Shown here: piece by piece, positions 1 to 55,409 of the stretch | Layout: the number at the start of each line of letters is the position of its first letter | Position numbering within the stretch: position 1 is the stretch's first letter | Source: an uncultured Bacilli bacterium | GTDB taxonomy: Bacteria; Bacillota_I; Bacilli_A; RF39; UBA660 | Direction: 5' to 3' | Assembly (NCBI GenBank): GCA_947624085.1 | Contig: CANQIK010000003.1 | Span: forward strand, 1-55,409 | DNA length: 55,409 nucleotides | The notes under the pieces: generated by a model | Told to the model about the DNA's origin: nothing | Seen by the model: the letters and a program-made list of their open reading frames with translations, nothing else | Database searches by the model: none | Program-made: the position numbers and the translations under genes

Positions 1-164
1 TATTTAGCTGCTTCTATCATATGAAGTCCTTCTTCACCTAGGGCTCCTTTTCTTGCTCTTGTTATAAGTGGTCCTATGGCAGTAGTGGCAATTAATACTA
101 TTACCCCTAATATTACGATAACTGCTATTAATTCTATTAAGGTAAATCCTTTCCGATTCTTCAT
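1..164 (-). CDS. Type IV pilin-like protein, 5' fragment (gene continues past the left window edge)
   Basis: Minus-strand translation from the ATG at 164-162 gives MKNRKGFTLIELIAVIVILGVIVLIATTAIGPLITRARKGALGEEGLHMIEAAK. This is a short basic leader, a G|FTLxE prepilin cleavage/methylation motif with Glu at +5, and a hydrophobic helix. The ORF is truncated by the window edge, so it is absent from the ORF track. Confidence 0.8.
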   Translation of the reverse strand, partial: MKNRKGFTLIELIAVIVILGVIVLIATTAIGPLITRARKGALGEEGLHMIEAAK

Positions 165-198
165 ATGCACCTCTATTATGATGATAACACAGTTATAT
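1..198. repeat. Direct repeat copy A (5' end plus leader of pilin-like paralogue)
   Basis: About 90% identical by eye to 1528-1726, with one 1-nt indel in the leader (gcacctc vs gccacctc). The repeat may extend further left beyond the window. Confidence 0.85.
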
Positions 199-248
199 TT
201 AATTTTCTATTTTTTCAATATAAACATTACATTATTGTTGTCTTATTA

Positions 249-1691
249 TTATTTTACTTTATATGGATGAGCATCGCTTCCATCAATGTCGTCACCACCA
301 CTTAGTGTTACACTAGATTTAAGATAAAAGACCGGCCTAACGCCATAGCTACGCCACCATGTTTCTCCGTATTCTACGTCCACTTCTCCCCAATACGAAA
401 TGCAAAACGTATTCCATGTGTTAGCGCTAAAGGGCGTAATAGTCCATTCAAATACACTATTAAATAACCAATTATTTTCTATATTTAAACTATTATTATA
501 TGCTGAAATGAATGTTGCCCAATTTTCTTTACTACTTGCAAAGCTATAGTCATGAATATACATTAAACCCACATAAGCTGGAACGCCAGCTTTTGACAAT
601 TCAAGTGGTTTCTCATCATCATATACATTTTTTGGTGTGCCACCAGTTGTAAAATGACCATCAACCCTCCATTTTACTAATTCTATTTTTTGGGCGTCAG
701 AGCCTAAAGTTGAATTTAAATATTTACCATTTAATGACTGATATAATATACTAGTTTCCCAATCATTTTTTGCATTATAATGCCAATAGAACCCGTCGGT
801 TGGGAATTTTTTGACCCTTTTAATCGAATCATATTTTATATACGACGTTCCCATTGATGCAGTTCCTAACTGCTCCGATGTAGCATATTCTGATTTTATT
901 ACTTTAATACGATATTCTATATTTCCATTTGATAATTCTACCGGTACATACCCTATTATACGATATAAGTTTTCATCAGGACATGTTGTTGATGTGCCAT
1001 TATTATAGTTTTCACTACCTTTACCAAAACATATAAAGTTATTTGGGTTATTTCCTGAATAACGACATCCACCGTCGCCTGCATCGTCATATTCTCCGTC
1101 ACCATTGACATCTATTGTTTTATCATGTTTTATAACATCCGGACTTGAACATACATCTAATGACTTTTCTTCGGGTTCAGGTTCAGGTGTAGGCTCAGGC
1201 TCTGGGTCTGGGTCAGGATAAGTATAACTTGGTAACTTCTTACTTAAGCCTTCACAATCTTCAATCGCTTCTTTTCCTTCCGTTGCTAACTCTGAATCAT
1301 AATCCTTTTCATTAACATTATTAAAGACATATGTTCCATTTGATAGCCAAAACTTATAGCTATAGTTTTTAGTCTCTTCATCATATTCTATTAATACGGA
1401 TCCGGTATATCCTTCATCTTTCCCTTTATCATAATAATCATTTTCATTTAGCCATTTTAATGAGTAACATATTGATTTTGATCCTTTTATATTATTTGCT
1501 TCATCTATTTCATCTAACTTATGAGCATATTTAGCTGCTTCTATCATATGAAGCCCTTCTTCACCTAAGGCTCCTTTTCTTGCTCTTGTTATAAGGGGTC
1601 CTATAGAAGTAGCTGCTATTAGTATTACTACCCCTAATATTACGATAACTGCTATTAATTCTACTAACGTAAATCCTTTCCGATTCTTCAT
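249..1691 (-). CDS. Modular type IV pilin-like protein with large C-terminal 'GVRPVFYL' cargo domain
   Basis: 480-aa ORF. The N-terminus MKNRKG|FTLVELIAVIVILGV has a prepilin leader, Glu+5 and a hydrophobic helix, followed by a small pilin-like head. An acidic Pro/Glu linker PDPDPEPEPTPEPEPEE (nt ~1165-1215) follows. The remaining ~300 aa are shared with 16500-18185 and 28710-29990 (motifs CRYSGNNPNNFICFG, NLYRIIGYVPVE, IKSEYAT, ENNWLF..EWTI, GVRPVFYLKSSVTLSGGD...PYKV). SD AGAGGTG lies upstream. Confidence 0.85.
   Translation of the reverse strand: MKNRKGFTLVELIAVIVILGVVILIAATSIGPLITRARKGALGEEGLHMIEAAKYAHKLDEIDEANNIKGSKSICYSLKWLNENDYYDKGKDEGYTGSVLIEYDEETKNYSYKFWLSNGTYVFNNVNEKDYDSELATEGKEAIEDCEGLSKKLPSYTYPDPDPEPEPTPEPEPEEKSLDVCSSPDVIKHDKTIDVNGDGEYDDAGDGGCRYSGNNPNNFICFGKGSENYNNGTSTTCPDENLYRIIGYVPVELSNGNIEYRIKVIKSEYATSEQLGTASMGTSYIKYDSIKRVKKFPTDGFYWHYNAKNDWETSILYQSLNGKYLNSTLGSDAQKIELVKWRVDGHFTTGGTPKNVYDDEKPLELSKAGVPAYVGLMYIHDYSFASSKENWATFISAYNNSLNIENNWLFNSVFEWTITPFSANTWNTFCISYWGEVDVEYGETWWRSYGVRPVFYLKSSVTLSGGDDIDGSDAHPYKVK
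330..437 (-). other. GC-enriched hypervariable patch inside cargo domain (copy in pilin-fused paralogue)
   Basis: The 108 nt lie between the conserved EWTI and RPVFYL codons. My hand count gives 54/108 G+C in a ~30% GC genome. The protein sequence here is unalignable with the other paralogues. Confidence 0.7.
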
Positions 1692-1726
1692 ATGCCACCT
1701 CTATTATGATGATAGCACAGATATAC
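1528..1726. repeat. Direct repeat copy B (5' end plus leader of pilin-like gene 249-1691)
   Basis: Matches nt 1-198. It covers the first ~54 codons, the SD and ~35 nt of leader. Confidence 0.85.
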
Positions 1727-1778
1727 CTTTTTTTCTAGGATTAATACTTTTGTAGACAATAAGGCATTATAGCCAATT

Positions 1779-1804
1779 AAAAAGCCTTAAGAATAACTTA
1801 AGAC
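1779..1804 (-). terminator. Rho-independent terminator after recD2 / small ORF
   Basis: The minus-strand RNA reads GUCUUAAG-UUAUU-CUUAAGGC (8-bp stem with one G:U) followed by UUUUU. Confidence 0.55.
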
Positions 1805-1833
1805 TAAAGGTAATCAATTAACAATCTTTATTG

Positions 1834-1989
1834 TTAATTATCTGAACTACTTGTATAGGGACTTTGTTTCATTTTCTTTTTCATGCTTTTCATTAGTTTG
1901 CCCTTATTATCACACATAAATCTATATGCTCCATAACCGGCACCCATCATTAGCATACCAGTCCCTATAACACTCATTACGTTTTTCAC
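1834..1989 (-). CDS. Small hypothetical membrane protein (51 aa, below ORF-track cutoff)
   Basis: A GTG start lies 7 nt after GAGG (plus-strand cacctc 1995-2000). Translation is VKNVMSVIGTGMLMMGAGYGAYRFMCDNKGKLMKSMKKKMKQSPYTSSSDN, a Gly-rich hydrophobic helix plus basic tail. It is followed by the terminator at 1779-1804. An alternative ATG lies at 1977. Confidence 0.35.
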   Translation of the reverse strand: MKNVMSVIGTGMLMMGAGYGAYRFMCDNKGKLMKSMKKKMKQSPYTSSSDN

Positions 1990-2028
1990 ACTTACACCTC
2001 ACTATTAGTATTAGCTTTAAATTAATAA

Positions 2029-4224
2029 TTATGCATTAAATTCATATGTTAAATGACCAATTAAAGAGGTTTTTCGCTCAGAAGCATAGTTATTTTGAAT
2101 ACCTTGAGAAAAAGAACGGGGATCACCAATAATTGTCAAACTCTTTTTAGCTCTTGAAACTCCCGTATAAAGAAGTTTATTATAAAGCATAATGTAATAT
2201 GCCCTACAAACTGGCATTATAACATGTTCAAATTCACTTCCTTGACTTTTATGAATCGTTATAGCATAAGCATGGGTAATATTTTTTAAATCTTTCTTCT
2301 CATAAAAAACAATATTACCATCAAAATCAATTCTAATTTCCGTTTTACCTAACCTATTTTTACCAATGCTTAATATTTTACCAATATCGCCATTAAAAAC
2401 TTGATTATCGGAATCATTTACAAGCTGTAACACTTTATCATTTTCCCGATATATTTTCTCCCCATATTTTACTTCAGCTTTAGCTTTATCCTCAGGATTA
2501 TATATTTTCTGTAAATTAACATTTAGGTTATCAATACCATTTTGGCCTTTATACATTGGTGCTAATATTTGCATTTTATCTTCATTTATACCTTTGGTAA
2601 GCGCATATTTTACTGAAGCTATAATCTTATTCATAATATCTTCTTCCCCTGCTACAATAAAGTTATAATCATCTCTTTTATATAGAAATTCATCATCTAA
2701 ATTACGCATTTTAATATCTTTAGCTAAAAAAGGAATATAGGAATTATCACTTTGCCGATAAATAATATTAAGAGGGGCATAGCCAAATAAATCACTATTA
2801 ATTAAATCTTGTAAAACTAAACCGGGACCAACAGATGGAAGCTGATAAATATCGCCTACCAAAATAAGTTTAACATTTTCTTTAAGAGCACAAAGTAAAC
2901 TATTCATTAAAGATATATCAATCATGGAAGTTTCATCCACTATCACTATTTTAGCAGGTAATTTATTCATAAGATTATATTCAAAACTATCACTATCTTT
3001 ATGCCATTTAAGTTTACGATGGATAGTAGAAGCTGGTAAATTAGTCGATTGAGCTAAACGCTTACTTGCTCTTCCGGTAGGTGCTAAAAGGCAAACATTT
3101 TCTAAAATATCAATTGAATTTAATCGATATTCGGCTATATATAATTGCACAATAGCATTAATAATGGTAGTTTTACCAGTTCCTGGCCCTCCCGAAATAA
3201 TCGTAACATTATTATTAAGAGCCATCGTAATAGCTTTTTTCTGTTCTTCATTATACTTAAAACCTAATTCTTTTTGAATTAAATCAATTTTATTATCTAA
3301 ATTAGGAACCTTTTTACTTGGCGACATGGCGATTTTATAAAGCATATGAGCCACATCTTTTTCTTCATTATAATACTTAGTTAAATAATATTTATCATTA
3401 ATAACAACAATTTCATTCTCACTTTTTAATTCCTCTAAATATTGCTTAAATAAATCACTTTCCATATTTAAATTATAAATTGTACTAACAGCTTTATAAA
3501 TATCTTCTTTATAATAATAGGTACTTCCTTCATTAAAACTAAGCTCTAACATACTATCTAATAGACATTCTTTACATCTCAAAGGACTTTGCGGATCAAA
3601 ATAACCTTTATAAATATCATCAATTTTTTTAAATTCAAAGATATCTTTTAAAATATACAGATTACCATCAATAATAGCGTCAATATCCATATTATGTTTA
3701 CTTATTATTTTAGACGCATCTTCTAAAGAGAACCCTATTTCTTTAAGCTTAGCTATAATTTTATCATTTTGTTCAAAGTTAACTACTGATTTGTAGATTT
3801 TCATGGCCTTTAGCATGGTCATACCTTTTATTTCCAAAAGATTATTAACATCTTCTCTAATTTTAACTAAGGCTTGGTCACCAAATTTATCGACTATTTT
3901 CTTGGCTACAATATCTCCACAGCCCTCGACAAAAGGACTAGCTAAAAAATCAACGATATCGTTTTTGGTTGAAGGGATTTGCCTTTCATAAGAAGCAAAA
4001 GCATATTGATCGCCATATTTAGGATGTTTTAGATATTCCCCTTTTAAAGTATAGGTATAATTTAACTTAGGTTCTAAAATAGTACCATTAACATTAATTG
4101 TTTTATTAACAAAACGTTTTACATCTTCATCATCAGTTTCGCGAATATGAAAAAGAGCTACTAAATAATTAGTATCTTCACTTTGAAATAATATGCGTGT
4201 AAATTTTCCTTTAATATAGCTCAT
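2029..4224 (-). CDS. recD2: ATP-dependent RecD2-type (SF1B) DNA helicase
   Basis: 731 aa. Walker A GGPGTGKTT, Walker B IVIVDETSM and helicase motifs LVGDIYQLPSVGPG and TIHKSQGSEF are present. Length and N-terminal region are typical of the Firmicute RecD2/YrrC family. Confidence 0.9.
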   Translation of the reverse strand: MSYIKGKFTRILFQSEDTNYLVALFHIRETDDEDVKRFVNKTINVNGTILEPKLNYTYTLKGEYLKHPKYGDQYAFASYERQIPSTKNDIVDFLASPFVEGCGDIVAKKIVDKFGDQALVKIREDVNNLLEIKGMTMLKAMKIYKSVVNFEQNDKIIAKLKEIGFSLEDASKIISKHNMDIDAIIDGNLYILKDIFEFKKIDDIYKGYFDPQSPLRCKECLLDSMLELSFNEGSTYYYKEDIYKAVSTIYNLNMESDLFKQYLEELKSENEIVVINDKYYLTKYYNEEKDVAHMLYKIAMSPSKKVPNLDNKIDLIQKELGFKYNEEQKKAITMALNNNVTIISGGPGTGKTTIINAIVQLYIAEYRLNSIDILENVCLLAPTGRASKRLAQSTNLPASTIHRKLKWHKDSDSFEYNLMNKLPAKIVIVDETSMIDISLMNSLLCALKENVKLILVGDIYQLPSVGPGLVLQDLINSDLFGYAPLNIIYRQSDNSYIPFLAKDIKMRNLDDEFLYKRDDYNFIVAGEEDIMNKIIASVKYALTKGINEDKMQILAPMYKGQNGIDNLNVNLQKIYNPEDKAKAEVKYGEKIYRENDKVLQLVNDSDNQVFNGDIGKILSIGKNRLGKTEIRIDFDGNIVFYEKKDLKNITHAYAITIHKSQGSEFEHVIMPVCRAYYIMLYNKLLYTGVSRAKKSLTIIGDPRSFSQGIQNNYASERKTSLIGHLTYEFNA

Positions 4225-5456
4225 TTAATTATCCTCGTATATATTTGTCCCGGTTCTAATATTTCATCTAACTCAATTCTTAAATAATTAGAGGTATGCC
4301 CAATTGATTTATTAGCTTTAACTTCTTCAATTAAGATAGGTTTAGCTGTTCCCTTAAATTTATCATAATATTTTTTTTCTAATTTTTCGGATAAGGCAAT
4401 TAACTTTCTTGCCCGGTCTTTTTTAACATTTTCCGCTACAGGTTCAGGCATTAAAGAGGCCTTAGTCCCTGTTCGTTTTGAGTAAGGAAAGACATGAATT
4501 TTAGCAAAATTAATTTTTTCACAAAAAGCATAGGTTTTATTAAAAAGTTCTTCCGTTTCATAGTTATGACCTACTATAACATCAGTAGTAATTGCAATAT
4601 CGGGAATAATACTTCTAATCTTATTTATCTTATCCCAAAAGTAAGCTGTATCATACTTACGATTCATAATCTTTAGCATTTCATCACAGCCCGCTTGTAA
4701 AGGAATATGTAAGTGATCACAAAAAACTTTATTTTCTTTTAACATAGCTAAAAATTTATCATTAAGTTCCGTTATTTCAACACTAGATAATCTTAATCTT
4801 TCTAAACCTTTAATATTGGTTAAATCATTAATTAAATCCGTTAAATCATGACCAGAATGATGATAAGAACCTGTATGAATACCAGTTAAAACGATTTCTT
4901 TAATTCCTTTATTAACTAAACTTTGGGCTTCTTTAATAACTTCTTCATAATCTTTAAAACGAATAGAGCCTCGAACATAAGGGATAATACAATATGAGCA
5001 AAAATTATCACAGCCATCTTGGATTTTAATATATGCTCTTACTTGATTAAATTTCGTTATAAACATATCTTCAAAAGGCATAATTCGCTCATCATTAATA
5101 TAACTATATCTTTTACAATCTTGGATATATTCTTTAAGTAATTGAGGAATTTTAGATTTATCTTTATTACCTAGAAGAATATCGATATCCATATTTTCAT
5201 ATGCTTCTTTATTATTTTGACTAGAACAACCACAGACAATTAAGATAGCATTAGGATTTTCTCTTTTTATTCTTCTGACCATCTTTAGGCTTTTTTTATC
5301 AGAAGTATCCGTAACTGTACATGTATTAATAATTACGATATCGGCTTTGGTAAAGTCATCACAAAAAAGAAAACCATTATTTTCTAATGATTCACTTATA
5401 TAATTAGATTCATATGCATTAACCTTGCACCCCAAAGTTATAATGTTAAATTTCAT
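4221..5456 (-). CDS. mtaB: tRNA methylthiotransferase (MtaB/YqeV-like radical SAM enzyme)
   Basis: 411 aa. It has the N-terminal UPF0004 Cys pattern (LGCKVN...NTCTV...CGC) and the radical-SAM CxxxCxxC motif (CDNFCSYC). There is a 4-nt overlap with recD2. Confidence 0.85.
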   Translation of the reverse strand: MKFNIITLGCKVNAYESNYISESLENNGFLFCDDFTKADIVIINTCTVTDTSDKKSLKMVRRIKRENPNAILIVCGCSSQNNKEAYENMDIDILLGNKDKSKIPQLLKEYIQDCKRYSYINDERIMPFEDMFITKFNQVRAYIKIQDGCDNFCSYCIIPYVRGSIRFKDYEEVIKEAQSLVNKGIKEIVLTGIHTGSYHHSGHDLTDLINDLTNIKGLERLRLSSVEITELNDKFLAMLKENKVFCDHLHIPLQAGCDEMLKIMNRKYDTAYFWDKINKIRSIIPDIAITTDVIVGHNYETEELFNKTYAFCEKINFAKIHVFPYSKRTGTKASLMPEPVAENVKKDRARKLIALSEKLEKKYYDKFKGTAKPILIEEVKANKSIGHTSNYLRIELDEILEPGQIYTRIIK

Positions 5457-5465
5457 AAAGCCCCC

Positions 5466-5942
5466 TTAGTTTAATCCTTTTTGTAACTCCTTTAAAGCTC
5501 TTAAAAATTCTTCTTCTTTTTCTAAAGATAATAAAGGTACTTCTTTAGGATTAACTTCTATTTGCATATTTTGATTTGCTATATTATTTAAGTCTACTTT
5601 TTTAATCGTGACATCATCTTTTACTTCTTCATCCGTATAATTAAGTTCAAATTCTCCCGTATTTGATAAAAGCTCATCATAGGAAATAATAGCTTTATCT
5701 TCTTGCTCTTTTTCATAGGGAGTAAAGGTAATAGGTTTAGGATCAATAGCTTTTAAATTATTAACTATTTCTTTCAAGTTATCAGTATCTTCTATCTTTT
5801 CCGTACTTTCAATAATCTCTTCATTAATCTTAATAAAATATATAAGACTTACAACTAATATAATTAAAAAAATAACCGAGAAAAAGAAGACATAATCAAT
5901 AAAGGTAATGCTTTTTAAAAATGAACTTATATTAGCAAACAT
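5466..5942 (-). CDS. Hypothetical membrane-anchored acidic protein
   Basis: 158 aa with one N-terminal TM helix (FIDYVFFFSVIFLIILVVSLIYFI) and an acidic Glu/Lys-rich tail. I recognise no family. Confidence 0.5.
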   Translation of the reverse strand: MFANISSFLKSITFIDYVFFFSVIFLIILVVSLIYFIKINEEIIESTEKIEDTDNLKEIVNNLKAIDPKPITFTPYEKEQEDKAIISYDELLSNTGEFELNYTDEEVKDDVTIKKVDLNNIANQNMQIEVNPKEVPLLSLEKEEEFLRALKELQKGLN

Positions 5943-5998
5943 AACATCTCACCACATAGTTATTTTACCAATAAAATGTAAAATATTAAAGTACTTTA

Positions 5999-7222
5999 CT
6001 AATTGTTTCCTAAAATGTACGGATTATTGACAGAGCCATCACCGCTCACTACTGTTGATGTTTTATTAATCGTAATTACGGGTCTTATGCCTGCAACCGA
6101 GGTTCCATTTGTGCTTGTTAAACTACCATCAGCGCCAAGGGAAAAGGCAAAATATGAGCCATCTCCATCAAGGAAAGCCGATGTCATGGTAAAGGCACTA
6201 GAACTCATGTGGTCGTTATATAGAAAGTAAGCTTCATTAGCTTGACCATAAACTCCACCGGCATAGACTATTTCATCAGCCGTTAATAAAGCGACTTTAC
6301 CACTATAAGTATCGCCTAAACAATAAAACGTTGGAATATTATCTTTGGTAAGTCTTTGATTTGCTAAATACCCATTATCAGTTCTCGTTAAATCATTACA
6401 ATATTTTTGCGTTGCAACAATATCACTATACTCGCCTAAAGATGTTAATAACCAATTATTTAAAGAATTAATAATACTACTATGGGCAATATCAAAGTTA
6501 GTATCATAATAACGATTAAGAAGCTCTAAATTATCATTTAAAACTAGTTTAATTGAGCCATCGCCATTAATACGAACTATTCTAAATAATAAATCATTAA
6601 TTAAAACATAATTATTAGTTACATTACCTCTAAAGTAATAAGTTGTGCCATTATCATCAGTTGCTTCAATTAAGCCCTCATCACTAGTAGCTACATCAAT
6701 ACCTACTTTTGTTAAAGTTGCTTTTTTAATTTCATTATTATTAATGATAACATCGGCAAAACTTGAAGATTCTAAAGTTTCCATATTAACATCAATATCT
6801 AAACTAAATTCATCATCAACTTCAGAGGCAAAACTAATATCAAATGTTTCTACTTCCCCCGCACCAATTAAGATATAACTCGATACAATAGCATTATAAG
6901 GAAGTAACTCACTTTCAATATTTATATCATTGTTATTGGTAATCTTATAAGTTGCTTTAGGCACATTTTGCACATTTTCAAATTCAATATAATAATAAGC
7001 GTCTTCATTAGAATCATTTATGATAGATATTTGGGTTTCTTTATGTCCTTTAACCGTAACATGATTACCCGTACTAAAATTAATTGATAAGTTACCAGAT
7101 ACTTTAATATAAGGCTCTTTGCCTAGAAGATGACCATAGCTAATGTAAAAACCACCAAGCACTACACTGCCGATTAAGAGAAATAATATAATTAAAAGGG
7201 CACTTTTAAATCTTGTTCTCAT
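5999..7222 (-). CDS. Secreted/surface protein: TasA-like N-terminal signal/module plus divergent 'RPV' cargo domain
   Basis: 407 aa. The N-terminus MRTRFKSALLIILFLLIGSVVLGGFYISYGHLLG has the same signal style as the 30562-33618 cluster. The C-terminal half aligns motif by motif with the cargo family: TYYFRGNVTNNYV..LFRIVRINGDG, LLTADEIVYAGG, AFTMTSA, AGIRPVITINKTSTVVSGDGSVNNPYIL. Confidence 0.7.
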   Translation of the reverse strand: MRTRFKSALLIILFLLIGSVVLGGFYISYGHLLGKEPYIKVSGNLSINFSTGNHVTVKGHKETQISIINDSNEDAYYYIEFENVQNVPKATYKITNNNDINIESELLPYNAIVSSYILIGAGEVETFDISFASEVDDEFSLDIDVNMETLESSSFADVIINNNEIKKATLTKVGIDVATSDEGLIEATDDNGTTYYFRGNVTNNYVLINDLLFRIVRINGDGSIKLVLNDNLELLNRYYDTNFDIAHSSIINSLNNWLLTSLGEYSDIVATQKYCNDLTRTDNGYLANQRLTKDNIPTFYCLGDTYSGKVALLTADEIVYAGGVYGQANEAYFLYNDHMSSSAFTMTSAFLDGDGSYFAFSLGADGSLTSTNGTSVAGIRPVITINKTSTVVSGDGSVNNPYILGNN

Positions 7223-7285
7223 AACATCAACTATCCTACAATCAAAATTATATTATAATACTATGAAAAAAGCTAGTAAATTTTC

Positions 7286-8167
7286 CTAATTTGGGTATTT
7301 TTCTTTAACTTTAAAATAAGCCACTATTATTAAACTGTCCTCATTAAAAACTTCTTCTTCATTATTATTATCGTTAAAATAGGTATATAAACTCTCTTTA
7401 TATTCTTTTAAAGACTTATAACCTCCAATTTTATAATCTTTTAAACTTACCTTTAAATCTTTAAAAGGCATTATTTCTTCTTTCTCAATTTCAATTAAAG
7501 CCCGATAATTATTATCTTTATCAAGGACAAAGTATTTATTTCCTTTAACGGAATTTAAATAGCCATATTTGCGAAATATTCGCGTTTGTTTCTCCCCTTT
7601 TAATATAGCTTCAAGCATTTTATCACTAGCCTTAAAATAATCAACATCTTGATATTTATAAACCTTTTTATTATTTACCCTTTTAAATATTTGTTTAGCT
7701 TCTAAATCATCAAGAATCTTATAATATTTTTTATTCTTTTTCCGATTAAGATGTTCTTTTTTATATGCCATAATTTCTTGTGAATCAGTATAATCTTTAA
7801 GACCAATAAGTTTTAAATAACCTTGTAATTTATTTAAAAATAAAATTTCAGCTTTGGCATAATCCTCTAAATATTTACTAGGAATATTAAAAGACTCGGG
7901 ATAAGTATATAAGCTTTCAATAACCGTATTAAAATTATGACAACAAATAATTTTACTTTCACTTTTAAGAACGTTTTTCTCTTCATCATAGTCTTTTAAC
8001 ACTACTTCAATATGATATGTTAAATTTTCTTTAATTATTTCACTAAAGGCTTCATAAATCTCATTTCTTTGGCTTATTACTTCGCCATTATTAAAAAGCC
8101 AGATAGCCGTATCATCATTAGTAATAGATATGGGCAAACTACATTTTTTAAATTTATTGTACTTCAT
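7286..8167 (-). CDS. Hypothetical protein with C-terminal ASCH (PUA-like) domain
   Basis: 293 aa. The last ~110 aa (MLEAILKGEKQTRIFRK...YFVLDKDNNYRALIEIEKEEIMPFKDL...YKSLKEYKESLYTYF) fit the ASCH pattern. The N-terminal half is unassigned. Confidence 0.45.
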   Translation of the reverse strand: MKYNKFKKCSLPISITNDDTAIWLFNNGEVISQRNEIYEAFSEIIKENLTYHIEVVLKDYDEEKNVLKSESKIICCHNFNTVIESLYTYPESFNIPSKYLEDYAKAEILFLNKLQGYLKLIGLKDYTDSQEIMAYKKEHLNRKKNKKYYKILDDLEAKQIFKRVNNKKVYKYQDVDYFKASDKMLEAILKGEKQTRIFRKYGYLNSVKGNKYFVLDKDNNYRALIEIEKEEIMPFKDLKVSLKDYKIGGYKSLKEYKESLYTYFNDNNNEEEVFNEDSLIIVAYFKVKEKYPN

Positions 8168-8203
8168 ATTTACTCCTATAACAGAAAAAAGCCATAAAGG
8201 CCT

Positions 8204-10405
8204 TTATTCTTTAGTTTTCTTCGTTGTTTTAGTTTTTTTCGTATCTTCTTTAACTTTCTTTTCCGTAGCTTTTTCTTTTGGTTTCGGTAAAGCTTCCTTA
8301 CGCGATAAATTAAGACGTCCACGATTATCATAGCCAAGGGACTTAACAATCATTTCATCGCCTACTTTAAACATATCACTAGGTTTATCAATGCGTTTAT
8401 AATCAAGTTGAGAAACATGAACTAAGCCTTCACAACCTGGCCATAGTTCTACAAAACAACCAAAGTCTTCAACTTTAACAACTTTACCTGTATATATTTC
8501 CCCAGCAACAACTTCTTTTACAATATCTTCAATCATCGCTTTAGCTTTATTAATAATATCCATATCACTATGATAAATAATTACGCGACCGTCATCTTCA
8601 ATATCAATTTTAACAGCGTCCTTATCATTTACTGAAGCAACATGAGAAGACTCTAGAATAATTTTAGTAATCATCTCGCCACCTTTACCAATAACATCTT
8701 TAATTTTTTCTGGATCAATTGTAAAGGTAACAACTTTAGGCGCATATGGTGATAATTCCGTACGCGGTGCTTTTATGCGGTCTGTCATAACGTCAAGAAT
8801 TTTTAAACGGGCTTTCTTGGCTTCATCTAAAGCTTCTTTTAATATCGCTTTTGTAACGCCTTTAATCTTAATATCCATTTGTAAAGCCGTGATACCATCT
8901 TTAGTACCGGCAACTTTAAAGTCCATATCCCCCATATGATCTTCAAGACCTTGGATATCGGTTAAAATAGTATATTTCTTGCCATTTGAGATTAAGCCCA
9001 TGGCAATACCAGCGACAGGGGCTTTAATAGGTACACCTGCGGCCATCAAAGATAGACAGCCACTACAAATGGTAGCTTGACTAGATGAACCATTACTTTC
9101 TAAAACTTCGGATACAACGCGGATGGTATAAGGGAATTCTTCTTCGGATGGAATGACTTGAAGAAGTGCTCTTTCCCCAAGAGCTCCATGCCCTATTTCT
9201 CTTCTACCTGGACTACCATATCTACCTATTTCACCAACACAGAAGTTAGGGAAATTATAGTGAAGCATAAATCTTTTCGTATCTTCAATACCTAAACCAT
9301 CAAGAATTTGATGATCAGATAAAGGCCCTAAAGTTGTCGTAGCTAAAACTTGAGTCTCCCCTCTTGAAAATAATGCTGAACCGTGAGTTCTAGGTAATAA
9401 ATCAACATCGGCAAATAATGGTCTTATTTCATCCATCTTCCGGCCATCAGGTCTTATATGTTTTTCAATTATTAATCTTCTTACTTCTCCCGCTTCAATA
9501 TTAAGAAGGGTTTTATCAACATCTTGCATTAACTTAGCAAAATTTTCCCGATCAGCATAAATTTCACTAAAATATTTATTAGTATTTGCTTTAATTTCAT
9601 CAATGCGGTCATATTTTTGATTTTTATCCTTAATTTGAATAGCGTCAAGCATATCTTTTTGAGCAAATTCTTCAACAGCTTTGACAACTTCTTCATCAAG
9701 TATAGCAGGTTCTAATTCTAGTTTTTCTTTACCTATCTCATTAATAATCTTAGCTTGGAATTTACATAATTCTTTAATATTTTCATGAGCAAACATTAAA
9801 GCTTCCAGCATTTGTTTTTCAGATAGCTCTTTAGCCCCAGCTTCAACCATACAGATAGCTTCTTCACTTCCGGCTACAGTTAAAGCAAGAGGCGATTTTT
9901 CAGCTTGTTTAGCAGTAGGATTAATGATAAACTTACCATCTTCATCCATACCTACCATAACGCCTGATACTGGGGTATCAAAAGGTATATCTGAAATACC
10001 TAAACATAAAGATGTTCCAAATAAAGCAGCCATTTCTGGACTATTATCTTGATCCACTGATAAGACGGTATTAATTACTTGGATTTCATTTCTAATTCTT
10101 TCATCAAACATCGGTCTTATGGGTCTATCAATAAGTCTAGCTGCCAGCGTAGCAGCGTCCGTAGGTCTTCCCTCTCTTTTAATAAATCCTCCAGGTATCT
10201 TACCTACAGAATATAATTTTTCTTGATATAACACTTGAAGAGGGAAAAAATCTTGCGTAACGGGTGTTTTACCCATAACACAGGCTGATAAAACAACAGT
10301 ATCGCCATATCTTACAAGGACACTACCATTAGCTTGTTTAGCGAGTTGTCCTGTTTCTACTATTAAATCTCTTCCTAAAAAGTCTAATTTAAATTCTCTT
10401 TTCAT
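8204..10405 (-). CDS. pnp: Polyribonucleotide nucleotidyltransferase (PNPase)
   Basis: Two RNase PH domains, KH and S1 domains, and a Lys-rich tail. I chose the start at MKREFKLDF (SD AAAGGA 7 nt upstream) rather than the longer ORF start at 10435. Confidence 0.95.
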
Positions 10406-10420
10406 TACTAATCCTTTCAA

Positions 10421-10450
10421 AAAATAAAAAGACACTAAAAATTCAGTGCC
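10421..10450 (-). terminator. rpsO terminator/attenuator upstream of pnp
   Basis: The minus RNA reads GGCACU-loop-AGUGUC followed by UUUUUAUUUUUU. It overlaps the rpsO stop codon by 1 nt. This is the classical rpsO-pnp arrangement. Confidence 0.5.
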
Positions 10451-10719
10451 TATTTTCTTAAATTTAATTTTTTAATTAATTCTCGATAACTCTTAACATC
10501 ATTATTTTTAAGATATTCAAGTAGTTTCTTTCTTTTACCAACTTTCATTAAAAGTCCCCGTTTAGAATGATAATCATGTTTATGAACAGTTAAGTGTTCT
10601 GTTAGTTCATTAATTTCTTTAGTAAGAATTGCTACTTGAACTTCAGTAGAGCCACAATCTTTTTCATTCTTGCCAAACTCTTTAACGATTTGTGATTTAA
10701 CTTCTTTAGTTAAAGCCAT
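10450..10719 (-). CDS. rpsO: 30S ribosomal protein S15
   Basis: 89 aa with the typical S15 sequence (...[45 protein letters not shown]). SD AAGGAGGA. Confidence 0.95.
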
Positions 10720-10806
10720 TTTTATAATCCTCCTTTTTTCTAATAATCCGTTTTAACTGAGTAAGGATTTCGGAGAAAGTCCAAACTAAGTAAAAACTTA
10801 ATACTA

Positions 10807-10835
10807 ATTATATTACAATAATTAGAAAAATGCAA
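10807..10835 (-). promoter_or_regulatory. Sigma-A type promoter of rpsO
   Basis: The minus strand reads TTGCAT (10835-10830), a 17-nt spacer, then TATAAT (10812-10807). It lies ~85 nt upstream of the rpsO ATG. The leader contains a GGA(C)UUUC-UCC-GAAAUCC hairpin. Confidence 0.6.
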
Positions 10836-10868
10836 TCAAATCATGCTAATTTGTGCTATAGGTTTTAG

Positions 10869-11783
10869 CTAATTTCGCATATTTTCTATTAATATACCAA
10901 TATTTGATCCTACTTTATCTTTAAGTTCCTCGACGTTTTCACAATAATTTTTTTCGCGTTTTATAGCATCATCAATTTTGTCAACGAACATATCAAAATT
11001 TAAATTAGCTTTATCATATCCTATTATTTCTGAAAGCATTTTATCTGAATATTTTTTAGATCTTTTATTTGAATTAACGCGTTTATTTTCTAATAACTTA
11101 TCAAAATCTAAAGTATCAAACTGTTCAAAATGCATTAATAACCAAGCTTCAAAACAAGGATTACTTACATATAATTTAATATTATTTTTCTTACAACTAC
11201 TCACTAAATTATCATATTGATCTGGTTTAAAGTTACCCTTATCTCGATCAACAATTAAATTAATAACGTCAATTTCTGAATTATAGTCAAGAATAACTCT
11301 TTGAACATCTAAATAATTAATAATTTCAGAGGCTATATTTTCAAAGACATCATCTTTAAATATATCCATGATTATATTATCAATCTCACATAAATCTATT
11401 ATATCATTGGCATAATTTTCAATATAATTTTTTGCCATTTTTATTAATTCTTCTTTATTAAATAAAGCTTCATTTTTTATATAATCAACTAGGCATTTAT
11501 ATAAATTTTCTTTACTAATAACATTTTCGGTGCTCTGAGATTTAATGTCATTTGCCATTTTCAACGCATATTTAGGATGACTTTTAGAGGAGTCATCTAA
11601 ACTTCTTAGAACACTAATTAAAGATAATGATTGATTTATTGCTAATTTTTCTCTGTTAACTATGATACCATTAAAATACATTGGTTCAGTTACTTCGCCT
11701 TCATATATTAAAAAATACTTAGGCATTTCTGTCATTGTTTCATTTGGTCTTTCTGCAAATTTACTATTTGTCTGTACCCTCAT
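10869..11783 (-). CDS. RloB-like (Toprim-type) protein, partner of the upstream ATPase; AbiLii-like defence component
   Basis: 304 aa. RloB hallmarks are present: N-terminal FLIYEGEVTEPMYF, acidic IVDRD, and SNPCFEAWLLMHFE. It overlaps the ATPase gene by 20 nt, so the pair is translationally coupled. The true start could be M17 or M20. Confidence 0.8.
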   Translation of the reverse strand: MRVQTNSKFAERPNETMTEMPKYFLIYEGEVTEPMYFNGIIVNREKLAINQSLSLISVLRSLDDSSKSHPKYALKMANDIKSQSTENVISKENLYKCLVDYIKNEALFNKEELIKMAKNYIENYANDIIDLCEIDNIIMDIFKDDVFENIASEIINYLDVQRVILDYNSEIDVINLIVDRDKGNFKPDQYDNLVSSCKKNNIKLYVSNPCFEAWLLMHFEQFDTLDFDKLLENKRVNSNKRSKKYSDKMLSEIIGYDKANLNFDMFVDKIDDAIKREKNYCENVEELKDKVGSNIGILIENMRN

Positions 11784-13125
11784 TATATACCCCCGGAAAA
11801 TCTATAAAAATAGGAACTGCACCATATCTACCATCTAAATAGGCTTTATCTATCTTACGATCAAATCTAGCATCATCTTTAAATTGTTCCAATGAATATA
11901 ATTTTGTTGAGCCATCCTTTTTCTTTTCGGCAAACCATACTTCATCTCTTCTTAAAACATTATAACTCAATAATCGAGATTCATGAGTTGTAATTATCAA
12001 TTGGATATTTCTATTTTTTAATAGATTTAAAAAACAATTAACAAATCTAACTGTAAGAGATGGATGCAAGCTTCGATCAATCTCATCAATAATGAAAACT
12101 TTATTATCGGATAATAATATATCAATTAATTCTAAAATTCGAAGTGTTCCGTCAGATTCTTCATAAGTATCAAAATAAGTATTAGAATTAGTATGTAATA
12201 TTTTTATAACTTTTACATTAAGATTTTCATCTTTATTATTGCCACTTATTGTATATATACAATTTTCAATTCTTAAAGTTATATCAAATTTTGACACATT
12301 ATTGCTTATTTGATTAATATCAGATGTAAGTCTACTATATTCCGCTGGGGAAAGTCTATCTTTAATTTCTGACATATTAGATTCGCATTCTAATAAATCA
12401 TCGATATCAAGACCTAACATTTTTAATAAAGGTTTAATATCATTTTTAAATTGTGAAAAATAATTAAATTTAATTTCTCGATTTTGATTAGGCAATACTA
12501 ATTGCAAATCGTTTAGAAAAAAGTCAAAAACATTCTCAAAGTCAATAAAAGAAGAAGTTTTAACATCATTCATTTGGATTCTTCTTGTCATTTCAGTAAG
12601 AAAAAAGATATTATTATTATTTAATATATCACTTTTACAAACTTCAAAGCGGTTGGCATCGACTTTATCTTTTATTTTTAAATCCGTTTTAATCGTTTTT
12701 TTAATAGCATCTCTTTCAAATATAATAAACTGATTGTTTTTAGTCATATCAATAAGCCACTCAGAAACGATTTCTTTCTTATTGATATTTACTTCAAACC
12801 CATATGAATATAATTTATTATTTTTGGCAATTTCATATTCAAAATAAGAAGGTATTTCTTTATTTTTTTCATTTAGCCTAAAATATTGATTGGCAAACAA
12901 GCCTTGAATGTTATTAAGTAAAAGCTTTTTTCCTAAATCTATAGCTAAAACTAAATTAGATTTACCAGAGGCATTAGCACCATATATAGAACTAAATTTT
13001 AATATTTTTAAATTATTAATATTAGCGATATGTTCTGGAAAGTTTCGCGTTTTGCCCGCGACCATAGAAAAATGTTGCATATCATTAAATGACCTAAAAT
13101 TTTTAACTTTAAAGCCAATTAGCAT
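11764..13125 (-). CDS. AAA_21/ABC-type ATPase (AbiLi / OLD-, PARIS AriA-like defence ATPase)
   Basis: 453 aa. It has the N-terminal IGFKVKNFRSF, Walker A GANASGKSN, signature-like ESDGTLR, Walker B VFIIDEIDRSLHP, H-loop ITTHES, and a C-terminal YLDGRYGAVP. Confidence 0.85.
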   Translation of the reverse strand: MLIGFKVKNFRSFNDMQHFSMVAGKTRNFPEHIANINNLKILKFSSIYGANASGKSNLVLAIDLGKKLLLNNIQGLFANQYFRLNEKNKEIPSYFEYEIAKNNKLYSYGFEVNINKKEIVSEWLIDMTKNNQFIIFERDAIKKTIKTDLKIKDKVDANRFEVCKSDILNNNNIFFLTEMTRRIQMNDVKTSSFIDFENVFDFFLNDLQLVLPNQNREIKFNYFSQFKNDIKPLLKMLGLDIDDLLECESNMSEIKDRLSPAEYSRLTSDINQISNNVSKFDITLRIENCIYTISGNNKDENLNVKVIKILHTNSNTYFDTYEESDGTLRILELIDILLSDNKVFIIDEIDRSLHPSLTVRFVNCFLNLLKNRNIQLIITTHESRLLSYNVLRRDEVWFAEKKKDGSTKLYSLEQFKDDARFDRKIDKAYLDGRYGAVPIFIDFPGVYNEGTDK

Positions 13126-13151
13126 TACTTATCATCCCCTATTCTAAAAAC

Positions 13152-13180
13152 ATTATATTACAATTTTTCACATTTGTGAA
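13152..13180 (-). promoter_or_regulatory. Promoter of the ATPase/RloB pair with overlapping 14-bp palindrome
   Basis: The minus strand reads TTCACA (13180-13175), a 17-nt spacer, then TATAAT (13157-13152). The perfect palindrome TTCACA-TT-TGTGAA (13167-13180) overlaps the -35. A second candidate, TTGAAT-16-TATAAT, lies just upstream. Confidence 0.5.
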
Positions 13181-13276
13181 TGTTATTATACATTATTTTT
13201 CAAAAAATTCAATACTTTATACGATTTTTCCACATTAAATGTTTAATTTAGATATATGTTTTATAAAATATGGTTA

Positions 13277-14455
13277 TTATATGCCAATAAAGGCAAGATA
13301 ACATAAGAATAGGATAAAGATAGTCAAAATTATGCCCCCATTGATATTATCACGTTTATTAGCTACCTCCGGAATACCTACAGCCATAGCAGCTAAATAC
13401 CCACCGATAAGTCCACCGATATGGCAAGAAGCGTCAATACCTGGTAAAAAGCTTAAGATAAGGTTAACCACTATAACGGGTATTAATCTTGTTAATAAAC
13501 TATCACGGAAATATAATCTAAATTTCATGCCAAAATATACTAAAGCTCCTAAAGTACCAAAAATAGCCCCTGAAGCTCCAACCGACATACTATTAGGATT
13601 AAGTCCGGCACTTAATAAACCACCACATATAGCACTTATAAGATAGATGAAGATAAATCTTTTAGTTCCATATCTTGCTTCTGTTTGGGGACCAATGATT
13701 AAAAGGGAATACATATTCATAATAATATGAGTCCAACCGCCATGTAAAAAAGCATAAGCTACTAAACGCCAAGACTGAGCTAAACTAGCTAAAATATTAC
13801 TAAAGCCATTTCTTAAATATAACCCAGAATTAGCACCAAGAACGCCAAGCTTTTCAATAGCTCCAACGCCATTAAAAGTACCTTTTAGCATAACCAGCTC
13901 AACACCAAACATAATCAGGCATAAACTTATAATAAAATAAGTAAACCAACATTTTTTACCACTAAAAATACGTTTATATTTGGCATTTTCCTTTGCAGTA
14001 CGATTATTAAGATCATTTGTAACATTATATATAAGCTCTAACCCATCTTCGGCTGTATAGATATTATCTTTTAAATTAGGGAAAATCTCTAAAAGATCTT
14101 TATTATTTTCAACATCTTTTAAATCATTTACAGCCAGATTATCAACATTTTTAAGGCCATTTGCCTTTATATCAGGTTCTTCATTTAAATTAATATTTAA
14201 AGCATTAATGGAAAAAGATAAAGTTTTTCTTTTAATTTGTCTTAATATTCCCTTAATGCGAAATTGATCAAATCTAAATTGTTCATCATTAAAAATACGA
14301 TTACTATTAATTCTAATTACTCGATAAGGACCATCTATTTTTTCAAGCCATATTTCATCTCTTACACCTTGAACAAAGATTGGTGAATAATTTTCTTTTG
14401 TAACAAAATAATGAACTAAACTCATAAGTATTTGGTCTTCTTTGCGTAAATTCAT
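13277..14455 (-). CDS. Rhomboid family intramembrane serine protease (GluP/YqgP-like)
   Basis: 392 aa with a cytoplasmic N-domain plus a polytopic core carrying HGGWTHIIMNM, the catalytic GASGAIFG and HIGGLIGG. Confidence 0.85.
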   Translation of the reverse strand: MNLRKEDQILMSLVHYFVTKENYSPIFVQGVRDEIWLEKIDGPYRVIRINSNRIFNDEQFRFDQFRIKGILRQIKRKTLSFSINALNINLNEEPDIKANGLKNVDNLAVNDLKDVENNKDLLEIFPNLKDNIYTAEDGLELIYNVTNDLNNRTAKENAKYKRIFSGKKCWFTYFIISLCLIMFGVELVMLKGTFNGVGAIEKLGVLGANSGLYLRNGFSNILASLAQSWRLVAYAFLHGGWTHIIMNMYSLLIIGPQTEARYGTKRFIFIYLISAICGGLLSAGLNPNSMSVGASGAIFGTLGALVYFGMKFRLYFRDSLLTRLIPVIVVNLILSFLPGIDASCHIGGLIGGYLAAMAVGIPEVANKRDNINGGIILTIFILFLCYLAFIGI

Positions 14456-14520
14456 AATTCGTTTCCTTTCTACGTTATTATACCATACTGTAGTTTATTT
14501 AAAAATAATAATATTTAGCC

Positions 14521-15402
14521 TTACAGTAAAGCAATAAAATCTTTCATTTCTTTAGGCATTTCAGCGGTAAATGCTAACTTTTCATGCGTAATTGGATGTT
14601 CAAACTCAATTTGCCAAGAGTGTAAAAATTGGCCAAATTTACTTGCTTCTTTATTATTATAAACAGGATCATTATATATAGGATACCCAATATATTTCAT
14701 ATGTACTCTAATTTGATGAGTCCTGCCCGTTTCAAGATTAAGACTAACTAAGGTATAACCTTTAAATCTTTTAATAACTTTAAGATGAGTTATAGCTTTT
14801 TTACCACCCTCAAAGACACCCATTTTATTAAAATTATTACTATCTCTTTTAATTGGAGCGTCAATTACAGCATTATCATAAGGAAGTTCCCCAGTTAATA
14901 AAGCAAGATATGTTCTTTTAATACTATGTTCTTTAAACATATCCGCTAAAAGAGCATGAGCTTTATTATTTTTAGCTACTACCATAAGTCCTGAAGTATC
15001 TTTATCAATGCGATGAACAATCCCTACTCTAGCAAGGCCATTTATATTACTTAAATCTTTTGTATAGGCCATTAACCCATTTACTAAAGTATGAGTATAA
15101 TTACCACTACCGGGATGAACAACTAATCCCGAAGGCTTATTAATAATCATTAAATCTTCATCTTCATAAACAATATCTAAAGGCATTTGTTCGGGCAAAA
15201 TATCTGTATCTATTTTAAAATTTTCATCAAGTATTATTTCATCCCCCATTTTAGGTTTATAACTAGCTTTTTTATACTCATCATTAACAAGAATAAAACC
15301 ACCCTCGAGCATTTTAGTTATTAAAGCCCTAGAAAACTCCGTATTAAGAGTTAAATATTTATCTAACCGTTCATTATTATTTTCTTCTACTACTATTTTC
15401 AT
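14521..15402 (-). CDS. rluD: RluA-family 23S rRNA pseudouridine synthase (RluD-like)
   Basis: 293 aa with an N-terminal S4 domain, the catalytic HRIDKDTSGLMV and RTHQIRVH. Confidence 0.85.
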   Translation of the reverse strand: MKIVVEENNNERLDKYLTLNTEFSRALITKMLEGGFILVNDEYKKASYKPKMGDEIILDENFKIDTDILPEQMPLDIVYEDEDLMIINKPSGLVVHPGSGNYTHTLVNGLMAYTKDLSNINGLARVGIVHRIDKDTSGLMVVAKNNKAHALLADMFKEHSIKRTYLALLTGELPYDNAVIDAPIKRDSNNFNKMGVFEGGKKAITHLKVIKRFKGYTLVSLNLETGRTHQIRVHMKYIGYPIYNDPVYNNKEASKFGQFLHSWQIEFEHPITHEKLAFTAEMPKEMKDFIALL

Positions 15403-15886
15403 TATCTTCCCCTAAATAGATACTCCATATTAATATCATAACCCCAATAAAGACAAAACTATCAGCAATATTAAAAATCGGATAATCATAATTAAATATC
15501 ATAATATCAATAAAGTCAATAACATGACCATAAACAATACGGTCTATTAAATTACCTAATAAACCTCCAAAGATAAGAGAAAAAGCCAAAATATTCTTCT
15601 TATTATTTTTAAACCTATGCATATAAAGAAGTAATATTATAAAGATAATAATAGATATTGATATTATTAAATATGGTTTACCAGAAAGCATAGACCATGC
15701 TACACCGGTATTATAAGTTTTAGTAATATATATAAATCTATCACATATCATATAAGATTTATTTAAAGGTAAAACATTATCAAGGATTATTTTACTAGCT
15801 TGGTCCACGATTAAAAAAAGCATTGTAAAAAGTGCTACTTTCTTTTTCATATCTAATTTAGACCATAGTTTTTTAACTTTTTTCAT
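15377..15886 (-). CDS. lspA: Lipoprotein signal peptidase (signal peptidase II)
   Basis: 169 aa with four TM segments, NTGVAWS and FNIADS motifs. The lspA-rluD pairing is classical. Confidence 0.85.
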   Translation of the reverse strand: MKKVKKLWSKLDMKKKVALFTMLFLIVDQASKIILDNVLPLNKSYMICDRFIYITKTYNTGVAWSMLSGKPYLIISISIIIFIILLLYMHRFKNNKKNILAFSLIFGGLLGNLIDRIVYGHVIDFIDIMIFNYDYPIFNIADSFVFIGVMILIWSIYLGEDNENSSRRK

Positions 15887-15909
15887 ACTAACTAATTATA
15901 TAATAATTT

Positions 15910-16137
15910 TTAAACTCTAACAAGTACTACATCTTTCCCAATCTTTTCTATATCACTATATTTAAAAGTTATCTCTTCTTTTTTAAAACTTCTTTGAAAT
16001 ATTTTTCTATTTTCAACTACAAAAGATATTATTTGCCCATTATCACCAATTTCAACATCAATAACATGACCATAATTAAGTCCTGTTTTCATAGATATGA
16101 TATCTTTATCTTGTAATTCTGATAAATACATATTCAT
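15910..16137 (-). CDS. YlmC/YmxH-family PRC-barrel (sporulation) protein
   Basis: 75 aa. (MN)MYLSELQDKDIISMKTGLNYGHVIDVEI..NGQIISFVV matches the small PRC-barrel YlmC/YmxH pattern. Confidence 0.7.
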   Translation of the reverse strand: MNMYLSELQDKDIISMKTGLNYGHVIDVEIGDNGQIISFVVENRKIFQRSFKKEEITFKYSDIEKIGKDVVLVRV

Positions 16138-16159
16138 ATTAAAGTATATTTATGGTACT

Positions 16160-16184
16160 AAAAAAGATGAAGAAATTCTTCATC
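16160..16184 (-). terminator. Rho-independent terminator ~315 nt downstream of the 16500-18185 stop codon
   Basis: The minus RNA reads GAUGAAG-AAUUU-CUUCAUC followed by UUUUUU. Confidence 0.6.
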
Positions 16185-16452
16185 ATTAAGATATATTAAC
16201 TTTATAAGGTTTGTCTACTGCTATTACTAAAGTAGGCAACTACATATTGGTGATTAATTCGAACTTGAAAAATTAAATAATAATCTATCTAAAAAAACTT
16301 TAGCAAAAAAACAAAATCATTTATTTATGTCTTTATTATCTATTACTATCGTTATTGTTATTATTTTTTTCAAAAGCAAAATCACTTTACTTCTGCCATT
16401 TTCAAGTTATTACCATAATTTTAATCGCTATTCCTTTCTACAGATTTACCCT

Positions 16453-16486
16453 GCTCGCCTCGCACCGTAAAGGCGCGAAGACGAGC
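16453..16486 (-). other. Long GC-rich hairpin immediately 3' of the 16500-18185 stop codon (no U-tract)
   Basis: The sense RNA reads GCUCGUCU(U)CGCGCC-UUUAC-GGUGCGAGGCGAGC. That is 14 bp including three G:U pairs, one bulge and a 5-nt loop. The G:U pairs become C:A mismatches on the other strand, so the structure is strand-specific. It starts 13 nt after the TGA stop. Confidence 0.7.
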
Positions 16487-16499
16487 CAATGTCCTATTT

Positions 16500-18185
16500 T
16501 CAGCTTACTTTAAATGGCTTGGATTGACTACCGTCAATACCGTCGCCACCACTTAAGGTTACACTAGAGTTTAGATAAAAGACCGGGCGCACACCATACG
16601 CGTCGTCAACGAAGTCGCCGCCGTCCACGTACCCACTGTAGCCGACATTGAACGCATAGTTAGTGCTGACTGAAACGCGCGAAATAGTCCATTCGTATAC
16701 ACCATTAAATAACCAATTATTTTCCCTGTTTTGGTTATTTTCAATTTCATCATCTTTACTATCATCATACATATAAAGCCTATATTCCCAGCTTTTTGGT
16801 TCACTTGCAAAGCCATAATCTGATGGATACATTAATCCTATTTCAGCTTGCACTTTTGTTTGTGCTCCTCCTGACTCATTCCATTCCTCATCATATACTT
16901 CTTTGGCTTTTGGTAATTCATCATTAGGATTTCCTCCAACATTCCATTGTACCTTTTCTATTTTACTTTCCCAGGTAGTACCCAATTTATTAAGAAAGCT
17001 TTTGTCATTGCTATTTAATGCTTTATATAATGAACTACTTCCCCATACATTAGCATTGTCGCTATCACAATCATCGTTCCAATGGAAACCATCAACACTA
17101 TCTTCTGCCTTTACCCTTTTTAAGCTTTTATAGTCATCCTCAAAATATTCAGTTCCATCTGCACTATCTTTGCCTAAATCATCATGAGTTGCATACTCTG
17201 ATTTTATTATTTTAAATAAATTTTGGGTTGTTGTACTATCATCTTCATTAACAACTTCGACTGGAACTATACCTATTATACGATACAAGTTACCATCATT
17301 GCAGGTATCAGATTTTCCATTATTATAGTTTTCACTGCCCGGGCCAAAACAAATAAAATTATTTGGATTACAGCCAGAATAACGATAGCCGTTATCTTCT
17401 GCGCCATTTTGTAATGTTTTATCATGCTTTAGTAATCCACCTATGCCCATAGGGCACAAATTAGATTTAGTTGTTGATATAGCCGTGTCATTCACAAGCT
17501 TTTCAGCGAACTCCTCAGCAGTTAACTTTTCGGAAAGGTTAGTTAGACCCCCCCCCGGTTTACACTTACTTGTCTTAAAATATATTTTGCCACTGAAAGT
17601 TTTGTTTAAATTTCCGTTTTGGTCTACATTTTCTAATTTATAGTGGCGGTATTTGAACGTCCAATTTTGTGTTGTAGCACTTGCGCCTTTTGTAGCAGTA
17701 ATGGAAGCATCCATTATTTTTTTGTCTGTGGATGTTTTCATGTTTTGTAAATCTAAAGATTGTTCACCTTTAGGATACAAACTGCCATTTGCAGAAGCAA
17801 CTATAGTGAGTTCATTAGCATGCGTTATGCCAAAATCACTGTCAGCATGGAACCACACTTCATAGTCACAAGTAACGCTATCATAATCTGAGTTGTTTTT
17901 TAAACTAACAGTACCTGCGCTAGAATTACTTTCAATATAATTATTTTCAGTTTCATTTGTTAATTGTAAAGGGTCAATATAAAATGTAAGGTTATTATCA
18001 GCATTTAAATTAAATGCTACATTAAGACCATTATTAAAGTTTATGTTTTCATTTATACCATTTAAAGTATTAGAAAAATAAGCAAAAGATACACTCATAA
18101 CGACAATAGCAACGAGTACTATACTTGAGGCTATCATAACAACAACTTTTTTACTATTCACTGACTTTTCTTCCGTTCTTTCCAT
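16500..18185 (-). CDS. Surface protein: TasA/camelysin-like signal and module fused through a poly-Gly (G9 tract) junction to the 'GVRPVFYL' cargo domain
   Basis: 561 aa with a strong SD AAGGAGGAAG. The N-terminus ...IVVMSVSFAYFSNTLNG resembles SipW-type signals (camelysin GGGTFAYFSD). Residues 1-209 align with the stand-alone 211-aa protein at 31925-32560 (TCDYEVWFH/TCNYKIYYQ, TQNWTFKYRHYKLENVDQ/SQTWSLHYRFYNLDVDQ, SGKIYFKTSKC/SGKIIIEGQNC). Residues ~214-561 are the cargo domain (GYRYSGCNPNNFICFGPGSENYNNG, NLYRIIGIVPVE, IKSEYAT, GLMYPSDYGFAS, ENNWLF..EWTI, GVRPVFYLNSSVTLSGGDG..KPFKV). Confidence 0.85.
   Translation of the reverse strand: MERTEEKSVNSKKVVVMIASSIVLVAIVVMSVSFAYFSNTLNGINENINFNNGLNVAFNLNADNNLTFYIDPLQLTNETENNYIESNSSAGTVSLKNNSDYDSVTCDYEVWFHADSDFGITHANELTIVASANGSLYPKGEQSLDLQNMKTSTDKKIMDASITATKGASATTQNWTFKYRHYKLENVDQNGNLNKTFSGKIYFKTSKCKPGGGLTNLSEKLTAEEFAEKLVNDTAISTTKSNLCPMGIGGLLKHDKTLQNGAEDNGYRYSGCNPNNFICFGPGSENYNNGKSDTCNDGNLYRIIGIVPVEVVNEDDSTTTQNLFKIIKSEYATHDDLGKDSADGTEYFEDDYKSLKRVKAEDSVDGFHWNDDCDSDNANVWGSSSLYKALNSNDKSFLNKLGTTWESKIEKVQWNVGGNPNDELPKAKEVYDEEWNESGGAQTKVQAEIGLMYPSDYGFASEPKSWEYRLYMYDDSKDDEIENNQNRENNWLFNGVYEWTISRVSVSTNYAFNVGYSGYVDGGDFVDDAYGVRPVFYLNSSVTLSGGDGIDGSQSKPFKVS
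16581..16682 (-). other. GC-rich, adenine-poor hypervariable patch inside cargo domain
   Basis: These are the 34 codons between EWTI and PVFYL: TCG CGC GTT TCA GTC AGC ACT AAC TAT GCG TTC AAT GTC GGC TAC AGT GGG TAC GTG GAC GGC GGC GAC TTC GTT GAC GAC GCG TAT GGT GTG CGC CCG GTC. My hand count gives 61/102 G+C and 16/102 A on the sense strand. Confidence 0.8.
17548..17556 (-). repeat. Homopolymeric G9 (C9 on plus strand) tract in coding sequence
   Basis: The plus strand reads agaCCCCCCCCCgg. The sense strand reads AAA CCG GGG GGG GGT CTA ACT AAC (KPGGGLTN). This is the longest G/C run I saw in the window; the others are 5 nt or shorter. Confidence 0.95.
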
Positions 18186-19296
18186 TTACGTTCTTCCTCC
18201 TTATAAATAATATAATTTCTTTTATAATTGCTATACATGGTGTGGCAATAACCATACCTAAAATACCAAAGAAATGAGCAAATATTAATAAGCCTACAAT
18301 AATAACAACAGGATTAAGTTGCATAGCTTTACTCATTACTAAAGGTTGTAAAACATAACTTTCGATAAATTGAACGATAGCTGCGATAACTAAAGTACCA
18401 ATACCTATTATAGGGCCTTGGGTAAATCCTACTATTGTAGCAGCCGCGCCCCCAATATAAGGACCAATATATGGAATTAAATCTGTAATACCACAGAATA
18501 AACCAAATAATACTGAACTATTAAGACCAATTACCATAAAGCCAATTGTATCAAAGACAAAGACAATAAATGCTACAAATAAAGTACCATTGATTACTTT
18601 ACGAGCTTCTGTACCAATTCTTTGAAATAAATGAACATAATCATCATGATTCTTTTTCGGTAATAATTTATAAAAATTATTAGTTATATTATCAAAATCA
18701 ATAAGCATATATAAACCAATAATTAAACTCATGACAATAACACCAACGGCTGAAACTAAACCTTTAACAATATTAATAATATTACTTGGCAAATTATTAG
18801 CGATACTTAAAGTAAAGTCTTTAATTGAAGATATAAGCCCATCTTTAATAGAGGTAACATCAATACCTTTAATATTAATCTTATTAATTAAATCCGTAGC
18901 CCAATTTGTAACTTTAGGTATAACGCCTGTTATATAATCGGCAAATTCACTAACTTGTTCATATAATATTGGCACAAAGAAATAAAAGAAGAAAGCTAAA
19001 ACAACTATAATCAATATAAAGATTAAAATTGCACTAGCTACTTTATTAAACTTTTTAGATACCAATTTTTTTTGTAAAGGATAAAAAAGCCACGCGATGA
19101 CAAAGCCGATAAAAAGAGGTGATATAACCCCCAAAATACCCTCGACTGCGGGGAAGATACTTGCTTGTTTACATATTAAAAATACGACAAAAATGATTGA
19201 AATAATAAGCATGATGTAGAATACTCTTAAAATATTTTTAGATAAATGAATTAATTCATTTAGACTTCGTTTATCCACTTCTTGATTTCTTTTCAT
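18154..19296 (-). CDS. AI-2E family transporter (PerM/YtvI-like permease)
   Basis: 380 aa, polytopic, with the typical AI-2E pattern (..IPYIGPYIGG.., ..QPLVMSKAM.LNP..). Its 3' end overlaps the next gene's start by 32 nt. Confidence 0.75.
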   Translation of the reverse strand: MKRNQEVDKRSLNELIHLSKNILRVFYIMLIISIIFVVFLICKQASIFPAVEGILGVISPLFIGFVIAWLFYPLQKKLVSKKFNKVASAILIFILIIVVLAFFFYFFVPILYEQVSEFADYITGVIPKVTNWATDLINKINIKGIDVTSIKDGLISSIKDFTLSIANNLPSNIINIVKGLVSAVGVIVMSLIIGLYMLIDFDNITNNFYKLLPKKNHDDYVHLFQRIGTEARKVINGTLFVAFIVFVFDTIGFMVIGLNSSVLFGLFCGITDLIPYIGPYIGGAAATIVGFTQGPIIGIGTLVIAAIVQFIESYVLQPLVMSKAMQLNPVVIIVGLLIFAHFFGILGMVIATPCIAIIKEIILFIRRKNVNGKNGRKVSE

Positions 19297-19378
19297 ATTC
19301 TCACCTAGAATCCTCTATTACCATTATATATATTATTTTAATTATATTCAAGAAAGACTAAATCAAAAAACACCTATT

Positions 19379-19849
19379 TTACTTACAATTAGCAAATAAG
19401 TAAAAATAGATGTTTCTAATTTTTTCATAATCAAGGGTAAATAATATTTGTAAAATAACATTTACTTCTTTATTTTTAATAGCTTCTTTTAAGCGTTCGA
19501 TATTATCATTACTATATTTTAAATAAATATTAGTAAACTTATTCATAATCTGTTTATTGTCAATATTCTCAAGTAAAAAGGTATCTAAACTCATATTAAC
19601 ATCTTTAGTAAATAATTTATAACGATATTTATTTTCGTTAATAACCCATAACTTACCCTCTAAATAATCTTCGGTAACTAAGTTATTATCCTTAATCATC
19701 TTTTTAATATCTTCTTCTAAATATTTGCGGGTAAAATCATCAATGCTTTGCAAAGAAGTATAATTATGTAAATCATCTTTAGTTAATATCCCTATATTAA
19801 TGGGCATAAAGTCTTTAGGTCTTTTTTCTAAAACAAGAAAATAATTCAT
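19379..19849 (-). CDS. Hypothetical cytoplasmic protein
   Basis: 156-aa ORF with no recognisable motif. Confidence 0.45.
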   Translation of the reverse strand: MNYFLVLEKRPKDFMPINIGILTKDDLHNYTSLQSIDDFTRKYLEEDIKKMIKDNNLVTEDYLEGKLWVINENKYRYKLFTKDVNMSLDTFLLENIDNKQIMNKFTNIYLKYSNDNIERLKEAIKNKEVNVILQILFTLDYEKIRNIYFYLFANCK

Positions 19850-19917
19850 TATTATATCTACCTCCTTTGCAGGAGAAAAATCATATCAAATAATTAGTTT
19901 CTTGTCAATGTTAAATA

Positions 19918-21081
19918 TTATTTTTTTATTCCTTTAGTACCATTAAAATTTGCTAAAACATTGGTTGTAAATGATGATAATTTCTTATCTTTATTTTGAA
20001 ACTTTTTAATACCAAGATTTATTATTTTATCTAATAAATCTTTATATTCTAGGCCTTTACTTTTCCAAAGATAAAAAGCTAAAGAACCCGGAATTATATT
20101 TACTTCATTTAAATATAGTTTATTAGTTTTTTTATTAAGCATAAAATCAATACGAACTACGCCGGAAATATTTAATGCTTTTGCAGTTTTATAAGCCATA
20201 TCTTCAAGTTCAGCTTTTATTTTGCCCTCAATATCAGCAGGTATTTTTCTTCCCGTGGAAGCCATCCCTTTACTAGAGCCTTTAGCCCCACTTAAATATT
20301 TATCTTGATAGGAAAGGATTTCATCTTTTCCGTATACTTCTTCAATATCCGATAATTCATAAGCATAATTATCGCCAAGAACAGCTATATTTAGTTCCTG
20401 TAAATCTTCCACAACTTCTTCAACTAATATCTTTTCATCATATTCTAAAGCTGTTTCAATTTTTTCTATTAATTCATCTTTATTATGGGCAATACCAATA
20501 CCTACACTACTACCTTGGCGCGCTGGTTTAACGATTAAAGGAAAAGGTATTTGCATAACATCTTGAATAACTTTAGCACTATCTTTTTGATAATCACTTT
20601 CATAAAAATAACAATAATCACAAACATTTACGCCTGAAGCCCTTAAAACCATTTTTTGCATTATCTTATCTTGACCGATGCTTGAAGCATAAATATCACT
20701 TTCACAATAAGGCACTCCTAAAAGTTCAAGATAACCGGCAATTGAACCATCTTCGGTATTATAACCATGTAAAACCGGGAAGATAATATCAATATTTTTA
20801 ACTGCTTTATAAGGAAAAGAGTTTCTAAATAAAACTAATTGGCCATCCTTTTTAGTAAAGAGAATCTCCGTTCCTCTTTTAATCGCCGTATTTAAATCTT
20901 TAAATGTTTCAACTTTTTTATATTCCTCACTATAATAAAACTTACCATCTTTTGTTAAATATATAGGTACTACATTATATTTCTCATTATCTAAGTTATT
21001 CATAGCTTGAACAGCCGAAATAATACTTATCTCATGCTCGGTAGAATTACCGCCGAATATAAAACCAATATTTAATTTCAT
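19918..21081 (-). CDS. ddl: D-alanine--D-alanine ligase
   Basis: It has GGNSTEHEISIISA, an ATP-grasp core (SSVGI) and EVNIIPGS. I chose the start at MKLNIGFIFGG, 4 nt after the murF stop. The longer ORF to 21126 would overlap murF. Confidence 0.9.
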   Translation of the reverse strand: MKLNIGFIFGGNSTEHEISIISAVQAMNNLDNEKYNVVPIYLTKDGKFYYSEEYKKVETFKDLNTAIKRGTEILFTKKDGQLVLFRNSFPYKAVKNIDIIFPVLHGYNTEDGSIAGYLELLGVPYCESDIYASSIGQDKIMQKMVLRASGVNVCDYCYFYESDYQKDSAKVIQDVMQIPFPLIVKPARQGSSVGIGIAHNKDELIEKIETALEYDEKILVEEVVEDLQELNIAVLGDNYAYELSDIEEVYGKDEILSYQDKYLSGAKGSSKGMASTGRKIPADIEGKIKAELEDMAYKTAKALNISGVVRIDFMLNKKTNKLYLNEVNIIPGSLAFYLWKSKGLEYKDLLDKIINLGIKKFQNKDKKLSSFTTNVLANFNGTKGIKK

Positions 21082-21085
21082 CTTT

Positions 21086-22675
21086 TTACTTCCCCTCCAT
21101 ATAACTATCTGGCAAATCATTTTCAAATAAAACAGTTATTTCTTTATTTTTATTATTTTTCTTTACTTCGGCAAAAGCTTCATTAAAGGAATTTTTAACC
21201 TTTATATTAGCTTCAGGATATTTTTCTTCAATAAGCCCCTCATATATTGGTTTAGTTTGTTTAGGACCTATTAAATATACCTCATCTGCTACTTTAGCCA
21301 TTTGTTTGCCAAAATTTTTATTAAGTGTATCTTGACTCTTACCCATTTCAATCATTCCTGGGGTAATAATAATTTTCTTATTAGGCATAAGATTTAATAC
21401 TTCTACAGCATTTTTAGCACCCTCTGGATTAGAATTAAATGAATCATCAATAATCGTGATATTACCCATATTTTTGATTTCTAAACGGTGTTCAATAGGT
21501 TTAATTTCTTTAATCCCCCGGACAATATTGTTAAGAGGTACGCCTAAAGCATGAGCTAAAGCTACGGATGATAAAATATTATATATATTTTTATTACCTA
21601 AAAGAATAGTTGTTACTTCTATCTTAGTTTTATCACTAAAATGGATACTAAAACTTGTGCCTTTTGCCGTTACTTTAATATCTTTAGCCATAACATCTGC
21701 TTTATTATTAATACCTATCCAGATAACTTTTACTTTATTTTTTAACTTATAACTAGTTTGATAAATATCATCTTTATTAAGAATAGCTATTCCATCACTA
21801 GGTAAAGACTCAATAAGTTCAAATTTAGTTTTTTGAATATTCTCTAAACTTTTAAAGGTTTCTAAATGAGCCGGGCCAATTGAGGTTAAAATACCATACT
21901 TAGGCTTAACTAAATCACATAATTCTTTAATCTCGCCTACTTTTTTAGCCCCCATTTCACTTATAAAATAATCATTGAATATCGTTTTTTCTTTATTAAT
22001 TGTAATTAAAAGACCATTTGGAGTATTAAAAGAAGCTGGGGTATAAAAGCCTTTATAAGTCGTATTTAATAGGGTATTTAATATCATTTTCGTACTTGTT
22101 TTACCAAAAGAACCAGTTATACCAATAATCTTTAAATTAGGCATTTTATTAAGTTTAGTTAAAGCCATTTTTTTATAATGATTAAATATCATTTTCTCAA
22201 TAGGCATTAAAGCTAAAACCACTAATATAAAGATATAAGGATTAAAGGCAATAAACATTAATATTGCGCCAGCTTTAGATACCGCTTCTTTTAATAAATA
22301 ATAGATAGCTAATTCATAAATTATAAATAATAAATAATCTAAAGCCATAATTCTTTTAACTCTTGATGTTATTTTAAGTGGTAACTTTTTATTATGGGCT
22401 TTAAATATTCTTATAAAAGACATAATAAGAATAAGCATGGCAAGAATATAAAATATAAATAAATATAAAGGAAAACTATCATAAATAACTAATAAAAAAG
22501 CAAATATCAACATGAATATATAGATACTAGAATATTTATATAAAACATCATTATTAATGAAATGAAAATATTTTTGATTTTCATTATAGCTATTTTGTTG
22601 AAGCATTAAAAGATAATACCAAGATGATATTAATAATAAAATATTAGATAGAATAATAATTATTGCTAACTTCAC
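21086..22675 (-). CDS. murF: UDP-MurNAc-tripeptide--D-Ala-D-Ala ligase (MurF) with polytopic membrane N-terminal extension
   Basis: 529 aa. The Mur ligase core starts at ~residue 180 (IIGITGSFGKTSTK, NKDD, DDSFNSNPEGAKNAVEVL) and the gene is adjacent to ddl. Residues 1-170 are hydrophobic with about 5 predicted TM helices. Confidence 0.8.
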   Translation of the reverse strand: MKLAIIIILSNILLLISSWYYLLMLQQNSYNENQKYFHFINNDVLYKYSSIYIFMLIFAFLLVIYDSFPLYLFIFYILAMLILIMSFIRIFKAHNKKLPLKITSRVKRIMALDYLLFIIYELAIYYLLKEAVSKAGAILMFIAFNPYIFILVVLALMPIEKMIFNHYKKMALTKLNKMPNLKIIGITGSFGKTSTKMILNTLLNTTYKGFYTPASFNTPNGLLITINKEKTIFNDYFISEMGAKKVGEIKELCDLVKPKYGILTSIGPAHLETFKSLENIQKTKFELIESLPSDGIAILNKDDIYQTSYKLKNKVKVIWIGINNKADVMAKDIKVTAKGTSFSIHFSDKTKIEVTTILLGNKNIYNILSSVALAHALGVPLNNIVRGIKEIKPIEHRLEIKNMGNITIIDDSFNSNPEGAKNAVEVLNLMPNKKIIITPGMIEMGKSQDTLNKNFGKQMAKVADEVYLIGPKQTKPIYEGLIEEKYPEANIKVKNSFNEAFAEVKKNNKNKEITVLFENDLPDSYMEGK

Positions 22676-22687
22676 ACTATCAACCTC

Positions 22688-23407
22688 CTACTCCCAAAAA
22701 TTATTAAGAATAGCAATTGTATCATTAAGTTTTTCTAAATAAGCATAATGATGAGCATTCTCATATTCAATAAGTCCACAGTCAGTAATAAGCTTTTCTA
22801 GTTCCCTAGCTTCTTCAATTGGCACGTCTTTATCTTCCTTACCATAAATAAGAAGTACAGGAGCCGTTATCGCTTTAGCATAAGTACTTAAATCTTCATT
22901 TACAACTTTAACTAAAGTACCTCTTAAAATATCACTAGCATTTTTATAATCCGTTGAGCCCCATTTATTCCTTAAATAATTAGCAAAGAGCTTTAAGAAT
23001 TTAATTTTTTTAATAAAATTATAGATTTTCACTTTAATACTTACTTTAGCTTTGCCCGGTCTAAATGGTGAAGAAAGAAGAACTACTTTACTTGCACCAT
23101 ATTTAGCCGCATAGCAAATAGATATTCTTCCGCCAAAAGAATGACCTACTAAAATAGGATTTTTAACTTTTAAATGTTTTAATAAATCATTAACTTTTTT
23201 AGCATAGTCCTCTACCGAATAAGGCACAGGAGGCTCAGGTGTTTTACCAAAGCCTGGTAAATCTATATTAATAATTCTAAATCTTTTAGCAAAAGGACGG
23301 CCTAACATATCCATCATTTCGACATTTTGCCCCCAGCCATGAAGCAAAACAATGACTCCCTCCAAAGGAGTGCCATAATCTAAATAATTAATATCTTTTA
23401 TATTCAT
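22688..23407 (-). CDS. Alpha/beta-fold hydrolase
   Basis: It has HGWG, the nucleophile elbow GHSFGG and a C-terminal His. The start at MNIKDINYLDYG is preferred; the ORF-track start at 23479 would overlap lon. Confidence 0.7.
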   Translation of the reverse strand: MNIKDINYLDYGTPLEGVIVLLHGWGQNVEMMDMLGRPFAKRFRIINIDLPGFGKTPEPPVPYSVEDYAKKVNDLLKHLKVKNPILVGHSFGGRISICYAAKYGASKVVLLSSPFRPGKAKVSIKVKIYNFIKKIKFLKLFANYLRNKWGSTDYKNASDILRGTLVKVVNEDLSTYAKAITAPVLLIYGKEDKDVPIEEARELEKLITDCGLIEYENAHHYAYLEKLNDTIAILNNFWE

Positions 23408-23450
23408 AAGTTTCACTTCCATCTTAACTTTCAAAGAAATTATACCATAT

Positions 23451-25706
23451 TTACCTAAAAAGGACATCATATATTTCACTAAAGTTACTTACAAGCCTTA
23501 GATCAATATCATCAAAGACATTCATTGGTACATCGGCAAGGTCTAATTCATTAGCTCTAGGAATGTAGACAACCTTAATGCCCTTTATAGAAGCTTCAAT
23601 TAATTTTTCTTTTAAGCCTCCAATAGGTAAAATATCGCCTTTGAGGGTTATTTCTCCCGTAAAAGCTATATTGCCATCAATAACTCGATTAAGATAACAA
23701 GATAACATTGCAGTAGTAATTGATAGTCCTGCGGATGGTCCATCTTTTTTTTGCGCTGTGGATATAAAATGGATATTAAGATCATAATCATTAACATTAA
23801 TATCATAGTTGCAAGCAATATATCCTTGGGCTACTTTAGCACTTTCTTGTAAAACATCACCAGCCGAGCCCGTTATGGTTATCTTACCATTTCCTTTATG
23901 TTTAGCAACTTCAACATGGGAGATTAGCCCACCTACAGTAGTATATGCTAAAGTATTAGTTATGCCATAGTCCCTAATTTTAGGCAAATATTCTTCTAAA
24001 GGTTTACCTAAATATTTAGCTGCTAAAGAAGTAGTAATACTTTTATAATCTTTTTCATAAACCGTTACTTTACGAACTAATTTTTCTAATATTCGCTTAA
24101 GTTCTCTTACACCCGCTTCTTTAGTATAGTTATGAACAATATATTCTAAAACATCTTTATTTACTTTTAAATCACTTTTATATTCCTCTAAAATGTTTTT
24201 TAAAATATAATTTCGCGCAATATCAATCTTTTCATAAACCGTATAACTACCAAGTTCTATAACCTCTAAACGGTCAAGTAAGGTAGGAGGTATGCCGTTA
24301 ATATCATTAGCGGTCAAAATAAACATAACATGGGATAAATCAAAAGATTCTTCAATATAATTATCGACAAAAAATTTATTTTGGGTTTCATCTAAAATCT
24401 CAAGCATAGTAGAAGCTGGGTCCCCTTTATAATCTTTAACCATTTTATCTACTTCATCAATTAATAAAACAGGATTATTAACTTTACATTTAATAATAGC
24501 TTGAATTATTTTACCGGGCGCAGCCCCTAAATAAGTACGACGAGAACCTATAAGCTCAGTTGAGTCATTTAAGCCTCCAACACTTATTTTATAAAATTCT
24601 CTATTTAATGCTTTAGCAATTGACATAGCAATAGAAGTTTTACCAACCCCTGGAGGACCTAAAAGACATATAACTGGGGCTTTTAAAGAAGGATTAATGC
24701 TTTTTAAATGCGCATATTCAATAATCCGATTTTTAACTTCTTTTAAGCCATAATGGGTAGCATTTAAAGTTGTTTCTATTTCTTTAATATCTAAATTTTC
24801 TTTAGAAAATTTACGCCAAGGTAAAGATAAAACCGTATCTAAATAATTTTTAATAACGGAGCTTTCAGGACTATACTCTGATGAGGTTCCATATTTTTTT
24901 ACTTCATTTAAAAGTTTATCTTTCGTTTTATCATCAAAACCAATAGCATTAATTTTATCTTCTAAGCTATCAATTTCTTCTTGTCTTGTATTACCTAAAG
25001 CTTTATTTATTTCTTTTAATTTTTCTTTTAACAGATATTCTCTTTGACCATTTTCTAAGTTTTCTTGCAGTTTTTCTTCAAGCTCTTTATCAAGCATAGC
25101 AAAGCTAATTTCACCTTGTAAGTCTTCAATTAACATCGTGGCTCTAGTTAAAGGATTGATACACTCCATATATTCTAATTTTTTAGCAAAAGAATTAGGC
25201 ATAAATATTGTAATCATATCCGTTATAGTACCTAAATCACTAGTTTCATCAATTTCATTTAAAATACTATTAGAGATACTTTTATTAGCGTCAATATATT
25301 CTTTTAAAGAAGCTAGTAGTTTTCTTTGCACCGCGGTTTTTCGACCAGCGTCAAACTTAGGTAGTTCAACCTCAGTATAAGAACACTTTAAAATACCGGT
25401 CGAATAATTTTGAAAATACTTTTCTATTTTAACTCTTAATAAACCTTTTAAAATAATGCGAAGATTCCCTGAAGATAATTCAATTTTACTTTTAATTTTG
25501 GCAATAACCCCGATTGAGGGTAAATCTTCAAATGATGGATCAGCTTCTAAAGGATTTTTGGGAGCTATGACTAATACCTTATTATCATTATTTTTACTAG
25601 CACTCTTAATGATTTTTTTACTTAATTCATTACTAAGGTCAATTTTAATTTCTTGGCCCGGGAGGATTACAAGTTCATTTAAGATAAATACAGGTATATG
25701 GTTCAT
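23451..25706 (-). CDS. lon: ATP-dependent Lon protease (LonA)
   Basis: 751 aa with an N-terminal LON domain, AAA+ motifs GPPGVGKTS and LLIDEVDK, and protease motif KKDGPSAGLS with a downstream Lys. Confidence 0.95.
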   Translation of the reverse strand: MNHIPVFILNELVILPGQEIKIDLSNELSKKIIKSASKNNDNKVLVIAPKNPLEADPSFEDLPSIGVIAKIKSKIELSSGNLRIILKGLLRVKIEKYFQNYSTGILKCSYTEVELPKFDAGRKTAVQRKLLASLKEYIDANKSISNSILNEIDETSDLGTITDMITIFMPNSFAKKLEYMECINPLTRATMLIEDLQGEISFAMLDKELEEKLQENLENGQREYLLKEKLKEINKALGNTRQEEIDSLEDKINAIGFDDKTKDKLLNEVKKYGTSSEYSPESSVIKNYLDTVLSLPWRKFSKENLDIKEIETTLNATHYGLKEVKNRIIEYAHLKSINPSLKAPVICLLGPPGVGKTSIAMSIAKALNREFYKISVGGLNDSTELIGSRRTYLGAAPGKIIQAIIKCKVNNPVLLIDEVDKMVKDYKGDPASTMLEILDETQNKFFVDNYIEESFDLSHVMFILTANDINGIPPTLLDRLEVIELGSYTVYEKIDIARNYILKNILEEYKSDLKVNKDVLEYIVHNYTKEAGVRELKRILEKLVRKVTVYEKDYKSITTSLAAKYLGKPLEEYLPKIRDYGITNTLAYTTVGGLISHVEVAKHKGNGKITITGSAGDVLQESAKVAQGYIACNYDINVNDYDLNIHFISTAQKKDGPSAGLSITTAMLSCYLNRVIDGNIAFTGEITLKGDILPIGGLKEKLIEASIKGIKVVYIPRANELDLADVPMNVFDDIDLRLVSNFSEIYDVLFR

Positions 25707-25823
25707 AAACGTCCCTCCAAATTTAAGTTTTATTATAATTTTTATTTATCTATAAGTAAAGAAATTTGACATAATTTTACTATAGAAATTTAGAAAAAAA
25801 GAAGATATCATTTTATCTTCTTC

Positions 25824-27128
25824 CTAATCATCATTTTTATTTTTAAATTGTAATATTATTGGTGTGCCCTCTAAATCAAAACTTTTGCGGATTTCATTTT
25901 CCAAATACCTCTCATAAGAAAAGTGAACAAGTCTTTTATTATTGACTTCCAGCGTTATTTTCGGAGGCATATATCCTGTTTGATGAACATAATATATTTT
26001 TAATCTTTTACCTTTATAAGATGGTGGCATATGAACACCTACCGCTTCCATAACAACATCATTTAAAAGTGAAGTTGGAAGCATTTGAATAGTATTATCA
26101 TAAGCTTTAATTATGGCGTCCATAAGGTCTTTTAATCTTTTATGGGTTTTAGCAGAAACATATACAACTTTAGCAAAACGAGCAAATTGAAAATTATTGG
26201 CCATTTTGATATTCCACTCTTTTATTGCTTCATTAGGATTAGCAATGGTATCCCATTTATTAACGGCAATAACAACTGCTTTTCCCGATTCTAAAGCATA
26301 AGATAAAATATGTTTATCATGTTCAATAATTCCCTCTTCGGCGTCAACTACTAAAACGCAAACATCGCTACGGTCAATAGCTTTTAAACTGCGCAGAAAG
26401 CTATATTTCTCAACGTTTTCATATATCCGGCCTTTTTTACGCATACCAGCCGTATCTATTAACGTATATTCTTCACCATTATATTTAAATTTTGTATCTA
26501 TAGCGTCTAAAGTGGTTCCTGATACATCAGAGACAATTAAACGATCTTCATTAAGAAAAGCATTAATTAAACTACTTTTACCAACATTAGGTCTACCTAA
26601 AAAGCAAAATTTTAAAGACTTATCATCAGTTACTTCTTCTAAAGGTAAACTTTCATAAATCATATCAAGAAGTTTAGTAACGCCTAAGCCATGCTCGGCA
26701 GATAAAGCGACCACATTTTCAAAACCCAATTCATAAAAGTTATAAATATTTTCCATCCTTTTATCATTATCTAGTTTATTAACAACGACAATAACTTTCT
26801 TACTTGCTTTATGAAGCATACTTTGAATCATTTTATCTTCATTATCAAGTTCCCTAAGGCCATCTGTTACAAATAAAATAATATCAGCTTCATCTATAGC
26901 TAAAGTAGCTTGCATTAATATATCTTTAACAAATGTTCCATTTTCAAGCGTTATTCCTCCGGTATCAATTAATCTAAAAGCTTTATCTTTATACGTAACT
27001 GTTCCATATATTCTATCTCTAGTTATACCTGGAGTATCCATAATAATAGCTTTTTTCTCTTTAATAAGACGATTAAAAATGGTACTTTTTCCTACATTAG
27101 GTTTACCAATTAAACATACTGTTTGCAT
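25824..27128 (-). CDS. der: Ribosome biogenesis GTPase Der (EngA)
   Basis: Tandem GTPase domains (GKPNVGKST, GRPNVGKSS, DTGG/DTAG, NKLD/NKWD) plus a KH-like C-terminus. Confidence 0.95.
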   Translation of the reverse strand: MQTVCLIGKPNVGKSTIFNRLIKEKKAIIMDTPGITRDRIYGTVTYKDKAFRLIDTGGITLENGTFVKDILMQATLAIDEADIILFVTDGLRELDNEDKMIQSMLHKASKKVIVVVNKLDNDKRMENIYNFYELGFENVVALSAEHGLGVTKLLDMIYESLPLEEVTDDKSLKFCFLGRPNVGKSSLINAFLNEDRLIVSDVSGTTLDAIDTKFKYNGEEYTLIDTAGMRKKGRIYENVEKYSFLRSLKAIDRSDVCVLVVDAEEGIIEHDKHILSYALESGKAVVIAVNKWDTIANPNEAIKEWNIKMANNFQFARFAKVVYVSAKTHKRLKDLMDAIIKAYDNTIQMLPTSLLNDVVMEAVGVHMPPSYKGKRLKIYYVHQTGYMPPKITLEVNNKRLVHFSYERYLENEIRKSFDLEGTPIILQFKNKNDD

Positions 27129-27140
27129 ATATCCCCCTAT

Positions 27141-27707
27141 CTACTTACAATAAGTGTTTGTTTCACTATATTCACTATTAGTCCAAGTACGTGAACTACT
27201 GTTATAACTACTAGCAGGATCAATTAATTTCCTATTTGCTATTCCATCAGCAGTATTATCCATTATAATACACGCATATACCCGATTATATTCCATATAT
27301 ATTCTTATTTTTAAATTGTTTACTATAACATCATCAACCGGATTGGTCATTACGGCACAGCGCACAATCCCATCGGAATAATTGCTTTTTTGTTTAACAC
27401 ATTTAATAGAGCCCAAAGTACTTTTATTTTCATATTCGCTTGTTTCTAAGTCATTTGACTCGATTAAATCTCCTACCGTTTTAGTTATTTTTTTAGTAGC
27501 AACGCCACTGGCATTTAAAAATAATTCTTTATTATTTCCGCCATATTCTTGAGCAGCGGCAATCATTAAATCAAGTTTAGTTTCAAACATATTTTTATTA
27601 ATTTTATTTTTAATCGCCGCAATACTTGAAGAACCAATAAGGATAATAACTGTCAAGATAACTAAAACTGCTAAAAGCTCTACTAAAGTAAATCCCTTTT
27701 TATTCAT
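27141..27707 (-). CDS. Type IV pilin / pseudopilin-like protein (orphan)
   Basis: 188 aa. MNKKG|FTLVELLAVLVILTVIILIG has a prepilin leader, Glu+5 and a hydrophobic helix. Two Cys pairs (IKCVKQ...VRCAV and YACII...NTYCK) include a C-terminal disulfide-loop-like arrangement typical of pilins. Confidence 0.8.
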   Translation of the reverse strand: MNKKGFTLVELLAVLVILTVIILIGSSSIAAIKNKINKNMFETKLDLMIAAAQEYGGNNKELFLNASGVATKKITKTVGDLIESNDLETSEYENKSTLGSIKCVKQKSNYSDGIVRCAVMTNPVDDVIVNNLKIRIYMEYNRVYACIIMDNTADGIANRKLIDPASSYNSSSRTWTNSEYSETNTYCK

Positions 27708-27715
27708 TTATCCTC

Positions 27716-28309
27716 CTATAAGTATGAATTAATAATATCTAAAATTTCTGTTCTACCCTTTTTGGTAATAATAGAAAAAGGGATAAAAGCATTATCTTCG
27801 CTTAAACCTAAAGTTTCATTAATAAGTTTATCTTGTTTAAAACGATTGTTTTTAGTAATTTTATCATATTTCGTAGCTACAATTGTTATATCTAAATTAT
27901 AATACTTTAAAAAGTCATACATTAATACATCATCTTCGGTTGGTTTATGGCGATAATCTATAAGCATAAATACTCTTTTAAGATTTTGTCTTGTTTTAAG
28001 ATATTCTTCAATCATTAAGCCAAACTTCTTTTGTTTTTCTTTGTTAACGGCAGCATAGCCATAACCAGGAACATCAACTAAATAAAAACTTTTATTAACT
28101 AGATAAAAATTTAATGTTTGTGTTTTTCCAGGTTTAGAAGAAGCTCGAGCAAAATTCTTTCTTTCAATTAAAGAATTAATAAAGCTACTTTTACCAACAT
28201 TAGATCTTCCCACGAGTAAAAATTCAGCACGATTATCCTCCGGATATTGGCTAACTCTTACCGCAATAGTTGGTTCATCTACTGATAATATATCCATGTG
28301 TACCACCAC
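27716..28309 (-). CDS. engB: Ribosome biogenesis GTP-binding protein EngB/YsxC
   Basis: 197 aa with GRSNVGKSS, DVPGYG and TKYDK. Confidence 0.9.
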   Translation of the reverse strand: MVVHMDILSVDEPTIAVRVSQYPEDNRAEFLLVGRSNVGKSSFINSLIERKNFARASSKPGKTQTLNFYLVNKSFYLVDVPGYGYAAVNKEKQKKFGLMIEEYLKTRQNLKRVFMLIDYRHKPTEDDVLMYDFLKYYNLDITIVATKYDKITKNNRFKQDKLINETLGLSEDNAFIPFSIITKKGRTEILDIINSYL

Positions 28310-28404
28310 CTAAATTATATATTAAGAAGCCTAAAATTGCAACTTAGGTTACTTTAGCACTGATTTTTTATAAAAAAGATATAAAGACGCATAAAATTAG
28401 GATA

Positions 28405-28686
28405 ATGAACAATAAATTTCCCCCGAATACTGATCCTAATATATTTGCTTTTACAGCCGCTATCATCGGGGCTATTGTTTCTGATGACTTTAATGCTCAA
28501 GAATTAAACTCCATAGGCAACTGGTTTGAACTTTTAGGTCAATATTTTCTTACTTATGCAGCACAAAAACAATTAATTATGAGTAGACAAAATAATAACA
28601 ATAATTCTCAGCCTCAAGATATAGATTATGTCTTAAAAGCAATCAAAAAAATTGAAGCTGAACTTAAAGAACTTAAGAATAAGTAA
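28405..28686 (+). CDS. Small hypothetical protein (hydrophobic N-half, Asn-rich linker, coiled-coil tail)
   Basis: 93-aa ORF convergent with 28710-29990. The SD is weak. Confidence 0.45.
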   Translation: MNNKFPPNTDPNIFAFTAAIIGAIVSDDFNAQELNSIGNWFELLGQYFLTYAAQKQLIMSRQNNNNNSQPQDIDYVLKAIKKIEAELKELKNK

Positions 28687-28709
28687 TATGCTTCAATTAT
28701 TATTATATA

Positions 28710-29990
28710 TTAATTAACTTTGTAAGGTTTTGCGTAACTACCATCGCCACCACTTAAGATTACACTAGAGTTTAGATAGAATACAGGACGAACACCATGC
28801 ACGGTGCCAACGTGGCCGCTATTCAGATACCCAGTGTCGCCGACAAAGAACGCATTGATAGTGCCACCGCGCAAAATAGTCCATTCATAAATGGCATTAA
28901 ATAACCAATTATTTTCGCGGTTTTGGTTATTTTCTTCTTGTTCATTATCTTTAACATCATTATATTTATAAAGTCTATATTCCCAACTTTTTGGCTCACT
29001 AGCAAAGCCGTAGTCTGAGGGATACATTAGCCCTATTTTTGCTGGCACTTTTGTTTTTGCGCCATATGTGCTGCTCCATTCCTCATTATATGACTCTTTG
29101 GCTTTTGGAAGTTGATTTTTAGTACTTCCTCCAACATTCCACTGAACAGTTTCTATCTTATTTGCCCAGTTATTTAGATTATACAAATAACCTGATGAAC
29201 TGCCATTTAAAGTACTAAATAATGAACTACTACCCCATGTATTGTTATAGTCTTTATAGTCTTTGTTCCAATAGAAAGTCTCAACTCTTGTTTCAGCTTT
29301 AACTCTTTTTAAATCTTTATATGTAGAATTAAATGACTGCGTACCATCAGCTGTACTTTTTCCTAAATCACTTGCCGTTGCATATTCTGATTTTATCACT
29401 TTAATTAATTTTGTTTTTGTTCCATTTGATAATTCTACTGGGACATACCCTATTATGCGATATAAATTTCCATCAGGACACGCTCCTCCATTATTATAGG
29501 TTTCACTATTAGGTCCAAAACATATATAATTATTTGGATCATCTCCTGAATATCTATATCCCTGGTCATTAGCGCCATTTTCTAATAAGGAATTATGATA
29601 AATTAGTTCTCCTTCTCCACTTGGTCCTAATAATTTTTCAAAGAATTTTTCTTGTTCTGACTTAATATCAAAATATAATGTACAATTAGTGTTTTCATCG
29701 GCTTTTAATAAAACACTATTACTACTTGGGTTCCAATCGATTATATCTTCGGGAATTGTAGTACCATTACAGCTACTTTTTGCTACATTTAATACATAAT
29801 TACCGCTAGACCATACAGTTGAACTCCCTTGTGTATAACCACTGCCATTTTGATACATATAAGCTATACCACTATCATCTATTGTAAAATTTAATGGTTC
29901 ATTTTCCTTTTTATTTGTTAATAATATTGTGGAAATTACTACTATAACTATTACCAATAATACACTTATTATTCCTACTTTCTTTTTCAT
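28710..29990 (-). CDS. TM-anchored surface protein carrying the 'GVRPVFYL' cargo domain
   Basis: 426 aa with an N-terminal uncleaved-type anchor MKKKVGIISVLLVIVIVVISTILL and a ~110-aa unique region. The cargo domain is highly similar to 16500-18185 at both protein and DNA level (GYRYSGDDPNNYICFGPNSETYNNG, NLYRIIGYVPVE, IKSEYAT, GLMYPSDYGFASEPKSWEYRLY, ENNWLF..EWTI, GVRPVFYLNSSVILSGGDG..KPYKVN). Confidence 0.85.
   Translation of the reverse strand: MKKKVGIISVLLVIVIVVISTILLTNKKENEPLNFTIDDSGIAYMYQNGSGYTQGSSTVWSSGNYVLNVAKSSCNGTTIPEDIIDWNPSSNSVLLKADENTNCTLYFDIKSEQEKFFEKLLGPSGEGELIYHNSLLENGANDQGYRYSGDDPNNYICFGPNSETYNNGGACPDGNLYRIIGYVPVELSNGTKTKLIKVIKSEYATASDLGKSTADGTQSFNSTYKDLKRVKAETRVETFYWNKDYKDYNNTWGSSSLFSTLNGSSSGYLYNLNNWANKIETVQWNVGGSTKNQLPKAKESYNEEWSSTYGAKTKVPAKIGLMYPSDYGFASEPKSWEYRLYKYNDVKDNEQEENNQNRENNWLFNAIYEWTILRGGTINAFFVGDTGYLNSGHVGTVHGVRPVFYLNSSVILSGGDGSYAKPYKVN
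28782..28874 (-). other. GC-rich, adenine-poor hypervariable patch inside cargo domain
   Basis: These are the 31 codons between EWTI and FYL: TTG CGC GGT GGC ACT ATC AAT GCG TTC TTT GTC GGC GAC ACT GGG TAT CTG AAT AGC GGC CAC GTT GGC ACC GTG CAT GGT GTT CGT CCT GTA. My hand count gives 52/93 G+C and 14/93 A. Confidence 0.8.
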
Positions 29991-30070
29991 CTTTCCTCCA
30001 TGTAAATTGACACTTTTTAAACAAGATTATTCCTAATCTTGTGTGTCAATTGACGTTAACTATTTCTACT

Positions 30071-30499
30071 TTATTTTGTTTTTTCTTTTTTGTTTGCCTT
30101 TTTTAATTCATTTTTAATTTCTCTTAAAAGCAAGATTTCTTCACTTACTTTTTCTTCTTCTTTAGCCTCTTCTTCTTGTTTTTCTTTCTTAAATATTTTT
30201 TCTTGTTCCTTTTTTAAGAAATCAGATAGTTTATTAAATAGTTTAATCATGAAGAAAATACATAAAGCAATAATTAAGAAATTTAGAATAGCTTGAATAA
30301 AAGCTCCATAATGTATTCCTTTAAAAGCTAAGTCAGAAAAATCAATATCAGATTTACCTACTACAATACCTATTATAGGCGTAATAACATCATTAACTAA
30401 AGATGTTACAATTTCTCCAAAAGCACCACCTATAATAACACCGACTGCCATATCAAGAACATTACCTCTTGAAATAAATTTTTTAAATTCTTTAAACAT
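30071..30499 (-). CDS. mscL: Large-conductance mechanosensitive channel
   Basis: [44 protein letters not shown] is canonical MscL. GGAGG lies 5 nt upstream of this ATG. The track's longer start is a TTG that lies within the SD. Confidence 0.9.
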
Positions 30500-30520
30500 A
30501 TCTACCTCCAATTGAAAACT

Positions 30521-30529
30521 ATTGTATCA
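30521..30529 (-). promoter_or_regulatory. Extended -10 promoter element for mscL
   Basis: The minus strand reads TGATACAAT (TGnTAcAAT) about 20 nt upstream of the mscL ATG. Confidence 0.4.
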
Positions 30530-30561
30530 TAAAAATTAAATTTTAAAAGAAAAAACTATCG

Positions 30562-31188
30562 CTAACTATAAAGAACTACTGTTGCGCTAAAAGTTTTATC
30601 CATTGATTCAGTACTTGCATCTTTACTAACCCATACATATAAATCATAATTTTTAGTTGCTTTATTTGTTATACTAGCAGTACCAATATTGTACACAGTA
30701 GTTGCTGACTTTTGATATTTTTTATTTAGATAATTTTGAATATCAGTTGATAATGATTTTGAATTACTACTAAGTGTTTTAACATTATTTTTATTTAACG
30801 TTTGACTTGTTGTAGTCTCTACTAAAAGGAATCTTAATTTATCTATAGGGAAACTACTAGAATTTAACGGAACTATACCAATACTAAGTGATTTAGTCTC
30901 AGTACAATCATTTTTGACACTAAATGAATATTTAAAATTTGATTGAGTATTACTACTACTATTAAAGAACTGGTCATCGGTAATGGGCACAGCATAATCA
31001 TGTGGCAAAGTAAATGCTTTTGAATCACTAATTGTTAAGCCTACACAGCTTGGGATTGATGTTGTCGTTTGCATTTCAACTGTTTTACTGGCACTAATTG
31101 TATAATAAGCATAAGAAGAGGATATAAATGCACACATAATTATAAGTGTTAAAGAAAGAATAAGAATTATCAAATTCTTTTGTTTCAT
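30562..31188 (-). CDS. Secreted ~205-aa protein, TasA/camelysin-like N-terminal signal (cluster member 4)
   Basis: 208 aa. N-terminus MKQKNLIILILSLTLIIMCAFISSSYAYYTISASK. It is a close paralogue of 31275-31892 (shared VEMQ/NATTS.PSC.GL.I, YAVPITDDQF.NS, FKYSF.VKNDCT..KSL.IG.VP.NS, YDLY.W, K.F..TVVLY). Confidence 0.75.
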   Translation of the reverse strand: MKQKNLIILILSLTLIIMCAFISSSYAYYTISASKTVEMQTTTSIPSCVGLTISDSKAFTLPHDYAVPITDDQFFNSSSNTQSNFKYSFSVKNDCTETKSLSIGIVPLNSSSFPIDKLRFLLVETTTSQTLNKNNVKTLSSNSKSLSTDIQNYLNKKYQKSATTVYNIGTASITNKATKNYDLYVWVSKDASTESMDKTFSATVVLYS

Positions 31189-31226
31189 AAATTACCTTCT
31201 TTCATATCTTTTATTACTTTAAGTGT

Positions 31227-31235
31227 AGTATAACA
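31227..31235 (-). promoter_or_regulatory. Extended -10 element (TGTTATACT) directly after a terminator
   Basis: It is part of a 21-nt string CACTTTTTTTATGTTATACTA that is repeated identically at 32584-32604. Confidence 0.4.
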
Positions 31236-31236
31236 T

Positions 31237-31257
31237 AAAAAAAGTGGCAATGCCACT
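31237..31257 (-). terminator. Rho-independent terminator after 31275-31892
   Basis: The minus RNA reads AGUGGC-AUU-GCCACU followed by UUUUUUU. Confidence 0.6.
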
Positions 31258-31274
31258 ATTTCATAAAATATTTT

Positions 31275-31892
31275 TTAGTTATAAAGGACCACAGTATATT
31301 TAAATTCTTTATTCATAGTACTATCAGTAGCAGTAGAGTCAAGCCACATATATAAATCGTAGGTTTTAGAACTGCTAGCAGAAATTGTGGCAGTACCAAC
31401 GTTATATGTTGTTGTAGCAGTAATGCTGTATGTCTTTTTCAAATAATCTTGCAAATCCTTATTCAAAGTCACGCTAGAAGGAAGGTTTTTTACGTTTTCT
31501 TTTTTAAGACTAGAATTACTCTCCACTAATATATATTTTATTTTAGATATAAGTGAAGTATCACTATTTGTTGGAACTACTCCAATTTTTAATGATTTTT
31601 GCGTAGTGCAATCATTTTTAACAGTAAAAGAATATTTAAATTTATTTTGTGTTGTAGTGTTACTATTTAAAAATTGGTCATCGGTAATGGGCACAGCATA
31701 ATCTTTTTCTAAAGTAAAGGTTTTATTACTTGTTATATGTAGTCCTATACAACTTGGTGTACTAGTTGTTGCATTCATTTCAACCGTTTTATTTGTATTT
31801 ATTACATAATAACCATATGAAGCAGAAATACACATAGATGCAACTAGTAAAACAGAAATTATTGTAAGTGCAATTGTTCTCTTTTTATTCAT
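31275..31892 (-). CDS. Secreted ~205-aa protein, TasA/camelysin-like N-terminal signal (cluster member 3)
   Basis: I chose the start at MNKKRTIAL (SD AGGGGA 8 nt upstream). N-terminus ...LLVASMCISASYGYYVINTNK. It is a paralogue of 30562-31188 and lies 26 nt after the previous gene, so it is probably co-transcribed. Confidence 0.75.
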   Translation of the reverse strand: MNKKRTIALTIISVLLVASMCISASYGYYVINTNKTVEMNATTSTPSCIGLHITSNKTFTLEKDYAVPITDDQFLNSNTTTQNKFKYSFTVKNDCTTQKSLKIGVVPTNSDTSLISKIKYILVESNSSLKKENVKNLPSSVTLNKDLQDYLKKTYSITATTTYNVGTATISASSSKTYDLYMWLDSTATDSTMNKEFKYTVVLYN

Positions 31893-31924
31893 AAACATTT
31901 CCCCTTGTTTAAAGTATATTAGTT

Positions 31925-32560
31925 TTAACGGGCATAGCAGTTTTGACCTTCAATTATAATTTTACCCGAAGGATTTTTCCCTATAACATCTGATTGATCA
32001 ACATCTAAGTTATAAAAACGATAATGCAAACTCCAAGTTTGGGAAGCAGTACCAGTAGTTTGATTAGTCGTTATATTTCCCGAATAAAGCTCTTTTTTAC
32101 TAGATACATTAGCAATTGATGTAGTTGTAAAATTGGTGCTTGTGTTACTTATTTCTCCACTTATGCCTAATTCAGTTTTGCCAGAGCTAGCACTTGAAGC
32201 CGTATATTGGGTTGTTGGTTGATAATAAATCTTATAGTTGCAAGTTACGGCTTTTTTATATTGGCTTGGGTTAACTGTAACATTGATCGTTACATTATGA
32301 GTTTCGTCAATATATTTTGACATATTATTATTAGCCGTAGACACAGTTAAATTATCAAGTGTGACATTTAAACTAAAATTAGTATTTCCTGTTATATTAA
32401 ATATATTTTGAGGATTTAAGACATTACCATTTAAAACGTCTGTGTTACTAATATTAGCTTTATATCCAATGTAACCATATGAAAATATGGCTGCTAAACC
32501 TACTAAAAAGACAACTGTTAGTGATAAACTATAAATTAAATTCTTATTTTTCTTATCCAT
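31925..32560 (-). CDS. Secreted 211-aa protein homologous to the N-terminal module of 16500-18185 (cluster member 2)
   Basis: N-terminus ...VVFLVGLAAIFSYGYIGYKANISN. It aligns along its whole length with residues 1-209 of the 561-aa protein and ends (...SGKIIIEGQNCYAR*) where that protein has its G9 tract. Confidence 0.75.
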   Translation of the reverse strand: MDKKNKNLIYSLSLTVVFLVGLAAIFSYGYIGYKANISNTDVLNGNVLNPQNIFNITGNTNFSLNVTLDNLTVSTANNNMSKYIDETHNVTINVTVNPSQYKKAVTCNYKIYYQPTTQYTASSASSGKTELGISGEISNTSTNFTTTSIANVSSKKELYSGNITTNQTTGTASQTWSLHYRFYNLDVDQSDVIGKNPSGKIIIEGQNCYAR

Positions 32561-32583
32561 TTCAACTTTCCTATTCTAAAATT

Positions 32584-32592
32584 AGTATAACA
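32584..32592 (-). promoter_or_regulatory. Extended -10 element (TGTTATACT) after the 32635-33618 gene
   Basis: The same 21-nt string CACTTTTTTTATGTTATACTA occurs at 31227-31247. Confidence 0.4.
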
Positions 32593-32595
32593 TAA

Positions 32596-32620
32596 AAAAA
32601 GTGACTTTACACCACTTTTT
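32596..32620 (-). terminator. Weak AT-rich terminator-like hairpin after 32635-33618
   Basis: The minus RNA reads AAAAAGUG-9 nt-CACUUUUU followed by further U residues. Only 3 G:C pairs. Confidence 0.3.
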
Positions 32621-32634
32621 ATACTACTTTACTT

Positions 32635-33618
32635 TTATTTAGCTTCAATATTTTTAGCAGCGATGGTAATGCTTCCCTTAAAGCTTTTTTCAGTATTAAC
32701 ATTTTGATTATGGTTTAAATTAACCATTCTAATGCCCGCGATATAATAATTAGTGCTATTCTTATCTTTAGTAGTAGCAATTGTTCCATTATCTAAAACC
32801 GTTACTTTATCTTTAGGAGCTTTCTCAGTAATATCTACTCTTTTTATTAAATTATAGCATTTATTATTCTCATAAATATTAGCTACCCACATACCATTTG
32901 ACGTACAACTACTTTCACTTTTGATACTACTATCAATAGTGCCATCATACTTTACACAAACTCCTTTAGACGAAGTTCCTGCTCCTCCTATACATTCATC
33001 TTCGGTAAGAGCGTCATTTTTAGCATATAAATCAAGCACTAATTCAGGAACTTGTTCTTTAACCCATACTGTATTAGCTTGCGTCATACAAGAAATTTCA
33101 CTATTATCTAAACCATTTAAATTAGCAAGCTCAGAATTTTCTAAATCATAACAAGCATAAGTCTCATCTTCATAACTTATTCCCCAAGCTTTATTACTTC
33201 CTACACAGCTAGCAAATGTATTATAAGTATTTTCTTTTTGAGCATTATTTTTTAAATAACATTTTCCAGAGGTATACTCAAAATTATTTTCTTCAACATT
33301 TAAGGATATTTCATATTCATGCGTAACTTTTTCTTTACCCGTAGTAAGGCTAACACTAATTTCCGTGCTATCAAATGGATCAGTCATGTTAACTCCAAAA
33401 TTATCTTGAGTAACATTTAAAGTTAAATTATCGCCACTATCAAATTGAAAAAGATCACCGGCATCGCCAACATGACCATTAATATTAGCACTAGCTTCAT
33501 TTTCAACAACACTACCTAAATAAGCAAAAGTCGCTCCCACGACAACTATAACCATAGTAGCTATAGCAATAACAATTAACAAAATAACATTATTATCTTT
33601 TTCATTTTTGGTATCCAT
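32635..33618 (-). CDS. Secreted 327-aa protein, TasA/camelysin-like signal/module with Cys-rich insertion (cluster member 1)
   Basis: N-terminus ...MVIVVVGATFAYLGSVVENEASANINGH; compare camelysin GGGTFAYFSD. The C-terminal strand NQNVNTEKSFKGSITIAAK resembles the family ending. A central ~150 aa carry 10 Cys in C-x(n)-C pairs. SD GGAGGA. Confidence 0.75.
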   Translation of the reverse strand: MDTKNEKDNNVILLIVIAIATMVIVVVGATFAYLGSVVENEASANINGHVGDAGDLFQFDSGDNLTLNVTQDNFGVNMTDPFDSTEISVSLTTGKEKVTHEYEISLNVEENNFEYTSGKCYLKNNAQKENTYNTFASCVGSNKAWGISYEDETYACYDLENSELANLNGLDNSEISCMTQANTVWVKEQVPELVLDLYAKNDALTEDECIGGAGTSSKGVCVKYDGTIDSSIKSESSCTSNGMWVANIYENNKCYNLIKRVDITEKAPKDKVTVLDNGTIATTKDKNSTNYYIAGIRMVNLNHNQNVNTEKSFKGSITIAAKNIEAK

Positions 33619-33652
33619 AACAAGTATCCTCCTATGAAACTATCCTATTAAA

Positions 33653-33681
33653 ATAATATAATTTTTTAAGATTTTAGTCAA
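33653..33681 (-). promoter_or_regulatory. Sigma-A type promoter of the four-gene cluster
   Basis: The minus strand reads TTGACT (33681-33676), a 17-nt spacer, then TATTAT (33658-33653). It lies ~35 nt upstream of the ATG at 33618. Confidence 0.55.
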
Positions 33682-33747
33682 TATTTATCAATATCATTTT
33701 TCGCTTTACAGAAAATATAGTATAATAATTGCTATAGGAGTCTTAAG

Positions 33748-34077
33748 ATGAAACTTATCATAGATAAAAAAAGTTATGAGATAATTAATGCTAATACTTT
33801 TGGGAAAAAATTAATTGGTTTAATGGGCAAAAATAATATTACCTATGGTATGTTTTTCAAAAATATAAGTAGTATTCATACCTTCTTTATGAAAGAAAAT
33901 ATTGATGTCGTGGTTTTAAATAACGATAATATTATTATGGCAATTAAAGAAAGTATGCCGAGAAACAAAATATACATAGCTAAAAAAGGTAAACAAAAAA
34001 CTAGCATATTAGAACTTCCTAATCATGCTAGTCATAATTTACATATTAATGACAAATTAACCTTTATAGGTAAATAA
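33748..34077 (+). CDS. DUF192-family protein
   Basis: 109 aa. ..KLIGLMGK....GMFF.N.SSIHTFFMKENIDVVVLN fits the DUF192 (COG1430) pattern. It converges on obg with a 21-nt overlap. Confidence 0.6.
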   Translation: MKLIIDKKSYEIINANTFGKKLIGLMGKNNITYGMFFKNISSIHTFFMKENIDVVVLNNDNIIMAIKESMPRNKIYIAKKGKQKTSILELPNHASHNLHINDKLTFIGK

Positions 34078-35319
34078 ATAATCATTTATTGCTACATCAT
34101 CGCCTGGCTGTGCCCCTAATGCTGCTAGTTCATCTTCAACACCCATAGCTCGTAAAATCCGGCCAAACCGTAATACACCCTCTTCTTCTTCAAATTTAGT
34201 CATATTAAAAAGTCGTTCAATCTTTTCACCTTTAATAACCCAGACATCATCTTCTTTAGTTATTGTATATGGTTTTTCTTCTTTAAATTTAATATAAACT
34301 AAATCTTCAACTTCATCAGGAGAATACATAGGACTATCATCACTTGCTTGAGCTTCATTTAAAGCTTTAAGTAAAGGTTCTATCCCGGTTCCTACGATGG
34401 AACTTATTTCATAAATTTCTTTATCAGGATAAGCTTTTTTAAATTTAGCTAAATTTTCTTTAGCTTCGGGCATATCCATTTTAGAGGCAGCAATTAATTC
34501 TTTTTTATTAGCTAATTTTTGCGAATATTTATTGATTTCATTACGCACAATTTCATAGTCTTTTATAGCACTATCACTTGACATATCAATCATATGAAGT
34601 AATACATGACACCTCATAGCGTGTTTTAAAAATTGGAAACCAAGGCCTACACCCTCACTAGCTCCTTCAATTAAACCAGGTAAATCGGCAACAACAAATG
34701 ATGAGCCATCTTGTAATTTAACAACACCTAAATTAGGCGCTAAAGTTGTAAAATGATATGCCGCGATTTTAGGTTTAGCACTACTTATAACGGATAAGAA
34801 AGTACTTTTACCAACACTTGGAAGACCTACAATACCAACATCGGCAAGCATTTTAAGTTCACATCTTAAATATCTTATTTGGCCTCTTTCACCTTTTTCA
34901 GAAAACTTAGGAGCTGGATTATCATGCGTAGCAAAAGCTTTATTACCTCGGCCTCCTCGACCACCTTGAGCGACAATAACTTTATCATCTTCATGAATTA
35001 TATCTTTTATTATCAAGTTAGTATCATCATCATATATTGTTGTTCCTAAAGGAACTTTAATAATAATATCTTCACTATTTTTGCCATATTTGTTTTGGCC
35101 TTTACCATTTTCACCTTTATGGCCTTTAATTATTTTGTTATATCGTAAATCAACTAAAGTTTTAAGCGATTTATCAGCCATAAAGATAACATTAGAGCCA
35201 CGACCACCATTGCCTCCATCAGGTCCACCCATTGGTACAAATTTCTCACGCCGAAATGAGGTACAACCCATACCACCATCACCAGCAATAACCTTTAATT
35301 TAACTTCATCAACAAACAT
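34057..35319 (-). CDS. obg: GTPase Obg
   Basis: It has the canonical MFVDEVKLKVIAGDGGMG start, the Gly-rich Obg fold, GLPSVGKST, DLPGLIEGA and a C-terminal TGS-like/OCT domain. The longer ORF start at 35355 was not used. Confidence 0.95.
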   Translation of the reverse strand: MFVDEVKLKVIAGDGGMGCTSFRREKFVPMGGPDGGNGGRGSNVIFMADKSLKTLVDLRYNKIIKGHKGENGKGQNKYGKNSEDIIIKVPLGTTIYDDDTNLIIKDIIHEDDKVIVAQGGRGGRGNKAFATHDNPAPKFSEKGERGQIRYLRCELKMLADVGIVGLPSVGKSTFLSVISSAKPKIAAYHFTTLAPNLGVVKLQDGSSFVVADLPGLIEGASEGVGLGFQFLKHAMRCHVLLHMIDMSSDSAIKDYEIVRNEINKYSQKLANKKELIAASKMDMPEAKENLAKFKKAYPDKEIYEISSIVGTGIEPLLKALNEAQASDDSPMYSPDEVEDLVYIKFKEEKPYTITKEDDVWVIKGEKIERLFNMTKFEEEEGVLRFGRILRAMGVEDELAALGAQPGDDVAINDYLFTYKG

Positions 35320-35458
35320 GACAATCACCGAACTTAATATATCATAAAAAGCCAAATAAAAAAAGAAGCTATAACACTTAGTTCATTTTGATTCCTATTT
35401 AATGAATACCAAGCCAGTACTTTTTATTTATAGCTTTAACTACTTATATTTTCTCTAT

Positions 35459-35481
35459 AAAAAAAGTAAGCCTTAGCTTAC
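35459..35481 (-). terminator. Terminator of the rplU-prp-rpmA operon
   Basis: The minus RNA reads GUAAGC-UAAG-GCUUAC followed by UUUUUUU. Confidence 0.6.
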
Positions 35482-35485
35482 CTAA

Positions 35486-35767
35486 TTATTCAGCATATAC
35501 ACTGACTTTTTTCTTATCTCTACCCATTCTTTCAAACTTTACTATACCATCAATTTTAGCAAATAAAGTATGATCTTTACCCATACCTACATTAGTACCA
35601 GGATAAATTTTAGTTCCTCTTTGACGATAAATTATGCTACCAGCAGTACATTTTTCGCCATCAGATAATTTAGCACCAAGTCTACGACCTGCAGAATCAC
35701 GATTATTTTTAGTAGAACCTTGAGCTTTAACGTGGGCAAAACGTTGAATATTAAATATATATAACAT
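35486..35767 (-). CDS. rpmA: 50S ribosomal protein L27 (with N-terminal Prp-cleaved propeptide)
   Basis: [11 protein letters not shown]|[20 protein letters not shown]... has the Firmicute-type N-terminal extension, consistent with the adjacent prp gene. Confidence 0.95.
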
Positions 35768-36063
35768 TACGCATTCTCCTTTACACTTAGATTTTTGGGA
35801 TAATCTTTAGCTACGGCTTTAAGCATTTCTAACATATTAGTAATTAGTTTTAATAAAGTTTCATCAGTCTTTTTTAGCTTAATTACCATCGTCTTACCAT
35901 CATCAGTTACTTCAATAGCAAGTGAATCGATACTAGCTATAGCATTAATAGTAGTATAAATAATGCTTGATACACTAGCACAAACAATATCTTTACCATA
36001 CTCCGCCATTCCAGAATGCCCTTTAACCGTAATTAAATTATTATCTTTACTAACTTTAATCAT
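35767..36063 (-). CDS. prp: Ribosomal-processing cysteine protease Prp
   Basis: 98 aa. ..[23 protein letters not shown].. carries the His/Cys dyad pattern. The gene lies between rplU and rpmA. Confidence 0.85.
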
Positions 36064-36065
36064 TA

Positions 36066-36365
36066 TTAACCATTTATTTTCTTAATTTCCACTAAAGTAT
36101 ATGGTTGTCTATGTCCTTGAGTTTTACGATATTTCTTTTTAGGACGATATTTAAATACTTTAATCTTTTTAGCACGACCATTTTTAATAACTTCAGCTTC
36201 AATACTAGCACCCTTAACATAAGGATTACCAGCTTTACCACCTGCGAATAAAACTTCTTCAAATGTAACTTTACTACCAGCTTCGGCATTTAATTTTTCA
36301 ATATAAACGTGATCGCCCTCAGCTACATAATATTGTTTTCCACCGGTTTGAAAGATTGCTTTCAT
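36066..36365 (-). CDS. rplU: 50S ribosomal protein L21
   Basis: [25 protein letters not shown]... is typical L21. SD AAAGGAGG. Confidence 0.95.
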
Positions 36366-36389
36366 TTCTCTAACCTCCTTTAATTTTAT

Positions 36390-36453
36390 AAGTCACACCT
36401 TTAAGGTAAGTACTGCTACTTTTAAAACCTTTTTAGAGTGGATGAAATGACTT
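36390..36453 (-). promoter_or_regulatory. Possible L21-leader-type structured 5' UTR
   Basis: A 200-nt non-coding gap lies upstream of rplU. The sense strand has nested complementary arms AAGUCA...UGACUU, CCAC...GUG(U)G and AAGG...CCUU just 5' of the SD. Firmicutes carry an autoregulatory L21 leader at this position. I could not check this against a covariance model. Confidence 0.3.
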
Positions 36454-36567
36454 AAAGCGATTTAATAGTAACAAAAATAAGCATAAAAGTCAATTAAAAA
36501 ACACTTAATCCTTTATATTGAACTAAATGTTTATTTATATTATGCATAGTAAAACTAAAATATGTCT

Positions 36568-37008
36568 TTAATCTTTAGAGTCTAAAATAATTGTTATCGG
36601 CCCATCATTAGTTATACTTACAACCATATCAGCGCCAAAGATACCTGTTTCAACATGGGTATATTTTTTTAATTCTTCATTAAACTCATCATAGAGTTTT
36701 ACTGCTTCATCACCTTTTAAAGCTCTAAAATAGCTAGGACGATTTCCTTTATCACAATTTGCATAAAGAGTAAATTGGGAAACGGATAAAATATCTCCGT
36801 GGGTATCAAGTAATGATAAATTCATAACACCGTTTTCATCATCAAATATTCTTAAATTACAAATTTTTTTAGCCATATACTCTATTTGCTTTAGACTATC
36901 CCCTTCTTCAAAACAGGAAAAAACTACTAAGCCTTTAGATATTTGCCCTGTAATTTTATTTGCCACTTCAACTTTACTATTTTTACTTCTTTGAATTAAT
37001 ACTCTCAT
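36568..37008 (-). CDS. dtd: D-aminoacyl-tRNA deacylase
   Basis: 146 aa with SQFTLYA and GPITIILDS motifs. It overlaps the relA stop by 4 nt. Confidence 0.9.
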   Translation of the reverse strand: MRVLIQRSKNSKVEVANKITGQISKGLVVFSCFEEGDSLKQIEYMAKKICNLRIFDDENGVMNLSLLDTHGDILSVSQFTLYANCDKGNRPSYFRALKGDEAVKLYDEFNEELKKYTHVETGIFGADMVVSITNDGPITIILDSKD

Positions 37009-39101
37009 TTACGCCGAGCTCCTTTAACATACCTAATTTTGGTAAGACTAGTAACGATCTTATCTAATTCTTCTTTATCTTTAACGGATACACTTATTTC
37101 AAAAGTACCTTTAGTTTTTTCATTAATACTTAATACTTTAACTCCCGAAGTTGTTAATGCTAAAACTACTTCATCTATTTTTTCACTAGTAGCATTAAAT
37201 ATAATATAGGAACTATAGCTAGATTCAGCTTCATAATTCCAAGAAACTTCCACTTCCCGGTCTTCATAGCCTTTTAAATTTGGACAATTATCGCGGTGCA
37301 CGGCAATACCATCGGTTTTAGTTATAACTCCTTTAATATCATCCCCTTTAACAGGTAAACAACATTTAGCTAAATGCGTTTGAATTGATTTTTCCCCCTC
37401 GATTAAGATATCAAAATCATTGCCAGTATGTTTAATAACCCGTGATTTTACAACCATACTATCTTCAAGATTAGTGCCTAGAATAACACTAATAATATAG
37501 TAAGCGGTATAACGAAAGGACCCAATAGCTAAATAAATATCCTCAAGGTCTTTTAATTTAACTTGGTTACAAACTTTATTTATATTTTCTTCACTTAGTA
37601 ATTCCCCTATAGCAAGTTTTCTTTTTCGAGCTTCTTTTTCAAATAATGATTTGCCCCGTTCAATATAATTTTCCCGATCTTTTTTCGAAAAATAAGATTT
37701 AATTTTATCTCTAGCTTGTGCAGTCTTAACAGCACTTAACCAATCTTTATTAGGTTTACCATTCGGACTAGTCATTACTTTAACAACATCATTATCATGA
37801 AGACTGCTGGTAATTGGAACCATTTGGTCATTAACAATAGCTCCCACCATTTTATCGCCCACTTCACTATGAATACGATAAGCAAAATCAATAGGCGTTG
37901 CCCCTTGAGGAAGCTCTACAACATCACCTTTAGGCGTAAAAACATATATTAAATCTGATAAGATATTATTATCAATTAAACTAGTAAATTCTTTATCTTC
38001 ACTTTGTTCATTACTTTCAATCATGGAACGATATAATTCTAGTTTTTGTTCCATCATAGATTGAACTCTTTTTGTTCCTTTTTCTTTATATGACCAATGG
38101 GAAGCAATACCTTTTTCGGCAATCTCATCCATTTCATAAGTTCTTATTTGCACTTCATAGTATTTACCCCCAGGACCAATAACGGTTGTATGTAAAGATT
38201 GATACATATTTTCTTTAGGAATAGCAATATAATCTTTAAAACGATTAGGTACAGGGCGATATTTGGAATGAATTAATCCTACTACGGCATAACATTCACT
38301 TTCTTTTTCCACAAAAACTCTAAGGGCTAAAATATCATAAATATCTTCCCATTTCTTACCATTTTGAAGTTTATTATAAATGCTATAGACGCTTTTAACT
38401 CTACCCTTTATCTCAAAATTAATACCATTATTTGTCAAGATAGTCGAGATACTATTTTTCATTTCTTTTAAGAAATCATCTAGTTCAATAGTTGTATTAT
38501 TTAGTTTTTCTAAAATATCATTATAAACATTAGGTTTTTGATAATAAAGGCATAAGTTTTCTAATTCCCCTTTTATAGCATAAATACCTAAACGATGGGC
38601 AATGGGTACTAAAACTCGTAATGTTTCACTAGCTACTTTCTTTTGGTGTTCGGGAGTAAAACAATCCATAGTACGCATATTATGAAGACGGTCGGCTAAT
38701 TTAATGAATAAAACTCTAACATCTGTACAAAGCCCTACCATTACTTTTCTAAGATATAAGGCACTACTATCGGAATCATCCACCATTTCTAGTTTATTAA
38801 TCATTGATACTGAAGTAATAATATTTAAGACATCTTCGCCAAAAAGTTCTTTAATCTCATCGGCTAAAGTCTCATCTACATCAATCATTTCATGCAAAAG
38901 CCCACTTATAAGGGTGGTTGTATCAACATTTAAGCTACCTAAAATATCGGCTACTGCTAAAGCATGATTTATTTGTAAATCACCATTTTTTCTTCTTCTA
39001 TCACCAAGATGAGCATTAGCATAGTCATAAGCTTTTTTAATAACTGCTCTATCATTTTCCTCATTTACTTTTTGCAAGATATCATCAATTGTCAAAATCA
39101 C
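37005..39101 (-). CDS. relA: Long RSH (p)ppGpp synthetase/hydrolase (RelA/SpoT homologue)
   Basis: 698 aa with an HD domain (ADRLHNMRT), synthetase motifs (RVKSVYSIYNKL, DILALRV, YEVQIRT), and TGS and ACT domains. Confidence 0.9.
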   Translation of the reverse strand: MILTIDDILQKVNEENDRAVIKKAYDYANAHLGDRRRKNGDLQINHALAVADILGSLNVDTTTLISGLLHEMIDVDETLADEIKELFGEDVLNIITSVSMINKLEMVDDSDSSALYLRKVMVGLCTDVRVLFIKLADRLHNMRTMDCFTPEHQKKVASETLRVLVPIAHRLGIYAIKGELENLCLYYQKPNVYNDILEKLNNTTIELDDFLKEMKNSISTILTNNGINFEIKGRVKSVYSIYNKLQNGKKWEDIYDILALRVFVEKESECYAVVGLIHSKYRPVPNRFKDYIAIPKENMYQSLHTTVIGPGGKYYEVQIRTYEMDEIAEKGIASHWSYKEKGTKRVQSMMEQKLELYRSMIESNEQSEDKEFTSLIDNNILSDLIYVFTPKGDVVELPQGATPIDFAYRIHSEVGDKMVGAIVNDQMVPITSSLHDNDVVKVMTSPNGKPNKDWLSAVKTAQARDKIKSYFSKKDRENYIERGKSLFEKEARKRKLAIGELLSEENINKVCNQVKLKDLEDIYLAIGSFRYTAYYIISVILGTNLEDSMVVKSRVIKHTGNDFDILIEGEKSIQTHLAKCCLPVKGDDIKGVITKTDGIAVHRDNCPNLKGYEDREVEVSWNYEAESSYSSYIIFNATSEKIDEVVLALTTSGVKVLSINEKTKGTFEISVSVKDKEELDKIVTSLTKIRYVKGARRK

Positions 39102-39343
39102 ACCTTCTTTTTTCGTAAATATTTTATTATATCTTCTTCTTTTAACTGCATAATATCACTTACCATATCACACAAATTTAATTTTTCTTTACCATCCCAT
39201 TTATTTTCTTTTAATAGTTGCCATATATCAAACTCGGTTACCTCTATCTTTTGTTTTACCATCTCTTCTTTACGGGTATTAAGAGCAGGATATAATCTTT
39301 TATATAATTCATTTAATGACTTAAATTTAATTTCTTTATTCAT
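39098..39343 (-). CDS. ComN/YrzD-like post-transcriptional regulator
   Basis: 81 aa containing ..EVTEFDIWQLLKENKW.. It is divergent from a spoVB-like gene, matching B. subtilis spoVB-comN synteny. Confidence 0.5.
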   Translation of the reverse strand: MNKEIKFKSLNELYKRLYPALNTRKEEMVKQKIEVTEFDIWQLLKENKWDGKEKLNLCDMVSDIMQLKEEDIIKYLRKKKV

Positions 39344-39444
39344 AAGTATATTATACTTTAATTATCTTATTAAGTCATCATTTTTAAATAAAATAATTTT
39401 TTATCTAAGGCATACTTTCTTTTATCTTTAATATAAATTTATTA

Positions 39445-40746
39445 ATGAAAATGTTCAAGAACAAATTTCTAACATCTACTTTAATTCTTATCATAAGTGG
39501 TATGTCTACTAAACTTTTGGGTATGATAATTAAAATAATCTTTACACGAATTGTGGGGAGTAAAGCAATTAGTCTATATACTATTGTAATGCCTACTTAT
39601 TCGCTTTTTTTAACGATTGCTTCATTTGCCATGCCAACTACTATATCGAAATTAATCTCGGAAAAAGAGGATGTTAAAGTTATTAATACGGCGAGTATCA
39701 TTATTATTCTTTTAAATCTTTTAATAATTATTATTGTGCATTTAACAGCGCCTTTTATTGCTAATACTTTATTAAAAGAACCTAATTGTTATCCTTTATT
39801 AATTGCCATGAGTTATACTTTTCCTTTTGCCTCAATTGCTTGCATTTTAAAAGGTTATTTTTATGGCAAACAAAAAATGGCTCCCCATGCTTTATCAAAT
39901 ACAGCCGAGCAAATTGTAAGACTTGTTCTAGTTTTAACTATTATGCCTACTTTAGCTAAAAAAGGATATGTTTATGCCGCCTGTGGACTTATTTTTACCT
40001 CTTTTTTTACCGAGCTTACTTCCATTATTGTTTTTTTAATATGCATGAATAAAAAAGATTTAATTGATATTACCAAAATTAATTATAATAAAATTGACGC
40101 CAAAGATATATTTGGTTTATCAGTTCCGACTGTTACTAGTCGAATTGTAGGTAATATATGTTATTTTTTAGAGCCAATTGTTTTAACTAATACTTTATTA
40201 TATGTAGGTTATAGTTCAGAATATATTCTTTTAGAATATGGTTCTTATAATGCTTTTGCAGTTGCCACACTTACGATTCCCTCTTTTTTCATCACGGCTA
40301 TATCGATGGCTTTAATACCAGAAATATCTAAATATCTTGCCAAACATAATCATAAATTAGTCAAAAAAAGACTTAAAGAAGCATTTATTTTTGCCCTTAT
40401 TATCGGTATTGGCTTTACAAGTGTAATATATTTATTCCGTTATCCATTATTATCATTTCTTTATAATGATGTATCCGCGGCTAATTATATTAAATATTTA
40501 TCGCCCTTTTTTATCCTCTTTTATTTAGAAGCTATCTTTTCTTCCTTTATGCAAGCTATTAATAAAAATAAAGTTACGTTAAAAATCACTATTATCGGTA
40601 GTGTTATTAAACTAGTTAGTATCTTTATTTTCGCTTTTTTAAATATTGGCGTTTATTGTCTTTTAATTGCCGAAATTCTTAATATCATCATTGTTGTTTT
40701 ATTAAATTATCTTTATACCAAAAAATATCTTAATTCTTTGGGTTAG
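39445..40746 (+). CDS. MOP-superfamily flippase (SpoVB / MurJ-like polysaccharide biosynthesis protein)
   Basis: 433 aa with ~12-14 TM segments. The N-terminal ...ILIISGMSTKLLGMIIKIIFTRIVG is typical of the SpoVB/MurJ family. Confidence 0.75.
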   Translation: MKMFKNKFLTSTLILIISGMSTKLLGMIIKIIFTRIVGSKAISLYTIVMPTYSLFLTIASFAMPTTISKLISEKEDVKVINTASIIIILLNLLIIIIVHLTAPFIANTLLKEPNCYPLLIAMSYTFPFASIACILKGYFYGKQKMAPHALSNTAEQIVRLVLVLTIMPTLAKKGYVYAACGLIFTSFFTELTSIIVFLICMNKKDLIDITKINYNKIDAKDIFGLSVPTVTSRIVGNICYFLEPIVLTNTLLYVGYSSEYILLEYGSYNAFAVATLTIPSFFITAISMALIPEISKYLAKHNHKLVKKRLKEAFIFALIIGIGFTSVIYLFRYPLLSFLYNDVSAANYIKYLSPFFILFYLEAIFSSFMQAINKNKVTLKITIIGSVIKLVSIFIFAFLNIGVYCLLIAEILNIIIVVLLNYLYTKKYLNSLG

Positions 40747-41452
40747 TTCTTTTTCTTACCATCGGTAAATCATAATGCTCACAAGCTTTGGCCAAAATTT
40801 CATTTGTAATGTCTTGAAGGACTTTTTCGGAAAAAGCTGGATTTTCGATTTTACTTGCTACCACATCATAAAAAGCTCCTAAAAATAGTAAATCATCTTC
40901 ATAGCCTTTATAAGCCACATCTTTTACATAATTTACTAAATTAGTAATATCTTCTTCAAGAGTTGTATCAATTTGGATATAACTAAAATCTTGTTCGGGG
41001 GCAGAATCTGTTGAATCTTCCACCAAATCATCTAGCTTTTTACTTTCTTCAATATCTTCAAATTGTGCATCAATTATTAGTTTTCCGTCTTTCGTATATT
41101 CTCTTTTATTATTTAGGGAAGCATTTTTATTTGATTTTAAATAATTTTCAAGATCACTAATTAAATCATCATAATTTTCATACTCATTAGTATACTGTAA
41201 AGCTAATATTTCTGCGTCTTTTTGGACTGATTTTCTTATTACTACTAGTTGCATGGTAAAAGAAACTAATTTAAATAGGTTCCAACAACCCAATATTTTA
41301 TAAAGAATTCCAATTAGCCCCGTGCAAAAAGAACTAGCAAAAACCAAAAAGATTCCCGTAGCTAAATAGCATTTAAAATTACCTAAAAGTATGCGATAAT
41401 GAGTGTTATCTTTTAATATACATTTTTTAATTAACTTAATTACCCTTTTCAT
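40730..41452 (-). CDS. Hypothetical membrane protein with acidic C-terminal domain
   Basis: 240 aa with two TM helices near the N-terminus. No family recognised. It overlaps the spoVB-like gene convergently by 17 nt. Confidence 0.45.
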   Translation of the reverse strand: MKRVIKLIKKCILKDNTHYRILLGNFKCYLATGIFLVFASSFCTGLIGILYKILGCWNLFKLVSFTMQLVVIRKSVQKDAEILALQYTNEYENYDDLISDLENYLKSNKNASLNNKREYTKDGKLIIDAQFEDIEESKKLDDLVEDSTDSAPEQDFSYIQIDTTLEEDITNLVNYVKDVAYKGYEDDLLFLGAFYDVVASKIENPAFSEKVLQDITNEILAKACEHYDLPMVRKRTNPKN

Positions 41453-41523
41453 AAAATATTTCTCTCTTTGTTAAGCGGTATTATAGCATAAAACGCAAAG
41501 ATAACAAGTCTTAGTTGACCATT

Positions 41524-42681
41524 TTATAATTTAGCAATTTCTTTTTGAAGCTTAGTTGATTTGTTTTCAATAGATATCCGGATAACAAAGAAAGCAAGGA
41601 CAATTGCATTAAGGGTAAAGCTACCACCATAAGATAAAAATGGCAAAGTAACACCTGTTAAAGGCATTAAGCCAAGAACGCCAAATAAATTAACGATGAT
41701 ATGGATGGCAAAGTACCAAAATGTTCCATAGGCAATAGTTCGATTACGTACATTATCCGCTTCCCGTGCAACTTTGTTAATGCGATATAGCATGAAGAAA
41801 TAGCCTAAAATAACGATAATACCTGTGATAAGGCCAAGTTCTTCACAAATAATAGGAAAAATAAAGTCAGTATGGCTTTCAGGTAAATACATATATTTTT
41901 GGGTACTTTTACCTAAGCCAACGCCAAATAAGCCTCCATTTGAAATGGCAATAAAACCATTACATACTTGGTAACCTGAACCCTCATCTTCATAATATTT
42001 CTCACAAGGTTTTTGAAAGTCAAGGCGGTTACCAGCCTCACCCGAAGTAATAGAACTCCAATTCATAGCAACACCAAAACCTACAATTAAAGCAATGACT
42101 AAACCGGTCTTTAAGACATGGCCAAAATTACTAATAACTCTTGGTACTGATAAAAAGGTTAAACCGACAATCATTAAAAAGATTAAAGCTCCGCCTTTAT
42201 CAGGTTGTTTAAAAATCAAAAAAGCGATGATAACAGCTATTGCCAAAGGTATATAATATAAATTAAATAAACTTTTTTTAACTCTAGCAATATTATTATA
42301 ATAGTAACCCATAGCAATAATAACAATACTTTTGGCAAATTCGGCAGGTTGGATACTAAAAGGGCCTATTCTAAACCAGCTACGAGCATTACCAGATATA
42401 TGACCATAAATGGGAACATAAATAAGAGCTATAATAACGGCTATTAATAAAAGATAGGCAATTAATTTCCATTTACGGGTAGGAAATATAAGAATAATTA
42501 TGGAAGCGACAAAACTTACAACTAGAGTTATTAATTGATGCCAAAAGAAATAAGATGATGTATAGTCATATCTTAAAATAGTTGAAACAGTTGAAGCTGA
42601 AAAAATCATAACAAGCCCAAACGAACAAAAAGCAATAACTGTAAAAAGTAACCATTTATCTGCATTTCTTAAGACTTTCAT
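41524..42681 (-). CDS. SEDS-family peptidoglycan glycosyltransferase (FtsW/RodA/SpoVE)
   Basis: 385 aa, polytopic, with the PESHTDFIF motif and LPFLSYGGS. Confidence 0.9.
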   Translation of the reverse strand: MKVLRNADKWLLFTVIAFCSFGLVMIFSASTVSTILRYDYTSSYFFWHQLITLVVSFVASIIILIFPTRKWKLIAYLLLIAVIIALIYVPIYGHISGNARSWFRIGPFSIQPAEFAKSIVIIAMGYYYNNIARVKKSLFNLYYIPLAIAVIIAFLIFKQPDKGGALIFLMIVGLTFLSVPRVISNFGHVLKTGLVIALIVGFGVAMNWSSITSGEAGNRLDFQKPCEKYYEDEGSGYQVCNGFIAISNGGLFGVGLGKSTQKYMYLPESHTDFIFPIICEELGLITGIIVILGYFFMLYRINKVAREADNVRNRTIAYGTFWYFAIHIIVNLFGVLGLMPLTGVTLPFLSYGGSFTLNAIVLAFFVIRISIENKSTKLQKEIAKL

Positions 42682-42804
42682 ACCCTATCCTTCTTTATTA
42701 TAATTTTAGCATTATAAAACATAATTTACAATAAATGAGTATTTATGAGTGTCAAAATAAAATTTTTCGCTTATCTTATAGTAGATACATAAAGGAGGTT
42801 TAAA

Positions 42805-42990
42805 ATGTATTATTACGGAAATAACGGCTATTATGGTGGTAATGGCTCATATTCTCCTTGTTGTGGTGGCACTTACGGTGGATATACATCAGGCTATGGC
42901 ATTGGTGCGGCAATATGGATAGTATTATTTATCCTACTTGTAATTATCATCGGCGCATGGGGATTTGGTACTAACCAAAATAATAATTAA
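42805..42990 (+). CDS. YjcZ-like tiny Gly/Tyr-rich membrane (sporulation) protein
   Basis: 61 aa. MYYYGNNGYYGGNGSY..GGTYGGYTSGYGIGAAIWIVLFILLVIIIGA matches the 'tiny TM bacillus' / YjcZ pattern. Strong SD AAAGGAGG. Confidence 0.6.
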   Translation: MYYYGNNGYYGGNGSYSPCCGGTYGGYTSGYGIGAAIWIVLFILLVIIIGAWGFGTNQNNN

Positions 42991-43060
42991 CAAAACCTGA
43001 GTAAGCATTTGCTTACTCATTTATTTTTTGATACAATAGCTTATGAAAAAGGCGGTTAAT

Positions 43061-43615
43061 ATGGAAGTACCAAAAATAAAAGTATTGGATGAAAAGGAAA
43101 AAATATTAAGAACAGTTTCTAAAGAAGTTACTTTTCCTTTATCGGAAAAAGATAAAAAATTAATATATGATAGTATAAAATTTTTAGAGTTATCTCAAGA
43201 TGATGAAGTTGCCCAAAAGTATCATTTAAGACCTGGCATGGGGCTTGCCTTTGTCCAAATGGGCATTCCTAAAAGAATTTTTGTGATAGCTAATAAAGAT
43301 GAAGATACTGGCAAATTTGAAACACATATAGTTATTAATCCGGAAATTATTTCCCAAAGTGAAGAATTAATTTATGTTGGCGAAGGTGAAGGTTGCTTAT
43401 CGGTTAATCGCTGTGTTGAAGGCATTGTACCAAGGTATGCTCGCGTTACTGTCAAATATAATGATATTGAGGGTAATTTACAAACAATAAGAGTAAGAGA
43501 AGAAATCGCAATTGCATTTCAACATGAAATAGATCATCTAAATGGGATTTTATTTGTTGATAGAATAGATAAAAAAGACCCTTATAAAAATAAGGACCAA
43601 ATGCGGGAATTATAA
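43061..43615 (+). CDS. def: Peptide deformylase
   Basis: It has the GMGLAFVQ, EGCLS and HEIDH motifs. I chose the start at MEVPKIK (SD AAGGCGG) because TGATACAAT at 43029-43037 looks like the promoter -10. The ORF-track start is 43043. Confidence 0.9.
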   Translation: MEVPKIKVLDEKEKILRTVSKEVTFPLSEKDKKLIYDSIKFLELSQDDEVAQKYHLRPGMGLAFVQMGIPKRIFVIANKDEDTGKFETHIVINPEIISQSEELIYVGEGEGCLSVNRCVEGIVPRYARVTVKYNDIEGNLQTIRVREEIAIAFQHEIDHLNGILFVDRIDKKDPYKNKDQMREL

Positions 43616-43617
43616 AA

Positions 43618-43646
43618 AACACTATTAAATAGATAGTGTTTTTTTG
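43618..43646 (+). terminator. def terminator
   Basis: AACACUAU-UAAAUAG-AUAGUGUU followed by UUUUUU. Confidence 0.7.
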
Positions 43647-43682
43647 TGCCTCACTTGACATAGTTTTAACAGCAAATCATAT

Positions 43683-43704
43683 AAAAAGAGTGAAATTTTC
43701 ACTC
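43683..43704 (-). terminator. Terminator after 43727-44344
   Basis: The minus RNA reads GAGUGAA-AAU-UUCACUC followed by UUUUU. Confidence 0.6.
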
Positions 43705-43726
43705 CTAATAAGATTTCATAATTTAC

Positions 43727-44344
43727 TTAAGATTTTTTGACATAAACAAATTCACAAACACCTGGTCCCTTAAATGATGCTTGACCGTTTTCATTTATAG
43801 TTGGTCTTTCTGTAGTAGTGTTTAAACTTAAACAGTCAGATAATTCCGGGCTAAACGTATAACCAGTAGTGATAGAAGTAGACGTTTTAGCTTGAAATGT
43901 TTTGCCATTATCATTGCTAATGTAAACTTTAGAAGATAAATCATCTGTAGATGTTATTTTATCAAAATAGGCTGAGCAGCTACCTATTTGTCCATAAGAT
44001 AATGTAAGAACACTGTTATCAACAGCTGCAAAATAGCTACCATTATCACAGCTACTTTTTTCAGGGTTAAATATATATCCAGTAGGGACGGCTTGATTTT
44101 TAGATTCAGCATAACTATTTACAGGAGTACTGCCTTGTAATTCTTGTAAATAAATTCTTACGCGAATATCGGAAGTTTCAATATTGGCAGTACCGGTAAT
44201 AACTAAATTAGTATTTGTAGTTGTGTAAAAAGCATATGAGAAATATGCAACAGCAGAAAGTAATAGCACAACTAAAAGAACCATACCAAGTGTGATATAA
44301 CTTTTTTTGTTAGGCACTACCTTATTACGAAACCATTCCTTCAT
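43727..44344 (-). CDS. Secreted ~205-aa protein with TasA/camelysin-like N-terminal signal (solitary copy)
   Basis: 205 aa. N-terminus ...VVLLLSAVAYFSYAFYTTTNTNLVITGTANIE has the same signal style and size as the 30562-32560 proteins. It has its own TATAAT promoter and is flanked by terminators. Confidence 0.7.
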   Translation of the reverse strand: MKEWFRNKVVPNKKSYITLGMVLLVVLLLSAVAYFSYAFYTTTNTNLVITGTANIETSDIRVRIYLQELQGSTPVNSYAESKNQAVPTGYIFNPEKSSCDNGSYFAAVDNSVLTLSYGQIGSCSAYFDKITSTDDLSSKVYISNDNGKTFQAKTSTSITTGYTFSPELSDCLSLNTTTERPTINENGQASFKGPGVCEFVYVKKS

Positions 44345-44385
44345 ATTGTTTTACCTCAGTATTATAATAACATATTATTTTAAAT

Positions 44386-44409
44386 AAAAAAAGGGGTTTT
44401 GCATCCCCT
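44386..44409 (-). terminator. Terminator of the folD-glyA-thyX-tmk operon
   Basis: The minus RNA reads AGGGG-AUGCAAAA-CCCCU followed by UUUUUUU. Confidence 0.65.
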
Positions 44410-44424
44410 AGTGTCGAATTATAG

Positions 44425-45108
44425 TCAGCCTTGAAATAAAGAATCATACGTTTTTACGACTTCTTCATGAATATCTTCTATTGATCTTACTTTACCATTT
44501 TTAACACATTCAATTATTTTAAAGTCATAAAGTTCGGCTAATTCAAGGTAACTTTGCGCAGCATGACGTAAATGCTCATCATTACTTTCAAGTTCATCAA
44601 GCTTTTCGGCTCTATCAGTTCTTAACTTTTTGGCCTCATCAGGAGGCATATATAATAAAATTACGCCATCCGGTCTTGGCAAGTTAAGTAAATCAAATTC
44701 TAGTTTTTCCACAAACTGATACATTTCTAAACGCTTTTGTTTATCTCTAAGCTTACCACCTTGATGAGCCATATTACTAAAAATATATCTATCAAGAAAG
44801 ACAATATATCCTTCATTTAATTTATCTTGAATTTCCTTAAAATTGTACAATCGATCAGCAGCATAAAATAAACAAGCTACATGAGGATCTACTGCATCAG
44901 CCCCTTCAGGAAACCACCCATCACAAATATAACTTTTGCCAAGATAGGCACCACCTACTATGCGACCCGTAGGGGTTTCATAACATGGGAAAGAAAATTG
45001 AGCTACCTTTTCACCCTTAGCTTTTAGGTAGGATGTTAAAAGTTCTGTTTGCGTAGCCTTGCCAGAACAATCTGTTCCTTCAATTACAAATATTTTTCCT
45101 TTACTCAT
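44425..45108 (-). CDS. tmk: Thymidylate (dTMP) kinase
   Basis: 227 aa with P-loop FVIEGTDCSGKATQ and the DRY motif LDRYIFSNMAHQG. It overlaps thyX by 8 nt. Confidence 0.8.
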   Translation of the reverse strand: MSKGKIFVIEGTDCSGKATQTELLTSYLKAKGEKVAQFSFPCYETPTGRIVGGAYLGKSYICDGWFPEGADAVDPHVACLFYAADRLYNFKEIQDKLNEGYIVFLDRYIFSNMAHQGGKLRDKQKRLEMYQFVEKLEFDLLNLPRPDGVILLYMPPDEAKKLRTDRAEKLDELESNDEHLRHAAQSYLELAELYDFKIIECVKNGKVRSIEDIHEEVVKTYDSLFQG

Positions 45109-46531
45109 GATTTTCTCCTATAGCTTTTAATATACTATTTATTCTACCGCATGACTCTTTACCTTCACCACACTTATGTTTAGTGACACAATCTGGGCCT
45201 AAATTCATAGCAAAGTATTTGGCAACTTTGGCAACTTCATCATGCATTTTATTAACGGCATATCTTATACACCATTGAGCTTTAGTACACATTCTTAAAC
45301 GACAAATCCATCTTAAAGCTTCCCCATCAAAGTTAATGGTAATATTAATAGTATTACCTGATAAAGTAAAATATATTAAATCTTCTTCTCTAATACCTAA
45401 ATTTAAAAACTCTTGATATATTTCCGCATTTTTCTTATATATTTCTTTATATAATTTAAATAACTTTTCATTTGCTTCAATACTTGGAGGAGTCAAATAT
45501 TTTGTAACATCAATATTAGGAACAAAGGCAGGTATTGATAAAGAAAGTCTTCTATGGCGTGTATAATGGGTTAAAACCGCAAAAGGGACACTTAAATTAA
45601 AGCGAAAGTTAACTTGTTTTAAATCTTCATGCGTTTCATCTTCACAAATAGCTTTCATAAGTTTTTTCTTTAATTCTTCCTTACTTGCTATTTTATCTTC
45701 ATATATCTTCTTGGCATCTTTAAAAGTATAACCATAAATTCTAGCAATAGCATTTATGAATAATAAATTATCAACATCTTTAGTATAACTAATTAGCTCT
45801 ACTGTATCACTAGTTTTATAATTTCTTGGTTTAACATAATCATTTAATAAAGTCGCTATTTCGGATGTATTAGTTACATCACTATTTTCGATTACCGTTT
45901 CTAGGTAAGGCGCTCTTTTTTCGGCAATAGCTTTTAATTTCTCACCAAATTCTTTAAATTCACTTATATTGGAATGGACACCTTTAGTCATAGATATTAT
46001 CATTCTAGCTAAAGCAGTAGCATCAAGGCCCATTATAATTTCCGCATGATATGAATACGGCAAGACAAATCGGGCGTCTTCTTTATTAATACCATTATCT
46101 ACAAAGGTAGAATAGCTATCAAATAAATAGTTCATATGAGCACAATATTTTTCTTTAAGCTCTTCATTATTAGTAACTAAATTGCCATCTTTATCGTGAA
46201 AATCCGGTGTGTAAAAGCCAACCGTTCTAAAATCTACTTCTCTTCGCGATTTGATCGTAAAAGAAGAAAATCTTTCAGCAATTATAGTTTGTTCAATGGC
46301 CGGGCTTACCTCTGATAAAGAGAAAACCATATAATCATGATCAATTGTTGAAGTATGGCCCATTTTAATAACTCTTTTAATAAAATTTAAAGCTTCCTCA
46401 GGCGTAGCAAAACTATCTAAGGCATCTTGGACTTTACCTTTCATTCGGGATAATTTGCCCGCTCCGGCACAAATTCTTAATTGTTCTTCAATAAATTCTT
46501 TAGAGGTATTACCTAATAATTTTACTTCCAT
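45101..46531 (-). CDS. thyX: FAD-dependent thymidylate synthase ThyX, double-length (tandem ThyX-like halves)
   Basis: 476 aa. The C-terminal half carries the ThyX RHRxxS motif (YTRHRRLSLS). The N-terminal half is ThyX-like (GHTSTIDHDYMVFSL.EVSPAIEQTII) but has AERFSS in place of RHR..S. Confidence 0.8.
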   Translation of the reverse strand: MEVKLLGNTSKEFIEEQLRICAGAGKLSRMKGKVQDALDSFATPEEALNFIKRVIKMGHTSTIDHDYMVFSLSEVSPAIEQTIIAERFSSFTIKSRREVDFRTVGFYTPDFHDKDGNLVTNNEELKEKYCAHMNYLFDSYSTFVDNGINKEDARFVLPYSYHAEIIMGLDATALARMIISMTKGVHSNISEFKEFGEKLKAIAEKRAPYLETVIENSDVTNTSEIATLLNDYVKPRNYKTSDTVELISYTKDVDNLLFINAIARIYGYTFKDAKKIYEDKIASKEELKKKLMKAICEDETHEDLKQVNFRFNLSVPFAVLTHYTRHRRLSLSIPAFVPNIDVTKYLTPPSIEANEKLFKLYKEIYKKNAEIYQEFLNLGIREEDLIYFTLSGNTINITINFDGEALRWICRLRMCTKAQWCIRYAVNKMHDEVAKVAKYFAMNLGPDCVTKHKCGEGKESCGRINSILKAIGENHE

Positions 46532-46536
46532 ATTAA

Positions 46537-47769
46537 TTATACCTCGTCATACCATAATGGATGTTTATGAGTAAGCTCGATAACTTCGGCTTTTAAAGAA
46601 TTTAATAATTTTTCATCATCTTTATTTTTTAAAGCTTTAGCAATAATTTTACCAACTTTTCTGAATTCTTCTTCATTAAAGCCTCGCGTAGTCATTGCCG
46701 GACTACCAAGTCTTAACCCACTTGAAATCATTGGGCTTTCGGTATCACCCGGAATAGCATTTTTGTTAGTCGTAATACAGATACTATCAAGAAGATTTTG
46801 AGCATCTTTACCAGTAATATTACAAGAAGATTTAACATCAATTAATATTAAGTGATTATCGGTTCCTCCGGAAATAATTTTAATACCCTCTTCTTCTAAA
46901 GATTTAGCTAAGGCTTTAATATTTTTAAGGACATTTTCTTGATATGTTTTAAATTCTGGTTGTAAAGCTTCATAAAAACACTCGGCTTTAGCGCCAATAA
47001 CGTGTTCAAGAGGTCCGCCTTGAATACCTGGGAACACTGTTTTATTAATTTTTTTAGCTATTTCTTCATCATTAGTTAGTATTAATCCTCCTCTTGGCCC
47101 TCTTAAAGTTTTATGCGTTGTTGTTGTAACAACATGAGCATAAGGCACTGGTGATGGATGAAGTCCTGCTGCTACTAACCCAGCAATATGAGCCATATCT
47201 ACCATTAGGTAAGCGCCTACTTTATCGGCTATTTCTCTAAAGCGTTTAAAATCTATTATTCGCGAATAAGCCGAAGCTCCGGCAATAATCATTTTAGGTT
47301 TTTCTTTTAAAGCTAAAGCTTCTACTTCATCATAATCAAGCATTTGTGTTTCATGGTTAACATCATAAGATACGATTTCATAATCAATCCCACTAAAGCT
47401 TAATTTGTGTCCATGAGTAAGATGGCCACCATTGTCAAGATTCATACCCATTACTTTATCACCATGGTTTAATAAAGCTCGATAAACAGCCATATTAGCC
47501 GAACTGCCACAATGAGGTTGAACATTAGCAAATTTAGCGTTAAATAATTCAGTGGCATATTTTATAGCTAGACTTTCAATCTCGTCTATATTTTCACAGC
47601 CCCCATAGTACCTTTTGCCGGGATATCCTTCAGCATATTTGTTTGTCAAAATACTGCCTTGCATCTTCAAAACATCATTTGAAACATAGTTTTCTGATGC
47701 GATAAGTTCAATATTTTCCTCTTGTCTTTTGCGCTCTTTTCTAAGAGCCGTTAATAATGCTTTATCCAT
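46537..47769 (-). CDS. glyA: Serine hydroxymethyltransferase
   Basis: 410 aa with the PLP-Lys motif [14 protein letters not shown]. Confidence 0.95.
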
Positions 47770-48598
47770 TTATATTACCTCCTTTATAAGCATCTATTAC
47801 ATTTTGAATAACCATAGCAATTGTCATTGGTCCTACTCCCCCAGGATTAGGAGTAATATAAGCACATTTATCTTTAACATTATCAAAATCAACATCACCA
47901 ACAATTTTGCCATCAAATACCGTTATTCCTACATCTATTACTATAGCCCCATCTTTAACCATATCTTCGGTTATAATGTGTGGTTTACCTACTGCCGAAA
48001 CAATAATATCGTTATTTAAGGTTATTTCTTTTAAATTACTAGATTTACTATGAGCTATGGTAACAGTAGCATCTTTATTTAAAAATTCAAATATAAGCGG
48101 TTTACCCACAATATTTCCTCTACCTATAATACAAACTTTTTTACCACTTAAATCTATATTATAGTACTCTAATAGCTTAATAATTCCTTTAGGTGTACAA
48201 GACCTTAATCCTGGTAAATTGTGAGCTAACTTATAAAAATTATCTTTGGTAAAACCATCAACATCTTTTTGGGGATTAATATGTTTAATACATTTTTCAA
48301 TATCAAGACCTTTAGGAATTGGACTTTGTAAAATAATACCATTAATATTACTATCATTATTTAACTTTTCAATTAAGTTTATAATCTCTTCTTCGGATTT
48401 AACATTAGGCATGGCAAAAATAAGAGGTTTAATACCAACCTGTTCACAATATTTTTTCTTATTTTTTATATATCTTTCACTTGGTTCATAATGCCCAGCA
48501 TAAATAATAGCCAATGTAAGATTTAATTTCTCTCTTTCAATTTGTTCTTTAGCTTTTGCAAGCAAAGAATCACGTACCATTTTTCCATCTAACAGCAT
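47762..48598 (-). CDS. folD: Bifunctional methylenetetrahydrofolate dehydrogenase/cyclohydrolase
   Basis: 278 aa with GRGNIVGKP and PGGVGPMT. Confidence 0.95.
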
Positions 48599-48668
48599 AT
48601 TAATCCTCCTTTTTTAGCTCTATCTCTTTATTTTTATTAACATATGCGTCCCCAAGTAAATTTTTTAT

Positions 48669-48803
48669 TTAATTTCTAGTATTTTTAGTGGCCCTACTAC
48701 CAAGTCTAGCAACTTTAAGATTTCTTTTTTTATCCCAAACAGTTCTAATTGTTTCATTATTAAATATTTTACTTACTAAATACATTTTATCTTGACTATT
48801 CAT
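48669..48803 (-). pseudogene. Possible short remnant of a BRO-N/antirepressor-type gene (44 codons)
   Basis: GGAGG lies 8 nt upstream of the ATG at 48803. Translation is MNSQDKMYLVSKIFNNETIRTVWDKKRNLKVARLGSRATKNTRN. The F.N..IRTV.D....-..VA..LG spacing loosely recalls the first strands of BRO-N domains, but the ORF is far too short for a full domain. Confidence 0.2.
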
Positions 48804-48896
48804 AATCAAAACCTCCATTATTAGGGATATATTAACTTCCTTTATATTCATATATACTGGATAGAGGTTTGATTTCCTTTTTTATTTTGTAATTTT

Positions 48897-49895
48897 TTAA
48901 AATAATGAATGATTATGAGCAATTTTAAGATGTTCATAAGCTTTTTCTGTTGCAACCCGTCCACTTTTAGTTCTTTTGATAAAACCCTCTTGTAATAAGA
49001 AAGGTTCGATAACATCTTCAACAGTTGAAATTTCTTCGCCAATTGAAGTAGCAATAGTTTCCCCGCCAACAGGTCCACCATTAAATTTAGCAATTAAACT
49101 CGTTAAATATTCAATATCAAGATTATCTAAACCTTGATCATCTACTTTAAGTTTTTCTAAAGCTTTTTTAGTTATATCTAAAGATATATGCCCATCGCCA
49201 TCGACTAAGGCAAAGTCTCTTACTCTTTTAAAAAGCCGATTAGCTATTCTAGGCGTTTTTCTACTACGAGTAGCCAGTTCTAAAGCAGCATCATCATCTA
49301 TTTCCATGTTAAGAACTTTACCCGTCCTTTTTACAATGGCCTCCAACTCTTCGTTGGTATAATACTCCAGTTTATTTATAATACCAAAACGATCACGTAA
49401 AGGCGCAGTTAAATCCCCAGAACGAGTTGTAGCACCAACTAAAGTAAAAGGCGGTAAATCAATACGAATACTTTTACTCTTGTTATCATTACTAATTACT
49501 AAATCAAGAACAAAATCTTCCATCGCTGGATATAATATTTCTTCAATATAACTTGGAAGACGATGAATTTCATCAATAAATAAAACATCACCAGGTTCTA
49601 AAGTTGATAAGATAGCGGCTAAATCGCCAGGTTTTTCCATTGCAGGCCCCGATGTTGTTTTAATATTAGTCCCCATTTCATTAGCAATAATATGGGCTAA
49701 AGTTGTTTTTCCCATTCCGGGAGGGCCATATAATAAAACATGGTCTAATACTTCATCCCGCATTTTTGCCGCTTTAATAAAAACACTTAAATTGTCTTTA
49801 ATAGCTTGTTGGCCGACATATTCATCTAAACTTTGAGGTCTTATATTTTTTTCAAAGTTATCTTCATTAAGTTCAGTTGTATCTACGATTCTCAT
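48897..49895 (-). CDS. ruvB: Holliday junction branch migration ATPase RuvB
   Basis: 332 aa with GPPGMGKTT and LFIDEIHR. Confidence 0.95.
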
Positions 49896-50414
49896 TTAGT
49901 CTCCTTTCATAATATATAAAAGTGCATCACACCATGATAATACATAATCATGTTTATCATCTTTAACCCCAAAGCGCAAAGTTTTAATGCCATACTGGGC
50001 AACATCATCTAAAACGCGTCTGCTGTCATCTATCATTAAATCTACACCATATTTTTGACACGCTTCCCCTTTTTTATCTAAACCAAATACCATTTCATCA
50101 AAAGCCAAATTATTTTTTCTTATAAATTCTTTTGTCGGTTCAATTATTTCTTGTATTTCCCCACCTCGAGCCGTTAATAATATGGTTTTAATATGATGAT
50201 CTTTACAGTAATTCAAAAATTCTTTAAGACCATCATAAATATTAACCTGCCAAACTATTTCAGCCATGTGCTTTCTCATGATAATCTTTTCTTTATCCCA
50301 AGGAGAGTTTTCATGGTCTTTAATAATAACTTCGGGATAATCCTTTTTATATTTTTCTTCTAGAATTTGCCATGTATTAACACACGTATCATCAAAATCT
50401 ATCCCTATTACCAT
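49896..50414 (-). CDS. HAD-family 5'(3')-deoxyribonucleotidase-like phosphatase
   Basis: 172 aa with HAD motif I IGIDFDDTCVNT and the later LLTARG and IDD motifs. It abuts ruvB with no gap. Confidence 0.6.
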   Translation of the reverse strand: MVIGIDFDDTCVNTWQILEEKYKKDYPEVIIKDHENSPWDKEKIIMRKHMAEIVWQVNIYDGLKEFLNYCKDHHIKTILLTARGGEIQEIIEPTKEFIRKNNLAFDEMVFGLDKKGEACQKYGVDLMIDDSRRVLDDVAQYGIKTLRFGVKDDKHDYVLSWCDALLYIMKGD

Positions 50415-50418
50415 AAAC

Positions 50419-50979
50419 CTACCTTAAAAGAAGTTTTAAAGCTTCTTTTATTTGCTCTTCAATAGTTAAAGAGCTATCAACATCTTTAATAATTTTCTTG
50501 ATTTCACTAGTCTTATAGCCTAAAGATTCTAATACCGCAACTAAATCTTCCCTATTGGTATCTTCTTGACTATTACTATCCACTTCAATATTAATCTTGC
50601 CTTTTAAATCGAGAATGATTTGTTTAGCAATCTTTTCGCCTATACGTGGAAATTTAGTTAAATAAAGATGATTTTCTCGATTTATAGCATCAACTATACC
50701 ACTTACAGAGCCTGTGGCAAAAAAGACATTAGCCATTTTTGGCCCTAAGCCCTTAACATCAATAAGCTTTAAGAAAAGTTCTAATTCCTCTTCTTTTTGA
50801 AAACCATATAAAGAATTTTCATCTTCTTTAACATTATTATATAGATATACCTTATATTCTTTTTCCAGTTCATAGCTATAGGGATTAGCTACATATATAA
50901 GATATCCTATATTATTACACTCTAAAACAATATAATTAGAGCTTTGCATAGTTACTTTACCTATTATGTACTTATACAT
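50419..50979 (-). CDS. ruvA: Holliday junction DNA helicase subunit RuvA
   Basis: MYKYIIGKV... start, with HhH motifs (LIDVKGLGPKMA, LTKFPRIGEKIAKQII). An upstream ATG at 51000 is less likely. Confidence 0.9.
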   Translation of the reverse strand: MYKYIIGKVTMQSSNYIVLECNNIGYLIYVANPYSYELEKEYKVYLYNNVKEDENSLYGFQKEEELELFLKLIDVKGLGPKMANVFFATGSVSGIVDAINRENHLYLTKFPRIGEKIAKQIILDLKGKINIEVDSNSQEDTNREDLVAVLESLGYKTSEIKKIIKDVDSSLTIEEQIKEALKLLLR

Positions 50980-51147
50980 TTTATAACCACCCAATACCAT
51001 TATATACCATAATTTATTATTTAGCTATCATAAAAAGCTATAAGAAAAGCATTGACTTTCTGTCAAGTTTGCGTTAAAGTACTTGCCATGCAAATCCCTT
51101 ATTAAGGGGTTATTTATTCATATTTTTAAAGGCACGCTATATTTAGG

Positions 51148-51176
51148 TTGACTTTATTTATTTTTTGTGGTAATAT
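51148..51176 (+). promoter_or_regulatory. Strong sigma-A promoter of the 51212-54865 operon
   Basis: TTGACT (51148-51153), a 17-nt spacer ending in TG, then TAATAT (51171-51176), giving an extended -10 TGgTAATAT. GGAGGG SD lies at ~51198. Confidence 0.6.
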
Positions 51177-51211
51177 AGGCGCCAATAAATCAAAAAAGGA
51201 GGGTTTTGATT

Positions 51212-52750
51212 ATGAATAAAGATGAGATACTAGCATTAATCTATAAATGTGATGCTATTATTAGTAATTATCTTAATGATAATTCATTTGATGCAACTAA
51301 AGTTACCGAGGCAAAATTAAAACAATGGAAATTACAAATTGATGAGGACTGTGCAGAAGTAGAACAAGACGATGATTTAACTGCTGAGCAATTAAGCAAA
51401 TTCCAAAGTAGATACGAAGGTTTTCTTAAATTACTTAATAGTTTTAAAAAAGTAAGTGAGGATACTAAAAAAGATGATACAAGTAAGGAAGAAACTACTG
51501 TTACAAAAGACGATGTTATTTCGCTTATGACTGAGTGTAAAAATGAAGCCGAAAACTTATTAGAAAATAACGATATCAAATTAAGAAGAAGTGATAAGAA
51601 ATGGCTTAAAACTACTTTATCAGATATTGGTCTTGATTATATGAATCTTGCAAATTTAGACGATGATGACGAAGCATTAAAAGATTACGAGGAAAAATAT
51701 ACTCAAGTTGCTAAAGATATTGCCGATATTAAAGAAGAAGTTAAAAATCGTCATAAAGTTAAATCAATAACTAAAGCCAAAGATGTCGCACCTGCTACGG
51801 AAGAATCAAGAATTAAATTATTAAAAGAAATTTTATTAGGTATCGGTGTTGCTATAGGTGGTGTTGCCCTAGCTTGGCTTATTATTGCTTTCGTTCGTGA
51901 TATTAAAAAACCAGTAGCTAAGCCTACTGAACCAGAACCAAGTGATAGCTATGAAGAGCAAATTGTTGAAGTTAGTGATGCTTTAATAGCCCAAAATATT
52001 GATATTAATGATTATACTTCATTATACAATTATGCCTGTGATATCCAAAAGAAATTACCTGCTGAAATGGGTATAACTATTGATGATATTATGTATGCTT
52101 TAAAACTTGCTAACTATGATAAATTAACTGATAATGGTTGCTTCTCTGATCGTGATGAAGTTTGTGCTTCAACATATCGAATTGGTCAACTTGCACCAGT
52201 TGTAGGAGTTGATGCTCTAGTTCAAAGAGATCCTGCTGATGATATCACTATAACTGATGAACAAATGATTGATATTATCATGACATCTACAGATAGTGCT
52301 TTATCGGTTGCTGAATTTGCCGAAGCTAAAGTTGATGGTGGTTATGATATGTATCGCGCTGCTGAAATTTGTTTAAAAGGATTATATCAAACTGCTGATG
52401 AAGAAAGAGCATTCTTATTTGCTAAAGTTATGAATGAATTAACTTGCCGGGAAGCTGTTAACTATTCAATTTGTCCAAATAGTCCCGTATGTACTCATTA
52501 CACTATGGCTGGTATGTATACTGCTAATCAAGATAGAATTCTTGAACTTACATCTGCTAAAAACTTAGGACCTATTTATGGTTCTGATGCAAGAATAGAT
52601 GGTACATATGGTTCTATGTGTGTTGAAGAACTTGCAGCATTTATGTACATCGATACGAAAAACGGAACATTTATTGGTAACGAAAAAAATTGTATTTACA
52701 GTTTTGTAATAGATGAGAATATAACTTGCAACTATAGTTTAGGCAGATAA
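51212..52750 (+). CDS. Bitopic membrane protein: acidic coiled-coil N-domain, one TM, ~280-aa Cys-containing extracytoplasmic domain
   Basis: The ATG lies 8 nt after GGAGGG (the track start at 51206 is a TTG). The TM helix is ILLGIGVAIGGVALAWLIIAFV at ~residue 205. A PTEPEPS linker follows, then a unique domain with 10 Cys. No family recognised. Confidence 0.7.
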   Translation: MNKDEILALIYKCDAIISNYLNDNSFDATKVTEAKLKQWKLQIDEDCAEVEQDDDLTAEQLSKFQSRYEGFLKLLNSFKKVSEDTKKDDTSKEETTVTKDDVISLMTECKNEAENLLENNDIKLRRSDKKWLKTTLSDIGLDYMNLANLDDDDEALKDYEEKYTQVAKDIADIKEEVKNRHKVKSITKAKDVAPATEESRIKLLKEILLGIGVAIGGVALAWLIIAFVRDIKKPVAKPTEPEPSDSYEEQIVEVSDALIAQNIDINDYTSLYNYACDIQKKLPAEMGITIDDIMYALKLANYDKLTDNGCFSDRDEVCASTYRIGQLAPVVGVDALVQRDPADDITITDEQMIDIIMTSTDSALSVAEFAEAKVDGGYDMYRAAEICLKGLYQTADEERAFLFAKVMNELTCREAVNYSICPNSPVCTHYTMAGMYTANQDRILELTSAKNLGPIYGSDARIDGTYGSMCVEELAAFMYIDTKNGTFIGNEKNCIYSFVIDENITCNYSLGR

Positions 52751-52774
52751 AAAAATAAAAGGAGGTTTTGAAAA

Positions 52775-54865
52775 ATGTATAATAAAAGTAATAAAAATTC
52801 CCGCTTAATTAACATTTTAGTTGGTGTTATAGCATTCTTAATTATTGTCTTTTTAATCGTCTTTTTAGTTAATAGATCAAATGGTAATAAGACTGCTAGC
52901 AATGAACAACAATTTAGTGATAATTTAAGCACTTTACATCAAACAGCTAAAGAATTCTTTGCGGGTCAACTTCCTGAAGATGTTGGTGGTTCACTTCAAA
53001 CTAGCTTAAATGAGTTAATTGAAATGGGTGCCATTGATGAATTAAAATATGGCAACATAACTTGTGATGGTGAAGAAAGTTATATATCAATAACTAAAAC
53101 ATCAGAAGATGAATATCGAGTTAAATCTAACCTAGTGTGTGGTGATAAATCAGATAACACAATTGAAAAAATTAAATCCTCTACTACAGTAAAAGATGAA
53201 GACGGTAATACGATTGTTGACGAAGATAAAGATAAAGTTGATTTAGAGGTTGAAAAAAATCCTACTAACAATTCAGATAATTCAAATAGTAATGCCTCAA
53301 CAACTGGTGGCAGTGGTAATAGCACTGTATATTGTAAAGATTTTAATTGTACAGTTGAAGAAATACCTACAACTTGTACCGTTACTTATGAATATGAATA
53401 TGTAAAAAGAATTGTATCTTGTCCTAATGGCTATAATATAAGTGGTTCTACCTGTGTAATGGAATCATCTAATGCTATAGCTCCTACTCCTGTCTATTCT
53501 GATCCTTCAACCGTTATTGAAAGTGCCAAACTAAATCCAGGCGAATCTTATAAAGTTTATGTCGACCCAATTCGTGATGTAACCGATGGTCATTACTATT
53601 GTAAAACCGGTACATTGCAAGGAACCAAGTGTATAATAAATGCTAATAAGCAAGTTAACTATCAAACCAAGTGTCCTACCGGTTATAACAAAGTAGGAAA
53701 TTACTGTTATAAATATGCTAATAAAACTGGCGGTTCTTCAACCTCATATTGTCCAGCAGGTTATACTGATGATGGTACAAAATGTTATATAAGAACAGCT
53801 TTAAATACTAATACTACAACTTCTTGTCCATCTGGATATACCCAAAGTGGAAATTATTGTTTTAAATACGCTGATAAAATAACAAATACTACAACTTCTT
53901 GTCCTGCAGGAACTAGTCCATCTGGTAATAAATGTGTTAAGACAATTAGCGCTATTAAATCTTATACTGCATGGGGTAATCCTGTAAGAACTTATAGTTC
54001 AAAAACTAAAGAATCTGTATATACTTATGAACTTGAAAAGAAAGTAGAAAAAGGATGTACTACGATTGGCAAATCAACAACATGTAACTATTCAATTTAC
54101 CAAAGAAAACCAATTTATACATGTTCACAAGGTACATTATCAGGAACTAAGTGTTTAGTATATTCTGATCCTATTACTACAAGCACTACACCTACTTGTC
54201 CTTCTGGATATATAGATAATGGTTCTAATTGTTATGTTAGTCAACCAGTATCTACTTCATCTTCTTCTACTTGTCCATCAGGATATACGCAAAGTGGTAA
54301 TTACTGTTATAAATATGCTGATCGAATTTATTCTACAACTCCAAGTACTTGTCCTTCTGGATATACCGATGGTGGTTCTACATGCTATCAAAGAGTAAAT
54401 GCTACAACGGAAAAGAATCTATATTGTGAATCTGGATACACAGATAATGGCTATGTTTGTAAAAAGACTGTTAATGCTACTTATGTAGGTGGAAGCACAT
54501 ATTATACTTGTCCAACTGGTTATACATCTTCTGGCTCTGGCAAAAACATGCAATGTTACAAATATGTAAAATCTAGTGATAAATATTACTGTGAAAATGC
54601 TAATGCCGAATTAAAAGGCACATTATGTTACGTTAAGAAAGAATCTGAATTCTTATATAACAAGTGTCAAGATGGTTATACATTAGGAGCAGATAATATG
54701 TGTCATAGTTCATCTATATCAACTACTAACCCTACTTGGTCTGATGTAGATTATATGTTCAGTACGGAAACTTATGTACCTGGTTACCAAAGAACTGGTA
54801 GAGGTAAGTTCCATCAAGTATGTGTTAGAACTGAAAATACTAACAAACCAGTAATTTATAAATAA
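52775..54865 (+). CDS. TM-anchored surface protein with pilin-head-like region and ~14 Cys-x(9-10)-Cys 'CPxGYxxxGxxC' hairpin repeats
   Basis: 696 aa. SD AAAGGAGG, 24 nt after the previous stop. N-terminal anchor INILVGVIAFLIIVFLIVFLV. Repeats include CPNGYNISGSTC, CPTGYNKVGNYC, CPAGYTDDGTKC, CPSGYTQSGNYC (x2), CPSGYIDNGSNC, CPSGYTDGGSTC, CESGYTDNGYVC and CQDGYTLGADNMC. Confidence 0.8.
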   Translation: MYNKSNKNSRLINILVGVIAFLIIVFLIVFLVNRSNGNKTASNEQQFSDNLSTLHQTAKEFFAGQLPEDVGGSLQTSLNELIEMGAIDELKYGNITCDGEESYISITKTSEDEYRVKSNLVCGDKSDNTIEKIKSSTTVKDEDGNTIVDEDKDKVDLEVEKNPTNNSDNSNSNASTTGGSGNSTVYCKDFNCTVEEIPTTCTVTYEYEYVKRIVSCPNGYNISGSTCVMESSNAIAPTPVYSDPSTVIESAKLNPGESYKVYVDPIRDVTDGHYYCKTGTLQGTKCIINANKQVNYQTKCPTGYNKVGNYCYKYANKTGGSSTSYCPAGYTDDGTKCYIRTALNTNTTTSCPSGYTQSGNYCFKYADKITNTTTSCPAGTSPSGNKCVKTISAIKSYTAWGNPVRTYSSKTKESVYTYELEKKVEKGCTTIGKSTTCNYSIYQRKPIYTCSQGTLSGTKCLVYSDPITTSTTPTCPSGYIDNGSNCYVSQPVSTSSSSTCPSGYTQSGNYCYKYADRIYSTTPSTCPSGYTDGGSTCYQRVNATTEKNLYCESGYTDNGYVCKKTVNATYVGGSTYYTCPTGYTSSGSGKNMQCYKYVKSSDKYYCENANAELKGTLCYVKKESEFLYNKCQDGYTLGADNMCHSSSISTTNPTWSDVDYMFSTETYVPGYQRTGRGKFHQVCVRTENTNKPVIYK
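53417..54712 (+). repeat. Coding tandem/dispersed repeats (Cys hairpin units)
   Basis: DNA-level repeats are visible. For example, tgtccatctggatatacccaaagtggaaattattgttttaaatacgctgat at ~53826 matches tgtccatcaggatatacgcaaagtggtaattactgttataaatatgctgat at ~54271. Confidence 0.75.
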
Positions 54866-54869
54866 TTTA

Positions 54870-54895
54870 ATCCCTAGCTAACTAGGGATTTTTTA
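54870..54895 (+). terminator. Operon terminator
   Basis: AUCCCUAG-CUAA-CUAGGGAU followed by UUUUU. Confidence 0.75.
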
Positions 54896-54900
54896 TTGTC

Positions 54901-54937
54901 AAAAATAAGGTCTTATTTCTAAGAAAGATATAAGACC
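54901..54937 (-). terminator. Terminator of the convergent 54992-55342 gene
   Basis: The minus RNA reads GGUCUUAU-12 nt-AUAAGACC followed by UUAUUUUU. Confidence 0.5.
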
Positions 54938-54991
54938 CTTTTCTTGTAATTTATTGATAAATGCATATTCTTATTAAAGTATACTGGTTTA

Positions 54992-55342
54992 TTATAAACA
55001 CGCTATATGGTTACAAATCTCAGGAGCTGTACCAGGTACTGGTTTGTATTCAACTTTTACATTATTTATACTTTGCTCAGCAGTCTTGCCTGTACCATCA
55101 GTTATCTTTACAGTGAAAGTATGTTCATAGCAATGAGTTAGATTTGATATTGTTATAACATTACTGTTAGTAGATATATTGACATTGCCATTGTGAGAAC
55201 ATGCGCTAACAGGTTCGCCACAATCATCAAGACAAGAATTTGTTACAGAGTAAGTGTAATTTCCATCTCCTCCTGTTGCCGTAACAGTTAATTTTGCAGT
55301 GTATGGAGTATTAGTATCAACATCAATATTCACTATTTTCAA
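54992..55342 (-). CDS. Cys-containing Ig-like (GGxGxYTYS-type) domain protein; start uncertain, frame stays open to the right window edge
   Basis: The 116-aa ORF begins at a TTG with no SD. It contains TAKLTVTATGGDGNYTYSVTN (an Ig/PKD/SprB-repeat-like motif) and 7 Cys. The same frame has no stop up to nt 55409, so it may be the 3' part of a longer gene. Confidence 0.35.
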   Translation of the reverse strand: MKIVNIDVDTNTPYTAKLTVTATGGDGNYTYSVTNSCLDDCGEPVSACSHNGNVNISTNSNVITISNLTHCYEHTFTVKITDGTGKTAEQSINNVKVEYKPVPGTAPEICNHIACL

Positions 55343-55409
55343 AGGTTCGCTAATTTTCTTGTCAAAAAATAATTGACAATTATAGCTTTTATTTGTTTTT
55401 AGTTTTATT

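Follow-up and report, generated by a model that had tools for sequence, protein, structure and literature searches.

A DUF6273-like C-terminal domain shared by a predicted type IV pilin and other membrane-helix proteins of an uncultured gut Bacilli bacterium

In a 55,409-nucleotide stretch of DNA from an uncultured Bacilli bacterium (here called the window), three genes, which we term A, B, and C, have in common a C-terminal domain of ~300 aa (45 to 59% identity, E values of 1e-60 to 1e-126) that is joined in each case to a different N-terminal carrier. The domain is distantly related to DUF6273, and the carrier in gene A is, judged by its sequence, that of a genuine modular type IV pilin. We think it probable that these genes encode surface proteins in which the carrier sets the manner of presentation of a putative binding domain (the cargo) and that the products of A and of a tandem gene, A′, are borne on a filament. 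The cargo would bind a ligand (glycan or protein) present on surfaces of the host, of food, or of other microbes. With the multicarrier domain, the known modular-pilin principle gains a new cargo and reaches a new lineage; this is no new kind of system, and current ideas are not overturned.

Copies of the domain in the window

The genes and gene parts discussed here are as follows.

1..164, minus strand: 5′ end (54 codons) of gene A′, tandem pilin-domain fusion, translation MKNRKGFTLIELIAV...
249..1691, minus strand: gene A, 480 aa, predicted modular type IV pilin (PF07963, TIGR02532, BLASTP to B and C)
1221-1691, minus strand: A residues 1 to 157, prepilin signal and pilin module
1161-1220, minus strand: A residues 158 to 177, PE-rich linker
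252-1136, minus strand: A residues 186 to 480 (295 aa), DUF6273-like cargo domain
5999..7222, minus strand: gene D, 407 aa, TM helix and unrelated ~160-aa module, then the domain
6008-6643, minus strand: D residues 194 to 405, divergent, shorter domain (by hhalign)
16500..18185, minus strand: gene B, 561 aa (BLASTP to C)
17538-18185, minus strand: B residues 1 to 216, carrier consisting of TM helix with SFAYF motif and ~190-aa jelly roll
16503-17435, minus strand: B residues 251 to 561, cargo domain
27141..27707, minus strand: stand-alone prepilin, 188 aa, between engB and der (PF07963 and TIGR02532 above cutoff)
28710..29990, minus strand: gene C, 426 aa (BLASTP; carrier by hhalign)
29607-29990, minus strand: C residues 1 to 128, carrier consisting of TM helix and conserved ~80-aa two-Cys module
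28713-29606, minus strand: C residues 129 to 426, cargo domain
30562-31188, 31275-31898, 31925-32560, and 32635-33618, minus strand: four tandem cargo-free paralogues of the B carrier (BLASTP/hhalign)
43727..44344, minus strand: stand-alone 205-aa protein with TM helix, YAFY motif, and two-Cys module as in C (hhalign)

The initial annotation had assigned the domain to A, B, and C and a divergent copy to D, and all four open reading frames are present on the minus strand at these coordinates. Every one of the ordered motifs that it had listed was found in A, B, and C, and the similarity of the paralogues held up under proper alignment by BLASTP (B versus C, E of 2e-116 and 59% identity across 342 aa; A versus B, E of 2e-71 and 47% identity across 325 aa; A versus C, E of 3e-60 and 45% identity across 327 aa). 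This likeness was limited to the C-terminal ~300 aa. The N-terminal parts had been called unrelated, and BLASTP indeed found no significant similarity among those of A, B, and C.

The assignment of D was confirmed by profile alignment. With BLAST, D resembled A, B, and C significantly in its last ~45 aa only (E of 1e-5), but residues 194 to 405 aligned to the profile of the cargo family across 204 columns (hhalign probability of 89.5%, E of 1.9e-6), and D is therefore a real, if shortened and divergent, member. The TSYYFRG... variant of the domain seen in D is also found elsewhere as cargo on B-type carriers. A fifth copy belongs to A′, a second pilin gene on the minus strand, which runs from window position 164 to the contig end, where it is broken off.

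The cargo domain is a distant relative of DUF6273

The domain consists of two parts, an N-terminal beta subdomain of ~125 aa and a core of the DUF6273 type, whose fold is probably C-type lectin-like, and the structure of the copy in C was modeled with a pLDDT of 91.9 (~92) and a pTM of 0.92. No protein of the window reached the gathering threshold of the Pfam DUF6273 model (PF19789; 23.5 bits). B scored 17.4 bits (E of 0.0043), with residues 375 to 539 on profile positions 27 to 171 of 172, and A, C, and D had no match at an E of ≤1. PF19789 is precomputed on many of the top 120 homologues of the domain, and when we scanned 59 diverse members of the family, 9 matched it at an E of ≤0.01 (best, 4.9e-6). 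An HMM of the family had no match among all PDB sequences, even at an E of 10. Because the window proteins lie below the Pfam threshold and the family HMM drew a blank in the PDB, the link to DUF6273 rests on the homologues and on the fold.

Among solved structures, the sole significant match was 9qa6 (Foldseek E of 4.5e-6, probability of 1.0, 331 aligned columns), the Thomasclavelia ramosa IgA protease ThomasA, in which an N-terminal domain (residues 31 to 322) is annotated as DUF6273 (PMC12402451). A Foldseek search of BFVD gave 19 matches at an E of ≤1e-3, mostly to proteins labeled "DUF6273 domain-containing," many of them from gut phages, and one 163-aa target gave a TM-score of 0.69 when normalized by target length. 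TM-scores to the structural matches were modest at 0.3 to 0.44, consistent with the DUF6273 core making up about half of the domain. Short local matches were also obtained to the DUF1566 protein Lcl (8q4e; E of 0.26, 38 columns) and to C-type lectin domains (E of 2 to 6, ~30 columns), and DUF1566 phage proteins matched structurally at an E of 0.15 to 0.9. The literature places DUF6273 in the C-type lectin fold. The first reading had suggested a likeness to DUF6273, DUF1566, and C-type lectins, which holds at the level of family and fold through PF19789 on the homologues, 9qa6, and the phage DUF6273 proteins, with the matches to Lcl and the lectins being weak and local.

The ThomasA domain is similar in size to the window domain (~290 aa) and likewise belongs to a surface protein from a gut member of the Bacillota. 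It lies at the N terminus of a sortase-anchored metalloprotease, however, whereas the window domain is C-terminal on pilin or TM carriers, and HMMER found no sequence similarity between it and the window family. The DUF6273 receptor-binding proteins of phages, including the "tentaclins" diversified by diversity-generating retroelements, have in common with the window domain the C-terminal core fold, the gut ecosystem, and a likely function in recognition. They differ in that they (targets of 163 to 324 aa) are without the additional ~125-aa N-terminal subdomain, and in that the window genes lie on the chromosome as syntenic members of the core genome and have export signals. A prophage origin was rejected on account of these export signals together with housekeeping synteny that is conserved across genomes. 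A diversity-generating retroelement of the tentaclin kind was likewise rejected, the window having no reverse transcriptase-like open reading frame and no template repeat; its only repeats are between paralogous coding regions. PHROGs gave a weak match to the unannotated phrog_9958 (E of 9e-5).

Could the domain instead be an enzyme that acts on surface or extracellular substrates, such as a hydrolase or an FGE-like modifying enzyme? Many polar residues (H17, D27, R31, R63, K82, E189, E254, and R286) and a pair of cysteines (C42/C56) are invariant across the 59 diverse members, a pattern that could equally point to an enzyme, and the closest solved relative belongs to a protease. In that protease, however, the domain leaves catalytic efficiency unaffected (PMC12402451), and searches of Pfam, NCBIfam, and the PDB matched no enzyme family. 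Moreover, the domain has its relatives among phage receptor-binding proteins and domains of the lectin fold, and the alternative cargos found on the same carriers, described below, are adhesion modules. We regard catalysis as very unlikely and favor a binding role for the cargo.

Gene A encodes a predicted modular type IV pilin

The product of gene A starts with MKNRKG|FTLVELIAVIVILGVVILIAA, in which, as in a class III (prepilin) signal peptide, a short basic leader, Gly at −1, Phe at +1, and Glu at +5 are followed by a hydrophobic helix of ~20 aa. Two curated models of the prepilin N terminus were matched above their cutoffs (PF07963, 33.4 bits with a cutoff of 21.2; TIGR02532, 27.9 bits with a cutoff of 16.3), and the PE-rich linker lies at residues 158 to 177, bearing out the initial annotation, which had recognized both. 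Residues 1 to 160 yielded 50 homologues of 115 to 234 aa, all stand-alone pilins and nearly all carrying PF07963. The best of these was 59% identical with 93% of the query covered, and a Cys pair close to the end of the A pilin module is conserved in these stand-alone homologues.

A survey of modular pilins lists >1,200 proteins with 264 architectures (PMC8179133). As in Streptococcus sanguinis PilB (vWA) and PilC (ConA-like lectin), the order in A is pilin module, linker, and bulky effector module, and A agrees with the published definition in each of these features. A differs from the known modular pilins in its DUF6273-like cargo and its long PE-rich linker. DUF6273, PF19789, DUF1566, and C-type lectins are absent from the searched part of the supplement to the survey (PMC8179133). 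A prepilin peptidase would cleave A and A′ at KG|FTLVE, after which the proteins would become subunits of a type IV (Com-like) filament, and the PE-rich linker of A would keep the cargo at a distance from the filament.

The tandem gene A′ is a close paralogue of A, with bases 1 to 168 of the window being 92% identical to bases 1528 to 1695. Its 54 residues agree at 52 positions with a 472-aa fusion, P0007. A related contig, L129, has both full-length pilin-domain fusions in tandem, which shows A′ to be a complete fusion of this kind. In the L129 pair, which corresponds to A and A′ in a related strain, the pilin modules are identical and the cargos are 57% identical; between A and P0007, identity is 95% for the pilin module and 57% for the cargo. 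This combination of an unchanged carrier and an exchanged cargo in a tandem pair sets A and A′ apart from the known modular pilins and makes them a clean natural case of pilin cargo swapping. When the globular pilin part of A plus the linker was used as the query, no relatives of the A-type fusion were found in species-representative genomes, which implies that only organisms closely related to this one have it.

An alternative is that A and A′ are not filament subunits at all and that the prepilin-type N terminus serves as a membrane anchor or export signal only, in the manner of an orphan pseudopilin, which would leave the cargo at the membrane surface, like that of C. No gene for a prepilin peptidase, an assembly ATPase, or a platform protein was found in the 55-kb window, and no assembly genes adjoin any of the pilin loci examined. 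The paired Walker A and Walker B motifs of a GspE/PilB-type ATPase were likewise missing from the window plus 84 related loci (1.23 Mb) and from 42 further loci, a scan that totals ~1.7 Mb but covers small parts of each genome and so says nothing about genomes as a whole. In addition, this lineage has its pilin genes dispersed among housekeeping genes. Scattered pilin genes are, however, a common finding in bacteria whose type IV filaments are functional. Furthermore, the whole globular pilin module, including the Cys pair, is kept at 95 to 100% identity between paralogues while the cargo diverges, which argues for selection on assembly competence, and the lineage has a conserved three-gene minor-pilin cluster (see below) and several other pilin genes. 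We therefore consider the anchor-only alternative improbable and prefer to view A and A′ as subunits of a filament.

One of these other pilin genes lies in the window, at 27141..27707. Besides PF07963 and TIGR02532, it has a weak match to ComGD, and the engB-pilin-der triplet is kept in six loci of related genomes, with domain genes upstream.

A second, independent pilin fusion in related species

A cluster in which a pilin gene without Glu5 lies between two prepilin genes is conserved in ~40 species, the window itself not being among its locations. The domain is present on its middle gene in 20 of the 40; in ~6 this gene is bare, and in the remainder it has other cargo. This cluster represents a second fusion of the domain to a pilin, independent of that in A, and the different cargos on its middle gene in different species are another clean natural example of cargo swapping. 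There are minor-pilin tip complexes whose Glu5-less member bears an extra domain. The GspK protein of type II secretion is described in PMC8179133. The arrangement in ~20 related species, where the domain is on the Glu5-less pilin between two Glu5-containing prepilins, resembles this GspK/ComGG-type tip layout. It differs in that the middle gene matched no curated family and the flanking prepilin genes match ComGD/GE/GF only weakly.

The carriers of B and C

The N-terminal module of B was modeled as a TM helix followed by a beta-sandwich (pLDDT of 73), for which the structural matches were capsid jelly rolls and CBM61 (TM of ~0.25). This carrier would be a jelly-roll module that is either Sec exported or membrane anchored. 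It has paralogues in the tandem genes at 30562-33618, as indicated by BLASTP with 31925-32560 (E of 6e-11, 205 aa) and 32635-33618 (E of 1e-3) and by profile alignment with 30562-31188 (hhalign probability of 91%, E of 1e-6). Each of these paralogues has a TM helix, a [ST][YF][AG]Y[FYL] motif, and a beta module, and none of them matched a Pfam or NCBIfam family. A homology search with the single sequence of the B module gave nothing, but a profile search succeeded and placed the carrier at the N terminus of 1,220 representative proteins of 209 to 969 aa. In the best 150 of these, the domain is present on 97 and 6 are bare; other cargos on B-type carriers include Flg_new, DUF285, fn3, dockerin, and BspA-type LRR, which are surface or adhesion modules. 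The carrier, with its ~190 aa and no Pfam family, is a candidate new surface-display family.

The initial annotation had seen in B a SipW-type signal and a TasA-like beta-rich module. The model of the module is a generic jelly roll; the likeness to TasA is unsupported by sequence. As in TasA and camelysin, a hydrophobic N-terminal helix of the B carrier ends in a small-x-small/aromatic motif and is followed by a predicted jelly roll, and there are small paralogues in tandem. In contrast to those proteins, there is no significant sequence or profile similarity, the alignment of the B profile with a hand-entered TasA sequence having an hhalign probability of 2% and covering the signal region only. 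TasA was also absent from the top 50 of 1,490 PDB matches to the B module model, and no sipW- or tapA-like genes were found in the window or adjoining the cluster. A search for the Ser-box motif of signal peptidase I found none in the window or related loci, with a pattern that may be too strict.

These observations bear on a further possibility, namely, that the B carrier and the paralogues at 30562-33618 form a second, nonpilin, TasA-like fiber in which B is the adhesin-bearing subunit, a SipW-type peptidase cutting after ATYA|YF and the subunits polymerizing by donor-strand exchange. The TM helix ends in a strongly conserved motif (ATYAYF in 48 and ATFAYF in 15 of the best 150 carrier proteins). 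This motif puts an aromatic residue at P2′, the hallmark of the SipW substrate TasA (PMC10269814). The model of SipW-dependent-type signals, TIGR04088, was the most frequent NCBIfam match among 37 homologues, although the 4 that matched did so weakly (best E of 0.0037), and 1 of 59 relatives matched Peptidase_M73 (E of 0.0012). The B module was modeled as a jelly roll, a fold that TasA also has, and the coexistence of tandem bare subunits with cargo-bearing forms parallels that of pilins with modular pilins. On the other hand, B and its paralogues in the window match neither TIGR04088 nor Peptidase_M73, and none of 53 further carrier proteins matches the latter. The structural similarity is to generic jelly rolls, the genetic context and profile comparison described above lend no help, and a plain membrane-anchored stalk fits the data equally well. 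We consider a TasA-like fiber unlikely, and it is with similar doubt that we raise the wider proposal that the TM-ATYAYF jelly-roll proteins as a class, bare at 30562-33618 and cargo bearing in proteins that include B, might make up an undescribed surface filament processed by a dedicated SipW-like peptidase. If that were true, a reduced-genome gut bacterium would operate type IV pili and the fiber side by side as two filament systems, both mixing bare and cargo-bearing subunits and both displaying the same interchangeable DUF6273-like adhesin cassette. For the present, we treat B as a carrier-cargo surface protein.

The carrier of C had been described as a simple TM anchor, which proved to be wrong, in that the TM helix is accompanied by a conserved module of ~80 aa with two Cys residues. 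A profile of this N-terminal part aligned with residues 53 to 137 of the protein encoded at 43727-44344 (hhalign probability of 96.3%, E of 1.8e-9). The cargo of C would accordingly be held by this helix together with the small two-Cys module. As each of the carriers is also found as a small cargo-free protein in the same genome, the cargo appears to have been grafted repeatedly onto existing surface proteins.

Distribution and genomic context of the family

We found 1,471 homologues of the domain, nearly all of which span the full 309-aa query. In species-representative genomes, they occupy at least 569 loci, all in uncultured gut Bacilli and with several copies per genome. The initial annotation had called display on several carriers unusual, and this did not stand: the two nonpilin arrangements account for ~45 and ~35 of 100 genes and are the norm in the lineage, the pilin-mounted version occurs in ~20 species, and the grafting principle has been published, including the presence of the same effector modules on the nonpilin carrier PilC/PilY1 (PMC8179133). 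Its statement that no description was known did stand, since our literature search found no publication on this particular family and no DUF6273 paper on pilins. A search for literature on pili in RF39-type Bacilli likewise found nothing relevant.

These Bacilli are common, uncultured inhabitants of the gut with reduced genomes. The domain family appears to be a main, multicopy part of their surface repertoire. A likely role is thereby suggested for a DUF that is also found on an IgA protease of a human gut commensal and on receptor-binding proteins of gut phages. The positions of domain genes adjoining lon, recD2, mscL, obg, lspA, and engB are kept across genomes. Lineage labels found among these Bacilli include "uncultured Bacilli," "Tenericutes," CAG:460, and "Ca. 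Onthocola."

A shared C-terminal domain on unrelated N-terminal carriers

The window (55,409 bp, 27-34% G+C) carries nearly all of its genes on the minus strand. The four open reading frames singled out in the initial annotation (A to D) were present as described, and a fifth copy (A') lies at the contig end.

249-1691, minus strand: A, pilin with the shared domain (the cargo)
1-164, minus strand: A', prepilin start MKNRKGFTLIELIAV..., starting at position 164, immediately downstream of A, and truncated at the contig edge
16500-18185, minus strand: B, transmembrane (TM) helix and jelly-roll module with cargo
28710-29990, minus strand: C, TM helix and two-Cys module with cargo
5999-7222, minus strand: D, divergent copy

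The C-terminal domain of ~300 aa ascribed to A, B, and C proved to be common to all three, and BLASTP similarity was confined to it (B versus C, 59% identity over 342 aa, E 2e-116; A versus B, 47% over 325 aa, E 2e-71; A versus C, 45% over 327 aa, E 3e-60). All of the motifs listed for it were found, and the N-terminal regions showed no mutual similarity by BLASTP, in agreement with their description as unrelated. For D, BLAST significance was limited to the last ~45 aa; however, its residues 194 to 405 aligned to a 59-member family profile (hhalign probability 89.5%, E 1.9e-6), which makes D, as proposed, a genuine member, although shortened and divergent. A six-frame search of the window found no domain copies beyond A, B, C, and the tail of D.

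A Pfam scan gave no DUF6273 (PF19789) match for A, C, or D, and B scored 17.4 bits, below the gathering score of 23.5. The Pfam model is shorter than the ~300-aa unit, taking in its C-terminal ~165 aa alone. When the 309-aa domain of C was searched against 5.8 billion proteins (E ≤ 1e-3), there were 1471 matches, nearly all covering ~99% of the query. Many of these homologues have precomputed PF19789 assignments, and our own Pfam scan detected the family in 9 of 59 diverse members. Among GTDB species representatives (one genome per species), the domain is encoded at at least 569 loci, and the 80 that we retained are all from MAGs of uncultured gut bacteria (rabbit, chicken, mouse, and human samples), with labels including Bacilli, "Tenericutes," Firmicutes CAG:460, Ca. 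Onthocola, and Ca. Pelethosoma; a single MAG can supply several loci. Because the housekeeping genes that they adjoin in the relatives (lon, recD2, mscL, obg, lspA, and engB-der) are those of the window too, the domain genes are stable chromosomal residents rather than mobile or prophage genes.

Two kinds of pilin fusion

The prepilin N-terminus of A passed curated prepilin models, and the PE-rich linker noted earlier was located at residues 158 to 177. A is thus an ordinary pilin joined to the cargo by a 20-aa PE-rich linker. Its residues 1 to 160 have 50 homologues of 115 to 234 aa, and PF07963 is present in almost all of them; the best match, a stand-alone pilin, shares 59% identity across 93% of the query, and the terminal Cys pair has been retained. 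These stand-alone pilins sit in a conserved ylbD/ylbE-pilin-nfo-pbp neighborhood that contains no assembly genes.

Bases 1 to 168 of the window are 92% identical to bases 1528 to 1695 (repeat D3), and the 42 bases upstream of A' are likewise repeated at A (repeat D18); the 5' end of A' and its upstream DNA match A at 86 to 92%. On a 3.2-kb contig of a related strain (L129), both fusion genes are complete and in tandem: one, the ortholog of A, encodes 500 aa and includes a PE-rich linker, and the other encodes a 472-aa fusion (P0007), to which the A' fragment matches at 52 of 54 residues. The pilin modules of this pair show no differences across approximately their first 157 residues, whereas the cargo domains differ; likewise, A is 95% identical to P0007 in residues 1 to 150 and 57% identical in the cargo. 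Cargo has been exchanged on identical carriers (A and A'). None of 100 domain genes at the 80 representative loci has a Glu5 prepilin start, and no relative of the A pilin plus linker was found in representative genomes, so the A-type fusion is young and local.

Three of the 100 genes begin with MKKKNGFISI..., a pilin-like start lacking Glu5. This is a second pilin fusion, older than the A type. At two loci (L028, 11836-13854; L062, 10799-12896), the Glu5-less gene lies between prepilins G|FTFIE and KG|SSLLE, overlapping or abutting them. A scan with its N-terminus returned 42 species-level loci, and the prepilin/Glu5-less pilin/prepilin cluster, which is absent from the window, is conserved in ~40 species (L028, L062, and L087 to L128). 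Of 40 middle genes, 20 encode the domain and ~6 are bare (~121 aa); the remainder have other cargo (243 to 736 aa). The flanking genes give weak ComGD/GE/GF matches, one reaching the TIGR02532 cutoff. The layout seen here, with cargo on the Glu5-less middle gene, is reminiscent of those minor-pilin tip complexes whose Glu5-less member, such as GspK, bears an extra domain.

Two kinds of TM carrier

The N-terminus of B is basic and continues into a hydrophobic helix of ~20 aa, which closes with SFAYF and is followed by a module of ~190 aa. Along its whole extent this module has a homologue in the stand-alone gene 31925-32560 (BLASTP E 6e-11), and it also matches 32635-33618 (E 1e-3) and, as a profile, 30562-31188 (hhalign probability 91%, E 1e-6). 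An exhaustive profile search collected 1220 representative proteins at E ≤ 1e-3 (482 at ≤ 1e-30), with the module always at residues ~24 to 215 of proteins of 209 to 969 aa. Among the best 150, 97 have DUF6273-like cargo and 6 are bare; alternative cargos on this carrier are Flg_new, DUF285, fn3, dockerin, and BspA-type LRR. The TM-ATYAYF jelly-roll module (proteins P0171 to P0318) has no Pfam family; it also heads proteins with Listeria-Bacteroides repeat cargo, and one of its proteins gave an intein-splicing-domain match and another a flagellin_N match.

This module had been called TasA-like. The structural model (TM helix plus beta-sandwich, pLDDT 73) retrieved generic jelly rolls at TM ~0.25, and TasA was not among the 50 best matches. 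An approximate TasA sequence gave an hhalign probability of 2% against the module profile. B did not match Peptidase_M73 (1 of 59 relatives did, E 0.0012) or TIGR04088, the SipW-type signal (weak in 4 of 37 homologues). Yet TasA owes its status as a SipW substrate to an aromatic residue at P2' (PMC10269814), and the B motif likewise has one there. The label thus stands for a possible analogy, not a finding.

C had been given a simple TM anchor; instead, its helix is followed by a conserved ~80-aa two-Cys module, of which the stand-alone gene 43727-44344 has another copy (hhalign probability 96%, E 1.8e-9). Carriers of this type occur on ~35 of the 100 domain genes surveyed.

One cargo, several carriers

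One cargo domain is borne by N-terminal carriers of four or more kinds, all of which also occur cargo-free in the same genome or lineage. Its lectin-type fold, its relatives among phage receptor-binding proteins, and the adhesion modules that take its place on other carrier proteins suggest that the cargo binds a ligand. A and A' would be cut at G|F and assembled into a type IV filament, probably Com-like, with the PE-rich linker as a spacer, and B and C would display the same cargo nearer the cell. No peptidase, ATPase, or platform gene was found in the window or seen in the related loci examined.

The initial annotation knew of no description of the multicarrier layout. Its principle is published: Raynaud et al. 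cataloged modular pilins (>1200 proteins, 264 architectures), an architecture that A fits exactly, and pointed out the same modules on the nonpilin carrier PilC/PilY1 (PMC8179133). Pfam already lists the domain family, and the structure of one relative is solved. The two-part, ~300-aa form of the domain appears to be undescribed, as do its great multiplication among uncultured gut Bacilli, its attachment to two independent kinds of pilin, cargo swapping in a tandem pilin pair, and the large carrier-module family; of the seven papers found that mention DUF6273, none deals with pilins.

Other genes in the window and related loci

27141-27707, minus strand: prepilin gene in the conserved engB-pilin-der position downstream of C
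11764-13125, minus strand: AbiLi match (E 1e-77)
10869-11783, minus strand: AbiLii match, RloB-like (E 4e-18; Pfam RloB, E 2e-26)

The engB-small prepilin-der arrangement (window 25824-28309) also occurs in six distant relatives (L015, L016, L018, L020, L052, and L069), usually with one or two domain genes upstream. At another locus (L078, 4181-8120), a domain gene is followed immediately downstream by genes for two large modular pilins, neighbors of ~653 aa each whose prepilin N-termini read MNNKGFTLAELIGV.... The two AbiL genes (10869-13125) overlap and match an abortive-infection defense system. On the plus strand, 52775-54865 encodes a 696-aa TM-anchored protein with no Pfam family and many Cys-rich CP(S/T)GY..G..C(Y/F) repeats (DNA repeats D13 and D14); beside it lies a 116-aa open reading frame (54992-55342, minus strand) with weak Ig-like and SprB-repeat matches. 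Both products are probably further surface proteins. A DUF192 (COG1430) gene (33748-34077, E 1.7e-8), the sole plus-strand gene of its stretch, separates the tandem carrier-module genes from obg.

Follow-up and report, generated by a model that had tools for sequence, protein, structure and literature searches.

A run of nine guanines sits at the boundary between the two modules of a predicted surface protein of an uncultured gut member of the Bacilli and, judging from its sequence context, we consider it plausible (probability of about 0.45) that this run acts as a slippage switch. The gene lies in a stretch of DNA of 55,409 nt with 29.8% GC, the whole of which is referred to below as the window. 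The gene and its main features are:

16500-18185, minus strand: gene for a 561-aa protein, supported by the ORF list, alignments and an AF2 model; stop codon at 16500-16502
18196-18200, minus strand: Shine-Dalgarno sequence GGAGG, seen in the sequence 10 nt upstream of the ATG at 18185
18063-18155, minus strand: predicted N-terminal hydrophobic helix (aa 11-41), from the AF2 model and alignments
17557-18062, minus strand: beta-sandwich N-terminal module (aa ~42-210), from the family alignment and an AF2 model (pLDDT 87.4)
17548-17556, minus (sense) strand: G9 homopolymer, C9 on the plus strand, read directly from the sequence
16503-17546, minus strand: C-terminal domain (aa 214-561), DUF6273-related (C-type-lectin-like)

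The protein consists, in order, of an N-terminal TM helix, the beta-sandwich module, a PGGG linker and a C-terminal variable domain of ~350 aa. The helix, which includes the family motif S-F-A-Y-F-S, is predicted to be a signal anchor or signal peptide, and the protein, with its extracellular domains following the TM helix, is predicted to be surface-exposed. The gene for an AI-2E transporter (18154-19296) overlaps this gene, and the Shine-Dalgarno sequence falls within the 3' end of the transporter gene; the stretch from AI-2E to YlmC covers window positions ~16100-19300.

The homopolymer was picked out by a sequence-only reading, which placed it at 17548-17556 in this gene and described it as the longest G/C run in the window; the sequence confirms both statements. 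The tract spans the codons CCG GGG GGG GGT (P210-G211-G212-G213), i.e., the third base of Pro210, all of Gly211 and Gly212 and the first two bases of Gly213. It is the sole G/C run longer than 5 nt, the remaining 18 runs being exactly 5 nt each, and runs of at least 9 nt are expected by chance only ~0.007 times in the window under an iid model and ~0.02 times under a first-order Markov model. Within the window GGG makes up 10.7% of Gly codons and CCG 8.7% of Pro codons, and the probability of a G9 given the peptide PGGG is ~8e-4 from codon usage; GGG opens five of the 66 other Gly-Gly dipeptides. No G/C run of at least 9 nt was found in 759 kb of related loci and, therefore, the genomes of these loci otherwise lack such long tracts. 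A family-wide tendency to homopolymers was considered and rejected: the few G7-G8 runs in other family genes are in-frame, encode a conserved W-x-x-G-G motif and lie away from the junction. In an Rfam scan of the window an L21 leader was the only match, with none at the G9 tract or at the hairpin behind the stop codon (see below).

The position of the tract at a module boundary, also claimed from the sequence, is now better supported. An exhaustive HMMER search gave 75 representatives of the N-module family, and their alignment, which reaches query residues ~208-213, shows an invariant C106 and conservation of C208 in 90% or more of the sequences. The module closes at Cys208 (codon 17562-17564), after which come Lys209 and Pro210, and the G9 tract lies two codons past this conserved Cys. 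About half of the family are stand-alone proteins, which stop 1-8 residues past the Cys equivalent to C208 (e.g., ...FKAGSCG-stop and ...KKCYEGTKASS-stop), and the fused members run on from the point where the stand-alone ones end. Several separate stand-alone paralogues are encoded in the window itself (30562-33618 and 43727-44344). Since the aligned site in P0132 reads GCKP-LKTLSD where the window protein has KCKP-GGG-LTNLSE, the Gly3 looks like an insertion, such as an in-frame expansion of the tract would give.

A change in tract length runs directly into one of two stop codons:

17543-17545, minus strand: TAA, read in the G8 and G11 frames in the sequence
17539-17541, minus strand: TAA, read in the G10 and G7 frames in the sequence

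The immediate stop anticipated for G8 and G10 holds, and it extends to G7 and G11. The G8 form ends in ...KPGGV (213 aa) and the G10 form in ...KPGGGSN (215 aa), and the G7 (...KPGGSN) and G11 (...KPGGGV) forms have 214 aa each. Only 5.9% of the coding positions in the window likewise lead to termination within three codons in both off-frames, and the double stop is therefore mildly unusual for this DNA. The resemblance of these products to a stand-alone paralogue, another point of the sequence-only reading, stands up in both size and end point when they are compared with natural family members. Exact look-up among ~15 billion proteins returned no match for the predicted G7, G8, G10 and G11 products, nor for orphan C-domain ORFs. 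As in known contingency loci, the gene carries a G/C tract of at least about 8 nt within the ORF, and a change in its length truncates the product.

The domain beyond the tract, previously regarded simply as cargo, appears to be a DGR-type hypervariable target domain, which is a new finding of this analysis. The segment concerned lies at its extreme C-terminus:

16584-16685, minus strand: DGR variable-region-like segment with ~50% GC, encoding TISRVSVSTNYAFNVGYSGYVDGGDFVDDAYGVRP and ending in the GC-rich GGTGTGCGCCCG

We base this assignment on two observations. One homologue (L063) has a template/variable repeat pair in which 20 of 21 substitutions fall at template adenines, and beside it are an ORF of Avd size and a reverse transcriptase bearing IGNxxSQ and YMDD motifs. 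Furthermore, 17 of the 21 differences between the window gene and an apparent second allele (L095) are at positions aligned to the template adenines of L063, which here serves as a proxy template (p=6e-6); L095 and L085 derive from one sample and may be two alleles occurring together or the product of a chimeric join. The window protein itself matches PF19789 with E=0.004 and 17.4 bits, below the curated cut-off of 23.5, and PF19789 is present in many homologues. DUF6273 has been described as a C-lectin-like DGR target (PMC10743442). The C-domain recurs in two paralogues in the window (28710-29990 and 249-1691) and at >500 loci of gut Bacilli MAGs; such loci were recovered by an alignment-based contig scan, and a single-protein scan recovered none. 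Its closest homologue is P0003, for which no contig was found. The AF2 model of the domain is of low confidence, and Foldseek searches of the PDB and BFVD with the full-length model (pLDDT 59) were uninformative, giving generic beta-sandwich matches at very low TM. Profile searches of the PDB with both modules found no relatives.

The likeness to established DGR targets (Bordetella phage Mtd, Treponema TvpA, the DUF6273 "tentaclins" and Faecalibacterium prophage targets; PMC10743442) includes, besides the cassette of the homologue and the two alleles that differ at template-adenine positions, the extreme C-terminal location of the variable region and its GC-rich ...GTGCGCCCG end. Unlike these targets, the window protein has a DUF6273 match below threshold, and the 55-kb window contains no template repeat and, by motif scan (IGNxxSQ ... 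YxDD), no reverse transcriptase; a DGR cassette, if present, would therefore act in trans from outside the window. A further difference, from targets such as Mtd, is that this is a membrane-anchored protein of a cell and not part of a phage tail. We rejected the possibility that the GC-rich 3' end of the gene forms a template/variable pair within the window, as the segments at 28733-28953 and 239-479 are paralogous C-termini with mismatches that are not adenine-specific.

In the reading we propose, the gene would encode a membrane-anchored surface protein in which a TM helix and a beta-sandwich stalk of ~170 aa are joined through the PGGG linker to a C-type-lectin-like domain of ~350 aa, the tip of which would be the DGR variable region. 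The G9 run that encodes the Gly3 linker is expected to be the most slippage-prone site of the gene; in Campylobacter, Helicobacter, Neisseria and Haemophilus, G/C tracts of 8-9 nt or more behave as hypermutable contingency loci. Such loci switch reversibly and at high rates, in many cases alongside mismatch repair that is weak or missing. If replication slippage changed the tract to G8 or G10, a stop would follow 2-3 codons on, leaving a 213-215-aa protein with the architecture seen in natural stand-alone proteins of the module family. In this OFF state the DGR-variable binding domain would not be made, or would not be exported, and it would reappear once the tract was back at G9 (or at G6 or G12). 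For such a switch we infer appreciable variation in tract length, reversibility and a functional truncated product. The more elaborate version, in which two independent hypermutation devices act on one gene, the DGR rewriting the ligand-binding tip and the poly-G switch reversibly stripping the domain to leave a bare stalk with the architecture of the genome's stand-alone paralogues, strikes us as rather unlikely.

The tract is not an assembly artefact, a possibility allowed for in the sequence-only reading, because three independent ENA assemblies (ERZ27249370, ERZ27249363 and ERZ27249377) carry an identical G9 within their contigs (L083, L084 and L085). Homopolymers are error-prone in several technologies, including two-colour poly-G calls by Illumina instruments and long-read homopolymer miscalls, and the supporting contigs have only ~3x coverage. 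However, all four assemblies agree, with unique flanks on both sides of a contig-internal tract; the frame is intact, the sequence on either side is homologous to that of relatives, and systematic homopolymer error would be hard to reconcile with the dense, uninterrupted ORFs of the window. A sequencing or assembly error is thus largely refuted, and we regard it as extremely improbable. The same four consensus sequences, all from one clonal strain and with ~3x coverage in the supporting contigs rather than deep read data, contain no variant of tract length, and all populations sampled to date have the gene in its ON (G9) state. Invariance, which the sequence-only reading had named as evidence against a switch, is accordingly seen in weak form: G9 in four of four and no OFF product, but in shallow consensus sequences of a single strain. 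No match came from JGI metagenomes, which were scanned for the junction at whatever tract length and for close relatives of the N-module.

A rival reading is an inert linker, in which Pro-Gly3 is written in odd codons, stable on ecological time-scales, and rare frameshifts are deleterious nulls that are purged. Such a linker would probably have arisen by a single in-frame slippage expansion or at the recombination junction of a module swap. We consider this quite possible, if somewhat short of an even chance. Flexible, Gly-rich linkers are to be expected between domains in any case, selection need not be invoked for the codon oddity if the tract grew neutrally by +3 (G6 to G9), and the in-frame W-x-x-G-G runs of other family genes are accompanied by no visible disruption. 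The locus also appears to be a strain-variable gene-replacement hot-spot, and the junction could therefore be a recombination scar. In 46 fused homologues the longest G/C run near the junction is at most 5 nt, and P0002 and P0015 have no homopolymer there; at the locus the sister lineage carries another member of the family (the type represented by P0198), which has no G/C run of 5 nt or more. The tract is therefore young, and a switch, if there is one, would lack evolutionary conservation. The retention of the fusion by orthologues without a homopolymer had been put forward as a second argument against a switch, and in spirit this is what the homologues display. On the other hand, the codon-level probability of the run is low, long G/C runs are avoided elsewhere in the window and in the 759 kb of relatives, and a G9 tract is inherently unstable in every bacterium studied. 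The coincidence with the natural stand-alone end point would, moreover, make truncation unusually benign. An alternative that leaves the gene unchanged is slippage during expression, with RNA polymerase stutter or ribosomal frameshifting on the G9 giving a fixed mix of full-length and stalk-only protein and so setting the stoichiometry of bare and cargo-bearing subunits. It would agree with a G9 in the DNA of all samples and with the immediate stops in both alternative frames, which give a product sized like the stand-alone paralogues. Slippage of transcription is favoured on long homopolymers, as in dnaX of Thermus and mxiE of Shigella, and frameshift genes with two isoforms are common in phage tail assembly; known bacterial slippage sites, however, are mostly A/T runs. 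Moreover, there is no recognisable slippery heptamer or downstream stimulatory structure, the homologues lack the tract, and a bare subunit would hardly need another route, since several stand-alone paralogues are already encoded. We judge expression-level slippage improbable.

Compared with the SSR contingency loci of Campylobacter jejuni, Helicobacter pylori, Neisseria and Haemophilus, the candidate switch has in its favour an intragenic G9 in a low-GC genome of a host-associated bacterium, a predicted surface protein, an immediate stop upon a +/-1 slip and membership of a diversifying multigene family. It differs from them in the lack of length polymorphism (G9 in all four sequences) and in the absence of the tract from homologues. 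Those organisms have a genome-wide set of tracts, whereas here there is one in 55 kb and none in the 759 kb of relatives. Their tracts lie near the 5' end, whereas this one lies at an interdomain linker, so that the OFF form would be a truncation and not a null. Another parallel is the HsdS of NgoAV in Neisseria gonorrhoeae, in which a polyG lies between the two target-recognition halves and the truncated form is active (PMC9577141). There, as proposed here, slippage at a two-module junction toggles between a two-module and a one-module protein, and the truncated form is itself a natural architecture. The two proteins are unrelated, one being a DNA specificity subunit and the other a surface protein, and for NgoAV experiments have shown both that the tract varies and that the truncated form is active, whereas for the window gene we infer both.

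The description of the N-terminal module as TasA-like finds no support. Neither the module nor the stand-alone paralogues match Pfam or NCBIfam, and a profile of the module found nothing relevant in the PDB at E<=10. A Foldseek search of the PDB with the module's AF2 model returned generic jelly-roll/CBM and viral jelly-roll folds at TM<=0.31, and neither TasA nor CalY/camelysin was among the top 50 matches. A Pfam scan of 40 ORFs of the window detected no SipW-type signal peptidase, the sole peptidase nearby being LspA, according to the Peptidase_A8 annotation of a syntenic 169-aa gene. What the module shares with TasA/CalY (camelysin, Peptidase_M73) is a length of ~200 aa, a hydrophobic N-terminal segment with an A-Y/F-F-S-like motif after it, a body that is all-beta and jelly-roll-like, and the occurrence of several tandem paralogues. 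The conserved Cys pair (C106 and C208) is, to our knowledge, not a feature of TasA.

Should the tract switch, it would provide a simple case of stochastic surface remodelling among uncultured gut Bacilli, a lineage of which hardly anything is known functionally. No phase variation is known to us for this uncultured organism of the Gram-positive lineage, and the system would be the first described in these gut Bacilli with reduced genomes. Likewise, no DGR target that also carries an SSR switch is known to us; the gene would be the first SSR phase-variable DGR target, with SSR phase variation layered on DGR hypermutation, and a cell could set both whether the receptor is displayed and which specificity it has. 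It would also be the second case, after the gonococcal HsdS of NgoAV, of a boundary homopolymer whose OFF form is a naturally occurring shorter architecture. If it does not switch, the tract is an ordinary Gly linker with odd codons. Regardless of the tract, the analysis describes a large unannotated family that joins a TM-anchored beta-sandwich stalk to a DUF6273-like tip and appears to be a DGR target family at a strain-variable replacement hot-spot, which helps to annotate these MAGs. The family is multigene and appears subject to both DGR hypermutation and locus replacement, a combination typical of genes under diversifying selection.

Within the 55-kb window no MutS or MutL is encoded. 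Downstream of the gene lies one further element:

16453-16487, minus strand: GC-rich hairpin, 13 nt after the stop codon (-27.4 kcal/mol, z=-2.3)

A canonical intrinsic terminator was rejected for this hairpin, which has no U-tract and was not flagged by terminator prediction; it is possibly a transcript-end or DGR-associated structure. Two contigs (L096 and L097) both begin nearby, at 16440. The Logan run ERR10663777 has a downstream flank identical to that of the window, whereas the ERR106637xx runs seen at the syntenic locus belong to the sister lineage. The gene at 16500-18185 has no N_methyl or TIGR02532 match for the cleavage/methylation motif (G-F-T-L-x-E) of type IV pilins and pseudopilins; the prepilin motif was found instead in the paralogue at 249-1691 and in the ORF at 27141-27707.

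The 561-aa ORF 16500-18185 (minus strand) contains a sense-strand run of nine guanines (C9 on the plus strand at 17548-17556), and the codons across it, AAA CCG GGG GGG GGT CTA ACT AAC, encode K209-P210-G211-G212-G213-L-T-N. As the sequence-only reading had stated, this is the longest G/C run of the window: it is the only one above 5 nt in 55,409 nt of 29.8% GC, where a first-order Markov model predicts ~0.02 runs of at least 9 nt, and no run of at least 9 nt occurs across 759 kb of related loci. Since GGG accounts for 10.7% of glycine codons and CCG for 8.7% of proline codons, the probability that a PGGG peptide is spelled as a G9 run is ~8e-4. The immediate stops proposed for the slipped forms were also recovered, with G8 giving ...KPGGV* (213 aa), G10 giving ...KPGGGSN* (215 aa) and G7 and G11 each giving 214 aa. 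These stops are mildly, not strikingly, unusual, because both off-frames close within three codons at 5.9% of the coding positions in the window.

Three more assemblies of the same strain (L083-L085) were recovered via the exact sequence of the neighboring AI-2E protein and are 99.99-100% identical to the window. All three read G9 and were assembled straight through the tract. The tract is not an artefact, a reading that we give next to no weight because these three independent ENA metagenome assemblies hold the identical sequence inside contigs.

The window, an unremarkable stretch of chromosome from a low-GC bacterium with a cell wall, encodes PNPase, Lon, Der, Obg, RelA/SpoT, Ddl, a Mur ligase, FtsW, SHMT, ThyX, Tmk and RuvAB (LspA and RluD were assigned from the Pfam annotation of syntenic sister-lineage genes). 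The start of ORF 16500-18185 overlaps the end of the AI-2E transporter gene. Relatives of the gene gave 517 matches, single genomes often having upwards of 10 copies, and came only from uncultured gut Bacilli MAGs of rabbit ("Lapin"), human (BRZ, Hadza) and chicken ("Candidatus Onthocola") and from one "uncultured Tenericutes" MAG. Two elements flank the coding sequence:

10 nt before the ATG of ORF 16500-18185, minus strand: GGAGG, the gene's own, read from the sequence
16453-16487, minus strand: strong GC-rich hairpin 13 nt past the stop codon, without a U-tract (-27 kcal/mol, z=-2.3)

HMMER, run exhaustively over 1.84 billion representatives, identified 75 relatives of the N-terminal module (aa 1 to ~210), and their alignments all stop at query residues ~208-213. 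Some half of them stand alone at 197-217 aa, and the remainder carry C-terminal extensions (450-820 aa). A conserved cysteine closes every module (C208 in the window protein; C106 is invariant). Stand-alone members end 1-8 residues past it (...FKAGSCG*, ...FKPLGCKNE*, ...KKCYEGTKASS*), and fused members run on from the same point. The G9 tract starts two codons 3' of C208, so that its proposed position at the module boundary holds, as does the proposed size match between the OFF products (213-215 aa) and stand-alone relatives. By these alignments, the tract occupies the one position where truncation would recreate a natural architecture. At the nearest comparable junction, that of the homologue P0132, GCKP-LKTLSD stands against KCKP-GGG-LTNLSE in the window, and thus the three glycines look like an insertion.

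The AF2 model of the module, a confident one (pLDDT 87.4), predicts a helix spanning residues 11-41 and then an all-beta domain. The earlier "TasA-like" label is not supported, because the module had no match in Pfam, NCBIfam or a PDB profile search, and the top 50 Foldseek matches in the PDB were all generic CBM or viral jelly-roll folds (TM<=0.31) and included neither TasA nor camelysin nor a pilin. The module is thus no demonstrable member of the TasA or pilin families, and we describe it simply as a putative TM-anchored beta-sandwich with a conserved cysteine pair. Four stand-alone paralogues (208, 207, 211 and 327 aa) form a tandem array at 30562-33618 (minus), and a fifth copy lies at 43727-44344 (minus). 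In all five, the TM segment precedes an S-[YF]-[AG]-[YF]-[FY] motif, and Pfam and NCBIfam give no match.

The C-terminal domain (aa 214-561) is common to two in-window paralogues with differing N-termini:

28710-29990, minus strand: paralogue with a short TM N-terminus
249-1691, minus strand: paralogue with a type IV prepilin N_methyl motif at its N-terminus

One genome combines a single C-terminal variable-type domain with three N-termini (beta-sandwich module, short TM segment, prepilin leader), and a ComGD-like minor pilin gene (27141-27707, minus) adjoins 28710-29990. The match of the window protein to DUF6273 is sub-threshold, but precomputed annotation assigns this domain to many homologues. 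As a C-type-lectin-like target of diversity-generating retroelements (DGRs), DUF6273 is documented in the literature (PMC10743442).

GC content rises to ~50% over the final ~250 nt of the gene together with the flank directly downstream. A true DGR variable region occupies the corresponding segment of the homologue L063; a template repeat lies 320 nt downstream of it, and 20 of the 21 positions that differ between the two fall at template adenines. The template repeat is followed by an Avd-sized ORF and by a reverse transcriptase bearing the motifs IGNMTSQ and YMDD.

L063:1186-1287/1603-1701/2555-3649: DGR elements, compared with window 16584-16685 (minus)

A second allele of the window gene (L095:1-620, sample ERZ27249377) is 100% identical to the window from ~16600 onward, with the stop codon, the hairpin and 5.7 kb of flank included. 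It shows 21 scattered differences within 16584-16685, 17 of which align to L063 template adenines (Fisher p=6e-6). The GC-rich 3' end (16584-16685, minus) thus behaves as a DGR variable region, and the C-terminal tip very probably is one. The 55,409-nt window contains no reverse transcriptase and no template repeat, and therefore the cassette would need to lie at another site of the genome and act from there. Across the 759 kb, family genes have no further long G runs apart from in-frame G7-G8 runs (L052:6167-6173, L070:4955-4961, L074:6104-6110, L069:5272-5279); the three G7 runs encode Gly-Gly in the conserved W-H-L-G-G motif of the C-terminal domain.

We assign a probability of roughly 0.45 to a slippage switch that stands at ON in every population sampled and whose OFF form is a natural-like bare stalk: slippage at G9 would shift the frame and leave a truncated stalk without the C-terminal domain. 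Its favorable evidence is the intrinsic improbability of the tract in DNA that otherwise lacks long G/C runs, its placement where truncation mimics stand-alone proteins, and the nature of the gene, a predicted surface protein under obvious diversifying pressure, as shown by DGR variation, membership of a multigene family and replacement at the locus. To our knowledge, G9 tracts are hypermutable through slipped-strand mispairing in every bacterium examined. That the truncated product works as a "bare subunit" is more doubtful than the switch, since nothing indicates polymerization of the N-terminal module.

Against the switch, a collection of 15 billion proteins contained none of the four truncated products (G7, G8, G10, G11) and no orphan C-domain ORF of the kind expected from gene-calling an OFF allele. 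The same fusion without a homopolymer, which the sequence-only reading had named as counting against it, occurs in 46 homologues, none with a homopolymer near the junction (those of P0002 and P0015 were inspected codon by codon). The sister lineage, with perfect synteny and flanks 84-89% identical, carries at the locus a different, 441-aa family member with no G/C run of at least 5 nt. Because homologues and sister lineage lack the tract and all assemblies of the strain read G9, the tract is young and specific to the strain, and its length has so far been invariant. Comparison of the window with the three other assemblies revealed no length polymorphism; four consensus sequences at ~3x from one clone make this a low-powered test, and invariance is weak negative evidence and no refutation. 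An inert linker or recombination scar is a somewhat less probable account of the tract than the switch. Slippage at the level of expression, yielding two isoforms from the G9 gene, is improbable; other readings share the few per cent of weight left over.

The slippage switch would be an ordinary example of simple-sequence-repeat (SSR) contingency loci, a membership that cannot be granted here because observed length polymorphism, the defining feature of the class, is negative at the consensus level and the tract is not conserved in relatives. If real, it would represent a known type of system in an unstudied lineage. We know of no prior description of a DGR target that is also subject to SSR switching, and such dual hypermutation of this gene is unlikely. 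The nearest specific precedent is gonococcal hsdS1 (NgoAV), where a polyG tract toggles between full and active truncated specificity subunits (PMC9577141).

The interval from the AI-2E transporter to a 75-aa YlmC-like gene (~16150-18150) is a gene-replacement hot-spot, as compared among the window, L086-L094 and L104 (sister lineage), L095, L101 and L103. Flanks are 84-100% identical and the resident family member differs: the 561-aa gene in the window, a 441-aa short-N-terminus type in the sister lineage, a different C-domain allele in L095, and a third 3' end in L101 and L103, where homology resumes at 16151. L085 and L095, both from ERZ27249377, overlap at 16978-17167, with L085 the same as the window there and L095 at ~75-80% identity; this reflects either co-existing alleles or strains, or a chimeric join via the shared 3' end. 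Each of the window-type contigs (L083-L085) ends within the 3' third of the gene, and L096 and L097, from different samples, both start at 16440, just beyond the hairpin.

Elsewhere, an RloB-like and AAA_21 (AbiEii/OLD-type ATPase) gene pair lies between the rhomboid and PNPase genes (10869-13125, minus), and is a probable inserted defence module because at this position the sister lineage carries the S15 gene alone. The sole Rfam match in the window is a ribosomal protein L21 leader (36381-36453, minus; RF00559, 36.7 bits). Two adjacent large ORFs, 51206-52750 (plus, 514 aa) and 52775-54865 (plus, 696 aa), have no Pfam match, and the latter includes a Cys-rich stretch (CPTGYNKVGNYCYKY...CPAGYTDDGTKCY).

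Follow-up and report, generated by a model that had tools for sequence, protein, structure and literature searches.

Why do genes of a surface-protein family carry, close to their 3' ends, a patch of G+C-rich and adenine-poor DNA in a genome of about 30% G+C? The sequence-only reading of this locus, at the centre of which stood the patch of gene B, had seen in such patches of three paralogous genes the signature of variable regions (VRs) of a diversity-generating retroelement (DGR) and had named a recombination or gene-conversion cassette as the alternative. We followed up this reading for the window, i.e., the whole stretch of 55 kb that was analysed. All coordinates refer to the plus strand, and genes A, B, and C are located on the minus strand.

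Gene B (16500..18185, minus strand) encodes 561 amino acids. Its product is anchored in the membrane at the N-terminus and carries at the C-terminus a DUF6273-like (C-type-lectin-like) cargo domain that contains the VR. Its paralogue gene C (28710..29990, minus strand) has a translation of 426 amino acids, also with an N-terminal membrane anchor. The paralogue gene A (249..1691, minus strand) encodes 480 amino acids; its product has a methylation motif of the prepilin type at the N-terminus and a linker rich in Pro and Glu. A more distant paralogue (5999..7222, minus strand) encodes 407 amino acids, carries an N-terminal anchor, ends with the C-terminus ...AGIRPVITI...SGDGSVNNPYIL, and did not match any Pfam family.

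Composition of the patches

The G+C and adenine contents of the three patches, originally counted by hand, were reproduced exactly by a recount on the sense strand. They are 61/102 G+C and 16 A for B (16581-16682), 52/93 G+C and 14 A for C (28782-28874), and 54/108 G+C and 27 A for A (330-437). The lengths of 34, 31, and 36 codons (B, C, and A) were also confirmed. Outside the patches, genes A, B, and C have 31-34% G+C and 38-40% A, in agreement with the description of the flanks as A-rich and low in G+C. For all 102-nt segments of the 55 kb stretch, the mean was 30.4 G+C, with a standard deviation of 6.1. Nowhere in the window is G+C higher than in the patch of B, whose 61 per 102 nt lies 5 standard deviations over the mean. 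Throughout the stretch, only two segments reached 61 G+C, and only 97 reached 54.

The prevalence of NNC codons in the patch of B was likewise verified, as third positions were 53% C and 3% A; elsewhere in the gene, the values were 14% and 33%, respectively. The codons for GVRPV differ between B and C as had been described. The patches had been regarded as unalignable at the protein level. This holds for A, whereas those of B and C can be aligned at both the DNA and the protein level and have the common scaffold I-S/L-R ... A-F-x-V ... G-x-V/L ... V ... G-V-R-P-V. The distant paralogue exhibits a mild rise in G+C at the homologous position (6077-6198), 0.41-0.46 versus about 0.28, and the third positions in this region are mixed.

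Distribution of differences in the patches of B, C, and A

The VR of B (16583..16685, minus strand) extends from ATT TCG CGC to CGC CCG G and is homologous to template repeats (TRs) of cassettes in relatives. The VR-like patch of C (28784..28877, minus strand) has the scaffold of B, with two deletions and at least seven substitutions at non-adenine scaffold sites, mostly from G/C to A/T. Neither patch contains a residue beyond the reach of NNC/NNT codons, and that of B is devoid of K, E, Q, W, and M.

B, C, and the related copy L083 have a DNA scaffold in common, and the scaffold of B is identical to that of L083. The numbers of patch differences at codon positions 1 and 2 versus position 3 were 19:4 for B and C (flank 130:113; p=0.008), 22:2 for B and L083 (p=0.0009), and 22:3 for C and L083 (p=0.002), whereas the flank ratios in these three comparisons were only about 1.2-1.4 to 1. 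Between B and L083, third positions differed in 2 of 30 patch codons versus 154 of 352 flank codons, and the last 200 nt of the gene were near-identical apart from the variable codons. A comparison of related strains had been proposed as a check, and it revealed that variation was restricted to the first and second codon positions within the patch. With the TR from L084 as reference, the mismatch rate of B was 22/38 at A sites and 9/70 at non-A sites (p=1.5e-6), and that of C was 18/30 and 10/46, respectively (p=0.0013), whereby the TRs used for B and C come from other genomes and 9-10 non-adenine mismatches remain. We conclude, with a probability of roughly 0.87, that the patch of B and its counterpart in C are VRs of a DGR target gene, and for these two genes the original reading is thus upheld. 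DGRs are a known kind of system.

The signature did not extend to the third copy. The patch of A (330..437, minus strand) is moderately G+C-rich (50%), but it contains seven W/E residues that NNC/NNT codons cannot encode, its differences from B and C had no codon-position bias (p=0.65 and p=1, respectively), and its mismatches to the TRs had no adenine bias (19/37 versus 32/66, p=0.84). Copy A, which showed the DGR signature neither in its residues nor in its codon positions nor at adenines, is either decayed or unrelated, and it is not, or no longer, a DGR target.

Cassettes and family members in relatives

Complete cassettes that adjoin family members were found in gut MAGs assigned to "uncultured Bacilli/Tenericutes", and the VRs of these family members are placed as in B and C. 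The order is target, TR, MSL (MutS-like), Avd, and reverse transcriptase (RT), all on one strand. In two cassettes, 15/15 (L005) and 20/21 (L018) of the VR/TR mismatches fall on TR adenines. The RTs, of which that of L005 is encoded at 6981-8078 of this locus, contain the motifs LPIGNMTSQ and YMDD and match RVT_1. The assignments of MSL and Avd are based on Pfam matches, namely to MutS_I with 31.6 and 25.4 bits (cutoff 20.6 bits) and to bAvd with 25 and 21 bits, under the 40-bit cutoff. An RT adjoins family members in L005, L018, L085, L088, L089, and L095; the full target-TR-MSL-Avd-RT architecture is present on four human-gut contigs, with partial copies on five more.

Remote targets are the norm in this protein family. 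Among the loci drawn from the genome collection, only two lie within 10 kb of an RT, and the VR of L004, a locus without a cassette, fits the TR of L005 at 66/68 non-A sites. In uncultured gut Bacilli, the family comprises 504 database matches and 539 genomic loci; a genome usually has several copies, and no cultured representative is named among the family loci retrieved. A literature search on DGRs together with RF39 gave no match. A set of 74 copies fell into two groups, one with G+C-rich patches without K, E, Q, W, and M, and one with A+T-rich patches with those residues. In 12 near-identical family proteins, 18/28 columns were variable within the patch versus 39/399 outside. The cassettes themselves form a decay series: L070 retains half a TR, L078 only a pre-TR motif, and L025 an MSL fragment. 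One genome carries both the decayed cassette L025 and the intact cassette L018, and a local remnant therefore does not imply genome-wide loss of the system.

Together with the patch data, these cassettes bear on two explanations that do without a DGR. The patch could have been swapped from silent donors, as in pilE/pilS or vlsE. The family has multiple copies, and conversion could account for the unusual DNA similarity of the paralogues at their 3' ends. However, apart from the match between B and C, no 45-nt part of a patch recurs in the window at 62% identity or more, the differences do not form mosaic blocks but are single-base changes in a fixed scaffold, at the first and second codon positions, and conversion does not yield TRs that differ from the VR at adenines only, as in the relatives. 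With no donors in the window and adenine-only TR/VR differences, the alternative offered by the sequence-only reading is not supported, and we regard it as very improbable. Slightly less probable still is ordinary positive selection on a binding loop, with the G+C richness as a by-product of a sequence rich in Gly, Ala, Val, and Asp. The patch is indeed rich in G, D, V, A, and Y, and the distant paralogue at 5999-7222, with its mild G+C rise and mixed third positions, would fit such a process. Yet amino-acid content cannot account for third positions with 53% C versus 14% in the same gene, and both the conservation of third positions, at 44% of which the flanks differ, and the adenine-specific mismatch to the TRs would remain unexplained.

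Search for retroelement components in the window

The window had been described as lacking an RT and a TR. This was confirmed, and RT, Avd, MSL, and TR are all absent from the 55 kb. When both strands were scanned for a TR, without gaps and with patch segments of 45 nt, the only match was that between B and C. The RT motifs YxDD/LTSQ were not found in the window, Pfam did not recognise a DGR RT or Avd among the larger ORFs (a total of 49), and tblastn searches of the window with the L005 and L018 proteins for RT, Avd, and MSL were negative as well. A VR/TR pattern with degenerate positions, built from B and C and expected to match both of them, had 0 matches in genome and metagenome contig collections, which therefore do not include this genome. 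When the region downstream of B was aligned to the TR regions of L005 and L018 in search of a decayed TR, the result was no better than for shuffled sequences; L070 and L078 scored clearly in the same alignment. Exact-protein look-ups of B, P0001, and P0010 returned no record, and the loci of P0011, P0022, and P0007 do not contain any cassette.

Because no cassette was found for this genome, and because a hairpin downstream of B (see below) has nothing behind it, B and C should be either remote targets or recent relics. We infer that the genome probably has its own TR and RT beyond the 55 kb contig, and that these would serve B, and perhaps also C, in trans.

Elements at the 3' end of gene B

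The 3' tail of gene B (16503..16582, minus strand) is conserved; it encodes VFYLNSSVTLSGGDGIDGSQSKPFKVS and begins with a TCTTTTATCT stretch. B and L083 have only 2 differences in 120 alignment columns (16575-16456, including 44 nt past the stop codon), while the identity upstream of the conserved tail is 45-80%. The TCTTTTATCT stretch resembles post-TR sequence (CCTTTAT), which makes the tail a candidate IMH-like cis element.

Two inverted repeats were found after the VR of B. One is an in-frame palindrome, ATTGAC-GGTA-GTCAAT (16523..16538, minus strand), with a 6-bp stem and a 4-nt loop, 45 nt past the RP codons. It is common to B, L083, and L005, has the loop GGAA in L004, and is deleted in C. 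Its fold is weak (dG -4.7, z -1.8), and its loop fits the GRNA consensus (PMC3240598). The other is a G+C-rich hairpin (16453..16486, minus strand) that lies 13 nt past the stop codon of B; its 14-bp stem contains one bulge, and its loop is TTTAC (dG -12.5, z -3.1). It is kept in L005, L018, L025, L070, and L078, with two covarying pairs. In relatives, this post-stop hairpin was found only adjoining intact or decayed DGR cassettes, whereas nothing recognisable follows it downstream of B. It is absent after C and A, both of which lack the palindrome as well.

[quoted passage not shown] However, the published hairpins have G+C-rich stems of 7-10 bp and are located 4-34 bp past the VR (PMC3240598), and neither repeat of B matches this geometry, as the stem of the palindrome is short and A+T-rich, and the 14-bp hairpin has a 5-nt loop and is situated about 100 nt past the VR, beyond the stop codon. 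The post-stop hairpin was also considered as a general mark of DGR targets. This was rejected because it occurs only beside cassettes or their remnants and is missing after most G+C-rich VRs, and a search for perfect-stem hairpins downstream of all VRs did not reveal a consistent family-wide element.

The hairpin leads to a third explanation, which keeps the DGR origin and departs from the favoured one solely with regard to present-day activity. The patches would be relics, written by a DGR whose cassette has been lost recently; B would be a former cis target, and the patches would be frozen and drifting towards A+T. Local loss of a cassette is plausible, given that the hairpin of B stands without TR, MSL, Avd, or RT behind it and that cassettes of the same layout have decayed to different degrees in the relatives L070, L078, and L025. 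The patch of C, with its mostly G/C-to-A/T changes at non-adenine scaffold sites and without either hairpin, also fits a relic, as does A, which appears fully decayed. By contrast, the scaffold of B is intact and its third positions have remained rich in C (53%, with 3% A) despite the A/T drive of the genome; moreover, its third positions differ from those of L083 at 2 of 30 codons, compared with 154 of 352 in the flank. In addition, the genome with the decayed cassette L025 still has the intact cassette L018, and most intact-looking VRs in relatives are distant from any RT. Overall, we consider that the patches are relics to be a serious but minority possibility, clearly behind ongoing diversification from a remote cassette.

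Fold and anchors of the target proteins

The Pfam domain DUF6273 (PF19789) was matched by B with 17.4 bits (E=0.004), under the cutoff of 23.5 bits, and C and A did not match it. The AF2 model of B had a pLDDT of 88 and a pTM of 0.91. A Foldseek search with this model returned DUF6273 proteins of phages as well as the IgA peptidase of T. ramosa, which was matched in its DUF6273 domain. Nineteen BFVD structures were matched at E<=1e-3, eight of them named DUF6273, with E values of about 1e-5 for the phage proteins. The top PDB match was 9qa6 (E=1e-5), the N-terminal domain of which is annotated as DUF6273. As the model of B comprises more than one domain, TM scores reached modest values of 0.3-0.4 on the query. 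The C-terminal 30-50 residues gave weak matches to Lcl-C/DUF1566 and C-type lectins, and a PDB sequence search with a profile of 34 family members did not find a match. DUF6273 has been described as C-lectin-like (PMC10743442). The modelled structure thus indicates that the cargo domain of B shares the DUF6273 fold, and that the VR is on a C-type-lectin-like domain, of which it is predicted to encode the last strands and loops. The earlier claim of a target with a C-type-lectin fold is therefore supported by the AF2 model, by Foldseek, and by the published DUF6273 targets.

The N-termini are of two types. A matches Pfam N_methyl, a type IV prepilin-like motif, with 33.4 bits (cutoff 21.2 bits), and this motif is also present in the truncated gene at 1-164 and in the ORF 27141-27707. 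B and C have a plain hydrophobic anchor without a prepilin motif. The family consists of surface proteins in which a membrane anchor or a prepilin-type signal at the N-terminus is combined with a DUF6273-like domain at the C-terminus.

Proposed mechanism and significance

Diversification would begin with transcription of a TR located elsewhere in the genome. The DGR reverse transcriptase, together with Avd and the small MutS-like accessory protein, would copy it into cDNA, with misincorporation opposite template adenines, and the cDNA would take the place of the VR. In the TR, the invariant scaffold residues would be encoded by adenine-free codons (GCG, TTC, GTC, GGG, GTG, CGC, CCG) and the diversified residues would be written AAC or AAT. 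Such a design would result in a G+C-rich, adenine-poor VR in a genome of 30% G+C, in NNC/NNT codons in the VR, and in copies that differ at codon positions 1 and 2. If adenines are restored on the scaffold of B, the predicted TR starts with ATTTCGCGC AAY TCA AAY AAY ACT AAY AAY GCG TTC AAY GTC and continues with AAY AAY AAY GGG AAY GTG (AAY)x5 GTT AAY AAY GCG AAY GGT GTG CGC CCG.

A more far-reaching proposal, which we put forward tentatively and consider unlikely to hold in all its parts, is that a chromosomal DGR of the MSL type diversifies, in trans, a whole family of membrane-anchored or prepilin-fused lectin-like proteins in gut Bacilli with reduced genomes. Cassettes would have been repeatedly gained and lost beside targets, and the post-stop hairpin would be an undescribed element, of the cassette or of the target, that outlives the cassette. 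In this case, former cis targets could be traced by means of the hairpin.

The known mechanism of DGRs is unchanged by these results. They show that DGR variable regions can be recognised by composition alone in a genome of low G+C content. A large unannotated family from organisms with small genomes would obtain a function, i.e., programmable ligand binding at the cell surface. Hypermutation of multiple lectin-like surface proteins would thereby offer a lead on attachment to the host, to mucus, or to partner cells. Intact, drifting, and decayed VRs and cassettes represent a natural series for the recruitment and abandonment of DGR targets.

Comparison with known systems

The term "Architecture D" was given by Wu et al. 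2018 to DGRs that include a MutS-like (MSL) accessory gene, and the Legionella DGR is described there as having one (PMC5758913). The cassettes of the relatives resemble it in the order target-TR-MSL-Avd-RT and in their adenine-specific mismatches, whereas none of its components is present in the window. Neither the host lineage, i.e., gut "uncultured Bacilli/Tenericutes" MAGs, nor the target family is among the examples considered from PMC5758913. DUF6273 targets of DGRs are known from gut phages, namely the tentaclins (PMC10743442) and proteins of Faecalibacterium prophages (PMC11792537), and have in common with the present family the C-type-lectin-like domain and the location of the VR at the C-terminal end of DUF6273. 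In contrast to the phage tail proteins, the targets described here are chromosomal, membrane-anchored or prepilin-type cellular proteins encoded among housekeeping genes, and their Pfam match to DUF6273 is below threshold.

The targets of the Treponema denticola DGR have lectin folds of the FGE-sulfatase type. According to PMC5758913, this DGR (TvpA) has one cassette with an HRDC accessory and several targets far from the RT. The family studied here is similar in having several copies per genome far from any RT; for the window, action in trans is presumed.

Composition and context of the patches

The three paralogous genes A (249-1691), B (16500-18185) and C (28710-29990) are encoded on the minus strand, and in each a patch within the C-terminal cargo domain, between EWTI and RPVFY(L), deviates in composition. 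A recount on the sense (minus) strand yielded 61/102 G+C with 16 A for patch B (16581-16682), 52/93 with 14 A for patch C (28782-28874) and 54/108 with 27 A for patch A (330-437), exactly the hand counts of the sequence-only reading. Outside the patch, the genes contain 31-34% G+C and 38-40% A. No 102-nt window of the 55 kb exceeds patch B in G+C (window mean 30.4, sd 6.1). C occupies 53% and A 3% of the third codon positions in this patch, versus 14% and 33% elsewhere in the gene. By gene content, the window is ordinary bacterial chromosome, with A, B and C dispersed among housekeeping-type genes (among others RecD2, MiaB-like, PNPase, RluD-like, LspA, Ddl, MurF-like, Lon, Der, Obg-like, RelA/SpoT, FtsW, SHMT, FolD and RuvB). 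The N-terminus of A has a prepilin-type methylation motif, those of B and C a plain hydrophobic anchor. Motif scan, Pfam and tblastn with relatives' proteins revealed no reverse transcriptase (RT), accessory protein (Avd) or MutS-like ORF in the window, and no template repeat (TR) was found within it.

Codon position and adenine biases

Mismatches at codon positions 1+2 and at position 3 were compared between patch and flank. The ratios were 19:4 in the patch and 130:113 in the flank for B versus C (p=0.008), 22:2 and 215:154 for B versus L083, a family gene on a metagenome contig (p=0.0009), and 22:3 and 174:134 for C versus L083 (p=0.002). No bias was observed for B versus A (30:21 and 143:117, p=0.65) or C versus A (26:19 and 165:122, p=1). 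A widespread TR of another genome (L084) served as reference for the adenine test. B mismatched it at 22/38 A sites and 9/70 non-A sites (p=1.5e-6), C at 18/30 and 10/46 (p=0.0013), and A at 19/37 and 32/66 (p=0.84).

The sequence-only reading had likened all three patches to variable regions (VRs) of diversity-generating retroelements (DGRs) and had described them as unalignable at protein level. The DGR assignment holds for B and C, which show both biases, and fails for A, which shows neither; only A is unalignable, as B and C share a fixed scaffold. A comparison of strains had also been proposed, and between B and L083 variation was indeed confined to the patch: the last 200 nt of the genes are nearly identical save for the variable codons, and identity further upstream is 45-80% per 60 nt. 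The codon position and adenine tests speak against gene conversion or ordinary selection as the source of the patch variation. We put the probability that the patches of B and C originated as DGR VRs at about 0.9.

Complete cassettes in relatives

Two RTs with LPIGNMTSQ and YMDD were detected by motif scan among the fetched family loci. In L005, a rabbit-gut MAG, the target gene (4570-5916; cargo domain 53% identical to that of B) is followed by a TR (6015-6121), a MutS_I-like ORF (6196-6669), a bAvd-like ORF (6602-7006) and an RT (6981-8078, RVT_1). All 15 differences between its VR and TR are at TR adenines, and none affects the 68 non-adenine sites. L018 is organized in the same way, and 20 of its 21 VR/TR mismatches are at adenines. 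With a pattern matching un-mutated TRs only, gut metagenome contigs yielded 12 additional TRs and an IMG/VR contig one. Wherever a TR-bearing contig was long enough, the order target, TR, MutS-like gene (MSL), Avd, RT recurred, and in each cassette the VR is the EWTI-to-RPVFY stretch, the same position as the window patches. This arrangement corresponds to the 'Architecture D' described by Wu et al. 2018 (PMC5758913), who also documented remote DGR targets. An RT lies within 10 kb at only 2 loci of the genome collection, and the VR of L004, a locus without a cassette, fits the L005 TR at 66/68 non-adenine sites; remote targets are thus the rule in this lineage. A TR of the lineage is also present on a 44.7 kb contig classed as viral by IMG/VR (L096, IMGVR_UViG_3300029424_000015), and therefore some of these cassettes may be phage-borne.

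The TRs of relatives suggest why the VRs are G+C-rich. Scaffold residues would be specified by adenine-free codons (GCG, TTC, GTC/GTG, GGG/GGC, CGC, CCG) and would thereby survive adenine mutagenesis, and residues for diversification would be encoded as AAC or AAT. Replacement of about three quarters of the adenines would then leave an adenine-poor, NNC-enriched VR.

Protein family and fold

The cargo domain has 504 relatives in the database, and the genome collection contains 539 loci for it, a genome usually carrying several copies. All loci listed are from gut MAGs (uncultured Bacilli/Tenericutes, Firmicutes CAG:460, Clostridium CAG:609, and Candidatus Onthocola/Pelethosoma, Onthocola being classified in Bacilli incertae sedis). 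The C-terminal peptides share the frame EWTI...AF/VF.V...G.L/V...RPVFYL, between whose residues N, Y, S, D, G, H, F, R and similar occur. In twelve otherwise near-identical proteins, 18/28 patch columns were variable, with up to 7 residues in a single column, versus 39/399 columns outside. NNC/NNT codons cannot encode K, E, Q, W or M. Among 74 copies, G+C-rich patches (0.5-0.62), including B and C, essentially lack these residues, whereas A+T-rich patches include them; patch A has 7 residues outside the NNC/NNT coding capacity. Within one genome, BRZ_PC bin72, two scaffold types coexist (EWTITP.SS.S..VF.V... and EWTISR.S....AF.V....; L041, L042 and L072 versus L046), a coexistence that implies a second TR or a second DGR.

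With 34 family sequences as input, the AF2 model of the B cargo domain reached pLDDT 88 and pTM 0.91. Foldseek against BFVD returned 19 matches at E<=1e-3, 8 of them named DUF6273, and the best PDB match was the Thomasclavelia ramosa IgA peptidase, whose N-terminal domain is annotated as DUF6273. Lower-ranked PDB matches, weak and local, were the Lcl C-terminal domain and C-type lectins; the Pfam DUF6273 match to the sequence stayed below threshold. DUF6273 has been described as a C-type-lectin-like DGR target with a C-terminal VR (PMC10743442, PMC11792537). The system is of a known kind, an MSL-type DGR paired with a DUF6273-like lectin fold as target; its host lineage has been little studied, and its target family is cellular and multi-copy.

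Downstream elements and state of the copies

The B VR is pristine. A G+C-rich hairpin of 14 bp, its loop 5 nt long, starts thirteen nt past the stop codon of B (16453-16486, minus; dG -12.5, z -3.1) and is conserved in five related loci with two covarying pairs. In relatives, it occurs only beside cassettes, either intact (L005, L018) or decayed, the latter retaining the 5' half of the TR (L070:10763-11160), an MSL fragment only (L025:9931-10340) or the pre-TR motif TAGGGTAATCTT only (L078:8301-8700). Downstream of the B hairpin no recognizable cassette remnant was found, and the hairpin stands alone. We lean towards B still being the target of a cassette located elsewhere in this genome; less likely, B is a relic whose cassette was lost recently. 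C has kept the scaffold, but its non-adenine sites carry 7 or more substitutions, most of them to A/T; it also has two deletions and lacks both this hairpin and the palindrome described below; it is either served by a different TR or long unrewritten. A shows no DGR signal.

The palindrome ATTGAC-GGTA-GTCAAT (16523-16538, minus) is in frame, encodes IDGSQ and folds weakly. Its loop fits the GRNA consensus of DGR target hairpins (PMC3240598). It is common to B, L083 and L005, has the loop GGAA in L004 and is deleted in C. The DNA following the patches (FYLNSSVTLSGGD...; 16503-16582, 28713-28783 and 252-329, all minus) is much better conserved than the remaining gene, third codon positions included, among the paralogues and between B and L083. 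It may be an IMH-like cis element for retrohoming (compare CCTTTAT after TRs); alternatively, the conservation may reflect conversion between copies.

Further genes of the window

Directly downstream of A, a second prepilin-type gene starts and runs off the window (1-164, minus). Its first 54 residues are near-identical to the A N-terminus, so the two may form a tandem pair. An ORF of 188 aa (27141-27707, minus), whose N-terminus has a prepilin methylation motif, lies about 1 kb downstream of C, with a GTPase gene in between. A distant family paralogue of 407 aa (5999-7222, minus) has an N-terminal anchor and the C-terminus ...AGIRPVITI...SGDGSVNNPYIL. G+C rises mildly at its homologous site (6077-6198), where third codon positions are mixed, and thus it is not clearly a VR. 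An overlapping gene pair between an S15-sized ORF, which adjoins PNPase, and a rhomboid gene encodes an RloB-like protein and an AAA_21 (AbiEii-type) ATPase (10869-13125, minus) and looks like a small defense or toxin-type module.

Follow-up and report, generated by a model that had tools for sequence, protein, structure and literature searches.

Four neighboring, co-directional minus-strand genes in an uncultured rabbit-gut bacterium (Bacilli) raise the question of what their products do. The genes, which we call C, A, B1 and B2, encode proteins of 327, 211, 207 and 208 aa, each of which has a Lys-rich beginning, then a hydrophobic segment and the motif [ST]-[FY]-[AG]-[FY]-x, and are surrounded by housekeeping genes in the 55,409-nucleotide stretch of DNA analyzed here (the window). 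The original prediction saw in them a possible fiber or sheath locus. Our analysis makes it fairly probable that they encode exported beta-sandwich proteins of a TasA branch, whose leader is cut and which serve as subunits of a donor-strand filament.

Gene organization and predicted proteins

Gene C (32635-33618, minus strand; leader ...VVVGATFA|YLGS, the bar marking the predicted cleavage site) is followed on the same strand by A (31925-32560; ...LAAIFSYG|YIGY), B1 (31275-31898; ...CISASYG|YYVI) and B2 (30562-31188; ...FISSSYA|YYTI). All four ORFs were present as predicted, B1 having 207 aa from the first ATG or the 205 aa first reported from the second. The proposed tandem duplication of the last two genes was borne out by blastp (53% identity over 208 aa, E 6e-51). 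The slot between DUF192/obg and mscL is syntenic in relatives, where its content varies: C-A-B-A-B in L001, C-B in L007, C alone in L008-L010, and B alone in more than 15 species.

Upstream of gene C, the 129 bp that separate it from the divergent DUF192 gene contain a promoter-like site, TTGACT-17-TATTAT (33653-33681, minus strand); it matches the consensus at 10/12 positions, in a scan whose total number of sites did not exceed that in shuffled sequence. A consensus scan for terminators (3 sites against 0.9 expected) placed a hairpin, AGTGGCATTGCCACT plus a T-run, at 31243-31257 on the minus strand. Because this terminator-like hairpin separates B1 and B2, it suggests that C-A-B1 form one transcription unit and that B2 is transcribed separately or by read-through.

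Gene C encodes the N-terminal half of a beta-sandwich (residues ~9-142), an insertion of ~80 aa and C-terminal strands (~220-323; ...NLNHNQNVNTEKSFKGSITI). The insertion had been credited with 10 Cys; the count is 8, all kept in at least five of seven aligned C-family sequences. In A the beta-sandwich contains two conserved cysteines, C107 and C208, and a ...YRFYNLDVDQSDVIGKNPSGKIIIEG hairpin lies at the C-terminus. The B1 beta-sandwich contains C50 and C97, near-invariant in its family, the motifs YAVPITD and FTVKNDC, and a C-terminus of the form ...YDLYMWLD...MNKEFKYTVVL. The Cys pairs C50-C97 (B) and C107-C208 (A), and the 8 Cys of C, probably form stabilizing disulfides. Sortase-assembled pilins were considered and rejected on direct reading of the four C-termini (...ITIAAKNIEAK, ...IIIEGQNCYAR, ...YTVVLYN and ...ATVVLYS), which have neither an LPXTG-type signal nor a hydrophobic tail.

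The AF2 model of A (pLDDT 78) has a helix at residues 3-32, low confidence at 28-45 and then a beta-sandwich, and that of B1 (pLDDT 80, pTM 0.69) has a helix at 5-29, low confidence at 28-49 and then a beta-sandwich.

Two further genes in the window encode remote members. The first (43727-44344, minus strand) encodes 205 aa with 4 Cys and the leader ...AVAYFSYA|FYTT. The second (16500-18185, minus strand; 561 aa; leader ...MSVSFA|YFSN) joins an A-type module (~7-210) to ~330 aa of DUF6273-like cargo, which matched Pfam DUF6273 below cut-off (E 0.004). A had been described as the stand-alone homolog of this N-terminal module, and blastp agreed (~205 aa, E 7e-11, 23% identity). A G9 tract (17548-17556) is placed exactly at the module-cargo junction, where +/-1 slippage would give predicted products of 213 or 215 aa.

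The leader and its predicted cleavage

Every quoted motif could be read in the sequence, both in the cluster (GATFAYLGS, AIFSYGYIGY, ISASYGYYVI, ISSSYAYYTI) and in remote genes (YFSYAFYTT in 43727-44344, VSFAYFSN in 16500-18185, GGFYISYGHL in 5999-7222). A count over 1,434 ORFs (100 aa or longer) from the window and related loci gave 110 occurrences of the pentapeptide pattern, and in 61 of the ORFs that have it it stands directly behind an uncharged N-terminal hydrophobic stretch; the motif is not a product of chance. The shared leader consists of a Lys-rich n-region, ~16-18 hydrophobic residues, [ST]-[YF]-[AGS] and two bulky hydrophobic residues, a layout identical to that of TasA (TWA|AF) and camelysin (TFA|YF).

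The same segment might instead be an uncleaved signal-anchor, in which case the cluster would encode four monomeric type II membrane proteins whose beta-sandwich serves at the surface as a stalk, a spacer or a binding domain; in fused relatives the sandwich would keep cargo off the membrane, and the aromatic motif would be no more than a marker of the membrane-water interface. The records of relatives carry the label Mollicutes or Tenericutes, and in such lineages proteins are commonly anchored by the N-terminus. AF2 draws the segment as one continuous helix in both A and B, the window offers no C-terminal anchor, sortase motif or assembly gene, and a protein with the same cargo (28710-29990) starts with a plain TM segment in which the motif is absent. 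We nevertheless regard an anchor as rather unlikely. Of 66 short family representatives, 63 have S/T at -3, 61 have Y at -2 and 64 have A/S/G at -1, with G more frequent than any other residue at -5 and at -7. This pattern of small residues points to a peptidase site and not to an interface. The hydrophobic stretch, at 16-18 residues, is of signal-peptide length, and the median predicted signal is 30 aa long. Residues at +1 are Y/F/L in most cases, and those at +2 are mainly aromatic; the start of the predicted mature protein, with its alternating hydrophobic pattern at +2/+4/+6, is the most conserved stretch outside the core.

TIGR04088, the NCBIfam model for SipW-dependent-type signal peptides (cut-off 19 bits; 38 bits for TasA as positive control), matched none of the four window proteins at E<=1. 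Relatives scored below the cut-off: the C ortholog of L005 (18.0 bits, E 0.0024), L193:2394-3359 (18.1 bits) and P0023 (15.3 bits). Read directly, the cluster motif has the T-x-A|x-F core of TIGR04088, with GGG absent.

Linkage to sipW

SipW is the dedicated peptidase that processes TasA, from which the fibers of Bacillus biofilms are made. The SipW HMM found no sipW in the window, as had been stated, and neither sipW nor a tapA-like or other assembly gene was found in the window or in the syntenic stretches examined in relatives. Across 1.47 Mb of MAG loci sipW was likewise not found, with the one exception of L163, where a SipW domain adjoins the remote relative P0026. A different picture came from 80 loci of related gut Bacilli MAGs, none of them from the three nearest MAGs, each anchored on a SipW-type (archaeal/ER-type) signal peptidase I: 65 contained family ORFs (165 in total), every one of them on the same strand as sipW and with a median gap of 636 bp, and the identity of the peptidase was confirmed by TIGR02228 (104 bits, cut-off 52). 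So tight a link to a dedicated signal peptidase gene is a second point against uncleaved anchors.

Homology to the TasA superfamily

Searches of Pfam, NCBIfam and PDB sequences did not recognize the window proteins. A direct match to PF12389 (Peptidase_M73; gathering 22.5 bits) was sought and obtained for none of the four at E<=1. More distant family members scored above gathering (P0116, 23.0 bits; L220:2876-3451, 25.8 bits), and L193:461-1549 reached 21.6 bits over residues 25-140. Profile searches of the PDB with the window proteins found neither TasA nor AbpA.

Intermediates gave a clearer result. At E<=1e-3 the B profile matched 7,465 clusters among 1.84 billion proteins, of which 2,848 remained at E<=1e-10; the matches lay N-terminally throughout and spanned the full profile, and about half of them had C-terminal cargo. 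Both the paralog clusters and the remote cargo-fused versions that had been claimed are real (blastp; B-profile search), the cargo on related modules elsewhere including DUF285, DUF6273, BspA-LRR, LamG and HINT fusions. B (7 sequences) aligned with the SipW-adjacent proteins of 170-240 aa over its full length (hhalign 98.9%, E 2.5e-17, 175 columns), a comparison set picked by a profile descended from B, so that only its sipW adjacency is independent evidence. In the reciprocal direction, an HMM of the SipW-adjacent proteins matched B1 (E 6e-20), B2 (E 1e-18, residues 2-207), C (E 4e-8, residues 7-130 and 224-323), 43727-44344 (E 9e-5, residues 12-156) and 16500-18185 (E 6e-7, residues 7-206). 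The SipW-adjacent proteins in turn aligned with TasA/CalY (hhalign 96.8%, E 2.2e-10, 166 columns) and, by this profile comparison, are homologous to them. Compared directly with TasA, a wide B alignment gave 44-83% (E 9e-6 to 2e-4) in a consistent register over the first 75-85 columns only.

C and A are tied in less directly. In C, only the leader (94.9%) and the C-terminal strands (96.6%) give a profile-profile match, the latter aligning with SipW-adjacent proteins of 290-370 aa (E 5e-10). Residues 9-142 and 220-301 of C were also matched by an iterated A-seeded profile in which C sequences were already included. A has only 8 homologs among 5.8 billion sequences. Against the SipW-adjacent set only its leader aligns (91%), the SipW-adjacent HMM does not match it, and neither hhalign nor Foldseek gave a direct link to TasA. 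Judged by its blastp matches, A belongs to the family only through C (E 1e-4) and 16500-18185.

In the structural comparison that had been proposed, AbpA (7ueg_A), an archaeal bundling pilin, was the best and only Foldseek match of the B model at E<1e-3 (E 6.5e-4), with a weak TM of 0.30-0.33, but the TasA structures 5of1 and 8aur were not among the top 50 matches of the A or B model. The A model had two matches at E<1e-3, the neuropilin-1 MAM domain and FimG, a donor-strand pilin.

As the term TasA superfamily is used (PMC9245690; bioRxiv 10.1101/2024.12.30.630787), it covers divergent families joined by profile-profile probabilities of ~80-97%, and B shows such homology in its mature domain, transitively via the SipW-adjacent proteins. 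The suggested kinship with TasA and camelysin therefore stands, as remote homology, for at least the B genes; direct searches fail, and A is not linked directly. The assignment of the N-termini to the SipW-type leader class is supported by profile homology, sipW linkage and the reciprocal HMM. Because of the B profile, the sipW linkage, the chain of alignments, the reciprocal HMM and the AbpA match, the cluster is, on sequence and model comparison, a new, divergent and unannotated branch of the TasA superfamily (TasA/CalY/BsaA/AbpA) with a SipW-class leader. The equivalent site of TasA/CalY is cut, which again argues against a retained anchor.

Predicted assembly

In the filament reading that we prefer, a signal peptidase whose gene lies elsewhere in the genome, either a SipW-type one or the general one, would remove the leader by cleaving behind the small residue at -1. 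The N-terminus thereby exposed (aromatic at +2, V/I at +4, often V/I/L at +6) would be unstructured in the monomer and serve as a donor strand that enters the neighboring subunit's sandwich, in the manner of TasA, BsaA and AbpA fibers. Residues 28-38 of TasA, directly behind the SipW site, are its donor strand (PMC9674648). Monomer models of BsaA leave its donor strand disordered (PMC11580942), comparable to the low-confidence segments in the models of A and B. By this analogy, donor-strand exchange could build a fiber or sheath. C, A, B1 and B2 would be parts of at least one hetero- or homopolymeric surface filament; multiple TasA/BsaA paralogs per operon are common (PMC11580942). B would likely be the bulk subunit and the Cys-rich C a specialized one (tip, nucleator or adhesive). 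Since the same kind of module carries adhesin-like cargo elsewhere in the genome (16500-18185), the fiber could also display exchangeable domains.

A further extension seems possible, if doubtful: the TasA-like modules may act as "carrier pilins" in a donor-strand fiber that needs neither sortase nor chaperone and bears exchangeable adhesin cargo, switched at G9. A, B1 and B2 would then build the shaft, capped or nucleated by C, and cargo-fused paralogs (16500-18185 and the fusions elsewhere) would co-polymerize and decorate it, with G9 at the module-cargo junction switching a subunit between cargo-bearing and bare forms. The cargo domain of 16500-18185 is also mounted on a type IV pilin of the same genome (blastp); if the carrier-pilin reading were true, two unrelated fiber systems would present one adhesin repertoire. 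The hosts of such a system may be cell-wall-bearing, Mollicutes-like gut Bacilli.

If the leader is cleaved but the proteins do not polymerize, they would be monomeric exoproteins, either soluble or loosely attached to the wall, such as carbohydrate- or host-binding modules, duplicated under diversifying selection. Jelly-rolls of CBM, MAM and lectin-like type scored similarly in Foldseek, the obg-adjacent slot varies in copy number and content between close relatives, and BsaB, a TasA-family paralog, is reported to form only dimers (PMC11580942). This outcome appears unlikely given that the predicted mature N-terminus is conserved and alternately hydrophobic, and lacks structure in the A and B monomer models. 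Assembly as non-canonical pilin-like subunits by the lineage's type IV pilus or Com-like machinery is highly improbable: the window has two N_methyl pilin genes (249-1691 and 27141-27707), one bearing the same cargo domain as 16500-18185, and L160 has a T2SSE ATPase and a pilin gene near a B-like gene, but PF07963 detects the two window pilins and none of the four proteins, which all lack the G|F-T-L-x-E prepilin motif, have their conserved site behind the hydrophobic stretch and not ahead of it, and, in the AF2 models of A and B, have a globular part that comes after a disordered linker and does not pack on the helix.

Comparison with known systems

TasA/CalY (PF12389; NCBIfam "TasA family protein"; TIGR04088) resemble the cluster in having T/S-aromatic-A followed by an aromatic pair (TYAYF is found in plasmid CalY-like proteins and in many B-family members), subunits of ~200 aa with a beta-sandwich fold, here modeled, and a C-terminal hairpin with a D/N-Q/N loop (FEDNGTDQNMFQGDS... 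versus ...NLDVDQSDVIGKNPSGK / ...DNSTENKKF...). Homology between them is detectable through intermediates, direct HMM matches being absent. TasA/CalY differ in the GGG before the site and in their GTLD/NLKPGD motifs, where B has a Cys-containing strand and Y-x-x-P-I-T-D; the cluster also has conserved Cys pairs, no nearby sipW or tapA, and housekeeping neighbors.

In Clostridium perfringens, BsaA and BsaB (sipW-bsaA-bsaB-bsaC; TIGR04090; PMC11580942) are likewise divergent TasA-family paralogs side by side, with no LPXTG, a post-leader N-terminal segment that is disordered in monomer models, and type IV pilin genes in the genome. Secretion of BsaC depends on the pilin PilA3, and efficient secretion of BsaA oligomers on some T4P-associated genes (PMC11580942). 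In sequence, the window is linked to this system only by 16500-18185, whose leader alone matches TIGR04090 (E 0.033), and the Bsa locus has sipW in cis, whereas the window cluster does not. AbpA of Pyrobaculum calidifontis (7UEG) is a very divergent bundling pilin of the TasA superfamily whose processing falls to a general signal peptidase, no dedicated peptidase being encoded close by (PMC9245690), so sipW in cis is not obligatory. It compares with the B model at a TM of only 0.30-0.33, is archaeal, lacks the Cys pair and, unlike the window family, has no described cargo-fused versions.

The sipW operons of gut Bacilli/"Tenericutes" MAGs, themselves uncharacterized, include the gene for the peptidase, which often has a long, acidic extension at its N-terminus, whereas the window cluster lacks a peptidase gene and occupies a different, obg-linked slot. 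Examples are L193 (362 aa - 321 aa - 185 aa - SipW - 584 aa) and L248 (seven ~200-aa paralogs - SipW - 179 aa). With their full-length alignment to B (98.9%), a GATFAY leader and C-terminal strands in common with gene C, the same paralog arrays and the same broad set of gut "Bacilli"/"Tenericutes" MAGs, these operons are the closest demonstrable relatives of the window cluster.

The gene cluster and its setting

The AT-rich window (~29% GC) carries four neighbouring minus-strand ORFs for small secreted proteins with TasA/camelysin-type N-termini: gene C (32635-33618, 327 aa), gene A (31925-32560, 211 aa), gene B1 (31275-31898, 207 aa) and gene B2 (30562-31188, 208 aa). They are flanked by mscL (30071-30511) on one side and, on the other, by a divergent DUF192 gene and then obg; the promoter-like site before gene C and the terminator-like hairpin between B1 and B2 are consensus matches only. 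All of the N-terminal motifs quoted in the original prediction were found in the sequence, and B1 and B2, described there as tandem duplicates, are 53% identical. Gene A proved, as had been proposed, to be the stand-alone homologue of the N-terminal module of the 561-aa cargo-fused protein encoded at 16500-18185 (~205 aa matched, E 7e-11), and it also matched gene C weakly (E 1e-4). The insertion in gene C, reported earlier to hold ten cysteines, holds eight, each kept in at least five of seven aligned C-family sequences.

The closest records found through Obg (88-91% identity) were the rabbit-gut MAGs Lapin-004 bin3, Lapin-022 bin33 and Lapin-007 bin8, all titled "uncultured Bacilli bacterium"; more distant Obg relatives are labelled Mollicutes or Tenericutes. 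The obg slot is syntenic among related MAGs and varies in gene content: GCA_947586825.1 has C-A-B-A-B, locus L007 has C-B, and L008-L010 have only C. In more than 15 other species a lone B-like gene immediately follows obg. Also found, in L008 (12762-16562) and L009 (13330-17149), was a three-gene signalling block between the C-like gene and a gene for an A-type module plus cargo; it encodes an Hpt protein, a response regulator with an HD domain (PF13487) and a hybrid histidine kinase, and may regulate the neighbouring surface genes.

Homology to the TasA superfamily

Pfam and NCBIfam gave no relevant match for any of the four cluster proteins, and none of the protease families in these databases was matched; the M73 "peptidase" label is itself now regarded as a likely misidentification (PMC11580942). 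Sequence-profile searches of the PDB with alignments of the A family (A1) and the B family (A2, A4) returned chance matches only (multicystatin) and no TasA, though TasA is in the library, and a genome scan with gene A as a single protein gave no match.

Profile comparisons passing through proteins encoded next to sipW, the gene for the signal peptidase dedicated to TasA, were more informative. A narrow B alignment (7 sequences) matched SipW-adjacent proteins of 170-240 aa over 175 columns, its full length (98.9%, E 2.5e-17), and these proteins matched a TasA/CalY alignment over 166 columns (96.8%, E 2.2e-10) that take in the C-terminal DQN...QG hairpin. Compared with TasA directly, the B-wide alignment matched over the first 75-85 columns only (44-83%), in a consistent register that places the Cys50 strand on GTLDL, Y-P-x-x-D on NLKPGD and FTVxNxC on FxxxNxGSL. 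Gene C matched SipW-adjacent proteins of 290-370 aa in the leader (94.9%) and in the C-terminal strands (96.6%, E 5e-10). A reciprocal HMM made from SipW-adjacent proteins only and run on 47 window proteins recovered B1 (6e-20), B2 (1e-18), gene C (4e-8), residues 7-206 of the 16500-18185 product (6e-7) and the 205-aa protein encoded at 43727-44344 (9e-5), and did not match gene A. Two family members scored above threshold with PF12389, namely P0116 (23.0 bits) and L220:2876-3451 (25.8 bits).

With hhalign, gene A gave nothing against TasA and matched B at the N-terminus only (9-33%). Iterated HMMs seeded with gene A merged A, C and B, a result we did not rely on because a hydrophobic leader can drive profile drift; gene A is tied to the family via gene C and the 16500-18185 protein only. 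The homology chain through SipW-adjacent proteins, together with the leader anatomy, indicates that the TasA-family assignment first proposed was essentially right. The cluster is a genuine feature, and its proteins form a divergent branch of the known TasA superfamily that is new and lacks annotation.

Association with a SipW-type peptidase

A regex search of the obg loci for signal-peptidase motifs found none, and was replaced by a SipW HMM derived from 60 sipW genes upstream of tasA in Bacillales. Across 1.47 Mb of MAG loci, the window among them, this HMM had one match, a SipW domain adjoining P0026, a remote B relative; it had none in the window, in keeping with the earlier statement that sipW is absent there. 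SipW-anchored loci were fetched with this domain and Bacillus SipW sequences. The best 80 of more than 521 matches came mostly from gut MAGs with Bacilli or Tenericutes labels, as did the obg-anchored relatives; seven of these 80 are Lapin MAGs, and none is from the window's three nearest MAGs. The B-wide HMM detected 165 ORFs (91 at E<=1e-10), spread over 65 of the 80 loci; every one lies on the sipW strand, and the median gap is 636 bp. Since adjacency had no role in the HMM's choice of ORFs, it is independent evidence. The L193 operon, for example, encodes proteins of 362 aa (GATFAYFTATT), 321 aa (GATFAYFSATARS) and 185 aa, then SipW and a 584-aa protein, and the L248 operon has seven ~200-aa paralogues followed by SipW and a 179-aa protein. 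The peptidase was confirmed as SipW-type by TIGR02228 (104 bits, cut-off 52).

In many of these gut Bacilli MAGs (L183-L262; for example L193 4080-5600, L189 4140-5600 and L163 898-2973) the SipW-type peptidase has 486-691 aa. Its catalytic domain occupies the last ~180 residues, and the long N-terminal extension before it, which is acidic, low-complexity or repetitive, matches no Pfam family. The window itself encodes a rhomboid-family intramembrane protease (13277-14455; PF01694, E 4e-36) with an N-terminal extension of ~220 aa.

Leader anatomy and predicted fold

Counted from the predicted cleavage site, the leaders of 66 short family representatives have S/T at -3 in 63, Y at -2 in 61 and A/S/G at -1 in 64, followed by mostly Y/F/L at +1 and mostly an aromatic residue at +2; glycine is the most frequent residue at -5 and -7, and the median predicted length is 30 aa. 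The predicted mature proteins start at Y30 in B1, Y28 in B2, Y30 in gene A and Y33 in gene C. The small residues agree with the -3/-1 rule of signal peptidase I. Counted over the window and related loci together, the pentapeptide pattern was seen 110 times, and in 61 ORFs it directly follows an uncharged N-terminal hydrophobic stretch. TasA (TWA|AF) and the CalY-like proteins read from Bacillus plasmids (TYA|YF) have the same layout. The curated leader model TIGR04088 (cut-off 19) gave 38 bits for a TasA control, 18.0 for a C ortholog and 18.1 for a SipW-adjacent C-like protein, and no score for the window proteins themselves.

The main rival reading is that the N-terminal segment is an uncleaved signal-anchor, but two features argue against this: small residues are almost invariant at -3 and -1, and the family is linked to a dedicated peptidase. 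Type IV pilin and sortase pilin identities were rejected, the proteins having neither an N_methyl motif nor LPXTG.

AlphaFold2 models of gene A (pLDDT 78) and B1 (pLDDT 80, pTM 0.69) predict a leader helix, a low-confidence segment (residues 28-45 and 28-49, respectively) and then a beta-sandwich; structural similarity scores were low.

Family size, cargo and other surface genes

Family size was misjudged by a word-indexed search of 5.8 billion proteins, which made the family look tiny (only 8, 6 and 18 relatives, none functionally named); its true size was seen only by an exhaustive HMMER scan, in which the B profile (A4) matched 7,465 clusters at 50% identity at E<=1e-3, and 2,848 at E<=1e-10. 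Every match covers the whole profile and lies at the N-terminal end of its target. Of the 150 best, roughly half are proteins of 300-1,100 aa, with C-terminal parts assigned to DUF285, DUF6273, ALK_LTK glycine-rich, LamG, Flg_new, BspA-type LRR or HINT. Given this position before varied C-terminal domains, the B-type module is a widespread N-terminal carrier. No source named any of 10 B-family members checked. The loci retrieved (70 obg-anchored, 80 sipW-anchored) place the family mainly in MAGs of uncultured gut Bacilli, with records labelled "Tenericutes", "Mollicutes" or "Bacilli", and include no cultured representative of these organisms. One MAG, Lapin-014 bin22, has at least seven B-like copies on six contigs (L168-L172, L176), indicating a multi-copy family within single genomes.

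Within the minus-strand gene 16500-18185, a C9 run at 17548-17556 (G9 on the coding strand), the sole homopolymer of its kind in the window, encodes PGGG exactly where the A-type module meets the cargo domain; by computation, +/-1 slippage would yield products of 213 or 215 aa, the intact stand-alone module without cargo. Copies of the ~300-aa DUF6273-like cargo, 47-61% identical to one another, follow a different kind of N-terminus in each of three genes: in 249-1691 it is the N_methyl start of a type IV pilin, in 16500-18185 the TasA-like A-type module, and in 28710-29990 a plain TM start. The gene at 5999-7222 has only its last ~45 residues in common with this cargo. The 696-aa protein encoded at 52775-54865, which begins with a TM segment and contains many repeats with Cys (CPxGY...G..C[YF]), is probably another surface protein; the adjoining 116-aa ORF (54992-55342) has weak SprB/PKD/Big_9 matches.

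Type IV pilin-like genes (PF07963) lie within conserved housekeeping strings in the window (27141-27707, engB-pilin-der), L001 (16058-16612) and L160 (12511-13224, ruvA-pilin-...-ruvB), and in L160 the B-like gene is preceded, ~5 kb upstream, by a T2SSE ATPase. BsaC secretion is reported to need a type IV pilin, and efficient secretion of BsaA oligomers to need T4P-associated genes (PMC11580942), a dependence to which these arrangements may be relevant.

Proposed assembly and comparison with known fibres

The donor strand of TasA is formed by the 11 residues after the SipW site (28-38; PMC9674648). The equivalent residues of BsaA are disordered in monomer models, and in multimer models they insert into the adjacent subunit (PMC11580942). 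The results here establish homology and leader anatomy; cleavage, polymerisation and subunit roles are inferred by analogy with TasA and BsaA. The four cluster products would be exported, cleaved after S-Y-G/A and assembled by donor-strand exchange into surface filaments, with the cargo-fused paralogues as putative decorating subunits. A fibre function for the cluster is a well-motivated hypothesis.

Pfam and NCBIfam cover only a small part of the TasA-type fibre family. The cluster brings to light a very large branch of it that is unannotated, and about half of that branch's best members bear adhesin-like cargo; with the leader pattern and B profile, thousands of "hypothetical proteins" could be annotated at once. 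Should the proteins polymerise, the organisms bearing them would have in them a main route to surface filaments and to attachment to host or food particles. Biofilms of Bacillus and Clostridium, and several archaeal filaments, have TasA-type donor-strand fibres as their protein scaffold, and polymerisation here would add modular, possibly phase-variable subunits to the known repertoire of such fibres.
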